A stretch of DNA of 64,000 nt from Raillietiella orientalis. Its lineage: Eukaryota. How positions within the stretch are numbered: position 1 is the first letter of the stretch; every line of letters starts with the position of its first letter. Under the pieces are notes generated by a model. That model saw only the letters and a program-made list of their open reading frames with translations. It did not search any database and was not told the DNA's origin. This document shows positions 1 through 64,000 of the stretch, piece by piece. The translations under genes were made by a program, and so were the position numbers. Location of the stretch: contig JAYWIR010000020.1 of the NCBI GenBank assembly GCA_036172245.1, positions 806,001 to 870,000 of the forward strand. The letters are read 5' to 3'.

Positions 1-547
1 GATTAGAATCACGGTATTATCAGTAGCAGTAATTACAATTAACATGCTGTGATTATTATAGCACTTGCAATTTGTGGTTACGATAGGGTTTTGAATAAGT
101 GTTTCTTATTTTATATGTAGTTTTCTCTATGAGGAAGAATTTGTACACAACCAGAAAATTGGCGAAGACAATTTTGAAAATAGATTAAATGAAAATATCA
201 TTACGAGACGTATTAGTAAAGTTTCGTTTATATTGGTAAGCATGTTCCACAATGCAAAGAATTATTTTGTGTTGGAGTGTTGGAGTTAAGTTTGCAATCA
301 TGCAAGTGTTGTGCGAAATTTCGTTAGCATCATGTGAACACAGTAATCTTCGAGAATTTGAAGTTATCCAATGTGAAATGAAGAATTTTTTCCCCAATTG
401 GACAGCAGCCGGACAGTATCGTATAGCCGGCATTCATTCAAGATTTGTTTGAACTCTATTAAGAATGGTAGTTTGCATAAGTGTGTAATTTTCTACATTT
501 TATATTTCTATGTGATTGTTTGGTACATTTCATATGCCATTGTTGAA

Positions 548-3500
548 ATGAAAAACATTTTAAATCTGGTGAAATGTTCACTTTCTTTAGTATTTTTGAT
601 AATGTTTATTGGTGGATTAGTGACTATGATGAAAGATTTGGGAAAGAATAGTTGTTTGATGACCTATATGTTTGAACAACCGCAATATATTGTAAGTATG
701 TGAGGATTTGAAATTTTGCTAATTATCATTGAGGTGTAGAAATAGCACTTTTTAGATTACCAATAAAACACAGGGGGAGCATTATTTGTTTCGAAAACAT
801 ACAGTGTTAATGATTAGAAGCAATGTTAAAAGTTATAAATTTCAATTCAAACATATAAAAATGATTCTTAATTTTGTTTAAAAGATTCGATTTAAGTTTT
901 TTCTTTGATATGTTTTTTTAAACCATATTTCGTGTGCATAGTATGGGTTGCCCACAGTGTCTCAACAAGATCCTGAAAGGATGTATTAAAAACCATTGTT
1001 TTTATATTAATAACATAGCTTAACATAATAACATGTTTTTAGTATCAATTAGTTTCAAGTATCAATTTTTTTTTCTGAAAATAAGGAAAACTGGATTTTA
1101 AGTGGTAAGTCACTGCAAAACATGTTTGTACTTGCTGAGTTGCAATGTGACAAATGATGTAGGTGATATTTGTATAGTGGCACAACTAGAACTTCTTAAT
1201 AAAATTGTAACATTTGGGTAACCTTCATCTGAATATTTATAATTAGAAGTCCTTGCACTGTATTCATTTTAGTAAGCTACAATCAGGTGTGCATAATGAT
1301 TAGGATGTATAGAGATTCATAGAATTTTGCTTCATTTTATGGTATTATCTGCTGTATTTTAAATTGAGTTAGTGGCCATTTTTCGTTTCAAATATTAAAA
1401 TAATAAGTGTCCTTCAATGGGTGGTTCAATTAAATTGGTTAGGAAGAAATTAAAGACATAAGTTTAACTGTGGAACAACAAAATGGAGTATAAGTATTGA
1501 TTTCGATTGAAATTAAGCAGAGCATTTGAGAGGAACAAAGATTGTTGTTGAGAAGATGGAAAAAAAATTTTGATACATTTTTTGTATCCAGAAACTATAA
1601 GTTCCCATTTGAACAATAGAAATCTTTTTGAGTCAGAGGCAAAAAGTTAAAGTTCTGTTAGTACTTTTTAGAAAATACAATGCTGTCTGATCATATAAGT
1701 CATAAATACAAATGATATAGTTGGATTTATGTATTCACTGACGTAAAAGACAACCAAGGGCCAAATTATTGACTCAGAAAAATATTTATGCAAATATGTT
1801 TGGTCTATTTGTCATATGGAAGTTTTGTATTCATAAATACTTTCATATTTAGGTTTTTGACGAAAAAATACCAATCACAATCGAAAAATTTCATTATTGA
1901 CTATGTTTTAAAATAATAAATAATTAGTGATGATGACAAAAGGCATGAAAGCTTGATTTCAAGTTCTGTCATTCCATGTTCTAATGATAGAGTACATTCA
2001 TGGGATTGCTTGCCTCATATTTAAGCAGTGCCATTATTTGGAAATGTCATTTGTTTGTTATGATTTGAAAAGTACGGAGCCTGTCGATAAAGTAAACAAA
2101 AATGCGGAATCTCTCGAGATTCGTATTCGCAAATCAATGTTTAGAAAGTATCCTCAAAGCTCATTAAGTATGTGGAAACTGTTTATTGTGATATCGCAAG
2201 AAAAAGGAGCCTGGAAAAGTGGAGTCAGAGAACTGTATTGTTTTGTTTATCATGAAGAGTAATTTATATTCATCCAAATAATCCAACACCAGCACTTCAA
2301 CAAGCAGAAGATGGAATTTTTTCCATGTCAATCGAGGTTATGCTACAAATACCCAAATTTTCATTCTATTTGAGATGTATCAAAAAAAATGTTTACATAA
2401 AGCATCTGTCTTGTGCTAAGCTACATTTTTATTGTCAATCTTATGTCTAATTGTGGTGCTATATTTACTATTATTGATATGGATCTCCAAAGTCTTGATC
2501 ATAAAGTTTGGTGATAAAGCAATTTATAGATTGGATGCCTGTTCATAATGGATGCACTATGTTGAATATCGTGCTAAGATTAACTTCAATGAGAAGCCTA
2601 GATTGCAACAGAGAGCATGTTGCATACATGTAAATTGACTTGAATGTGATAATCATAAAATGCTTCGTGGTCATTCTTACTTTTTAGGGTCACTTCTGAG
2701 AATGCTACATCTAATTATTTGTAGCGTTTCTTTTAAAATAAAAGTTTTTTATGGAATTTCTGAATTTGCATTTTTTTCATGTGCAGCTGCATATTTGTAG
2801 TTGATGAAAAATTCTCAAAGATGCTGATTTCATACTATATGTGTTTGGAGTTTTATAACTTAAATACTGATTAACTTTAATACTGATTAAAATCACTTTC
2901 TAAGTTTAGTTTTGTTCAGATAGTTTAGCAATATTTAGAATTTAATGGTTGAGTTGAGATAGCTTTTATTTTGGAAGAGGTCTTTTGTAATCAAATAAAT
3001 CTTTGAGATAGGCCACATGGGCAGTTTCCCTAGCATATTTTCAAGGATTTGCAATTTCATTACATATTTGTAAGGAGTTCAGTCATTACAACATTTTAGT
3101 TTTTAACAACATTTAGTTTTTCATTTGTTTTCTTAATCAATAACTTTGCCAAGTATTATTTTTCAAAAATGCATTGAAACAATGACACATGTCATTGCTC
3201 CATCAGTCAGCAGAACTACAACTCATTTTTAATAACTTTTTATTTGTTTTCATCGTGTGTTAGCATTTTTTGTTGTGTTAAATGTAGTAAATGCACATAG
3301 CTTTCAAAAAGCCTTTTCTTTCCAAAAAAATTTGAAAATTTTGTTGTCTTGCCCATTTTATTGGAATTACGATCAGAATTTGAGTATCAGTATTTTTTAA
3401 TGATTTTAAAAAATTGTTTCCCAATAGAGAAAGCATGAAATTAAAACTAGATTTTGTGATTATTTTGAAATCCAAACAAATTAGATTCCAACTCTTTAGG

Positions 3501-6500
3501 TTGTTATACAACCAATTTCTCCAGAGATTTTTAAACAACTGAAATTACTTATCAGAACTTGATTGCAATAGTTCATATACTTTAATGTTTATCCTTGGTT
3601 GTATTTTTGTAAATCAAAAAGACTTCAGAATTTTTTAGTTACCTTTGTATCTTTTTTGGATGTTTTTTTGTTTGTAGTCATAGTGTCTTCTTCTTATGAA
3701 AGAAGTCATATACGTCATTTTCCATATGAATTCAATCAACATCATGAATAATTAAGATTTTCAGTGAATGTATTGTATGCAAATTGCACAACAATTTCAG
3801 GTTGCACATTTTTGAATTCTTAATTTTCTAAACCTAACTGAAAGTAAAAAACCATAATTTACAACACTAATGTTGTTAATAGGACTTGTCTTCTTTTCCT
3901 TTTCATTTTCTTGCCACTGACATTGAATTTTTACAATTATCAATGCTTATTATGTGTGATTGCTCAGTAAAATCACAAGTTGATAATTCACCATAATATC
4001 TGGAATCCATATAACTGAGAATGCAAAAGCATGGTCCATTTCGAAATTGTATTACTTTTTAAATGAAACTATAAACCACATAGTCTTATTATTTGCATTC
4101 CTTTTTATGAACTTCATTGCAGCCAATTCGTTTGCCACAAGACCTCAAAGAACAGTACCCATCTTATTCATTGTTTCTTTATCATGAAGGAAATCATGCC
4201 AAATATATCAAGGAAAATAGACTTACAGGGATACCTGTGGTTTTTGTTCCAGGAAGTTCAGGATCTTATAAACAAGGTAGAGTTTGTTTGTCGCAAGACA
4301 TATTGTAGCTGAGTTATTAATATAAGCAGTCATGATTTTCAGAGAATTGGAACCATTTTAGATCAAGCTGTAACTGTTATTCTCAAATATATTCATTTCT
4401 TCTTTCATTGCTTCCATTATATTTTATGTTCACCAGACTTGCAACCAGAACCATGATAGAAAACTCCATCAAATACTTGGGCATTTTTTATGAAGGAAGG
4501 AAACAGAACTTAAAAGTTTTTTTGTGCTTTTTACTTCTATCTATTTGTGTCTCCTTATTTTGAATCAGATTTGTGGTAATCAAATTTGCCAGCATATCAA
4601 AAAAAAACAGAAAGATGGTAATATAGGATGCATACCATATTGATTGGTGAATTTGATTTTGAAATGTAAAGATTGCATCTAAAATCCTTTAACATTTTAG
4701 AGTTTACTTTTTAGTGTCGTTAACGAACTTGTCTTTGAGTTGTGTAAACTTTAAAGTAAATTTGCGCTAATGTGTAAATTCTTAAAATAAGTGTTTATTT
4801 TAATTGGAATTCTCCATCGAAATTTGTTTTTGAATTCCCCTAGCGTACAGTTAAAACCAAGGAATATTAACCAATGGAATATTAACATATGAAATGAATA
4901 CATAACATAGGATCTTGAATTTCAAAACTTTAATCATGCATTTATTGAGCAACAACGGGAATCTTTTTACAAATCCATATATCTTAGGGGCAAAAATACA
5001 ATCGAGTATCAGTGAACAAGCAACCAATTGAATTTGCAGAAGTAGCACTAAGTCTGTAAAATCAATTGTGTTTTTTAAAAGGAATTTATCAGGACATTGC
5101 GAAAGTGCATGCTAGATACATTTGCATATGTGCCACCCAGTTCAGGAAAGACAATTTTAAAAAGCAATTTCTTCTATTGCATGCTAGAAAAAATTTCATA
5201 AAGTTTTCTATCATGGTTCTGGTTGCAAAAAACAGTGCTAAAACGATTTTACAAGTTCGGAAGTATTAAATGAAAGTAAAATGTATGGCTCATCTCCGTA
5301 AAAAAAAGTGTGTGTACTTTTCTGTTAAGGAAAAATTTATGAACTGAATCATGTACATGTATTTTGTCCAATGCATAATAAAAAAAAATTCTTAATTTAC
5401 ATAGTGGTAAATAGTTTTTCAGACAAGTGAATTTGTGAAAAACAGAACATGTTACATGGTGTTAAGGGAAGACTTTTTGATTTCTTTGCCCCCCAATTTT
5501 TTCAAGAATGGGGTTGTTTGATAATTACAAATTTAGCTTATTACAAACATACTTTACCAAGCTGGAATGAAGTGAGAAGGGGCAGCTAAATTAATGCTTA
5601 ATTGAAGGAATGAGAAATGAAATTGTGAATTTGAATAAAGATGAAAATAGATTGTCAACTTCATAGTGATTGCAGTTAAAAATCATAATAAACCGTAAAT
5701 CCATGAGGATATCTCATCATCATGAAAATTCATTTGAATAACTGAATTATGCAAATTTCCTGATGAACTTAAATTTACAGTTACTTTTAAATGTCATAAT
5801 TATTTCCAAATCAGTTGGTTTCACAGAAGTAGTTCTGTAGGGGAAAATCTTTGACATCAATTGATCTTTCGCAACATACGCATTCAAGACAGTTATCATC
5901 GCCTTCTTAAATGCATCTTTAAAATGTTTAAGTATTGTCAGTTAAACACGTTTCATTCTTAATTGTTTATTATTTCACACACCATGTTTTGGAGTCTTTT
6001 CATGGTTTTTTGTTTAAGTTATATCTGCTTAGAATTTAGAATGAATGAAAATTACAATATCGTTTTCCTTGCACACATGGCGTTTATTTCTCAGTAAAAG
6101 TAAAAAACTGCATGTTAGATGAGAAAGATTGAATGTGCACAATTTTTATTTAGTTTTTCATTTCTGCCTACTAAACTAGTATTATCGGATTAATTGTTGG
6201 ATGTACAATTTCATAATTTTAATAGTGTTTCAGTTCACCACAAAAGTATTGTAATTGTTTTAAAGTATTAACATCTTTAATTTCCCAGTGCGTTCAATTG
6301 GATCAGTGGCCCTTCGTAAAGCAATGGGAAATCGGTTAGGCATTCACTTCGATTTCTTCACACTAAACTTCAATGACGAAATGTCAGCGTTTTATGGAGG
6401 AAAATTACTTGCCCAATCCGCATATTTTACACAGGTCATGCAAGTGATTCAGAATTTATACGAGGTACCCAAAGCAATGGTAGTAATTGGCCATTCTATG

Positions 6501-9218
6501 GTATGTAACTTATCCCAACTGTTTCATTGCCCCAATCCCTTTGCCAGGGTGGTTTGGTAATATGTGCCTCGTTATATTCTTTAAATGTTGAAAAGCATCG
6601 AGTAAGCATCGTGATTTTATTAGCTGCTCCAGTTGTGTCACCTCCTGTGATATTTGATTTCATCACGATGACTTTTTTGTTGAAAGTTCATCAATTATTA
6701 CATGAACACAGAGATGTTATGTTTCTGTCAATAAGTGGTGGCCATCAGGATGTTCTTATTCGTTCTGATCTTGCTTTGTTTCCACGAAGTAACCATACTT
6801 TATCAATATTGGTCAGTAAATACGTTGTAGATGTTTTTATATGTACAAACAGTCTGCATCTGTTGTTGACTTGTGGTCGGACGTGGATCATCAGTGCATT
6901 TTATGGTGCAAACAACTTGTTATAGCTCTTGTTAGAGCCTTATTTGATTGTGTAGATTCACAGAAAATGCTATTGAAGAATTCAACTAGCAAATATCTGC
7001 ATGTGTTCTCATATCACTTACTAAAGGTACGAATTTCAATGAAAACATTCATGTAATAGTAGAAATGTTTAGAGGATAAGTGGCAAAGGCATGGTTAATC
7101 ATCCATCCAGAACTCATTTATTTCCCAATATTAAGAGAATAGAAATTTCTCAGCGACGGTATACTTATTTTCATTCCTTCAGGGATGATCCTGTTTATCT
7201 TTTGCTTCCCATTTATCATGATCCACATTACGAACAGTTGTATGTGACTGTTGAGAATGTGGATCATGATGATTGGTTCATGTCATGCAATGCCAGTTAC
7301 GATGAATCTTCAGGTCCCAAGTGGTATGTTGTAAATAATGCTTCAGTATATCTGATCCAAGTGCAGTCAGCAGGTTATTGATCTCTCAGACAAAGTATTT
7401 CTTTTACCTTCAACAAAGCAGAAGACACAAGCAGCTATAGTTGAATCATCTGTGTTATTGCAATTGAAAATGACGCACGTAGTGATTTTCCTTTTTTCTT
7501 ACAAAGAGGTATTATACTGTTTAATTATTAAAGACTTTCTAATATGAAGATCTTGCATAGATATGGGTTCACATTGATTTTCATGGTCGATCTGATCGTC
7601 AACTGATGTTTGCAAGTAGCTTTTGGTTCCATTTATTGAAAGAGACAACCCTTTTGAATGCTCAAGCATATGAGGGAGCCCTTTTTTACAACATATCATT
7701 TATCGCCATTAATACTGTTTGGAAAACATTTAAAATCACTGCTAATGTAACTAAATGTCAGCAGAAAGAGAGTTTTGCTCGTTTGTTTTATTCAGATGAA
7801 GATCACTATGGATTTTCGGTTTTCAGGTGTGTATTCTGGCTGTATGGCAGTGATGAATTTGTTGTTTGGTCTTATATGTTGCTAGGATGAATGATTTGAA
7901 TAGCATGGTAGTTCAGTCATTGATACCTCAACAGTGGATGAATGGCAGTGTTTTTATGCACCTGTATCTTCATCCATCTTGCATGTATGATTTTCGGTAA
8001 GTAATGCATATTCTGATGGGTCACGTATTTGTGGCAGGGTATCATCTTCCCTTGAGCATAGCTGGGGGCAAGTCATTCGCTTTTATGGCCCTCTTCTTCC
8101 AAGCCATCTGGTTGCAGCTTGCCTTGCTGATCTAGCTACTCAGCTGCAGTTGCTGAATTCAGATAGTTGTTCAGAGGGTCATAAAACTGCTTTTTGCCTG
8201 TCATCTTTAAAACTTTTGCTTTCAGCTGGTGTTTTGAAGCATATATTTTGGTAAGTAAAAAAAGATGGTACATATCATGAATCATATCCTAGTTACTGGA
8301 CATGGGAATGGGCACCTAGTCCTGACTTCATTGATATTATATTGCATCTCATTAGTTGTGCTTTAATTTCATTATTCTACGCATTCAGTGGCCTTTTGGC
8401 ATATGGTCTTGTTCTTGCAATGCGTATGCCTTTGATCAGGTATAACACACAAGTGGGGACTGGTCTTATCTTGTTAAGGTTTATTATGGATGCATTTCCC
8501 TTGCCACTGTCTGCAGTTCAGCAGACTCTTTCAGAAATGTTGTGTAGTTCCCAAGCATTGGCAGTTTTGCTGATAGCCATAGCTCTATTCACTTGTGGCC
8601 AGGTAGCCATCATTTTAGGAACTGTAATCAGCATGTCTTTGGTATGACATTATAGTTATGTACTTGTTTCTAAAATTATATTTTGAAGTTACTTCCTTTA
8701 TATGAAGACTATTGGCAAACTACTATGAATGAATGGCCAGTAAGATGGATCCTGCAAGCAACAAGTAATTGCACTATATGTCATCAGGTCCATTTTCAGC
8801 TGAGTTTGACAGTTTTATGGATTTTGTTGACGGCACTGGGTATGCCCACTCTTTTAGTATGGTACAAGTAGGTCATGCTGTTATTATTTACAATACTGAT
8901 TTAATTGGAGATCAAAAGTACCACTTCATCCTGATTATAGTTTGATTGTTGCTGTATGTTTGTGTGTAAGTGCCAGCATTCTTTGGACTTCATATGTACC
9001 TGTGCGAAATTCTTCCAGGTCAGAAAGCTTGTTACTTCAATATTAAAGTGCTTTTCAGTTACAAGGTTGTTTCCTGGATAGTATACTGTATTGCAGTGGT
9101 TGCATTGTTGACCAGCCACTTGGTTTATATTCTGAATTATGTTGTAGTCGTTGTAATGCTAATACTAGCATTTCATCAATGGGTATTGACCTATTGGGGG
9201 GAGAGAGAAAGTCACTGA
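548..9218 (+). CDS. PGAP1: GPI inositol-deacylase (PGAP1/Bst1), ~895 aa. Exons 548-691, 4123-4276, 6289-6500, 6548-6811, 6853-7026, 7073-7323, 7367-7508, 7561-7826, 7886-7996, 8038-8250, 8293-8439, 8479-8641, 8689-8867, 8911-9018, 9059-9218
   Basis: N-terminal TM then SCLMTYMFEQPQY; GIPVVFVPGSSGSYKQVRSIGS; lipase motif GHSM|GG split by a 47-nt intron; DHQCILWCKQLV; GQVIRFYG; multi-TM C-terminus. All introns are GT-AG with consistent phases; exon lengths sum to 2688 nt (896 codons). Confidence 0.93.
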
Positions 9219-9285
9219 ACAAGATATTTTCTCTTTGTATGTAACTGGTTCCTTGTTTCCAGGGTATGTTGAAAGATTCAGAGTT

Positions 9286-10476
9286 ATGGCCTCCAGCATG
9301 AAGCAAATAGCTTTAACTTGTAATGGCCATACTCGGCCTGTGGTGCACTTAGCATTTAGTCAACTTTCAAAATATGGTTATTTCTTGATCTCGGCTTGCA
9401 AAGGTAAGGCAGAACAGGTGAATGCAGGAAACCCATTGTTTCAGTTAGATGGCAAACCAATGTTGCGCCAAGGAGATACAGGAGACTGGATTGGTACATT
9501 TGAAGGTCATAAAGGAGCTGTTTGGGGTGTGGCTTTAAATGCCGATGCTACTCTGGCAGCAACTGGTGCAGCTGATTTCAATGCTAAAGTAAATTTTCAA
9601 TTAGGTTGGTTCTTTCTTTTGATGAATTTATAGGTATGGGATGCTGTTACCGGAGAAGAACGACTTTCTTTTACACATAATCATATTGTGAAGTCAGTTG
9701 ACTTTTCTCCCGATGGCATTCACCTTCTCACAGGAAGCAATGAAAAACTGCTGCGTCTTTACGACTTGGAAAGTCAGCACAGTGGTAAGCAGATACAGTT
9801 ATGAGGATGATTAGTATTGCTTTAGAACCATTTAAGTTCTTTGGACACACTGGTGCTATCCGACATGTGTTATTTCTTCAAGATGGCAAGAAAATAGTTA
9901 GCATTGCAGAGGATAAAAGCCTGCGTCTTTGGGACACATCTACTCAGTGTGAAATTGGGCATATTTTGCTTCCAGCAACTGCTAATAATGTTGAGCTATC
10001 AGCTGATGGTTCCTTGCTAACAGTTGCACATGGGAACTGTGTCAGTTTCTGGAAAGTGCCAGAGTAGGTTGGTAAGAACAGTGGAATATGTAAAGATTAT
10101 GGCAGGTTAATGCAGGTGAGCGAAGTAACTGTAGCCACAAAAGTGAACAGTGCATCCTTGCATCCCTCAGGCAATGTGTTTGTTTGTGGAGGAGATGATT
10201 TGAAAATGTATAAATATGAATTTGTGACAGGAGTGGAATTAGGTAGAATGTCTTTATCATTTCTTGGTGTTTCTATGTTCTGTAGATTCTTTTAAGGGTC
10301 ATTTTGGACCGATCCATTGTGTCCGATTTTCTCCTGATGGAGAGCTATATGCCTCTGGTAGCGAGGATGGTACTCTGCGCCTGTGGCAAACTGAAGTAGG
10401 CAAGACATATGGATTATGGAAAGGTATTGACAACAATACCAAGCAGTCTCAACCTGGAGATACAGTCAACAATTGA
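9286..10476 (+). CDS. STRAP: Serine-threonine kinase receptor-associated protein (STRAP/unrip, WD40), ~324 aa. Exons 9286-9403, 9449-9588, 9634-9784, 9826-10063, 10106-10242, 10286-10476
   Basis: Diagnostic stretches [53 protein letters not shown] and [44 protein letters not shown]; five GT-AG introns of 41-45 nt restore the frame. Confidence 0.96.
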
Positions 10477-10480
10477 TCAG

Positions 10481-10486
10481 TTTATT
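10481..10486 (-). terminator. Candidate poly(A) signal (AATAAA) of FARSB
   Basis: tttatt on the + strand reads AATAAA on the - strand, about 35 nt past the FARSB stop codon. Confidence 0.55.
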
Positions 10487-10520
10487 ACATTTTAAATTAA
10501 GGAGAAGTTCAACAACCATT

Positions 10521-12254
10521 TTAGTAGCAGTTCTCAAAAAATTCCATATTTATTTCAAATGCAGCACAAGCATGATTCAAATCAAATGCTAAGATAACTT
10601 CAGGGTGTAACACACCCATGTAGCCTAGCAACAAGTCATTTATTGTGATGGCTGCACAGCATCCAGGGAAATACATGTTTTGATCAGAAGATTTCAGCTG
10701 ATAACCATGTGTGCCTCCATAATTAACTTTCAACACTTTCATTATGTGATCTAGTATCCCATGTATAATTTCAAAACCAGGAGTTTTGTTATAATTCACA
10801 ACTGCTAAGTGACGTTCATTTTTTGCCCCCGTTTCAGTTTGTGCATCTTTCAGTACAACATCAGCAATTTCAAAAAGGCGTAAAGGCAAAGCTAAGTTCT
10901 TGTTGTAAGCTATAGTATGCAGCAAACCTGGTAGTAGAGTAGTGCGAGTAACTTGGAAATCAGCAGTTTTGGGATTGGCAATATGCACTGCACATACATC
11001 AGTAGTTTTTTTCAACTTAACAGTCAAATCAGAGAAAGAGCACAGCAAAAAGGACAATGCTTCAGTGAAGCCTGACTGTGCCAGCTCACATCTCAATTGA
11101 TTAGTTAATTTGTTAAGCCCAAACTGTTGTGCCATTGCATTAGTTTTTGGAAGCACTCTAGGTATATGTGTATATCCATAACCAATAGCTAAGTCCTCAT
11201 AAACATCACAGGCATGTAATACATCATGCCTTGTTGGAGGCACAACAGCTGTCATCTGAGAGGTGCATTTTGATTTTACTTGATATCCCATTTGGTGCAA
11301 AATATCTATTGCTTGAGATTCACTCAAACAGATCCCTAGAATTTTGTTTGCTTTACATACATCTATCTCCTTTTCATGATAGCTTAACTGAGGCCATACT
11401 GATGTTTGGCCATTAACAGAATGCACCTTGACAGGCTCCACTGTATATGGTTGTTGACAGTATCTACTGAACATACAAACCAGTGTATCAAGCACAATGC
11501 TTGCTTTGTGTTTATCAGTTGCTGTGCATTCAATGAACACGTTTTTCGTTCTTAGCGTAATTTTCGAGTGATTTCCATTTATAACTGGAGGAAGGGACAA
11601 AACAACCTGTTTTCTGTCATAAATCACAGGATAGTTCTTTTTGCCACGCAAAAGGTGAAGATACTGTTTTAAGTGACTATCCTTCGAGTACAGTTGCATC
11701 AGTTCATCAGCACTAAATTCACGAGATTCGTTTAGGGGACGAAACTTAATATCTGAGGGTGGCTGTGCATCATAAGTAAAAGGCTGTTCCAACGTATCAA
11801 AATCATGAGTTCCTATGGCTACAAGTGACCGCTTTTTGCATAGGTTTTGATGCAGTTTTTCCTGCAGATCGATGAAACTGGCATAGCTTTCTTCCGAGAA
11901 TGATATGTCACGGAGAAGTGCTGCAACAACATATGGTCGTACTTGTGCTGTGTTTGGCTTAACAAAAATTTCCACATACGATTTTGGATTTGTCAGGTGA
12001 TATAGGGGCATTTTTTCTTTCTTCAAATATACAGACAAAGCTTGACATATTCCCTCGAGGCATAACAAATCGTATCGGTTTGCAGGTACTTCGATTTTGT
12101 ACAGAATTTGTTGCTTGCCACTCTTATCAGCTTCGTCAATAATTCCATCCAGTTCAATTCCAAATGCAAAACACAATTCCTCGAACTCTTCATCAACCAA
12201 CGTGGTTCCTAGGTTATTGAGAAGGAGATCTTTCCTTATTGCAACGGTAGGCAT
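10521..12254 (-). CDS. FARSB: Phenylalanine--tRNA ligase beta subunit, cytoplasmic, 577 aa, single coding exon
   Basis: Uninterrupted ORF beginning MPTV, with YKIEVPANRYDLLCLEG, FIDLQEKLHQNLCKKRSLVAIGTHD, VLSLPPVINGNHSKIT, PPTRHDVLHACD, RTTLLPGLL and GVLHPEV. Confidence 0.97.
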   Translation of the reverse strand: MPTVAIRKDLLLNNLGTTLVDEEFEELCFAFGIELDGIIDEADKSGKQQILYKIEVPANRYDLLCLEGICQALSVYLKKEKMPLYHLTNPKSYVEIFVKPNTAQVRPYVVAALLRDISFSEESYASFIDLQEKLHQNLCKKRSLVAIGTHDFDTLEQPFTYDAQPPSDIKFRPLNESREFSADELMQLYSKDSHLKQYLHLLRGKKNYPVIYDRKQVVLSLPPVINGNHSKITLRTKNVFIECTATDKHKASIVLDTLVCMFSRYCQQPYTVEPVKVHSVNGQTSVWPQLSYHEKEIDVCKANKILGICLSESQAIDILHQMGYQVKSKCTSQMTAVVPPTRHDVLHACDVYEDLAIGYGYTHIPRVLPKTNAMAQQFGLNKLTNQLRCELAQSGFTEALSFLLCSFSDLTVKLKKTTDVCAVHIANPKTADFQVTRTTLLPGLLHTIAYNKNLALPLRLFEIADVVLKDAQTETGAKNERHLAVVNYNKTPGFEIIHGILDHIMKVLKVNYGGTHGYQLKSSDQNMYFPGCCAAITINDLLLGYMGVLHPEVILAFDLNHACAAFEINMEFFENCY

Positions 12255-12879
12255 ATCGAGATGAAACCGTTATTAGAGATTTCACACACTTTGTGGAGTT
12301 TGAAAATCTCAAGACTGATCTCTACTGATCTTTCCGGGAATTACACACACTTTTTCATGAATTTCTAGGTAATACGCCAGGCTTTCGGAATGTTCTATTG
12401 AAATAATACAGGCATCATTTAACTGCCAACGAATTATGGATGTGCGTATGCAAAATTGACAGACTTCCGCACACGGAAACGTTGCCATGCGCGCAGCGAA
12501 AACGTTCACCGGAGCGAAAACGTCGCCGTCTCCATGGCACGCGCTGGCATCAACAAAATCAATGTTACTGATTGAGGCTCATAACTTTGAATTCGAAACT
12601 TTCCGTTTTGTTCAGTGTGTCCAAGTTCCTAACAGTGTAACAGATTTTAAAAAAAACATTGAATAACAAGTGTGCTGCACGAAATAAATTTTATGCATAC
12701 ATAAGCCGATGCTCTCCTAACAACGTTGGATAGGAAATCAGAATTCAGGAACTTAGATGGCTTCAAATGATCGTTAAACACAAGTTGATAGATAAGAACC
12801 GTACTTAAGTGTTCGCTTCAATTCACTAATGGTGGATAATAGCAGCAGAATTACAAACTGCGCAAGGTCACTGACAATG

Positions 12880-13020
12880 GAATCCAAATTTATTCCTTAT
12901 AAAGTCGACATAAACTTGCAATTTCTGCGAAAGATGATCAGAAACAACAGATGCCATGCACTTTGAAAGCTTTACATAAAGTCTCACTCATACCTCGTTA
13001 CGATTAATGTGAACGATGAA
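12880..13020 (+). mobile_element. Short decayed non-LTR (RTE-like) reverse transcriptase remnant
   Basis: LAISAKDDQKQQ...LKALHKVSL resembles the segment that follows YADD in LINE RTs; frameshifted. Confidence 0.25.
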
Positions 13021-14627
13021 ATTCGTATTGCCTGGCAATGGTTTTGCAGTCTTTTATAGTGACCGCAAAGCCGGATTGAAGCATCCGATCCACGCACAAC
13101 GTGCTATCGAATTCGACGGTAAAGACTTCTATACTTCTATGACCCCAGAAAAGACAGTCTGGAAGACTAGTTTATGATAAATTCCAGACGTCTTGACACT
13201 ATACAGTCATAGGGTAATTAAGAGACAAAAGAAGGACAAGTTTACTCATGAAAAGGAGGCGTCCGAGCGAAAAGTGTACACGAATTTGCATAAAAGCTAC
13301 AGAATCTCCATTACTTCAAGTATTTAGCGCTTACAAACGTAAACACTTACACATGAACAATTCTCATAAGAACCGCCATAAAAATTTGAACGATACAAGT
13401 GATTTACCTTTTGTCAAAGGTGTTTACTCGGTGTCCTTCGGCAGTTCAACACGAAAAATGATAAAGTCGGTTAATGTGTACATAGAAAGTCCCATTCTAA
13501 AAATTTTTTAGTTATTAACATGAAATATCTTTTTCGTGCTTAGAAAGAATACAGGGAACAAGTACAGTTTTGAAGTAACCAGAATAGTAACTACACACCA
13601 AGCAACAACACTTGCATGTTAAACGCAATCTTTACGTCTTTACTTCAAGTGCACATTTCAATGCATCCAGATTTCGCTCGTTTTCACACCCATATTTATG
13701 CATATGTATACAGCATGTTTATACATGTGAATTATATGTATATATATATGCACGCACACACATGTGTAAGTATTATTGAATACCGTAAGTGTAATAGGTA
13801 AATTGGTGTCTCTTCAGGCAAAAAAAATTCGTTACTCGATGAAGATAGCAATTTTTATCAAGTGAGGGCATTTCTTTGGTCATTCCTTTGATTTGCTTTC
13901 TTGCTCATTTATCTCTTGCACGCAATTTACAATTTTCTAAGGTGAAAGCTTTACTCATTTGTTCAGGTATTGTTGTTTATAGATTCATTGATATCAATGC
14001 GCCTATGAGAGCAACATAATCTAAAACAGCAAAGCAAGGATAGAATTTTCATGAATGTTAGAAGGTTGTGCACAAAAGGAATCAAGTTTCTGTACCATGT
14101 TTTCGTGCAAATAGCATCTGTGTGTTCAGTTTAGGAAATCCCATCTTTACATACGCATAAGTAGAAAAATAATGATGGATACGCATAATTAAAAAAAAAA
14201 AATGTCAGCATTCACTGAGCACTAAAATAATTTTCCAATCCCCCCGCACTGACACGGAAATGTCAAAGTCCAGATATGTTTAGGCAGAAAATGGAACCTA
14301 ATAAATCATATAGGTGTTTTACTGCACACAAAGAATTGCAAGGCTCAAGACTTATGCCATTCTAACTTAATTAAACATAATAATTCAGAATTTTTAAAAT
14401 ATCCCATTATTGAAGATTATAGAAAGAAATGATTGTCCAAAATTATTTATATTAAATATAAATTACAGATCGTCAGCATTTCATTAATAAATATGCAAAA
14501 ATTAAAACATATACAAAGCCACTTTTTTTTAATCTCTTCATTTCTCTTTTTTCTATTTTTATTTATGTGTTTTATGCCTTTCTTTTGTAAAAAGATCGGA
14601 TAAAAACATATCACGAATGCACCAGGG

Positions 14628-17600
14628 TCAGTTGAGATCCCTGTCTTCCAAGTACTTATATTCAAAAGTAAACCCATCCTTTTTACGTTGACTCCATTTT
14701 TCAAAATCAAAGTAAATGTAAGTACCAAGTTCAAATTCATCAGTAATAGTCTTAGGTTCTTCATGCCTTTGAAACCACATCATGTACTTGGTGTGGAACC
14801 TCCAACTTTGTTTCTTGAGTGCACGTGCAGCTAAATACTGAGCCCTGCTACCCTCCATATAATAAAAGATGAAAAACAATGTTTCTGTGGAAAGTCGCTG
14901 GAAAAATTCCAGTGAGTCTGAATGAGAAAGTGGAACCTGGAACAAGGAAAGTCAGTAAGATTCATTACCATATAGAAATCATTACCTGAGGGTAATAAGA
15001 TGGAGTGGAGCATGGATTGCGTGGCAAATAGTGCCGAACTTTCTCCGAGTCTGAAGGATGGGGCATATGGGATGATGCATGTTCCAACATTTGTAATTGA
15101 AACTGCTGTTTTTTGGTCAATGGCCAAGGCCCTAAAGGGGATACACCCAAAACTGGTGGAATAAATGCTTCAGATTTCAGTGTTGGGCTGTTAGAAGTCA
15201 CTAAAATAAAGTAAATGATAAGACCATAAGAACAAACTGACTAATTAACCTACCTCGACTGGTACCCAAAGAGAGCTCTCTATCAGTGGACAATAAAGTG
15301 AGTGGCGTTGGTTCTAACATTGGGCATTTTGGACTAAGGGAGGGCATTGGATCAACTCTGCTACCTAAAGGAGAACTGTTTGCAATTGTTGCTGAATTAG
15401 GACCATCAGGTAAAGCAACAAGTGCAGAAGGAGATGCATCAGTGGGAGGAAGAACTGGCAGTACTTCCCTATAACTGGAAATAGGTGAAAAGCATACACC
15501 GTTACTATCATCACAAGCCACAGTAGAGTCTGCAAAGACAACTCAGATACAGTTTTCATTTGGCAAACAAACCTGCACTATTCTGTGTGGACAAAAGATG
15601 AAGATTTACTGGAGGAGGAGGGGAAGGAGAGAGACAGTTGTGAGATATCCCTGATGATGATGAACAATTATTAGGAGTACACTGACACGTGGACCCTGGC
15701 ACCAACTTGACTGGTGATGGGGCAGTTGATTTGGGTGCTGCTGGGGCAGAACTGTTGGGATAAGAATTGTATAACGAACTGGGACAGGAGAGTGACTCTA
15801 AATTATTGGCTTCTTCTCTATGTATTTTCTGCTTATCATCACAAGCTTCATTGGAATGATTACTGAGGCTTGGAGTGCAGACAGGAGAACTGCCAGAAGG
15901 ACTGGATGTGGGAGTAGAACCAGGGGTGATGAGTTCACCAGCAGACTCACTCCCCTGACTTACGGTAGGGGGCTACATAAAATGTAGTGAATAAATGCGT
16001 TTTGTTTAGTGTACCTCAAATGCTGTGTGGTTTAGTTCTTCAAATGGGATTTCGTCATACAAAAACTCATTTTCTTCAAAGTCAGTTTCCTGTGAGTACT
16101 CAATATAATATTCCACATCTTCCTTAATTTTCTTGATCTAAATGTAACAGTACAGATAATGTAGACTATCACAATCAATCACAGTTCCCTCACCTGATCA
16201 GCTTCTACACTCATGTTATCCAGCATACGTAGAAGGGTCTCCAGCATACGAATATGATGCTGATGTCGTTCTATAAGGTACTTAAGCTGATCCACTCGAT
16301 CCTGTCTTTCTTTGTCAACTTTTTTCTTCTTCACTCCTGCCAAGATACTCTCAATCTCGCTCTCAAAGTGGTCAATCTGAGGATGCATCCCAGCTGGCAG
16401 CATCTCAGGGAGATATGCCCATTAACCTGCACATTTAAAGAGTCTATGGAGTATGTCAGCCAATGGCTGATTTCATCACGCTCCTTCTGAGCAGGATCCA
16501 ACTTCTGGGCAGCTCCAAGACCTTCTTTTGAGTATGCTTTAGTTTTGGTTTCCCTCTCCACTACTTTGAATCTTTCCATTTGCTAAAACACAGAAATGTA
16601 AGCAAATGCTGTAAAATACTAGATATGAAACACAATTACACACAGGAATCACAGAATAGGAAATAGCACTTGATGTTTAAACTCACTGTTTCGATTAATT
16701 TTCTGGTCTCAAGAAGGATACTTTTATCTTTGATTTCCCCTGAAGCAATCCAGGATTTAATTTGATCTCTCAATCTCTGCAGTTTCTTGATTTCCTTTTT
16801 GAGATCAGCTTCATACTTCTCCTTCTGATTGCTGTTGGTTGCATTATGGACTTTCATCCAAATATCTTCAAAGGTTTCAACTCCTTCGGAAACTTTTTTC
16901 AAGCATCTATCAATTTCCCCTAAAGTGCATTAATTTTTATTTTATTATCAGGTAACCATCTGGATTGTAATTAATATAATTTCAAATTATGAGTGCTGTG
17001 TCACTATACAAAACCATAGAAGCATGAATCTAGTGAATTCCAACAAAACCTGAACAGAATGGCAATCTCTATCATAAAGTAATGCTGGTACATATCTATG
17101 CATTAACTTAAGTGCAACAAAGAAAAATGGGCACTGACATTGATATTCTTTATATATGTTACAGCAATGATTTCTCCTACTTTCACGTATACTGTTGCTT
17201 TGGAATTTTAGATATTAATAATTATTAAATACATAATCTCTCCCTTTAAACATTTAACAATTAAGTGGAAAACAGTACACTTAGAAAAACATAGAATTCG
17301 AAAAAATTGATTCCTGAACTTTTTAAAATCAAAAACATCAACTAATGATCAATTATTTGTTATCTGGAATTTGGTCATCATTCTGCATTGATGGGAAAGT
17401 ACTATAAAATTTCATTTCTCAACAAACTTAGAAGCAGTACTTCACATTATGGAAAGCTTCACTTGCAGTAGATAACATGAAAACTTTGGTCAATGAAATA
17501 TTTTTTTTAAAAGAAACTCTTTTCAAACTAACTAAGATTTTTTTTTTTTTAACATGTTCGGAATCTGAATCCTTTGTCTCAAATTTTTAACTCCATGGAC

Positions 17601-18967
17601 TTCTCATGAAACTAAAACTGAAATATGAAGTTGATATTCTATACAGGAAAATTAGTATGATTTCTACTCCTTTTTTTTTTTTGTTAACTAGTTTACTTTT
17701 TAGACTCTCTTTCATTCACATTTTTCAACCATTCACACCAAAGTTTCATGGTGTTTTGAAAATCAATTTTTTTACTGACTTTAATTTATAGAATGTTCTT
17801 GATTCACATGAACATTTTTTGCCATTAGAATTGACACAACAATCCTTCATTTCACACATATATGCAATAGACAAATGGATGAGATCAAAAAGTAATAAAC
17901 ATGCATAAAGATGCAGTCTGCCTTAAGTAGCTCATTTTGAAAATTACTTGCATGCAGTACTAACAATAGTTTAGATTTTATGAAGTTAACTAAATAACCT
18001 ACAGAGAAAGTATGTCTGAGGTTAATATGATCAAATCTAAATCAAAGTAGTAGTAGATGTGAAAATATCTATTGATTTTCAGTGGAAATCAACGTAATGC
18101 ATTAATCAAATATGATAACTCATTGAAGGTGGTGCACAAAACATGCTCCAATAATCTCTATTTTGGGAGCAGCAATAACTGTGTACCACACCTAGTTAAG
18201 TAATTGAATATAATTGATTTTAGCATTTCAATATGTAAAATAATGCTTTCACATTCTTATTGAATTAGCCTTTAAGGTGTATGCCAATTTTTTTTTGGCT
18301 GCAATACTTTATCTTAATACATTATGAGTCTAAAAAATCTCTGTAAGATCAAAACCACCCTTAGCAGCATGAAGTAAAACTAAAGCAAGAATCCAACCCA
18401 AGTTTCTAGAGTTCAATAATATTCTGATTAATCATTATTGATTTCGATCACAACGCAATGATTAGCTATTTTCCACTAACTAACCTAAAAATTAATGCTT
18501 TTATAATGAAAAACTTTTTGTGTGCGCCGTACTGAAACGAATTTGTGGACTATTCAAAGAAGCCGCTGAGGCTAATTCGAATACTAAATTGTTTGATTTC
18601 TTCATTTCAAGGTGCAATCTTCGCTTTATAATGGTTTACAATGTTTCAGATCTCGGGAACAATAAGTGCATGAGAGTAATGATTAATCGTATATTTACAC
18701 GGAGCATATGTGGATCATACGAAAAGGGCAAAATGTTCACGTTTCTCGGACATGCTCAATATTAAAATTCCCAAATACGAAATATCTCGTTCAGGACTTT
18801 AACAAGGAGCCCGTGAATGTTAACAACTAATTCGCATTTTCTTTTTTTTTTTGTAAGGATAAGAGTAGCTGACCAAACAGGTACACCTAGGAATATCGCA
18901 TGCATATATTTCTGACTAGTTTGATAAATCTAGTCATATTACCTTGTAACTTCCTCGAAGCTGCCAT
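14628..18967 (-). CDS. CNOT3: CCR4-NOT transcription complex subunit 3 (Not3). First coding exon 18943-18967, ~2-kb intron, then exons from 16919 down to the stop at 14628
   Basis: [29 protein letters not shown]...[46 protein letters not shown], Ser/Pro-rich linker, C-terminal NOT box ([41 protein letters not shown]...[14 protein letters not shown]). Confidence 0.96.
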
Positions 18968-19092
18968 GACTACATCTTCAAATATGCTGCGAGCTTCCAC
19001 ATTATGAATGCTGCAGTTTCAATTTATGGAAACAGTGCACAAATCGTTCGAAATATTTCTTATTCATATTCGGTAAATCCTTCGACAACATT

Positions 19093-19101
19093 CAAGATGG
19101 C
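19093..19101. promoter_or_regulatory. YY1/Pho-like element (CAAGATGGC) in the probable CNOT3 promoter/5' UTR
   Basis: Motif match about 130 nt upstream of the CNOT3 ATG; position and motif only. Confidence 0.3.
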
Positions 19102-22100
19102 TTCTTGCAATGTAAGCTTAGCTTTTCAATTTGTGGTTAACTGTTCCGCATTTTGCCTTGAGTAAAATCAGTGAAACTATGGATCATAACAGCAAATCTC
19201 CAAATTGTCACAGATTAGATTGCATCACTGCATCCAAACAAAAAAATCGTGCTTTTTTTCCAATTGCATCTCCAAATCCCCATACACCCCCTATTTCTTT
19301 CATTGATGGAATTAATAGATGCAATTCCGACAAGGAGTTAAAAAATCATGATGGGTGTAATTAAAAAAATTGTTTTTGGGTGAGAATACTCGTGACGGCT
19401 GCAGTTGCATCTCAGATTCTGGACAATTAAATAAGATGGAAACTTTAATTCGTGTTTCAACTTGTCAATAGCTGAAGCGTTAACTCCAATATGATACATT
19501 GCCAAATTTTTTGCTCCAAAAACAGTTGCACAATATTCTTGATTCAAAATGACGAACTTTTAATTTGCAGATTATTGCAAACATTTCCGAATCTCGACGT
19601 ATCCAAATAATAGCTAAATGCATAAATTAATTCTTTCCATCTTCAAAAATTTCACCAATTCGGAAACTATGATCAACGAGAATTGTTTTCAAAGTGAAAA
19701 CAGAGAAACCAAAAAGGACTGAAAATCAAAATGCTTGATTTCCAAACGGGATGGGGGGGAAAAAAAAGCAAGTACTTTTCTACACAGAATGAAATGAAAT
19801 TCTACATTTTGCGTCGTTGCCCTCAGACCCTTTCAGGAAATTCGGCGATATAGATTATCTTTTTGAATTCATTATTTTGCCATACAAGATATCATATTTC
19901 ATATTTCGAATCTACCAACTAGATCGGCATACTTGCTGCTTTACAGTTCCAGGAAAATATCTAATAATTTTGATAATGGATTTGATGACTGACTTAAGTG
20001 AAACACTTAAGTCAGTCACCTTTCAGGAAAACCTTTTGCATCATTTATTATGTATTACATATGCTATAACTGCGTTATTTTATTTGAACTGCACCGATTA
20101 ATGAAAGTGATAAGAGCTACCATTCTGCTCACTAAATTTGTGTTTATAAGTGCTTAGCTCTAAGTCTAGTCGCATAAGTAAAACTCACTTTGTCATATAG
20201 AAAGTCATTTTTCACCCTTTTAAAGGAAACAACCTAAGCATGACTTTCATATTTTCAGTTTAAAGGTGACATTGCAAGAGGAACTACTATTTACTGATTG
20301 AAAAGTTCATCGAACACAGTGATGGGGGTTAAGAAGTGACGATGGTAAAATGGGGGAATGGAAGATCTTACAGGAAGTGATTTGTAAGTAAACTCCGGTT
20401 TCCATGATAATCAATTTGTATTAGCGTTTGTAAGTAAATGCAATTTTCCTCATGTGTAGTACATTTCACAGACATTTATTTCAGCTTATACAGCCGCTTT
20501 CTTTTTTTTTGCATTGTACAGAACGACGCAAAAAGGGGGCTTTATGTTTGTAAGTATTAGCATCAAATGTAAGTAATAGTTCCCATGTACTGATTTTCAA
20601 ATTGCAAAAGTTTTGATTTTCGAGATATCGATACTTAAATTGTGTTTGATATAAAGATCTCAACAAAGTTTTTTTTTTTATTTTCAAAGGAGACCTAATA
20701 CCTGAAGATTGGAATATGGCTAATAGTTAACAAGGAACAGATGGAAAGAAAGCATATATAGAAGATGTGCCATTTTTTCTATTGATTACCCATGATGTCG
20801 ATCAAGCAACTCAGAATGAAGAGAGAGAGAGAAAAATACACACACACAATTTAGGCAACGAGTACTTGAGAATCCAATTTCTAAAGCCATTCAAAAGCTA
20901 AAAGAGAAATCATATCCAGAATATGCGATGAACAAATTCTTCAAATCTGAAAACTCAGAAAACGTTGATCGTTAGCTCCTTGGCTAATACTGAACCACTT
21001 TCTCTGAAATGATTTTTGAAACTAGAGCATAGAATTGTTTTTTTTTTTTATGCGGATTTTCATTTTTCAAAAACATCAGCGAATAGTTGAAAGCAAATCA
21101 GTCACATTCTTATTCTTCAAGATAGATAAAATCGCAGGTGGGAAATAAAGCGGAATTCAGTGTTTCAGACCAAAAAAAATATTTCTGTTTCCCTTATTTA
21201 ATCAGTCTCATTCATTTCATCAGCAGTTTGCTATGCATTGCGCAAAAATAACTGAGGAGAGGGAAGGGAACGTACACGCTTCGGTTGTACATATACAAAA
21301 ATAACTGTGATCAACTCAACATCACCGAATTGTATAGAAAAAGAACGAAATACATCACAAATTATTCAACACAAAGGTCGTTTAATATCGGGATTTCTCG
21401 ATGCTACAGCTTTCAAAATCTTTTTAGAGGAGACATGGAAATGACTTCGTGTTCTTCTCAACGACATTTATGTACTTTACTGATTTTCGGCATAGGTGAA
21501 AATTACGAAATTTGTGAAGGCGAAGCTGGGGACAACGGATGTGGTTCCTAATAAGGAAACTCGAAAACTCCATTTTCCAGTTTCTACAAATTAGGCACAA
21601 ATGGAATTCAAGTTCTTGAAATATGTTTGTGAACTTTTCCTTATACAGGACATCGTAATGAGAGTATCAATTACTTGTTTAATAATACCGTTTTCGTATT
21701 CGATCTAGCAGACAGAAATGTCTAATGGTCTTAATACATATCATTTGTTTTGTATTCATTGGCATCCACTACTGCACTCTGGTGGCAGTCTGATAGGATT
21801 TGAAAGTACTTTGGAAACATAATCCACAAGGTTTTTTTCCTGACCTAATTTTGCATCGTCGTTAAGATCAAATGAGCACAAAGAAATCAACCAAGAGCTG
21901 ATGATTACTTTTTAAACAACCTTTTAAGGAATCACCAACCAAAGAAAGAAAACAATCTGCGCCCCCATTGCTATTAATACATAGCTTTATCCCCACTTAT
22001 TGTAAGTTCTGTGGATAGCGAAGACAATTACTTCTTCAATGTTTACTAAGTTTGAAAATCTATTGGCAAAGTTCATGGAGATGGACTGAAGTGATAAAAA

Positions 22101-22329
22101 AAAATTAGTCATGGGGGGGAAAAATGTTCCTCAAATCCATTCGTTATTTATTTAATTGATGATATCGGCATATATGCTCATTTTGTTGATGATAGAAGAA
22201 ATCGAAATAGAAAGGTCAACTGAAGAAAGCACGTAGTTTCTTTTTTGTACCTTGGAGAAGAGGAAGAATATTTCTTCTTCTTCTTCTTCTTCCCCCCCTC
22301 CTCCCATTTCTCCGCCTCTTTCACCAAGA

Positions 22330-22616
22330 ACATAAGAACAATCTATGTTTCTTCATCACTGTCCACGTTCTTCTCTCTGTCCAATACTGCAATTTCGTTC
22401 AACTCCAAGGTGGGAAAAGTTTCAACGAACTCCTTTCAGCTGCTTTCAGCGAGAGATTCTTTCTGTTTTTCATGCATACAGCGCGGCCAACCTACCAAAC
22501 GATTGTTGGTTTATAAATGTTGATGATTGCTCATCGTCAAAATTCAGTTTGGTTGTTTTTTATGATGCCAAGTTGACCAAACGATTGTCTGTTTTCCATG
22601 TGATCTTTCCGATACA
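22330..22616 (-). mobile_element. Decayed GIY-YIG endonuclease remnant, probably from a Penelope-like element
   Basis: The minus strand gives CIGKITWKTDNRL (cf. YIGQTxRxLxxRL), then after frameshifts ELNEIAVLDREKN (cf. the ILDRExN of PLE endonuclease C-termini); contains stops. Confidence 0.4.
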
Positions 22617-24369
22617 GGAAAAAAAAAAAAAGGAAAAAAGAAAGACGCACAAGATGTGATCGCTTTAAATACAGTTATGAAGAGAAACATGCATGGGCAT
22701 GTTCTAGGTAGCTAATTGAACTCATTCAGCAGAGTATTGATTTCAGCATTCGGGCTGGGTAGCAGTTTGTTCGATCTTCAAGAAGCAGACAGGTAGGCAA
22801 GCAACCCTCCAAAGTATTTGCATGAGGTAAGCAAACTTTCCTTGTCGCTACTTTTCCAAGCTGCTTGCCTGCTTCAACGAGTCAAGTGACCCCTGGATTC
22901 CAGCGTGGAGTGACAGGAGTTTCAGGAGAACACAGGAAGATATCGTAAGCGTCTTAAGGCTCAGGTTTGAACTCGCTGAGTTTTTTTTTTTTTTTTTTTC
23001 GGTTTTTTTTTTGTTTCCAGATAATTATGCTGTGATACCTTTGTGATATCCGTGATACACAGCTTAAAGAAATTATCAATGCTTTCTCTGAGAGATCGGT
23101 CGAGGACTCACATTAGCATTAGCGGATTTTTTGTGGAGCGCTTCTTTAATTATTCAACACGCGCTATCATGAGATACTTTGAGAAACTCGCAGCCTCATT
23201 CAAGAGAGTCTCCTTGTTACACGGACCAGTTTCTCGTTTCCAAGGGAAACGTGAGATGTTAGTCAAGAATAAGCCGTTCTTTGCACGCCTGTTTTTGCAA
23301 GCACTTGGTGGCTCTAACCTACCACTCCTTTAGTGAAACCTCCTCGTTCTTATTGACGGACTTATCTAGCTTATCTGCATTATGTTGTTAGTCCTCGGTT
23401 TCTGCCTTACGGTACTTGAATGCTCAGACATGACGGCGTATAACTGGTGAGTGATCAATGGGTCATTCATTCCAAGCATTCAGAGAACAAATTAACAAAT
23501 TCAGGGAAGATTTCTGTGAAGGTAAATATGAATTCTTCTGCTGGAAATTTACTTTGTGGATCCATTTGCAAAAATTCAATGCACTGTCCTCGGGGCATTA
23601 GTCTAGGAAATCATGTCTTTTTTCGTATGAAAGCAAGCATGACTGTTCGGGAACCATTTTTCTTCTTTCTATTGTGGAAAAAGAAAATTTGTTCATCCAT
23701 GCTGCACATTATTCGATAAAATGTTGATAAAAATCATCTTGTTTCAGCGCTTTTAGGACACAGTGAACTTTTCCCCTACCATTTGAGTGAGACTTCCTCG
23801 CATTTAAATTGTATTCTTCTCGTTGGTTGTATTATAATTTTCGTTCCTAGTTTCCATTGAAGAACTTCATAGTAGGAAACTTTCGCAATCCATGAGGGAA
23901 AGCTCATCGGCAAAAAAAAAAAAAAAAAAAATTGCGACAACAAATGCTTAGAAGCTCGTCAACATTCAGAAATCAAAAGCTGATTTCCTTGGAGAAAAGT
24001 CCATATAGAAAACTAGCTTTTCGTAGGTATGAAAAATCACTAGAAAATCTCATGCCTGTATAATAATTATTGTGAGCAATTCTTTTGAAAGATTTCATGG
24101 AATAATAATAATAATTTTCTTCACAAAAAACTTTTAAATTGTGTCAGCATATGTTTTTTTTGTTTTTTTAAAAAAACGATCTATTAAACCGATAATTTGG
24201 TTTTCATGCAGCTTTTTTTGGGGGGGGGGGGGCAAGGGGAACTTTTTCTTTTCCTGATAAGAAACTGTGAACTTTCATTTGTGAATGCTTGGTAAAAGTC
24301 AATTTTCAACTAGCAGTGACCCCATGGTCAGTTTCCGTCCTCAATTAGGACACTGTCCGTGCGCAAAGC

Positions 24370-25800
24370 AGCATCGTCAGATAAAGGTAAGCACGCTGGA
24401 GTAAAGTGATAAGGTACGACAAAATTGCAAATAGGCAAAAGAAAAAATCATCTGGAGAATTTAATGGCAAGAGTGTAACGAACTGAGACAAGATCATCCA
24501 TGTGTTTGATGGAGAAAAACGAAAGAGACACAGGGGTGAAGCGAGATGGTTTGAAACGACTTTTGTTCGATGTAAAACCACTTGAAGTGAAAGATTGCGG
24601 GAGGAAGTACAAGTGCTAGAAGGATCGAGGAATCTTACATCCTGGTCCAAAGCCTAAAGTTCACCGTGGAGAAAATAACATCTAGCAGATGAAACATTTC
24701 TGCCTCTGAAACAACTTTATGCCTCCTGAAGAACGCCAAAATTCGATCGGGGGAAAAAGTATTTGTTGTAAAATCCAATTTTCGTTTGTTCTCAGAGGAA
24801 CAGAAAAGAGTCAAAATCAGAAGGGGAAAAACTGGGTACTTGAATTTCTGCATCAGAGTCCCATCGTGCGACCACTTCATAAGACGCAAATTTGTGCCTT
24901 TTGATATGGAATGTTTTTCAGGTTCACCTTGGTTTGCATGGGAACGAAGACGAAGCAAATCTTTTACAGTTGCTTGAGTTGAAACGCATGGAACACATGA
25001 ACTCTATTCTCAAACCTTAGAACCTATGGAACGAATTGAAAAACAGCACAGGCAAATTTGGTGGATGGCGACAAAACGGTCTGATGTCTGTTGGCATCGC
25101 AACGGGAACAGGACACACGCAGTAGCACAAGCAATAAACCTATACTTCCTCACTGACAGCTGGAATGCTCGAGAGTTCATGTTGGAAAATAATAGGTCAA
25201 GCACACTGACACGGAGTTCAGTCACCTAAAAATTATTGCTTAGAATCCCAAGACTGCGTGAACAATATTAGGTTCAGCATTGCATGCGGAGAGATATAGG
25301 GCCGTGGCTTCTCGGGCGTGCAAATCGAACAGTTCCGAAAACTTCCACTGCGAGCTTTTGAATGAGCTAATTTGAATGATGCAGATTTCCTTATCTGCCG
25401 AGAAGGTAGACGACGGAACGCCTCCATACACAAACGTTGCAAAGTGAAAAGAAAACACATGCATCAAAATAGGACTTCTAGGTTTGACGTTTCAATCCTC
25501 TGCTGCAACATTTCGTCTGAAGCAGTACTCAGGGTACACACTGGGTTACTACATATCCAGGACACACGAACAGGGATGGATATTCGCTTCTCTGAACACA
25601 AGGAATCGAAGGAAGAAGAAAGAGAAAAGTTTCAGTCTCATGAGAAGTATGGAGGGGATCGAGTAGAATAGTAGTAAATGTTTGATGAGATTGCAACAAC
25701 GGCGAAGGCTTACAGTGCTGGAAAAATCAATGTTCCACGAATACAATAATCGTGCACGAATGCAACGCCTTCCCTGAGAAGATGAAGACTTTGATTTTCG
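24370..25800 (+). mobile_element. Decayed Penelope-like retroelement (RT + GIY-YIG)
   Basis: Motifs in PLE order across frames: SDKG (DKG at 24380), PKVHR (24653; cf. PKIHK), FVPFDMECF (24891; cf. FDVxSLF), GIATGT (25093; cf. GxxMGS/T), YYIxRT...IRFSEHK (~25550-25600; GIY-YIG). Many stops and frameshifts. Confidence 0.6.
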
Positions 25801-27240
25801 ATGGAACCCCAAGTTGCCATCCAATTTTATGCAAGATTCATACCTGATTTTCTTCTATTTTCGCAATGGAACCAACTAACAGCACGTCTTTTTATGTATA
25901 GGAATCACATGATCATCACCATTCATGATCATTCTTTTCCTCATTATTAAGTTCGACCGAGCACTTTGAAATTTTTTTTATTTCGAAAGAGTCGCAGTTT
26001 GATGGAAAACTTCATAATGGAAAGTTATTTGGCTTTCGCTTTACTAACTTTTGACCTGAATTCATCACCGGAAGGAGTATCTTAACAAAATATGGTAAGG
26101 TGTTCCAGTGCTTTTGCTAGGGACCATTACGACAGAACACAAGGCGTCTTTTTTTGCATCTCGGAGAGCTTCATGATGTCAACAGGGATCACAGAGATGC
26201 TGTCGTCATTTGAACACACTTTGGCAACCGCAGGTCTCTCTTGGAAACGTTCCACAACTTACAACAAAACAGTTTGAATAGATATGAGATCTTCTGAAGT
26301 GGACATAACCGACATCTGTCGCCGTCGCCCAGAAGTTAACAGGGTGGATCTAATATCGATGACATTAAAAAGTAGATATAAAACGAAAAGTTCATTCAGA
26401 TTTTTGGATGATTCAGATGAAAGGAGTACCCCAAATTAATGAACCCTTATTCTATTTCATCGAATTCGTGTAAGGCCAGAATGGTCGCGATAAACAGAAA
26501 CCGTTTCACCTCCATAAACTCCAAGACACTCAAAACGACCGGCTGAAATAACGCCATAGATAAACGCCATTAAAGATGAAACTACGACTCACCGATCTCA
26601 GTAAGTCATTTATCAAAGAGTTGTGAAATACTTATAATCTGCGTTCCTGTGTGCATTCAATTACAATACAGCCACTGCTGCTCTCTTTTTAGTTTCTCAA
26701 ACTTGGAAGAGTGACCTAGTGGGTGTGGCCGAACCTGAGTTCATTTTTCACATCGATGCAACATCACCGATCAACGTGGAATTACAGTGAGGATAAGGTT
26801 CACAACCGCAGTCTAGCTGAAGGTAGGCTGCTTCTCGCAAAGGTTCGGTCTCTCTAACTTGGGTGACTCTTAACAACAGTTGCACTTATTGCAAACGCAT
26901 CATTCGTATTATGCATTCAGCATCACTCATAATCAATGGATTGTTTCAAGCAGTGTCCTATGAGAACCCAATCTGTGAAGACAATTGAATCAACATCTCA
27001 GCACACCGACGATCGTCTCGTTCATCCCCGTATTCTGAGCACATGGAAATGACAAGAGAGACACTTTCATGTTTTTTTTTTCTTCTTCTTCTTCTTCTGA
27101 GGACATAATCCCAAAGTTCGTGCAATAAGTAAATGTACACACATATATATGCGCATGAAATGTGTACGCTTGTGCGATGCATCTGCTGGAGAAGATGCGA
27201 AATTGCTAATGTGTACCTGACGGAATTCCACAACAGACGC

Positions 27241-27323
27241 CCAAAGTGATACTATAGACGCACTGAAGACTAGTGACTAATTACACGTCACTAGTCTTCA
27301 GTGTGTCTATAGTATCATTTTGG
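27241..27323 (+). repeat. 83-nt hairpin: 37-bp arms and a 9-nt loop
   Basis: CCAAAGTGATACTATAGACGCACTGAAGACTAGTGAC-taattacac-GTCACTAGTCTTCAGTGTGTCTATAGTATCATTTTGG; only two non-Watson-Crick positions, both G:T. Confidence 0.95.
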
Positions 27324-30300
27324 TTTTGAATTATATGTCGCTCAAACCCATGGTATTAATTCGCGTTGCTAGCAGGTAACTCATTCTTTAACATTTAAAG
27401 TGGAATAGAGTGTGTTCATTACTACAATAATTCACTGCCATCTGGAAAGCACCTCCAATGAGAACACATTTAAATCCCTGATTTTTCTCTTTTAGCTTCT
27501 GACATTTTTTTCTTCTTTGCTTTAGTCGCTCCATCATCATTTCGGGTAGATTCTACTTTCATTTTCTTTTGCTTCCAAGGTTCACTTCGTTACATGGCCA
27601 CTTTAGAGACCGTGAATTTTTGCTTCCCTGCTTTCGGTCTAACTCTTTACATGAAGCAAAGGATCAGACCTAGTTGCAAGACCGCTTCCCTCTGTGGGTT
27701 CCTTCCACGAATAAATACACGTTTCAATTTTTTATTCCTTGAAATTGGATGTTCTACATCAGGACTGTACGGCTCTGAGCCCTGTTTCCATTTTCTGCAA
27801 CTCACAGGGAAGGTGCCATTGCGCAAACACTTCACTACATCCGGCGTTTTAATTTTCTTGGAGCGGCGAATGCTTTGCACGGTTGAAGGAAGGGGATGCA
27901 GGAGGAAAAGGGCATTTGGGAAACAGTGCGAAATCATTGGAATCGTGCAACACATAGCCTTTGTCGATATTCACAGCAAGTGCATCATCTAAATGGTCAA
28001 CCACGGATTTTATTCCTGCATGAACAATGCAGGTTCAGGCATAAAAAATTCTGGAGCCACATTTTTTCTCAAGCACCATCTTCCCAGATCGTTATGGTGA
28101 GGAGTTTTGGCTGCTCTCAGATCGGCGTACGAATTTCTCCATGATCAATCGTGAGCTATTTCGCTACACAGGTTTCGTAGAATTCGCAAGTGTTACTCTG
28201 TCTTTTTTTTTTTTTTTTTTGCTGTTGCTGCTGAATGAGTGGGTTAACGAAGGAGCCGGAAGGACTCTTCGAAAGGCGAAGATTTCGGAACAAATTGACT
28301 GCTGCTCGCTAAATTGACTAGCAGCTCTGCATACTTTTCGTATCGGTGAGGGAAAAGAGGGAATGGTGCATCACGCGTGCAACGGGACTATTTTAATAGG
28401 AAGGAATAGCATGCGAGCACACATTATACCAGTAAACGCCCAACGTTTAACCACGTTACAACTACCCTCATAAGCAAAAGCTGTCAATTAAAAGAAATGT
28501 CTAAACGCAAACCTGTGTCAAAATAGAAAGCCAAAATCTGCCAATGTCGCTATTAAAACAATTTTGCGAAATAAGGACACTAGCAACAGTCCGCTTTACA
28601 GCTGGTGAAACTGTACATTGTCAGAGGTGCTTTTTCTATAGGACAAGTAACGATTGAGAATACACGCTCCTTCGCATTTATAGTGATCATTAATCACCTT
28701 ACTACTTTCCGCAAAACTGATATGATCATACAGAAAAATATATGTCGAGCGTTCGTAAAAAAAATCGACGCTTGAGCAATTCTTGTTAGTGCCAAACTAA
28801 AGTCCAGTCTGGAACCACATGATCTGCCAGATTCGTTGGGATCGTGAGCAGCAAACCGACAGTCACAAGATAAATGGGTTCTCCAAAGTGTCTGCCGGCA
28901 CAATGGCAGGGTGGAATTGTCGAAATCGTGAACAAAACAGTACAAAGAGTTGTACAGTTTTCGAGTGTTGGTGTCACTGGCACGCATCCCACGACGTCCA
29001 AGTGACGACGAGACGGCGATGGAATCAGGTAATCATGTATTCCAGTTAAACTACATCAGTCACGGGAAGACCGTGCCAAAATACTTTATCTCAAGGAATC
29101 ATCACTTGCTAGCTAGTAAGCTTTCTCATGTCCTTCTCTCTAGATTTGGATTCTGCAGCGCCAGAAATTCTGCAAACAAAATTTCAAGGAATTGCCAGTT
29201 GCTGTTGTATCCACAGCAAATTTCGGAAAATCAAGCAGTCTTTCGGGAAGCTAAACAGTAATCCAGTAAAGGGCTGCAAATACAGGGTGTCCAACTGTGG
29301 TGGCAACACGAGATATTACTGTGATATCAGTTCGCTATTCAAACGAGCATAAAATTTTCAAAATATAAATCTTCACAGGAAAGAAGACCGAAGTAGTCCA
29401 AGAGTTACGTAACGCTCAATGAAACTATGACTTTGAATCCTGGAGTAGACATCGATAAGAATGCTCCGTTTCTGCCAGACTTCGAAGAACACTGCATTTG
29501 AACCGTTTTCTGAAGTGAAAAGATTCCAGCTAAACATTCCGAATCAGAAGACGGCTGACACTCGCGTTTCCTTCTTGAGATCAAAAAAGCACAGAGCAAC
29601 GCACGAAGTACGTTGCTCTGTGCGTTAACGTACGAGCACGAAGTACACAAGACACAAAAGAAAACACGCCCGGGCATTCCATAGAAATTTGATTAAAGAT
29701 GCGCACGCCAACACTAAAGCTCGAAAACTACAAAAGTTTTCGGGACATCACTGTTCGAAGGCAGTGGCGTTTGCCACGGAGCCGCACGGATTGAACGCCA
29801 CCGTGGCAAGAATCCTCTCCTCTGTCCTCACGTAAACCAGTGCCACGCTAGGAAGTACTCGCACAAGAACTTCGCAGCAAATCATGCGGCAACAAGTTGC
29901 GAAATACAGTTCACACCAGCCAGTACCAATGTTGGGCAATGTTGGCCATACAAAGTACACTGACGTCATTAAGCGCAAGCCCGACCCCGTCACACTTAAC
30001 ACGTCAAGTATGCTACACATACACACCCGTAGTAACGGAGATTTTTTACCTTCAATGAAATTAATGCCTATGTAGTTCTAACATTTTTATCACCTAAATT
30101 ATCCTGCATGAAACTGTTCAGACGTACATTTGCGAAGCCCAAAGTGGGAATTACGCCCACTGCGAATGAGGACTGCTTTTCAAAACAGCTCTGTATATCC
30201 TCAGCGGCTCATCGGGTTCGGTCTTGACTGAACAGTTTGCACGGCTCTGCTCAGTTTCGACGCTTCTCTCTCGGAAGTTTCAAGCGCTTCAACGCGGTCA

Positions 30301-31211
30301 CTTGCAGAGCATGCTTGGGGCAGGAAACTTTGAAACTGTTCACGCTCATTGGTGTGACAGCTATAACTGATTTAAAACACCCACGTTCCATGACTTTTGC
30401 CATGTATACTGAATTCTCTGACTGATTGAGAAATTGCACTTTCAAGACCATATCCATCTTGATAGTGGCATTTTCATAAGCAAATGTGAATCCAGAATTT
30501 CTTAGTTTCTTCCAGTATGAAAAAACTCATCAGAAGGGTACTTAAGACATTCTCAAATAAACAACGCAAACTTCCCATTGCGCTGAACTGTTTATATAAG
30601 ATCACTTTTTTTTTGACTATAGAACTCTGTGACTACACGATTTTGTCGTTAACGTTCAAAAGTTCGGAATTGAATGCACAATTTTCACTTTGTTTTGCAA
30701 ATCACAATGATGAACGTTCGATTCTAGAAGCTTTCATTTAACGTGAAATACGGACTGTTTTCTTCAACAATTTTTTTGCAAATCTTTCTTTAATAATATG
30801 ACAAAAAAATTACTTAATAATTCAAACCTTATATTTTCTTTTCATATTCCAGAATGTTGATAAACAATTTAATTCAGTATAGATAATTACTATATCAGTT
30901 TTTTTTTTTTTAATCAATCAACAATTTTCTGGCTGCCTGATTCATTCAATCAGACATCACCATGTATCACATTCATAGACATATAAATGTATGTAAAAGA
31001 AAATATATCTCATTTAAATACAACTCTTTAAAATATGCTCCTCCCTAAAAGTTAGGAATTATAGGGAGGAACAAACAGGCAGATATATCAAAATTCACAA
31101 TTTCTTGGACCCTTAATTTTAGTTAATTTAGTAAGCATAAACAAAAGGAACAGGAATGGAAAAGACTCAAGATGAAAATTCTTCTACAATCAATGAAATC
31201 TGGTCACTGAG

Positions 31212-34200
31212 CTAAGCATGCATCTGTTGCTTGGATATCCATATTTGCACCAAGTAGGCAAAGACGATTCCTAATACCATAACTCCAAATAGAATAATTG
31301 CAGCCCACTGCTGATCATTCAGCTCATGATGGACTTTGATCTACAAAACGTTAGGAACAAATGCAAGTATTTATATTATACAAATACCTGCAAAGAAGAC
31401 ACTGTGTGTTTCTCAGGAAGCTCTTCTGTTGTTGCTTCTACAGAAGGTGTTGTAAAAAAACATGTTGGAGTGTAAGCACCAGAAATACTGGAGTTAAGGG
31501 AATCAGGAAAATGCCTCACAGGACACGCACGTACTCCATATTCAGTCCCTGGTTCCAAACCAGTGATTGTGAATTGCTGCTCATTTCCTTCATAAATCTG
31601 TAAGATTTACATCCGTCCATGTAACTCTAATACTAATTTTGAGCATACAGGCCAGAATTCGCCATCTTGACCTCGCTTCAGACTGAGAATGTAAGAGATG
31701 AAATCTCCACCAAGAGGCCGACTTTCATTCCAAGACACAAGGCATTCTGTCTGTTGTAGACTGCAGACTTGGGGAGCTATGAAAGATACTTTGAAAAATG
31801 AGAACTATCCAGACAACACCTTTTAGAGATTGAGGAGGAGCTCTAGATGTAGTGAAAGCATATTGAGGGGAGAAATCTCCATCTCCCATCTCATTGGAAG
31901 CACGGATACAAAACTTATAAGCTGTCATCTCTTGTAGACGCATTACTTTGTAAGACAGAGCATTTCCTTGGTATATAACGGAATACCTAAAAAAAACATG
32001 CATAAGGAAAACGTGAAATCAACTTGACATCACAAAGACTCACCCTTTGCTTTTTGGATTTTCCATTTGCAGCGTATACCTAGTTTGATCTGTGTTTCTA
32101 CCTTCTCCCCATTTTAATCGAAGACAATTGTGGCTACAACTGACACACTCCAATCTTGGAGGTGCAGGTGGCAATGCCTTAGTCATGACCTTATGAATCA
32201 CAGAATAGGGGCCTGGACCTATATGATTAACTGCTTGGACACGAAAACGATATTGGCACTCTGGAGATAGGTCATCAACAGCGAGTTCATTCTGTGGGGC
32301 TAAAACATGGAGAACCTTATCATTCATTTCTACATTATATGAAATAATGGGAGAGCCATGGTCCTTGGGAGGGTTCCAACTGATTTGCAGAGTTGTGGCT
32401 GAAGCTATGCACTTTATATGTGTGGGTGAAGCAGGAACACTTGGGGATGTCCCACATGAGACACAAGAAGAGTATTTTCCGGGACCAGCTGCATTACTGG
32501 CCCTTACACGAAAAAAATATAAAGTGGAGGGTAAAAGATTAGTGGCATTATAAGAGTGTTCTAGGCCCACATATATAGGAGAAAATTTTGCATCTTTTCT
32601 GTCCATTTGTCTACTTGTCATTTCTTCTGCATTCTAGAAATACTTTCACTAAAAATATGCACGTAAGCTTGCATGCTACCTGTGCCCATTCCAACTGATA
32701 TTCTGTGATGGGAGATCCATTACAACATGGTTCTTCCCAGGTCAGACACATACTTAAGCTAGACACAGATTCTACTAATAAATTGGCAACAGGCTCGGGA
32801 GGAGCTGCTGCAGTGCATACTTCCAAAGGTTCCGACCACATTCCTGGCTAAAACGATGAAATACAATCAACGATAGCTTCAGAATCTTACAACGACGTAC
32901 CCCAACTTTGTTTAGTGCTCGTACTTGGAATTTGTAAGATCTCCCAGGTTTCAATCCAGATATCACACATTCTGGTTCGCTGCTGTGATACAAGAGATTC
33001 TGGTCATCAGCAAGTACCACTTCAAATCCTGTCAAAGCAGCCCCACCATCAAAACTAGGGCTACCTATGAAAGAATTAATCTGTCCAAGCTCATCAGTGA
33101 TGAAACCTTACTCCAACAAAGACCGACGTCTGTAGCATTGGGACTTCCTTTAAGACGCAAATTATAACAAGCGCTGGGATATATGGCAGCAGTAGTCACA
33201 ACCAAAGGGTCAGAAAATGTTGAGCAGCCTGCAGGACCAATGCAAGCCACTTGGCAACGATATGTTGTTCCTGGAGTCAAATGGCTGCAAACAAAGTCCA
33301 TAGCAACTCCTTCATAGACTTTCTCATAGCCTATTACGTCATACATAATACAATGAATATTACAGTGAACACTCACCTGAGCCATGATCCACTTCCAAAA
33401 CATAGGCACTAACTGGTGTCCCTCCATCATCACATGGAGGTTCCCACATAATGCCAAAACTGTGAGGATGAATTCTACCTTTTACTGAAAGCTTTGAAGG
33501 GGGCTGTGGCTTTGCAGGAGGGGTACAGTAAGTAATACAAGGTGACCAAGGCGAGGAACCTTCTTCATTGGTGGCACAAAGCTACAGCTTGTTTGTTGAT
33601 AATACTGCAATCCTCAAGACTTACCCGGAATTTATATTCGCTATTTCTGACCAAATTATTGCAAGTATATTGGGAACAAGGACCATTGTATACATTTAAA
33701 AAACCATGCCCTGTACGTTCATCATTCATCTGAAGAATATAATCATTGGTACTTGGGCACTGATCCCAAGTCAAAACCAGATAATCCACCCCCTGACTTT
33801 CCAATTTTGGAGACAGTGGTGTGGGAGGAATGCTTCCTGCTGTTGCATATATTACACACTCGCTAAAGGGACTACATTTTAAAATAGCAACAACTCTTCA
33901 TGTTTTTCTTGCCTGGAACCAATGTCATTAGCTGCGGATATACGAAATCGATAGCATGTGGAAGGAGACAATTTAGTAACTTTGAACTGCTTTCCAGATC
34001 CTTCATAAAGCAGATTGAAATCCCCTTCTGGACAATTTGAAAACTGTAACTGATAATTGGTAATCTTAAGTCCGTTACTATTGGGAGTGATCCACCTGCA
34101 AAGTAAGAAAATAAAAGACACGTAGAGGGTCAGCTTCCAAGACCACAGTTACCAACTTGAGCAAAAGACTGGTTTTGGTGCGGCTGAGCAATTTAGGAGG

Positions 34201-37200
34201 CTGTGGTGTATCAGGTTCACAGCAATTGGTTTGAAAAGATATTGGTTTCGAGGGGGATCCTTTTAACTGGTCCAAAATGGCTATCAGGCTACAAAATCAT
34301 CTCATTCAAATTTTGAATAAAAATTACTTGTACATACCAAATGTGATACTCAGTAGCAGGTTTCAAATCTGTCAGTTGACAGTCCAATGAGCTGCCAATG
34401 TAAATGCTCTTATACTTTCCTTCTATACCTTTGTCAGTGAGCATCACTTCATACTGGAGTTCATTGTTATCTATCTGATATTCAGAGTTTTCTTCTGCTA
34501 CTGGATGTGACCAGCACAACAGAGCCCTTCTAGCTGTAATTTCACTGACCTTATAAAAAATAAGAATTATAAGAAACGAACCCTCTTCTGGAAATAGAGC
34601 ATCAAAATTATATTACAAAAATTTCTTTAAATTCACCTGACATAAAATTCACAGAACATACATAATAAAATAAGTGCTGTACAAAGTGCACAGAACTCTC
34701 AAGTTCGGAATCCTGCCTATATGTTCTTTTTAATCATTGTATGGCTTTTAATTAAAATTCAAGTTAATAAGTTTTTGAAACTAAAGAATAATCTAGAAAT
34801 GGCTTAAAAAGCGGAAATGCTAAAATACTAGCAGCACTGGAAATAACGACCACGTAATCACTTTTCATGCTTAATATAAAGAATATAGAATTTTTGTAGA
34901 TAAAATTTGTTTTCGAGTAAAATAACCAAACCAAAGAGAAAAATAACATTGTACTCATGATGGAGACATTTCAATAATTCTATAGAGTCGAACGAAAGAA
35001 TGAAATTTTCAAAACTGAATTTTTTGATGAGGTCTGGGAAGTTTATCTTACTTCTTACACAGTGGAATTATATTGATTCTCGTTGCAACAACAGAAAGTA
35101 AAATGCAAACTTTGGGATATTCTGAATGCATGCTTGTTGCCCACATACAGTTGTAACTGTTATCTGATAGATAAGACGAATACTTTCAATATAGAAATTC
35201 AATACGAATACTTCAATATACTTTCAATACATCTCAGGAATATAGTTTCTGACAGAACGAGTATTTCCTAAATGCCATAAAAAAAAATAGAATATTTTCT
35301 TATTGTTATTCTGTTTCTTATGCTCTGACTATTACTAGATCTATTACAAAAATGAGCAAAACTCTTTAAAGCACCCATTAAAAGATACAACCCTTAACTC
35401 ACACAATATCATTCAGTACGATTTTGGCAAACTGAAAGGATTTACTTTCTGTTTTCCATGTTTCTCACATTTACATATTATTTGAGCAGCTACAAACAAA
35501 CAAACAAACAAAATACCATTGGTGGATTCACTGATGATAAGATGGCCAGAAATGCTTTGTGTTCATCATCATTTGAAATTTGTGAAATGCTTAGATTATG
35601 AGTATCTTCTGCTATGGAATTAAAATTCATACACTCTTGATAAGCTTTGCGAAAGAATTGACCTGTATACAAAATTAGAAAACATTATGGAATCCATGCC
35701 TACCTTTTTGACTTTCACAGTTTCTTCGTCTGTCTTCTAATTTTCTTTTCAATTTATTATACTGCTTGTGTGCTCTTTCATCTTTATGAAAAGCCTGATA
35801 GTTAGATGTGGGGGAAGCTGCATTGGTTTCAAATGTATCAAAAATTAAAACGAAAAAAAAAAAAGCCCATGTGAATACCTTGAGTGCGAGGATTGCTGCA
35901 ACCTGTCATTGATCCTGCTTGCAATGAAGAATTTGCATTGTAAGACTGATATGGATTAGATGTATACTGATAAAACTGTGGATTATGTCCATTGCCAGAA
36001 TTGGGACCCTACAAATAATTGCAGATATATACAGCGCATACTTATTTAATAAAGCAGTAACTGAAGAACAAATAAATTTTAATTTTTTCGTAAAGTCTCC
36101 CCTGATGCAGTTATAAATGAAAATAACTGATTAACAAAGTATTACTTTCTTTGCAGACATCAACAAAAACAGATCATTTATGAATACCGATAACACCGAC
36201 ACACGAACCTATTATGACGAAATAACGTATAATATGGTTGGTATGTTGCATCCACATACATAAGCTGTTGTTGGCTTGCCAAGCATAGTTGTATATACAC
36301 AGTATGTATTGCATTGCATGGATACGTGGATCATCAAACTTACCCTTGCTTTCCTCTTTTTAAATGCTTGGCAAAATAATTGCTACATTTTTCGTTTTTA
36401 AACGTTATACGCCATTTCAACAGCAGAATGCTTAACATGGGGACCTTTTCCCATGCACGCCTCTATATTGTAAAATTACATACACAAACATGAAGACACC
36501 AGCATTAGAAGAAACTATTCCATGATGGAATCAAAATCAAAATCACACTTTTGATGTGCTACTTCGTGAGGTGGTGAAGAAATCGAGAGAGAAAGAAAAA
36601 CGAAAGAATGAATAAATGAATTTGCTGATGGCAAATGTTTGAACCTTCAGAAAATTAAGGTTGTAACATTCTTCGATCATGTCATATTAGTCATCTTTGT
36701 TTTGAACATTGCGCTGGTTAATAATACACGTAAGTAATTTAAATGCGAGCAACGAAGTTATCGGTGACAACTGCAGTTGTTAAAAAATAAAGTCACGTGA
36801 CATGAAGGCCACTACCCATGTAGGTACACAGAAACGAGCGATTATAAAAAAAATACGGGCCAACAACATTCTACCAAAAAATTATGCAAATTCAACTTAT
36901 GTACGAGAATACAAAGAAAGAAAGTAACTGAGCATTATATTTTTATGAAAACAGTTTCTTTATTCTTTTTTTTGAAAAGTGCACGGTGGATTTACACGTT
37001 ATCCAAGATGGACCGACAACGTAAAAAAATATCGGATACTCGTGTCTTTTTATTTTTTTCACATATTTCCAAATTGAGCACGTACAGAATTCCCACTTTT
37101 TCTTGGGGATCAAAATATTTTTTGGTTATAATAAACTGAAAAAGGCATGATGGTTTCCTTTCTAAAAGTATGATCCACATAATTATGGAACCTATTTGTT

Positions 37201-40200
37201 ACTTCACATGCTCCACTGCTACGTTATACATCAGCATTCACATCATAAATGATCTGCTTTTCGGAAATTCACCGACTCTTGTGGATATCTGCACTGATCA
37301 TGCCGAAAATGGCCTAGCCGTAGCCCAAACTTGATGAGAAACATTCGGGAAATCACGGCATACGCCCCCCCCCCCCCCTTAAAAAAAGCAGGAAAACAAC
37401 GCTGTTTCACAAACATGTACCGGACTTAACAAGGATTCATGTTACTTACGTAAGGAGGTCCGAGAGGAAGAAACGGGGAATGTGAAGATACAATTACATG
37501 ACGTAAAATGCCTTCTTCGTCAACGATTTGCTGGACAACGTGGCCAGGTGGTACATGCACTGGCATGGCAATCGGAGGATTATGATTTGTTGATACCATT
37601 CGAATCGTAGCAGGGCCTTCGAAACAACTCGATAATATCGAAACTAGATTTTTTTTTTTTTTTTTTAAAAAAATACTACTCGCTTTTTAAAACTCATGTA
37701 GATACTTTATCAAGTATAGACTAAAGCATAACATACTTGTATCACCATTACTTCATATATACATATGTATATATATATTCAAAAGTAGGCATTTAAGGGG
37801 AACACCCCCCACCCACCCCTAAATGCACATCTGCTTCGTAACGATCTGAACATTGAACACATCGATTAACTGAAGTTCCTCTTACAAATGGGGAAAACTT
37901 CAGGAACCTGGAAATCATCTACTGTATTGTAAGGTCGGGATATATGTGCTTTCAAATGTCTATGTCTACGAATCTGCACCATTAATTTAAAATAAAAACT
38001 AATTAAAACAAATATTACATTTAAAAACAAAAACATTCTCGAGTGAAATTTAAGTATAGGAGGAAATTCGATACCCAACTACCTTAACGAAACATGGCAA
38101 ACTAAAGGAAAACAGGAAACACTATGCACAATATTTTATTCGTGCTGGTAGACCCAAACACATCAATTTAAAACCTTACATAAGATTTCTTGGATGGATG
38201 TACTGCCTATCAATTTACATCTGGCGAAATACATAGATAACTCCATCTCAAGAAAGAAGGGTGGGGGGTGGGGGGTGGAGGGGGGGGGAGAAGAGGAAGC
38301 AACGTCCAAAGTTTTTTCCTTTCTTACTCGAATCTCTTACCATAGTCGTTAGAATACGGGCATAGTGGCGACGGTAAGTCCAGTCCATAGGAATATTCGG
38401 GGTAATATTCAGTGTACGCTGCACCGTTGTACGGATTATCGACAGCTTCTGCGAGTGAGTAACCTGCAACCATAGTAGGAAAATTCGAAGCACTGTCATC
38501 AAAGCGCTTGTCTAATTCGACTACTTCGCCCGTTGTCTGGTTATAGTTCTCTCCGGTTCCTAGGGGAACAGACCAGGCGCTACTGATGCCGTTCTGCCAC
38601 GGGTAACCTTCTCTGTTATGGGGACTCTCCAAGATGTGATTGACGGAAACAGGGAACACGAACTCGCCTGCTTCAGTTAACCATTCTTTACAAAAACTAG
38701 TGCAGTTTTCGACATGAGAAGTCTTTCGTGGCTGACGATTACCATTAATTTTTTGTTTATGCATAAAAAACGCTGAACTTGCAAATTTCAGCCAACAGAT
38801 CAACTGATATTTAACTTTTAAAACAAAGTTCCTATTTTACATCTAAAAAAAAAAAAAAAAAAAAGGAAAAAAAAAAAAGAAAATGCTTTTTTCCTCTCTC
38901 TCTCTCTTTCTTTCTTTCTTTCTCTCTCTCTCTATGTTCTATGTCTCTCTCTCTCCTTCTTCTAACGAAGAAAAAAAAAATGTCACTTTTTACTTTTTAC
39001 TTTTTTTTTTTTTTTTATGTGTTCCAAGCGGATGAAAATTTTCATGCGAAAAGGAATTTGTATACGTGGACAATTTCATTTTCAAACATTACAGAAAGCA
39101 AAACATTTTTTCCTTCTTACTATACGACTAAAGGTACTTCAAAAACACAAACACTTGTCGAATTCGCAACGAGCAATAAAAGTAATGATTGCAATTAACA
39201 AAAACAACTTGTTTTTATTACATGATTATTTCAAAGTGATAAAATCTTTCGTATACTTGCAAAAATTTTTACTTGCGCGAATTCAACGTTGTGTGTTGCA
39301 AACTGCACACTGCAAAGAGAGGAAAAAAAAAAAAAGGAAAAAGAAACTTTGAAAACTAAGAAAACATAAATAATAGGATAACTGATAAGCACTGATATTA
39401 ACATTCGGCTGCCGAATTTTTAGAAACGAAATTTCACGGTTTTGCGTGAATTCTCGAAATCCATTCGAATGGACATTCAAGATACGTGCACAATCCACTA
39501 GTTGCACATCACACATCGAATTTCGCAAGTGAAAAGAATTTTTCCTCACAAAATATGCATAAGGATCATTCTGGGGAAACACTAAGAAAACGGATGACGA
39601 GATGCGTTTCAAACACAGCCAGCTAGACTACGTGGGTCAACTTATCTACTTAACGCTTTTCCGCAGCACCATGAACGTTGCTATGGAATGCGGGTCAATC
39701 ACATAACTGAGAGTCAATGTACCTAATAACTGTAGGCCATCAGTTGCAATTTTTCATTCATTAAGTTTTAGATAATGTGCAGGCACGTAAAGCAGTAAGA
39801 TTATGTGCTAACAACATCTTGATCACTAAATTTATGGAAAATGAATAAATGGGTGGGAATACATAATTCCTGAGCATAACAAATCATAAATATAAATAAT
39901 AAAAATAACGTTGGCAAGTACTTTATTGTATACATCATTCATAAATCACGAATGCCATGATCTTGATTCTCATTTGTTTAAATGTGATTCTGTTGGAGAA
40001 TGGGATAAGAAAAGTGGGGCATAATGAAAAAACAAAATGATTGTTTTCAAAACAAAAATTGGAATTTTAAAATTCACTTGTCAGTGTGAATTTTCGAGGC
40101 AAGCTTTAAAATCTGGCAAATAACAACAACAAAAAAAACGACTCCTCTAATCTTACTGTAATTAATGCAAGAGCATAACAATCACTATTAATTAACGCAT

Positions 40201-40757
40201 TTGCAAAAAAAACAAAAAACAAAAATACCTTGTATGAACTGAATCTGATCTCCCATTTGAAAGCTTACTGTTTCTCCAGGATTTACATGTAAATGCACAA
40301 TATGGTGTCCATTGATTTGAAAAGTTTGTGCAGATGCTTGACTTGACATTTGCAAGGGGAATGTTCCTGAAGTGAAAGATGTACACCTATGAAAGTTCTT
40401 TACAGAAATGACTTTTGAATCGGATGAATTATCAGATTTTTTTGAAACAGAAGATTCTGATATGATATTGTCTGTGTTCAAAAATGAACTTCCTGATGAA
40501 ACATTAAAATCAGTAAATGTAAGAGAATCAACTCTTATTGAATTTATATGATGTTCATTGGAACTTAGAATTTTGGATTGTTCTTCACATTGTGATATCA
40601 TTTTGTCATCAGCATCTTTAATGTCAAGAAGATCCTTATTGAATGTGAAGATAACTTCATTTCCACTCTTAAATGCAGACTCCTTGTTTAACTGAGAATA
40701 ACTATTCTCTGCTCTGTGCCCAGAATTCTCTGGTACATCATCAGGTACTTTAACCAT
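31212..40757 (-). CDS. FNDC3: Fibronectin type III domain-containing protein 3 (FNDC3A/B; Drosophila mtgo-like), multi-exon, tail-anchored
   Basis: Exon 40229-40757 ends HIVHLHVNPGETVSFQMGDQIQFIQG; exon 37450-37616 PATIRMVS...PVHVPPGHVVQQIVDEEGILRHVI; KDERAHKQYNKLKRKLEDR (~35730-35790); tandem FN3 domains at 31.4-34.6 kb; C-terminal LNDQQWAAIILFGVMVLGIVFAYLVQ TM, then TAG at 31212. Confidence 0.93.
38341..38473 (-). CDS. FNDC3: Candidate alternative first coding exon of FNDC3 (MVAGYSLAEAVDNPYNGAAYTEYYPEYSYGLDLPSPLCPYSNDY-G)
   Basis: ATG at 38473; 133 nt to a G|GTAAGA donor in phase 1, which matches the phase-1 acceptor at 37617; Tyr/Pro-rich, coding-like composition. Confidence 0.65.
38845..39016. 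repeat. Poly(A), (CT)n and poly(T) low-complexity tract upstream of the candidate alternative FNDC3 exon
   Basis: Directly visible A runs, ctctctct tracts and T runs. Confidence 0.8.
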
Positions 40758-42479
40758 TCAGATATTATATCTTTTGAATCAAATGAAAACTCTGAACTGA
40801 AATACACCAAAACTTTATAGAAAAGATAAATAACACTATGTTTTCAGGCAAATCTTAAAAACATTATGAATACGCTTCTCAATTTGGAACTGCAAACAGA
40901 TTCCACAATTTGTTGTTTCAAAAATATCTTGCCTAGAAAGATACTTTCAATTTCCAAATTAAAATTTTTCGATTTTAACTTGCGATGGGAATCAAGGAAC
41001 AACATAACAAATCATGGAATGATCTACACGAGAAACAAACTTCATGCCATGAAAATTAAATACACAAGTAAAGCAAATGATACCATATGCCACTCATTCT
41101 TCAATCCTTAGCAGTTTCCAGTAAATGGCATTACCCCAACATATTATCAAACAAATACGTTAAATGCATTTATACAGACATCTTTCAGAACAAAACACAG
41201 CAAATTTTGACGGTACTTCAATGTATTAAGTAAATACTATTCAACCATACTTGTAAACGTCAGCGGATATGACGATACATATAAACAAATCTTTCAAGTG
41301 ATCTGACGAAAATTTACTGTACGCCGGATGACTGTACGTTTTACTCACAAGCCTATGCCCCGTTTGCAAGCCAGTGTATATGATTTTGGGGCATTCGATT
41401 TATTCTAGTAGAATCAGTATTTCGAGAGAATCGAAATTTAATTTGTATTTTTATGGCATTTTTTCCCCATTAACTAGTAAACTTGTTTATGTGAAAATTC
41501 CGTACATTATGTATGCAAGAGCTTGGTTTGGTTTTCAGTACTAAACCAGTGGGAAAAGTCGGCAGGGCAAATTTACATTACAGTGTGTATATTTATTTAA
41601 TTATCTCGTACTCAAGGAAGCTTAATAAAAATTCATTAAAAAAATGTGAAGCAAAGGGAATCATTCAGATTTTCGGGTGTGTGTGTTAGATTTGGTTTCT
41701 GAATCTGTTGCAACTGAATGTTTTTTTTTTTTTTTTTTTTTTAGCATGTGTAGTTTTCGGCCTCAGGACACACACACAAAAAAAATAGGAACCTCCGTTC
41801 CTATAAAAAAGATAAGCATAAACTTGACACTGAAACGTAAGGATACTTTTTCTTCCTCATTGTCCTGGCATTTCTGGTGTCGGTAAAACATTTTAAAAGT
41901 AACAGATTAAAATTCATTTGCAGCTGTAATCTTTCATTGACTGGTGACCTCTGTTTATATGAGTAGTTGACACTGCTGGCTATATAAAAGAAAAAACATT
42001 GCGGAAACCTCAAGATGCAATCGGCTGATGAAAACTTTGAAGAAAAAACGATTAATGTCGATCACGGAATTTTAGAAATCAAATAATACAAAGTCCAAAA
42101 CAGGCAATGGATTAGCGAAATGTGATCGATTTTAGTTATTCCTTCATTTCTGGAGGAGGGGGGGGGGATTCCAGAAATCGAAATTTTCAGCATCTCCATT
42201 ACCACCTTTTTAAAACGACACTGCGAAGCAACGTGCATTTGTCATCGTGTGTATGTGTTTCTTAAAGATGCTTAAACAAAAACAACAACTTCTTAGATGT
42301 TAGATATTTGACGATGTAGGTATTTCTTTTTATCCCTCCTTTTATAAAACAAAAAACAGGACAGCAATTTTGGAGCGTAAAAGCTTTTTAATAGACAGTA
42401 TCCGTTCATTGAAAACACTTAAAGTTTCATAAAGCTGTAGATGTCATGATTTGGACCAGAAATGAATTTCAAATCAGAA

Positions 42480-42830
42480 CTTCGGATTTTGAACCATTCA
42501 CACTGGCTCAATTTTTTCTCCATGTTTTTGGAAATGATTTTCTATATCTTGCATATTCTCAGGGCCTACAATCAATATCATCAATTCCACAATTGAATGT
42601 TCTTAGCATTTCTCTCTCCTCTGTATTTTGCCCTCTTTTGCCAGCCACAAAAACATATCCAGCCATTTCCAAGAATCAATGTCTATATCCACAAAAAAAA
42701 TCCTTTGGAAGATTCGTGATATACTGTCTACCAAACCACCACCTGTGATGTGAGCATAACCTTTTACCTTCGGAAAAATAGGTAATAAGGAATCAAAATA
42801 AAACCGGTGAATGCAAAAGCAGATGCTCAA
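42480..42830 (-). pseudogene. GART: Frameshifted fragment of an AIR synthetase (PurM/AIRS) domain, most likely from trifunctional GART
   Basis: FYFDSLLPIFPKVKGYAHITGGGLVDSISRIF...DSWKWLDMFLWLAKEGKI, frameshift, MLRTFNCGI, frameshift, ILIVGPENMQDIENHFQKHGEK, then stops. AHITGGGL and MxRTFNCG are AIRS signatures. Confidence 0.8.
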
Positions 42831-43221
42831 CCAGATTCCCAGCTAGCTACAGATTCATTTGATCTCACTTGATCCTTATTCATGCATCAATAAGAAATAT
42901 ATATATATGTATATATATATAACAATGCTTCAATAGCTATGATGTCAAAGAAATTTCATTTCCAATTTTTTGCCCTAAATGAAAGCAAAACTTGATGCTT
43001 AAATCTCAGTCGATAGCAATGTGTCCTTAAATTTCCGTTTCAATATCAGAATAAGAGTAAACTGACTGTAACTCAGATAACGGTTTTCGACGTCTTTAAT
43101 TAAGAAGACACTCTTTTATGAAGATATACATCTATGTTATAGTTTGGAAAAAACAGCACTTTGAGGAAGAGCATGCGAATGAAACCATCGAAATTGTTTG
43201 GCATGCCATTGGTTTTTAAAT

Positions 43222-43369
43222 CCTTTTTAATACCTTATTGCTTTCCTTTTGCTTCTGAAACAGTAGCTAAGCAAGTGGCTTAAAATAAAAAAACTTTACT
43301 TTCTAATGTAAACTTCACTTTTTTGTACGTTTTTGTGTAGACAGCCGTCAGGAGAAGTCTTGAATTTTT
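43222..43369 (+). repeat. Left arm of an identical 148-bp inverted repeat (partner 46148-46295)
   Basis: Exact reverse complement of 46148-46295 on base-by-base comparison. Confidence 0.95.
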
Positions 43370-45549
43370 TTCAATCAAATTTCGTCCTCCATAATAACTA
43401 TAAGGAAACTGTAGGACACGATTGTTTCTCTTCGAAAGGATTCCCAAGAACTTGTTTCTACTGCGGCGTTTGCCAGAAATGCTTGCAGTCCTGAGATGAA
43501 CTGACAATATTCACCAGCATTTCACAGCAAAAATCACTCAATGCTTTGAAGAGTTTTGCTATCACAATTTACCATATTCAAAGCTTTTTTAAGTTTAAAG
43601 AAATAGGCACAGAACAAAATATTCAAGTGAGCTTGAATGCATTCCAAACATTTCCGAGAAGCCTTTCGAAAAGCCAGGGGAAAAAAAAAACAATGTTATC
43701 AACTAAAGGAAGCAGATGAGCTCGATGAGGCTGATTTGAATATTTTAGTGTGCAAGTTATACACAAAACGGTCCTGTATTTGCTCGAAAGATGAACTTGG
43801 AAAGCGTTCTGTCTTTTCAAAGTCAAGGCAAGATGTGCTCTGCTATTTAATTGCAAGTACCAATCAGATAATCAGCTTTGGTGCATGTTTCAGTGTTGTA
43901 CCACGGACTGTTGCTTCACGTACACAAATGCATCTTCTAATATCTGTAGTCTTCAGCGCTTAAAGGGGTTTTCCTCCGTCACACAGCCCTATGAAAATTC
44001 ATGTATATTAGGATTAGACAAAGATGGCACAAAATGGCTTACCCTGCTCGTGCACAGCAAAATTTTCCAATCTTCTGGATTTGACAGCCTGGTTTTCTCG
44101 AGACTCCGATGTTTGTCGTAACCTGCTGACCTGACTTGGTTTTTCTACAGAAGTAATCGTCAAGAACGGAGCGATTCTAAATCAAGAATGTTCAATTGCT
44201 AGATCCTTTGGATTTCCCCCACTACTCTGAATGCTTAGTGCAAACATTTTTTGAAAGGAGAACATCAAAAATGCTTTTTCAGATAGAGGGGGTTATCTTG
44301 TTACTGGTATGATCTTTGATGCTGCTACTGATATCGGAGGCCAGAGACCATGATAGAGAGACCGAGCTTTGAGAGTTGATCATATCACAATATGTTTCTT
44401 TTTCTTCTTGAGACTGCAATGCTTTCTCAAAATCGCGCAGATCCTTTAGGCTCACCTGGAATGGGGAAAGGCAAAAAAATTAGTAATCGAAAATAATTTC
44501 ATTAAGAGTTTGTTCGTGATGAAACGCATCACATCATAATCGTCGCGAGAGGATCAGCACGATTTTAACACAGGAATTTTCTTTAAGACAATTTGAATAT
44601 TTAGGAAAATTCTCACGTATTTCGAGGTCAAAAAAAATTGAGAGTCGATGTCGATAATCAAATGATCTCAAATAGAAACGACAGCCTTTCTTCCTCTGAA
44701 TTTGTTATTTTATGGGTGATATATAGTTTGAAACTCTATGTTTTTTTAAAATGATGTGTTCCAATGAGACTCCGTTCGGAAGTCTGAGAACAACTGTAGA
44801 TGCAAACAGAAAAACTGTTATGTGTGTGTGTGTGTTTTTGGCAATTTTTCTTCTTCAAAGACGATCCTTTCCGCATGATGGGATAAAAGCTTTTGCTAGA
44901 AAGCGCACTGAGAGCTCGCTGATTTATCTTCAAAATCTCACGAAGCACGTCGGTAGGCATATCGGCAATTGTAAGCAATTCTAACTGAATTTTTCGATGA
45001 ATTGCATCCTCTACCACTTAAAGATATTATCTACAATTATCTGATTGTAGATGGAATGCTGCATATGTGTCAATAGTAAGTAAGAGAGGCGTTATTTTTA
45101 AACAAACCAAAGAGTAAGGGACTTGCGTACAGTAAATGCACATTTCCTGGTTATCGGCTGTTGTACTCACGGAGCAATCGATCGGTACATAGGCACCAAC
45201 TATTGCTGAACATGTGCAAATGATTTATGGTAGTTAATACCAGTTAAATAAAATGGAAGAACCAGTTGCATAAATTCTCGTTCGATAATGTATGCAAAAC
45301 CGCTTCCCACTTTCTGGTGATGCTGTGGATGATATGCATGCTGATTCGTTCCGTGAGAACGCGCGCCATTGTGATGAGTAGAAGTAGGATTGGCACCTGA
45401 CCACTTGGAGCGAAGGAATTTGAGGAAAGAATTTTCTAGGTAAGCATGAAGAAATCGAAGGAAAGCTCTTTACTTCAGGAGCAGATTGTTGTTGGAGCAA
45501 TGCATCTCGTTCGTTCACTGGATACCAACCAGAAAAAAGCGCTCAAAGA

Positions 45550-46130
45550 CCAGAGAGAGTACGCTTGACGAGTGATTGCAAGAGTTCCCTATTTTCTGAT
45601 GCCGCCCCTTTTGAATTACGAATCGCAAGAAGCAATCTCGCTTCGACGGGAGCGCCTCCATTCTCCTCATCAGGAGACTTCCTCGACCACGGCGTTTCAA
45701 ACTCCACCCCAAAAAGGTGAGCGAGGAGCGGTGTACTCTTCTTCCTCAAGAATGAAGAAAATCTCATGGAACAGCAGAGAGAGGAAAGATCCGTCAAGGT
45801 CTGTAGCACGGGAAAGTTTCAAAATCGCCAGAGTCTGGTCGTGGATCAGGAGGAGACCACTTTTGACACTTGTAAGTCAGTTGTACAGAAGTACAATGAG
45901 GCAATCAGCAAGGTTGGTCAGTCGGCAACGCACAGGAGCTCAAGGCATTTCTTGAATCCCCTAAAAGCAAGGAAGAATGTTTCGAAATAAATTGCTTGTG
46001 AGATGAATAGAAACAGGATAAAAACAGGATCGCACTTCCTGTGGCGCCGCACTAGTAGGTTTAGCGGAAGTTGGTACACTTTCCGATCAGCTATCAGAAC
46101 TCTGAGACTACTGGAGACCAACTGAGCTCG
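45550..46130 (+). mobile_element. Decayed RTE-clade LINE, 3' end of RT
   Basis: SRMKKISWNSRE resembles the RTE C-terminal RRxLxISW motif; followed by VVQKYNEAISKVG; frameshifted. Confidence 0.45.
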
Positions 46131-46147
46131 GCAGCTCAAGACTTCTC

Positions 46148-46295
46148 AAAAATTCAAGACTTCTCCTGACGGCTGTCTACACAAAAACGTACAAAAAAGT
46201 GAAGTTTACATTAGAAAGTAAAGTTTTTTTATTTTAAGCCACTTGCTTAGCTACTGTTTCAGAAGCAAAAGGAAAGCAATAAGGTATTAAAAAGG
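46148..46295 (-). repeat. Right arm of the identical 148-bp inverted repeat
   Basis: Exact reverse complement of 43222-43369. Confidence 0.95.
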
Positions 46296-46399
46296 TCTCT
46301 AGTACCCACTCTGCCACCTCGAAGGCAGCTCCTGGACTTCTTTGTTTCTCGAATAAAAAAAAAAAAAGTGCCATGGAGACAGTAAATGAGAAAATCCCT

Positions 46400-48800
46400 T
46401 GAGTAGCAGGATGAGCAGGGAACATGCGCCCGGTGTGCACGTGTGATAAGACCAGGCTCGTGATACTCCGATGCTGTAGTAGCAGTTCCTTCAGCATCGG
46501 TGACATCAGCTGCGAGTGGGCGGCGTAGAAGGGAGGAAGACCGTCTTGGGAAAAGGAACCCTCAAGGGGAAAACGAAGCAACGCAAATCTTTTTCCTTTT
46601 CCTCTCCTTTTTTTTGTTCATCCTCTTCTTCGAATGGACGCCTTCCGGAGGGGGCAGGTAGCAGGAGTGGGACGCCCGTTCCGATCATGCTCGGGCCCGG
46701 CGTGGCGAGCTAGAGAGCTCCTCCTGGAGGTTCCCGGAGAGGGGACTTTCTCCGGCCCCTCCACTCGTTCTATCCTCCGGGATCCGCTCCTCTTCCCGAG
46801 ACTGATGAAAGAGAGGATCCAGGAGTTCCTCAAGAACTGAGCTGCCGCATCTCCGAGTAGCGGCAGCTCAGAGATTATGGGATTGAGACCACCTCGCTGC
46901 AGAGGGAGAGAGCGGCGAAGCAGTCCCATCCGACTACCAAGGATCTTTCTGGACCAAGTCCAGTAACACCTCCATCCTTATCTCCGCAAGCAGGCGGGTC
47001 ATTCCATGACCCTTCGACATCTTTTCCACTTGGATCGTGGGCGCCCGTCCGGTGACAGACATCTGTGTGTCACTTCTTGGTCGCGGCTGCTGGCACATCC
47101 TCAGGTGCTTCCGAGCTGCGGACAGAATGAAGATGGCTCTTGAATTCCGCGTCAGTGGTTCCTGTAGCTGCATCTCGGGATGGGGAGAGAGAGAGGAAAA
47201 CCCGAAAGGCCTCCCTAGGGAGCGTGGTCAAGTGCGAAGCGCGTGGAGTGACCTCCTCTCTGTAGTCTCGGTGTCCGCCTTCCTCTGCCCGCGGCAATGA
47301 TGCAGCGCTTGAGGTAGCTTCGGAGGAGGATCCTCTACCTTAAGGGCATAGAAGAGAGGGAAGAGAGTAGGGAGTAGGACGAGGGGGAGGGAGGAACTCC
47401 CCCTGTCCCCCCTCCTGCTCTCCACCTCTTTCCCGGCGGCACGCGCTCATCCCTCTTGCCCCCACGGCAGCGGGCGCGCGCATGGAACTATCGATCACGC
47501 GCGTGCCCGGCGCACCACGGTGGTGCGGGTCCCATAGACGCGCGGACTTGGTGGCGGGGCGAGGGACGGGTCGTGCACGTGCCCTCCAAAGAGCTCTCTC
47601 TCAGAGAGAGAGATAGAGAGGGGTGGGCAGACAGCTTGCCGCCGCGCGCTCACATGGCGGGAACGCCCTCTCGTGGTTGTGGTAGCGAATGGGGAAGCAG
47701 GTTCATCTGGGACCTCGATAGAGCGGCGGGCACGAGGGAAGGGTCGGCAGGAAGAAGGAAGAATGGACCGCAGTGTGGATCGGAGCTGCCGCATCCCCTT
47801 CTCCCTCAAGGTCAAGGATCCTTCTCAGAGACGCTCCCGGTCCCGAGCCGCAGTGGGTTCGCGGCCCTACAAAGGACGCCTCACAGGGATGTCGTCAGGG
47901 CCAGAGAGCTCGAAGCGCCCTTTCCTCCTCCGGGAAGGAGGAACGGCGGACCCCAACCACCTTCCCCGCTTCGCCCCCACCGCGCGTGGGCGGATCCACT
48001 CAATGAAAAAAAGGGAAAGGCCACGCTTCTCGCAGTCCCTGGGTCCGAGGCCCTCGAGGGAGGATCCCTAGAGGGAAGGATCCGGGTCGAGGAAGAGCGA
48101 CGAGGAAAGGGAAAGGCAGGGTCCCCCGGGGTCGCCCCTTCGGGCCCCGGCAGAAAGTTTGTCCCGGCTGGGACCCTGCCAAGTGCCGCCTTCCCTCCAC
48201 CGGGGAGGCAGGATGGCTCAGTGCCCCATGGGGGACTCCGGTCCGAGAGGAAGCTCCTCGGGGAGCTCCTCATCCCCGCGTGGATCTTGTCGCCACCCTC
48301 AGGAGGCGAAAAGTGAGCCGGATGCCCTGAGGAGCACAAATCGGTGGGTCCTTTAGGGAGGCTGCAGGGACAAAAAGTCCAAGGGAGGACGCGCATCCCT
48401 TTCCCTCGTCTTAGGCAGTGACGGAGTCCGTGGCCGAGGAAGAAGAGGGAGGAGCGACGGACAGTAGCGAAGCTCCCTCTCTTGGCCGACCCGGGGTAGC
48501 TCTCCAAGTTCAGCCTGGAAAGCAGCTGCCCAAAAGGGGTCGGTGAGCCCACCAGACCATCCCCTAGCCGGAAGAAGAGTTTCGCCATGACCGGCAGACA
48601 GGACGAAGAAGGACGAATATCCGCTTCTCCTGTTATCCCATCAGGGCCCTTCATGAGCGAGTTTCTCTGTCTCTCCGTTTCAAGGAACAAGAGGGACCGC
48701 GGTCGGACGCCCGGCAGCCTTGGGAAGCGAGGTGGGTGACGCTGGGGTGGGTGCAGGCCACTTTGTTGGTGTTCTCCACCCCACTGTCCCACGGCAGCGG
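46400..48800 (-). mobile_element. Decayed GC-rich non-LTR retrotransposon (R1/LOA-like): ORF1 zinc-knuckle remnants and ORF2 linker
   Basis: FLGHGLRHC and DLCSSGHPAHFS resemble degenerate CCHC knuckles (~48300-48450); LLAEIR...LLDLVQKDPW followed by MGLLR (~46920-46990) resembles the R1 DPWG linker; no intact ORF. Confidence 0.4.
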
Positions 48801-50949
48801 TGTGAGGGACCGGAGGGGGAAATGGCTGCGCGTCCTTGCACTTTCTCGCTTTCTTCCTTCTCTGTTCTCATCCCCGGGGACGCCGAGGAGTCTTTCGGCT
48901 TCCAGAGTCCATCTCTTGAGGATGCGAGGAGGAGCGATGGGCTGCCCTGTGGAAGTCGTGACCCTCCTTCCCCACGGTTCCCGGGAAAAGTCCCTCCTTG
49001 CTTCCTCTCGGAGTCGTGCGTAAGCAGGGAGTCCTCACCTCTCGTCGTTCTTCGCTAGCGGTGGCGTTGATTGTTGGAGGGGCGGGTAGGAATGGACCCA
49101 TCGAAGGGGCATCCCTGAAGGGATTCCAAGACCGAGAGGCTGGGACTCGCTCGGAGGCGGAGACAACAGGCTGAGTGCAAGCTGTGAGGCTGGTGATGGT
49201 TGGTAGTCGAGATGAGGTCTAAAGGGGCTCGGACTGACGTGGGATGGGCCGACGCAGAATCTGAGATGGTGGTGGACCGTGAGGGGTAAGTCGCTCGGGT
49301 ACTCAGAGTCCAGGGAGCAAGAACAGATGATCCCGACGTCGACGCTGCAGCTTCTGGCAGGCTTGGAGCGGGAAGGCGAGGATTGGAGTGGATTGGGCGG
49401 GAAGAGAGCGGGAAGGGTGCACGGGAGTCACTTTGGAGGAACCCACCCGCAGTGACACGCAATGAAGTCCGCCGCAGCAGCCGCCACTTGCGGAAATCCG
49501 CGGGTCTGAGAGCCCCAGCGGCCACCGTCAAAGCAGCTCTTGGCGCGGTGTCGGTGCGCACTCGCGCGAAACGGGTGAACGATGGGCATTATGCTCTAGT
49601 GGTGAAGAACGGCACCAGGAGCTGCTCTCGCCGGTGACGTTTCCCACCTGCGCCTTCCGCGCGCGAGACTCTGCCTCTGCGATGGCGGCGCACCAGGACT
49701 TCTTTCTCCTCCCGTTCTTCGGAGTCCCGCCGTCTATTATTGCCCTCGGGGGAAGGACAGACCAGACACCTGCAAGAGATGAGGAGGAGGAAGAGGAAGA
49801 AGAAAAAAAAAGGAGTGAAGGCTGAAGGAGCGGGAAATCAGCAAGAGGAGGTAAAAAAATACACACACACACGCTGATGCTGGACGCATCCAAGCAAGGA
49901 GGCGGCTTTTCGTTTCTTTTTTCCTCGTGGAACATCGCAGCAACCACCACCACCAGCAGAAAAAAAAAAAAGAACGCATCGGCAGAAAATGAGCTGACCG
50001 AAGTGGTTTGGGCTTGCCTGGTTCGCCGTCCGAAGGATCCACCCGGAAGATCTAGGAAAAAAAAAAAAAAGATGCTGATAACGATAAGACAAAGCCCGAG
50101 GAATAAGGAGGAAAGAAGCTTAAATTCTCTCGGCAAGGAGAGGAGCGCAAATGGGGAGAAGAGAAAGGAAAAATATGGTTTGTAATAGATCCATCCTCAA
50201 AGACCCCACCACGACGCGCGCGCTGTCCCTGCTCTCCCTCCCCTTTGCCAGTAATTCAACGAAGCCGGATCGCTGGATGGGGGAAGAGCACGCGGCGATA
50301 CCGATGACGATGCTCTGGAGTTCGCAGCCTGCCGCGTAGTCACTGCCTCCTCTAGACCAAGGAGGAATCGTCAGCAGCTGCCACAGGATTCCTCCTCTCC
50401 CTCCTCCTCCTCCTCTTCCAAGAAGAAACTTCGTAAGAACCGCGAGAGAGAGATGACAGGAAAACGAACAGAAAGAGGAGGTCGTCGAGACGACGAGACC
50501 CAGTGGAAAGGCTCATCGTCGGCTGTGCCTCGCAAACCACGGGAAGACACTTACTCAAAAGGAAGGATCAAGAGCCTTTCTGTCGCCATCATCATCAGAG
50601 AGCAAAGTCAATGGCAAGTCAAAAGCGGGCCAATGATCCGGATCCTATCCCGCAGAGCGCAACCAGTCCTTGGGTTTCAATTCCGCCAGGTTTCGTTCCC
50701 TACTCGCAGTAGAACTTACTCAGCCACTGGCGAGTACTAACCCATTAGAAGGGAAAAGGGAATGCTCACAGGAAAACTTCCTTCAGTAGTGGTGTGCGTG
50801 CTGATTCCTGGGTGATCTTCCATAGAGATGATGGGCGCAGTGGGTTACACGATCCTCAGCCAAGGTGCTCCCACAAAAAAAAAAAAAACATCGAAGGATG
50901 AAAGATGCAGATGCGTCCAACAGCGTGCACTCCGACCGTCTATTGGACG

Positions 50950-52560
50950 CTGTTCAGAACGGATGTCGCTGTTCCCCATAACCGGAAAGAGTAGGAGTCC
51001 CTTGGGAACTCCGCCGTCACTCCATTCGACAAAGGAAGAAGAGAATCGTCGGGGAAGGGGGAAAACCGAACAGGATTTCCATTTCCTATTGCCGGAAAGT
51101 GAGGACGCTCATCTGAATACTTTGCCCAAACCGCAGTCTCGAGCCTCTTCGCACGATCGAGGCGGCTCACCTCCCATTCGCTTAGGTCTTCCACGTCTGG
51201 AGGGCTCTCAGCGTGGCCGCACAGCTACTTTTGCGCCCATTCGTGGGTGGATCCGAAAACTGATGCGTCTCCCTGAATAGAGAGAAGCAGGCGCATCTTT
51301 TCCAAGCGGTCGCTGTCATGCCCAGAAAGCTTTTGCGTGCTTTCACACCCTCACCTAACATCTGCCGCAGCCGAGTCTTTCTCTTCATCTTGAAGTCCGT
51401 GCTGAGATCAGGAAGTTCGATCGACCACTCCCCCAGTCTGCCAGTTGCATTTCCTTTCCCTGGATCGTGTGCTCTGGAGCTATCTAGATCCCTGCTCTCT
51501 TGAGAGTAGGTTCAATTCTCTGCTGGAGAATCCTCAGGCTGGCGCTTCCGATTTTGGCGTGTGCTTGTGGTGGTGGAATCTGGACGAAAATCGCTCATAG
51601 GACCTTGGCGCCCGAAGATCAAATGTTCGGAAAGGCTCTAAAAACGTCCATATAAATTAAGATTACTTTGCCCTTTACAATGGGGGAGTGTGTAAAAAGG
51701 AAGCGCTTTAAAAGATGTTATGTTTTCATCCTGCTTACCCTTGGGAGGTGCGCGTACTGGATGCTGTTTATCAACGTCTGCATCAGTGGGCTTCTGGATA
51801 ATCCCGAACTTATGCAGGGAGAGATGGCTATCACTATGGAATTTATGCGGCACCCCACGGGACGATCGAAACATTCCAGAAGCAATGAGTGTTTCCATCC
51901 TTCTGCTTCTAAGGAGGAGGAGAAGACTTCAAGATCATACTTTCGTTGATAGATTTGGAACGAGAAGCAGAGTTCACCAGAACCGGGTTCATCAAGCGTT
52001 TTCCATGGACCCGTGTTGTGTGTTCCGATCAAGAAGGAACGCCTAGTTTCCGAGTCTCCAAACCGGAGCAGGATTATGCAGTACACTAAGGACTTCTGCG
52101 CCCCCACTAATCCTTTCATCTCTCTCACACTCCCCCTCCCACCGACCTACGCTTTCTTTTCTTGGTCAGCCGGATTTTGCTCCAGATTTGAAGCTACAAG
52201 TCACTTGAATGAATTTCGCTTCACTTGGATCCCTGAATCCAGAATTGCAGGAGTCCCTGGATTTTTCCAGAGACCCTCATAGGAAGCTGGAAATTTCCAG
52301 ATTTCGGCAGCTCCTTTCCGCACTGCACAGGCCGCAAGAGGAACGATTCGATCGTTTCAGATTGGTCACCAGTCCTGTGTGATCCGAATCTTCGTACAAG
52401 AAGGGGGGGGGAGGGAATAAACTGATATGGAACAGGCGGAAAAGGAAGAGGAGGCTTTTCTTCTTCAGCCCAGAATTTTTCTCAAAACGGACCCAGGAAA
52501 AAATTGCGAAGAGGAACCGGCTGATTCCATCCCTGGTCGCTTGCAGCTTCAGAAGATACG
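50950..52560 (-). mobile_element. Decayed LINE(s) (CR1/L2/Jockey-like): APE end and RT fragments, possibly two nested copies
   Basis: SDHTGLVTNL (APE SDH motif, ~52380); SSGLSRSPLMQTLINSIQYAHLP (cf. SGVPQGSVLGPLLF...DLP); VILIYMDVFRAF (cf. YLDFSKAF); DWGVVDRTS*SQH (cf. DLGVxxDxxLxWxxH). Confidence 0.55.
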
Positions 52561-55500
52561 TGGGAGAACGTGGCTTCGGAAGGATAAAAAATGCACCTGA
52601 AATGTCCCATAGCATTCTTTTGCTCATATCTCTGAACATCATAATAAAAGTTGAGCGTACAAAATGGGGATTTTTTTTTAAAAAAAAAAAATTTGTCATA
52701 GTTTATTGCAGTTTACCTACGCTGTATTTGATCGACGCCCTCAGTATAATCATAATGCTTAATGAGAACCGAAAAAAAAAAGTACCTCTTGTAGTAACAT
52801 CCGTGCACAGTCGTCACTCGATTTCATATGAAAAGCGAAGTGGCGTGTGGAAATTTTTTCTCCTGAAACTGTGAACTCACTCTCATTGTCCTTCGTTTCC
52901 AAAAAACCAAGTGTGCTGAAATGCCGTCTGAATAAAGAGCATTTGGCGCACATTGCTCAGAACCGAAAGAAAGAAAGAAAGGGGGAAAAAAAATAAATAC
53001 TCGGTTTCCATGAGTAAACCGGGTAAATTTCGGTTACAGTTCGTGGTCGTGCTATTTGGGAAAAACCGTAACAGCTGAGCAGCGCCACCCACTTAATCGC
53101 CTTTACAGAGTGGGTACAACTCATTCACTTAAAATGCTCCAAGGAGAATCCTCAACGATTCATTATAGAATGAGCTTCAATCTAGCTGTTCGAGCTTTTA
53201 CGCACGTAAGGTGTCAGGAAATACAGCAGCACACACACACACGAAAAGACATCAATCCGGTTGCCATGACACAGAAAGATTACGAAGCTGTTTTGTTTTG
53301 AAAACCAAAAGCAATTCTCTGTAGGAGATGGCGGCTTCTGGTCAGCCGACCGCGCCGGAGATTCCAGATGAAACGTTGTCACAGTAGGCAGTTCACACGA
53401 TTAAAGACTTTGCGTGAAAATTACAGCGCATCAAAAGCAACAAGCCTGTTCGACGCTTTTTGGCTCATGTCATTAGCTAATTTCGGTCTGTTTTTATGAC
53501 AAGAAGCGAAAGCACACGAGAAACCCCCTCGTCGCTGCAAACCATTATGTTTTGCCAATCCTCGGTGCTCGGATCGTTCGTTTGGTTGCCACGGACACTT
53601 TTGCGTGCGTCTGTTTTCTTTTTTCCTCTCTGTATCTTGATGGTAGGACGCGGTTCAGCAATGGCACTGTTTCGTCTTCTCGCTGCTGAGGCTCTGCGTA
53701 ATGCTGAACTTGTCGGGTAATTGATTTTCGGCAGTTTGGCTTTTATGCACTTGTTTATCCTTTTGTGTAAATAACAAAGAAGAACGGCAAATCCGATAGG
53801 GACAAGATTTATAATACTGGAATAAGAATACGAAATGTCAATTGAAAAGAAAGGCGAGGCATCGGGAACAACGGATTTAGTAAGGTCGATATTCTACTTT
53901 ACCCGTGGTTGAGTTTCAAGTAGCACAAGACAAAGAAGACAAGTTTTTGCCCAGTGTATGGTGACGGAAAATTCCAAGAGGATAAATAAAATATGCTCCA
54001 AGACGTGAGTCAATGCGGCTTCAAGGAAGCGATCCTGTTATGCATATTCACAAGTCTTCTACTGGTAGCGGAGAAAGAAAAGCTTTCTCTCCGTCCCCCC
54101 CCTACTGCACTTGCTTGAGCATTTGCAGGTTTTCCTTGGTAGAACCGTGCTTTTGAAATTTTCTTGAATTCGGAGCCATAAATATTTAATTACCGAGTTG
54201 TGGGTCGTGATGCGGAAGGCAGTTTTGAAATCAAAGGCTTGCAGTCTGCCCTTATCGACTGACAATTCCCACTTCCAAACAGCGAGTTCTATTTGAAAAA
54301 TGATTTCCGGTAGAATCCTTCCAATCTTCCACTGGTTGTTCCGTTTGCTTTATTAGGAACGCAAATGTTTGGATTCTTCCTCTGTACTGGAAGTGTCTCT
54401 GGTGCATTGATTTTCTCCCGGTTCCATGCTGGCTTCTATTCGGTTCATTCTCTATTTTCTAATTGAGTACATCGGCACAGGGCGCATAGTGCGTGTTATT
54501 TTCCTCTCTAAGTCTTTCGGGGCATTATCCGAATTCACGTGTAATGATCGTTTAGCGTACAGAAGAAACATCCGATTCCAGCTCTTCCGCCTGAAAAGTA
54601 ATTAGGAACAGAACCAGACGCATCTGCAAATTCCATGTTTCCATGTATCTGCTGATGAGGATGGCGACCACTGACTGATCATCAGAAAAACTACATGAGA
54701 AATGCAACATGGAAATTCATTTTTCCTGATCATAAGCATGTATTACAGGGAGCGGATAACTGAGATCATGTTGGCAGCGGGAAAATATGGAATGAAATGA
54801 CTGTAGACATCTCTCAGAGGGACCATGCTCTTAGCTGCGAATTGTTCAAACGCAAAGCTTTGCTCACGGGCAATATCATAGCCAAGGATGCTTGCAGAGG
54901 CGTGATTATTGCTAGTTGACAACTTTACCCGAGTTGTTCAAACGTATAAGGTGTTATTCATCGATGTAATTTATATAGCTCTTGTAGAGATCTAAAAAAT
55001 GAACCAAAGAAATACCTCGACCAATGAGAAGAAAAATGTAAGGAGATTTTCATGCGTCGCACCATCTATGACGAGAGTAAATTTTTGTTTGCTGTGACGA
55101 TGGCCACAAAATCATCAAGCGCTATGAATCAGATCGTAAAGCGAGAGTATTGATACTGGATCTTGTTGATTGGTCGGCGTCTGGAGCCTTTATTTAATCT
55201 ACGTGGCGTTTTACGGAAGCTTACGAAACGTGAAATCCTGGTGAAAGTTCTGGTTACCAATTCGAGGCCGAGCAGGATGCAGCCATTCATGTGTTGCGCG
55301 AAATTCCGATGCGTCGAAGGAACAGCAGAACAGCCTGATGTGTCACGTGTGAAGCTAGCCTTTTCGTGAGGATAAATGGATACTCGCGCATGCAGGAAAC
55401 CGAAGGCACGGAGTTCGCGAAGATGAAAGATCCTGTGATGTTTTGAAAGTTGAGGCGAATGGGTGAGACATTTCTCACACGTAGTCCTGGAACGAGCAAA

Positions 55501-58500
55501 GGGGCAGCTCAAAGCGAGGAGGAAGGACGAATCCATCTTTAACGGACGTGGTGAAGTAGACCGATTGTCTTTGCAAGTGATCCACATCCGTTACAGGATC
55601 ACGTGAATGCGATTTCCTTCCGTGCTTCTGGAACAATCCGAAACAGAAGAAATCAACCGAAGTACCTGAGAAGCGGAAGACTTCCAGTACCACAAACCTT
55701 TGCTCATCTTATCGATAAGAGTTCATCAGAATGTGGGCACCGGTGCGATTGTGTTTGGTACTCTTGATAGTATTCGAGAAGAAGAATTCCTGTCAAGTAC
55801 ACCTGCGTCTTGGAGGCTGATGGTTGGATGCTATGGCCGTGACGTCGCTGCCACCCAAGGCCTCTCTTAGGAGGCACCAGTGCAAGGCGACGGATCGACT
55901 GCGATCCAAAAGCGCCAACTAGAAATCCTCGGCTCGAAGGCGGAAATCCAAGCTCGTCCTCTGCGGAGAAAGCAAGACGGCAGAGAACAGAGGAAGACCC
56001 GTGGTCGCCGCGTCCCTTCCTTCTCAGCTCCAGGTTCCCGAAAGGACTAGCCGAGCCTCATGGCTGAAGACACGTGACAACCGGGGAAACGCAAATTCCA
56101 GCCGGCTGGGAATGGGACCTCCGCTGTGCGTCTCGGAAAATGATCCCAGGATTTCGGGAGAGCGCGCTATACTCAGGAGAAATCGGCACCAGATGAAAGG
56201 AACTAAGTCCGGATTCCCGTCCGCTGAATACACGACTATTCTGAAACCTGCATCGTTCCAGTCCTCCCTGGAGCAGAGGGACTTCTACCGACGTTCCTCC
56301 TTTCCCTTTTCTCATGCTTGGGACCTCTGACAAGTTCTCCAACGGAACCAGAATATCAACGCCTATTTAGCAGTGTGGTACATTCCTCGCGGCAGATGCA
56401 AGCTGCCCACTGGGGAGGTGGGGGGATAGGAGTGCTGGGGCAAAACGATGGAAGCAACGAACATCTAAGAAGATGCATCGAGTCGCGCAAGCTGAAGCCA
56501 GATCTATCTTTTGGGCCTGAGACATCGAGAAAAAGAGCAGGAAGGTGCGGAAGAAAGTCTCTTTCAGGGGTGGCTCCATCTCTCCAGAGAGGGAAGAACT
56601 GAGTGGAAGGGGAGAAACCAAGGTGTATCGGGAGGAGGAAAACTGAGAGAAGGAGGATCTGAGGCACAAGAAAGGAGAGATGCTTAGAACGGCGCCATTA
56701 AGACGCCTCCAAGATCACAACTGACATCAGTGTAAGCCCCTTTCCCCGCACTCTTCGTTCGTGACCACTCCTCTGTCCTCCCTCCACGCAAGTCGCGCGG
56801 GGTTCGGGAAGAAGCGAGAGCGTCCCTTCGCCCGAAGATGCCCCCTCTTCCAACCCCACGATATCCCGCGTTCCGGGTCCTGCTCGAGTCTGTAAAGGAA
56901 CTCCAGCGGAGCTGCAATCGATAACGTCCAGGATGGTATCCTGGACGTCATTGGTCCGAATCCGTGGGAGTTCTGCCGGGAGGGAGCAAGGTTGACCCAC
57001 GGGGGAAAGATAGAGGGTCTCTCTCGCCACCCGTAAGTGGCAAGGAATTCCGACCGGCGACTCCTGCCTCTTCTACTCCGGTGGTCCTTCCCATGCCACG
57101 CCGTGGTCACCCGTCCACTCGAGCAGGTCTGAGCTCTCCAGAGTACTGACAGGATGCAGCAACTGAGCGTGCATCGCACATCGCAGACCTCGGTGATCCT
57201 CGCTAGTGCACAGGGGAAGAGACAGAGTCCTCTGCCGCTCTGTCACAGGACGTCACAGGAGCGACGTTCGAGAGCACAGGACCTCTTCAGCCTGGACTCT
57301 TTTCCTCTTCCTCCCAGAGTGGCGTTACCTTTTTTTTTTTGTTTATTTTTTTTCTTCCTGCCTTTGGAGGAGCGTCTCCGTGGGAGAAGATCCTCCCTTT
57401 CTCTCTCTGTGCAGCTGGCCGAGAGAGAATCAGAGACGCGACGTTCCCTCAGTGTACGGAAGCAGCAGCAGCAGCAGCCTTCGTTTCCTCTTCAGGAGGG
57501 TGAAGAGCGGCGGGTGCGCGAGCGGGTCGATGCAAGAAGAGACCTCTTCGCTTGGCTGAAGAGAGAGGGCGGTCGCACGAACCCGGATCGCCGGAAGCGG
57601 GTGGTCACCGAGCTCGGGGACCACGCGCTTCGCATACCTGGGATCTGAGGGTTCGCCGCTGCCAGTCGGACGTTCTGAACGCCCTGCGGCATCTCGGGGC
57701 ATTCCGTTCCAGGCCGCCGCGAGGTGCAGGCATGGCTCCTACCACGTGCTGGACTCGTGCCCTTCGCTCTCCCTCCTTCCCAGCCTCCGCGGAAGGAGAG
57801 AGGGAACGAGAGGGAGGGCTCGCGAGAGATCGGGACAGAAACCTGGAATCGGCACGGAGGCAGTCGAGAGGATCAGTCAGAAGTTTCCACGAAAGGCTCT
57901 GAGCGTTCGCTGCGGTTCCCAGGACTCTTTTCGAGCCCTTGCGGAAGTGGGGTCGCTGCCGTCTCCCGAAGGGCTGAGGCGGACAGATTTACGGGAGCCA
58001 CAGAGTGCCCGGCTTCCGGATCCGAGGATGCAAGCGCGCTCGCCCGCGATGTGTGCTCCAGAATGCCCGTGAAAGTTCGGGTTTGCCATGGCTCCTGGAC
58101 CGTTCCCAGGTTCTCCCCTTCCTTAACACAGCGTTCTGCTTGCCCCGATTTTTGTTCCCGAGACGCCTTGCCACAGCCTCCCTGCTTACAGCCGGTCGCA
58201 AGACCTGAACGGTGTGCCGACCTCCAGATCTGACCTGCAGGAGAAGAAGGATGCGATGTGCGTCTTCTGGAGCAGAGCATCTCGTGGAAGATGATCACCG
58301 TGCCACCTCGCTGTTCACCTGTTCCGAACGGGGGCGTGTGGGGAATTGCGGAGCATCGAGAATGTTCCTTACAAAAAAAAAAAAAATGGGAACGCGCATG
58401 GGGCTGTTTCGGCTATTCAAGTTTGTTCGTGGGCTCTGTAACACAGCTCTTTCACTCGGAAAGGAGTCCAGGCACACGTGCCGGGAATTGATGTGCTCGA

Positions 58501-61500
58501 GCTTCGAAGCAAAACATTCCAGGAGTTGATTTTCTGAAAGGAGGGACGTCAAAGTTTTCCCGGAATCGATCTTTTACCAGGAGAGGCTCTCCTGCCCGCA
58601 CGGCGGTTGGCACGGCGACCACTTCCAACTGGGGTCCTGCTCTCCTTCGACACCGATGCTCCGTCTTCATGCCTGAAGATGCGGTACCTGTTCTTCCACT
58701 TTTCCCCTTTTCCGCCCTCTTCGTTTCGCTTCCGGGGAAAGAAGTCTGTTCGAGCAGTTTCCTGCCGCGAGCCTCCGGGATCCAGAACGGGAAGTGTCCT
58801 GCTGCACGCCCCCGCAACGGCGGAACCGCAGACTCACGCCACCGACTTCGCCCGTCTGCCCATCGCTTCCCTCCCGTCGTCTTTGGGAAGGGCTGCTCCT
58901 TCCTCTGGGCGAATTCCGCGTGCCCCTCCAAAGTCGGGGCGCAGGGAGAGGGCGCGTCCGCAGCCCGCTCTCCCGAAGTCTAACGTAGGTTTAAGGCAAT
59001 CTGGACGGGGGCGCTTCCCGCTCGTCGTCGCCTCCGTGGCGCCGTTTCTCCTGGACAGAAAATCCATTCCTCCCGCGGATGTTGCGCCGGTGTTTCAGTG
59101 GTTCGCGGTTGCAGGCAGCCTCTTCGAATCCCCCTTTCGAAATTGCATCCTAGGTTTCGAGCCCCGGGAAATCGGGCACACGCGGGAAGCGCAGGCTCAT
59201 TGGTTTCCCGGAGGCGGCAGGAAGCAGAGGACCGCGAGGGGCGGCTGCAAACGGAAGCGCCGCTGCGACCGCGCTTCCTGGTTTCAGCGTGAAAGCGCGG
59301 AGCGCCCCCTCCGTGCCTTTTCCTCCGTCCACGCAGAAGAATCTCCCTGTTCTCCGCGCAGTTCTGTGTGTGTGGTGGTGGTGGTGGTGTTGGGGCTCTT
59401 CGTCAGCGTCCTCTCGTTCTTGAACGCGAACTCCGCTTGTCGTAGAAAACTCGCACCGATCGCGTCCCAGCTGCTTCCTCCTCTCTCTCTCTCCCCCCCC
59501 CCCCTTCTCCCCGCGACAGCGTGTCGTTCTCATTCTGCGTCTGCGCAGAAATGCTGATGGTGCGTGCGGAGGGCTGGAGCGAAGCGCGCCGCCCGAGGCC
59601 GCGCGCGAAGGAAACGCAGCCAACTTGCGGGAAATTCCGGGCGGAAAACGGCCATTACCGTGTTTCACGGGGAATCTGCAGCGGCTACCCTCGTCGCTGC
59701 AGCCATCGCCACGGCAAGCGGGTTTCGTTCGGCAGCACTCCGTCGTTCTTCCTCGTCCAGGCGTCCTGCTCGTAACTCCACCCTTGCGTCATCCATTGTA
59801 ATACAATGTATTTTTCCCCGTCGCCCGCGTTCCACGCATGCTAACAACGGGGACTGCCGCGGCAGCAGGCATCCTGCGAAGTCGCCGCAGATGGGCGCCC
59901 CGCGCCCTTCGACGGCGAGTACCCAGGCGCCGTTTTTGTCGTCTCCCGGAGACCGCCTGTGAGCGATGAAGATGAGTTTGGGAAAGGAGCCGAGCGAGTG
60001 CAGGCGTGTCCATGTGGGCGCATTCGGAATCGAAAAGATGTGGCCGAAGTAGCGGAGAAACAAAAAATAAAATAAGATAATATAGAGTAAGATGAAAGCA
60101 GCGTATTTTGTTCAGCTGGAAAAAAAACAAAAAATGCTGTCGCATACTTTTTTAAAGAAAAAATACGTGTAATGTAAAAACAACGCTTACAGCTGGGAAA
60201 AAGTTTTGCAAGCGTTATCATGTCAAATACTTTGGAAAAAAAAAAAAAAAAAGTGCATTCTATCAACTATTCGTTTCACGTGTATTTCCAAAATGCCAAA
60301 TATAAGAGTGACATACAAGAGGACTTTTAGTAACAGCAACTGCTAGTTTTTTCTTCTTCTCCTGGCATTTCTAAAAATGGGTCTACCTTGCCCAACTTTC
60401 TGCATTTCTACGTACAGACTTGGGAACTTCTTGTGCTTTACATAACTGGTGCTTTTCAATGCTAACTGATGTTGTGCAAAAGTGTCCAAAGCCTGTCTTT
60501 TGAGTTCCAGCTTCTACTCTCGTGGCAGTAGGCACTGACCACACCTGAGAGCATTTCCGACGCAGGTAGTTATTTTTTTTTTTTTAAAAAAAAAAGAAAA
60601 AAAAACGTTATCTTCCAGCCAGAATCCGAATCCGGCGCATGCTGCTTCCCATCACAACTCCTCACGCTTCTTCAGCTCATGATTTCGATGGGAATTCGAG
60701 GACACGGTGAGCAAGAACAAAAGACAATAAAATGCGACTCTCCCGTCGAAGATATTTTCTTACCTTATGCATCCGATGGGCAGAATTTTTTCTCTGACCA
60801 CTTGGAAAGATTCCAATTTGTTTCCTACCACACAAACGGGCATAGCTGCTGCTTTGTGTTGGGTTGTTTGGCAACGGGAGTCCAGGGATGGGAATCATTC
60901 GAGCCCGGACATCAACAAAGGATGCATAAAATCACAAGAAATCACTCCTTTTTCAACGCCCAGCTAAGTGTTCGTAAATCCCCTCCGAACTTCAACACAT
61001 TTCAACGGATAATCTCCTTTACAGTTTTCAGTTGGCAGCTTTGTGGAAGCTGCTTGAGAGGATAGAATAGCATATTTATTACAAGATCTTGGATTGAAAT
61101 AGAGCGGGATTCAGTGATGGGTGGAGAATGCGATCTTTTAAGACTCAGTGATCTTTTAAAGCAGGCTAGATCTTATAAGCGTTTCCTCCGTTTTCCAAAC
61201 TGGTGAAGTCTCAAGAGTCAGCAATCATAACGTTTTTCTTTCTGGAAACAAAATACATAAATTCAAGTATACCTAAGATTTTTATGTATGTGTCTGTGTG
61301 TGTGTGAGAGTTTTTTTTTATGTAGCAGGTGTAACAGTGAATCCAACAGCCGTCTAATAGGCTGAGGGTGTCCCGTCGAAGTCTCCATTCTAATGCATAA
61401 TTCTTTCGCCTTTTACTAAAGAATAACCGTGGATGGAAACGTCTCAATAGTCTTTAGAAGTAACTTAGCTCCATATTCAGGTAGGCTCCACGTTGACATG

Positions 61501-61599
61501 TTGTGCTTACAGTAGTTTTCCTTTTTGATTTCACTCGACTGTTAGATCTGTATCATTTCGATTTCGTAATTTTTCAGCACTTATGAACAGACAGAGAGA

Positions 61600-62220
61600 A
61601 TGCAAGCAAGAAGGAATGCCTCAGATGGACCTCATCACTGAGCGTAAAATGAGTGCAACCACATCTCAGGAAGAGAACTTTCGATATATAGATACGTGCT
61701 TTTATGTCAGTGACTGTAAACATCTTCCGATGGGCAGTTTTCGGAAGACATTGGAAATTCGTCTTACATCTTTGCTCGACCCAATTTCTGCGAAACGTGC
61801 AATGCCTTTGCTGATGTCGTTAGAAGGGCTGCTCTTACCTCTTTCAATAGGGTCAGATGATTGCCAAATGATGACTATTCATGTTTCTCTAAGTTAAAAT
61901 GTTGATTTCACAGCGCTCGCTGGCAAAGAACCCACTTTTGTTTGTTTGCTGCTATAAAAATATAAACCAAGCAATTGGTCGCTCTTCCCATTCGTTCATC
62001 ATCAATCATCATGCAAAATGCATCTGCTGGTCTGCAAAGTTAGTTCAAGAGGAACTAGGAGATTTGTTTCAGCACTCAACTGTACTTTTCCTTTATCAGC
62101 ATTCATACGCTTATTTAAATTCTTTTAAACATATCGCTCGGGTGTGCTATTCCATTCTGAATTTTGGTCTATTTAGAATGCAAGTGCTCTTTCCACTACG
62201 TCACTGTCATCCTAACATAG
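61600..62220 (-). mobile_element. Decayed RTE-like RT fragment
   Basis: The minus strand gives RSGKST (cf. FRxGRST) and ICLKEFK*AYEC (cf. FIDFKKAYDS). Confidence 0.4.
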
Positions 62221-62519
62221 TAGTGGTTGGCAGGGAGAACCCAAACCATAATTTCTGCCTTCTAAAGATCCCCAATCCTTCCCTTTTTTAAATGAACAGA
62301 GGTTTGCCACGATGCTCATTCCAGAGACGCGTAACTTATTGAATCGAAAACTCATCCCTGTGGTGTTTTTCATCATCAATGTGATCATTTCGCAATGCAT
62401 GGCATCCAAGAGAAGAAAGAAAGGATTGTTCGTTCGGAAATCAATACTTCGAAGCTGATGATCGTAAACTGCTTCTTTCCTACACTATCCATCGTCATTT
62501 ACATAGCTTGTTTTTATTT

Positions 62520-63060
62520 TCGAAGCAAAAGGCTCGCGGTTCGTGGAGCTTCGCCTGAGATCCATTTCCTCGAGCAATTCCGCTCTTGCCTATCCGATGG
62601 AAATCAACGGCTGCAAAACACCAAGTTGTCGCACAGGCAAACTTTTGAAATAACGGAAGCAAGGCTTCTGTTCAGTAAGCAACCTCGGAGTGAAGATGAC
62701 AAAACTTGCACAGTTGCTGACTAATGGAAGTGAAAGTCAGTCGGGATTCGTTTTCATCTCCATGTTTTAGGATGCGTCACCTTGAGTGGCCATGGGAAAA
62801 CCCATGCTGGTCAGATTTTTCGCTTTGCTTGCCTCTACAGAGCGAAAATTCGTCGGAGATGCTGGAATTTGGAGTCTTCGCGCTCACCGGGTCGGACCAC
62901 TGTTTGCGCAACTGGTAACTCGCCAAGGCGAGGAGTTTTCGTGTTTCCACGACGGAAAGTCTTTGCATTTTGCTAAGCGAAAAAGCGCACATTACTTTCT
63001 TGGTCCACTTGGTGAGAATTTTCTCCATATGGAGTTCTGATTTCTCACATTAATTCTTCT
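62520..63060 (+). mobile_element. Decayed CR1/L2-like RT fragment
   Basis: RLAVRGAS...LEQFRSCLSDGNQRL (cf. KL..GI...L.WF.SYLSDRxQ.V), EDDKT (cf. ADDTK) and EFGVF (cf. DLGV), in the expected order. Confidence 0.45.
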
Positions 63061-64000
63061 ATTAGAGAGAGCCCTTCGTCGACTCTGAAGTATGCATGAC
63101 TGTTGCACCAATCTGCTAAGTGATTCCTCTTTGACCTTGTTCATTCAAATGAAGCTGGCGACTGTGAAAGACTTAGCTCCGAGTAATCAAATTAAATGAA
63201 TAAACAAGAGCACAGATCAATCGGAGATAAACGGATTGGCACTGATGGTGACTGCTGCGATGAAAAAAAGCAACTGCTGTAATTTCATCATGGATGTCTG
63301 AATCCGCATTCAATGGCAAGTTCATGAAATCTTATTTGCTGGAATTTAAAAAAGCAAAACAAAAATAAAACAGGAAGTTTGTTCGTGCTCGGTGGACAAG
63401 CGCAAACAAGGCTATTCGACAAGGGTTTCCCAATTGTGTGGTAGTAGCAAATGGATTTTTGATATCGCGAGCCAGTAAGTATCACTAAAATTACTGAGCA
63501 CGAAATCGATCGGGCCATACTATTCCCGTTCCATATGCCTCAAAGCTGGAAATTCGCTTCCAGTCTCCAGTCATGTATTGTGCAACATAGTTGCATGGCT
63601 GCTTTAGCAAGCATTCTCATGCCTGACATATGAAACGATTCTATCTGGTCTCTTTAACCATCGAGTTTTCTTCGAATGGTGAACTTTCTCGAGCTGTGTG
63701 AGGGCAGTTTCATCAAGAAAGAAAGAAAGAAAAACGATATGATGCGGATGTCTCTGATTGTAGCAAGAGAAGCAAACACTTGGAGTTGATGAAAACGTGT
63801 GATTGGCAGGTCGGCAGGTGACCCAGAACTGATGCTTCGCTTGTTTCCCTATGGTAGCGAGCTGTCCAGAGAAGTTTCAGTCGGCTGCAGCGAAGTTTCA
63901 TCAGGGTTTGATGAAATCTTTTCGATAACACTTCCATTCAAATGTTTTGCTTCCGCCATCCCAAAACGGCAGATTTTCACGTAATTTCCCCTTTTTGGAG

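Follow-up and report, generated by a model that had tools for sequence, protein, structure and literature searches.

PGAP1 and STRAP are separated by a 67-nt spacer

In the stretch of DNA analysed (64,000 nt; referred to below as the window), the gene for the GPI inositol-deacylase PGAP1 is followed on the same (+) strand by STRAP. Only 67 nt (9219–9285) separate the PGAP1 stop codon (TGA, 9216–9218) from the STRAP start codon (ATG, 9286–9288). This arrangement raises the question of whether STRAP is transcribed from a promoter of its own or from upstream and, in the latter case, how a STRAP mRNA is obtained. The features considered are listed in Table 1.

Gene models were curated by eye. The Pfam scan covered 367 (148 + 149 + 70) of the 443 ORFs of at least 55 aa; the 76 left out were shorter ORFs, mostly from the GC-rich part of the window. 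Four PGAP1 ORFs matched PF07819, together covering profile positions 2–232 of 233, and one matched part of PF24660 (PGAP1 beta-sandwich domain). The resulting model contains a GHSMGG lipase motif (GxSxG serine type). Its first exon was picked by reading ORF 377–703, which we take to resemble the N-terminus of PGAP1. Two long introns (692–4122 and 4277–6288) are followed in the curated model by 12 short ones of 40–52 nt, the last at 9019–9058. The STRAP model comprises six exons encoding 324 aa; its introns measure 45, 45, 41, 42 and 43 nt. WD40 matches were obtained on four of its exon ORFs, and along almost its entire length it was 62–68% identical to proteins named ‘serine-threonine kinase receptor-associated protein’. 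In 101 of the 120 best listed relatives of STRAP, an LTCxGHTRP motif begins at residue index 8 or 9. Here the index is 9 when counted from ATG 9286 and 5 when counted from ATG 9298, so that ATG 9286 is the likely STRAP start.

These matches bear out the identities that an earlier note on this DNA had given to the two genes. The spacer coordinates reported in it (the 67-nt spacing, the AG at 9261–9262, the GTATGT at 9237 and the TTCAG ending at 9281) were all found to be correct on re-reading. The same is true of its remark that the GT-AG segment 9237–9281 has the size of a local intron: it measures 45 nt, and the local short-intron class spans 40–56 nt.

Downstream, STRAP converges with FARSB, the two stop codons being 44 nt apart. 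The FARSB AATAAA (10486–10481) lies inside this gap, and the FARSB cleavage site should therefore fall within the last STRAP exon. Tight packing is nevertheless a local property. The window is not compact: the two long PGAP1 introns measure 3.4 and 2.0 kb, and the identified genes lie kilobases apart. A same-strand pair 67 nt apart in such surroundings is a first point in favour of the reading that we tentatively prefer, namely that PGAP1 and STRAP form an operon resolved by spliced-leader trans-splicing; we give it somewhat less than an even chance. Co-transcription of the two genes, all mechanisms taken together, is judged fairly likely.

Table 1. Coordinates of the genes and sequence features considered in the window
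Feature	Position	Strand	Remarks
CpG-rich island at PGAP1 5′ end	1..500	.	observed/expected ~1.0; nearest upstream promoter-type region for the CpG-depleted block
PGAP1 (GPI inositol-deacylase) coding region	548..9218	+	15 exons, 898 aa, ATG 548, one terminal stop
Core of CpG-depleted block	7800..11400	.	extends over the 3′ half of PGAP1, the whole of STRAP and the 3′ part of FARSB; no relief at STRAP start
Last PGAP1 coding exon	9059..9218	+	53 aa, hydrophobic
Predicted hairpin, purine run GAGAGAGAAAG pairing with UUUUCUCUUU	9202–9236	+	spans PGAP1 stop, ends just before the 9237 donor
Donor-like GTATGT, first	9237	+	sequence reading
Candidate 45-nt intron, GTATGT...TTGAAAGATTCAG	9237–9281	+	TTCAG end at 9281; from donor/acceptor scores and length class
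TAAC	9242–9245	+	sequence reading
Pyrimidine tract TTCCTTGTTTCC and AG	tract 9249–9260, AG 9261–9262	+	24 nt 5′ of STRAP ATG
Donor-like GTATGT, second	9264–9269	+	one base after the 9262 AG; absent from the earlier note
Upstream ATG and out-of-frame uORF	9266..9301	+	11 codons; only in leaders beginning at 9263
STRAP coding region	9286..10476	+	exons 9286–9403, 9449–9588, 9634–9784, 9826–10063, 10106–10242, 10286–10476
FARSB, phenylalanine-tRNA ligase beta subunit	10481..12254, CDS 12254–10521	−	intronless, 577 aa, convergent with STRAP
CNOT3	ATG 18966, stop 14628	−	ORFs/Pfam, partial model
Fibronectin-III repeat gene	~31.7–34.6 kb	−	Pfam
U4 snRNA gene	54856–54990		Rfam

The STRAP start lies in a CpG-depleted block

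In the 500 nt preceding the ATG, the CpG observed/expected ratio was 0.91 for PGAP1, 1.29 for FARSB and 0.70 for CNOT3, as against 0.18 for STRAP. STRAP is thus the sole member of the four placeable gene starts to lack a CpG-rich 5′ region. Its start is included in an unbroken CpG-depleted block that extends from about 500 to 11500; between 7801 and 11400, the observed/expected ratios were 0.21 for CpG, 1.28 for TpG and 1.67 for CpA. Further CpG-depleted blocks cover CNOT3 and the fibronectin-III gene, while the rest of the window lies at about 0.7–1.3. CpG depletion and TpG/CpA enrichment, together with CpG-rich gene starts, are the signature of germline-methylated gene bodies and unmethylated promoters. 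The base composition therefore suggests that the window carries a gene-body methylation signature. A CpG pattern of this kind is unlike that of most nematodes, flatworms, rotifers and Oikopleura; it could be that of an ascidian tunicate or a hydrozoan.

The low ratio at STRAP (0.18 versus 0.70–1.29 at the other three starts) counts in favour of the spliced-leader operon. It also bears on the view put forward in the earlier note that STRAP, having no ordinary promoter itself, depends on transcription from upstream. The CpG figures support that view, if indirectly; a CpG-poor promoter embedded in PGAP1 may fit them too. An embedded promoter is the basis of an alternative that we regard as possible, though on balance unlikely. 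According to it, STRAP would be an independent gene with its start site in the last PGAP1 exon or in the 18-nt stub of 3′-UTR, and 9237–9281 would be an intron in its 5′-UTR. The PGAP1 transcripts would then end non-canonically or run into STRAP, and the 9262 acceptor and the 9264 donor would be chance occurrences within that intron. No special machinery would be necessary, and such an arrangement could exist in any metazoan. An island is found, however, at all three of the other placeable starts, and the STRAP 5′ end has none.

The last PGAP1 exon is the sole possible location for an internal STRAP start site near the spacer. It contains ATGs at 9139, 9155 and 9180, which would act as upstream ATGs in transcripts started before 9183. 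A start within 9183–9236 would encounter none of them and is the most plausible, but no clear initiator or TATA could be read in that segment, and the TATA-like TTTATATTC at ~9126 would leave ATG 9180 in the leader.

The spacer is rich in splice signals

The spacer reads ACAAGATATTTTCTCTTT GTATGT AAC TGG TTCCTTGTTTCC AG G GTATGT TGAAAGATTC AG AGTT. Its splice signals were scored with weight matrices derived from 24 curated introns: 14 from PGAP1, 5 from STRAP and 5 from CNOT3, the middle of the CNOT3 model having been set aside.

No acceptor-like site in the region is stronger than the AG at 9262 with its TTCCTTGTTTCC tract. Eleven of the 12 positions from −14 to −3 are pyrimidines, a level reached by 71 of the 7575 AGs in the window (0.55 per kb per strand) and by none of the 24 curated acceptors; about 0.04 such sites would be expected by chance in 67 nt. 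On the + strand between 500 and 11500 there are five AGs with at least 11/12 pyrimidines, 9262 included. No acceptor comparable to it was read before the ATGs of PGAP1, FARSB or CNOT3. A search for the acceptor-then-ATG arrangement elsewhere in the window listed 31 sites, none of them convincing. That the tract exceeds those of all 24 cis acceptors argues for the spliced-leader operon. The acceptor matrix, on the other hand, fails to separate 9262 from background. The site scored 3.7, equalled by 17.7% of the 7575 AGs, and 9281 scored 3.1 (22%); since the local short introns have weak acceptors, this matrix cannot rank either site above background.

A strong pyrimidine tract is also what a long-range acceptor needs. 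STRAP could in principle begin with a far-upstream non-coding exon that is cis-spliced over PGAP1 onto 9262. Such an exon would belong to the CpG island of PGAP1, or else to one of the small patches of higher CpG content within its long introns (~1900–2200, 4600–4800 and 5800–6400). In that case a single promoter region would yield PGAP1 and STRAP as alternative products. The missing island at STRAP and the CpG-richer patches agree with this explanation, to which we attach little likelihood. The 9262 site would have to be chosen over 14 intervening PGAP1 acceptors, the resulting leader would retain ATG 9266, and the intron-like segment 9237–9281 would be left unexplained. Moreover, a reading of the frames indicated that if PGAP1 exon 1 (donor 692) were joined to 9263 or 9282, the product would be short and out of frame.

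The donors at 9237 and 9264 scored 6.6 and 7.6, within the top 2.6% and 1.1%, respectively, of 6504 GTs. No sensible partner acceptor could be read for the 9264 donor, and the 9237 donor is only 26 nt from AG 9262, too short for the two to pair. Combined with the acceptor at 9281, the 9237 donor delimits a candidate intron whose two scores (6.6 and 3.1) fall within the leave-one-out range of the real introns (n = 24; donors 2.9–9.9, acceptors −2.5 to 8.0). Donor/acceptor pairs as good as this one, 40–52 nt in length, were found nine times in 79 kb-strand of unannotated DNA (0.114 per kb-strand), and once on the antisense strand of the PGAP1–STRAP block. About 0.003 such pairs would be expected wholly within the spacer, although the site was already known when the thresholds were chosen, so that the true figure is somewhat larger. 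Inspection by eye placed a TTGAAAG motif 7–9 nt before the AG of the candidate, and branch-like motifs 7–12 nt before the AG of the STRAP introns. Judged by these signals, the segment 9237–9281 is likely to be a genuine member of the local short-intron class.

This intron-like segment is statistically the strongest signal in the spacer, and it favours an embedded start site, as does the match of its branch-site-to-AG distance (7–9 nt, by eye) to those of the STRAP introns. An embedded start leaves to chance, however, both the acceptor with 11/12 pyrimidines (~0.04 expected) and the second donor (top 1.1%). For the spliced-leader operon the difficulty is of another kind: a good donor lies at 9237, 45 nt before the 9281 acceptor, and the two should pair in cis. 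In C. elegans, adding a donor turns a trans-spliced gene into a cis-spliced one. Cis-splicing through the spacer is favoured, and productive use of 9262 disfavoured, by the well-formed cis intron and by ATG 9266. Transcription from upstream, in turn, is favoured by the absence of a promoter island, by the close spacing and by the unusual strength of the acceptor.

The segment 9202–9236 is predicted to form a hairpin of −11.5 kcal/mol (z = −2.23; 5 of 200 shuffles were as stable), while the wider stretch 9195–9300 showed ordinary folding in the same kind of comparison (z = −0.26). The spacer also contains the sequence TATTTT at 9225–9230, 32 nt 5′ of AG 9262 and 51 nt 5′ of AG 9281.

Leaders, reading frames and poly(A) signals

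A leader beginning at 9263 would contain ATG 9266, whose uORF runs over the STRAP start; the TGA of this uORF overlaps the second STRAP Met codon (ATGA, 9298–9301). This counts against a spliced-leader operon that uses 9262. A leader made at 9281 would place AGTT alone before the STRAP ATG. If 9237–9281 were removed in cis, 22 nt would be left from stop to ATG and the leader would end in ...CTCTTT/AGTT-ATG. Combined with a start site in 9183–9236, removal of the 45-nt intron gives a leader without upstream ATGs, ending in ...CUCUUU/AGUU-AUG. The deletion of ATG 9266 in this way, leaving a clean leader, is a point in favour of the embedded start site.

A readthrough fusion of the two proteins had been considered excluded in the earlier note. 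The reasoning holds for transcripts that retain or lose the candidate intron, since 67 and 22 nt are both 3k+1 and out of frame. It does not hold for a join from donor 9019 to acceptor 9281, which is in frame, skips the last PGAP1 exon and would give the product PGAP1(minus 53 aa)-RV-STRAP. A second fusion, via a 52-nt intron at 9211–9262, would also be in frame, but its donor scored −0.1, below 24/24 real donors and equalled by 48% of GTs, and this candidate was rejected.

The two genes might also be co-transcribed without any spliced leader, either as a bicistronic mRNA with 22 nt from stop to start, relying on reinitiation or internal entry, or as the 9019–9281 fusion PGAP1(minus 53 aa)-Arg-Val-STRAP. 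We consider this improbable. It would fit the missing promoter island, the intron-like segment in the spacer and the fact that no canonical poly(A) signal separates the genes, and the 9019-to-9281 join is in frame. An in-frame join is, however, expected by accident in one case out of three. A search of proteins of 178–2000 aa returned no fused form of STRAP among the 120 best listed relatives, all of which measure 179–371 aa, and we know of no rationale for fusing a membrane deacylase to a cytosolic WD40 protein. As for the bicistronic form, STRAP is broadly needed, yet reinitiation following an ORF as long as 898 codons is very inefficient in eukaryotes.

Neither AATAAA nor ATTAAA occurs in the spacer, nor on the + strand anywhere between 9043 and 12682. 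The absence of both from the spacer, pointed out in the earlier note, was thus confirmed, but it is not specific to the spacer, being common to STRAP. FARSB and CNOT3 have a canonical signal; STRAP does not. That PGAP1 has no canonical signal 3′ of it agrees with the spliced-leader operon, but the argument is weak because STRAP lacks one too. For the embedded start site, the same lack in STRAP is a favourable point: non-canonical 3′ ends seem to be normal here. The missing AATAAA after PGAP1 is compatible with operons of the Ciona type and does not discriminate between the explanations.

Relatives of the genes in the window

The best listed matches of FARSB showed 50–54% identity and were spread over many phyla. 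In an alignment, FARSB was 52–56% identical to those of 15 named animals ranging from sponges to amphioxus, which were 58–84% identical among themselves. In a tree of 22 STRAP sequences, made up of that of the window and 21 named relatives picked from the 120 listed, the window sequence fell on a long, weakly supported branch (82/43). By these protein comparisons, the source of the DNA is a long-branch metazoan without sampled close kin in the collections searched. When STRAP relatives in metagenomes were inspected by tblastn with the PGAP1 model, PGAP1 was found near none of the 28 loci. The best STRAP relative among them was 49% identical, and relatives this distant do not count against conservation of the PGAP1–STRAP pair. 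A search of the window with Rfam at gathering thresholds returned the U4 snRNA only; lineage-specific spliced leaders have no Rfam model.

Comparison with known operons

The closest parallel is found in Ciona intestinalis. According to Satou et al. 2006 (PMC1488885), Ciona operons have no intercistronic DNA, the upstream poly(A) site abutting the downstream acceptor; 16 of 18 lack an AATAAA within 40 nt, and pairs less than 100 nt apart account for 9.2% of those with a trans-spliced downstream gene, compared with less than 1.1% of the other pairs. PGAP1–STRAP is similar: it is a same-strand pair less than 100 nt apart, with an acceptor right after a very short upstream 3′-UTR and no AATAAA (PMC1488885). 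The upstream gene of a Ciona operon need not be trans-spliced, which is compatible with PGAP1 here (PMC1488885). Unlike in Ciona, the spacer contains two strong donor-like sites and a 45-nt cis-intron candidate, and the 9262 leader carries an upstream ATG. A further likeness is the mosaic gene-body CpG methylation of Ciona. The geometry of PGAP1–STRAP fits such operons, the defining feature of which is a spliced leader on the mRNA of the downstream gene.

The introns of Oikopleura are short, ~45 nt. With Oikopleura dioica and the chaetognath, PGAP1–STRAP shares a short intercistronic distance and genes of the housekeeping type. The operon cut-off is at most 60 bp for Oikopleura (PMC7986045) and less than 250 bp for the chaetognath, with 18% of its genes in operons (PMC12460157). 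With 67 nt between its stop and ATG, and 44 nt between the stop and AG 9262, the present pair falls within the cut-offs used for Ciona (<100; PMC1488885), Oikopleura (≤60; PMC7986045) and the chaetognath (<250; PMC12460157). PMC12460157 further describes gene-body methylation as absent in nematodes, chaetognaths and ctenophores, that is, in several trans-splicing phyla. The strong gene-body CpG depletion of the window is unlike the condition reported for the chaetognath, and the methylation signature to which it belongs speaks against a spliced-leader operon (PMC12460157).

In nematodes, the Ur motif TAYYTT is expected ~50 bp before the trans-splice site (PMC7668243), and the TATTTT (TAYYTT) at 9225–9230, upstream of both AGs, recalls their SL2-type operons. 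The nematode intercistronic regions extend ~100–130 nt from a canonical poly(A) site, unlike those of PGAP1–STRAP (PMC7668243). The motif is, moreover, common in AT-rich DNA. In the C. elegans Ur element, a hairpin and then a 5′-splice-site-like sequence come before the acceptor, an order that resembles the 9202–9236 hairpin followed by the 9237 donor. The CpG pattern speaks against a nematode, and no nematode was found among the 120 listed relatives of FARSB.

[quoted passage not shown] PGAP1–STRAP differs from the Drosophila dicistronic genes in that the upstream ORF has 898 codons, which makes leaky scanning impossible and reinitiation unlikely.

A candidate operon and its implications

Taken together, these features make PGAP1–STRAP a reasonable candidate for an operon of a known kind. 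In the spliced-leader reading that we prefer, the CpG-island promoter that precedes PGAP1 would serve a single transcription unit, and RNA polymerase II would pass the PGAP1 stop codon and the 67-nt spacer into STRAP. A putative spliced leader would then be joined to an acceptor in the spacer, giving a separate, capped STRAP mRNA. The acceptor used might be the strong one at 9262, or that at 9281, which would leave AGTT alone before the ATG. The PGAP1 mRNA would be ended at or near that acceptor without a canonical AAUAAA, much as in the intercistron-less operons of Ciona. The likelihoods given to the different explanations take account of the evidence and of a modest prior probability of trans-splicing in an unknown animal lineage. 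An explanation of some other kind altogether is also improbable.

A more speculative idea concerns the spacer as a whole. As a long shot, its succession of hairpin, donor, strong acceptor, second donor and weak acceptor might act as a splice-signal ‘switch’, in a gene-body-methylated lineage not known for operons. STRAP would be transcribed from the PGAP1 promoter, and there is perhaps a slim chance that one precursor is either cis-spliced into a bicistronic or fusion form or gives a STRAP mRNA released by trans-splicing or otherwise. Were this doubtful proposal true, the spacer would differ from those of known operons, which are empty or U-rich.

The implications depend on which explanation holds. 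If STRAP starts inside the last PGAP1 exon, the two would be ordinary overlapping tandem genes, and the matter would be one of annotation only. If PGAP1–STRAP is a true operon, the dense mixture of donors and acceptors in 67 nt would provide a compact natural case of competition between cis- and trans-splicing. [quoted passage not shown] Finally, a true operon at this locus would mean polycistronic transcription in a metazoan lineage without a close relative in the collections searched.

Transcript structure around STRAP

Splicing from the donor at 9019, where the last PGAP1 intron starts, to the acceptor at 9281, which ends a 45-nt segment of the PGAP1-STRAP spacer, would join PGAP1 to STRAP in frame via Arg-Val, the last PGAP1 exon being skipped. 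The STRAP reading frame stays open upstream as far as 9190. No AATAAA or ATTAAA was found on the plus strand over the 3.6 kb between 9043 and 12682; the signal for the STRAP 3′ end must therefore be non-canonical. The closest A-rich hexamer downstream of the STRAP stop was TTTAAA, at 10491.

The convergent gene FARSB, which encodes the beta subunit of phenylalanine-tRNA ligase, has an AATAAA at 10486-10481 (minus strand), within the STRAP-FARSB gap, and its mRNA should therefore overlap that of STRAP tail to tail. FARSB (577 aa) is intronless, while STRAP has five introns within 1.2 kb; given this contrast, FARSB could be a retrocopy. The CGTTTTCGCT motif is repeated in the region upstream of FARSB, which also contains GCGCATGG and CGGAAGT elements; these resemble the consensus of NRF1 and ETS sites, for which they are candidates.

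Sequence features of the window
Feature	Position	Strand	Description
CpG-depleted block	500-11500		PGAP1-STRAP-FARSB; observed/expected 0.0-0.5
STRAP/FARSB stop-to-stop region	10476-10523	+/-	44 nt between stop codons
FARSB upstream region	12400-12560	-	CpG-rich
CpG-depleted block	14500-18500		CNOT3; observed/expected 0.0-0.5
CpG-depleted block	31000-35500		Fibronectin-III gene; observed/expected 0.0-0.5
G+C-rich block	46500-52000		51-66% G+C
U4 spliceosomal snRNA gene	54856-54990	+	72.1 bits, full length
G+C-rich block	55500-60000		51-66% G+C

Base composition and CpG content

Both G+C-rich blocks, which stand out from the 27-45% G+C of the remainder of the window, showed CpG close to expectation. 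Judged from their translations, rich in R, P, G, A and S, they look non-coding, and the ORFs scanned in them had no Pfam match. No direct or inverted repeats were found within 44000-62000, a span covering both blocks, and no tandem repeats in the 64-kb window.

CpG depletion across 1-64000 formed a sharply bounded mosaic, with observed/expected values of about 0.7-1.3 outside the depleted blocks and CpG islands at three gene starts. This mosaic is a signature of gene-body methylation.
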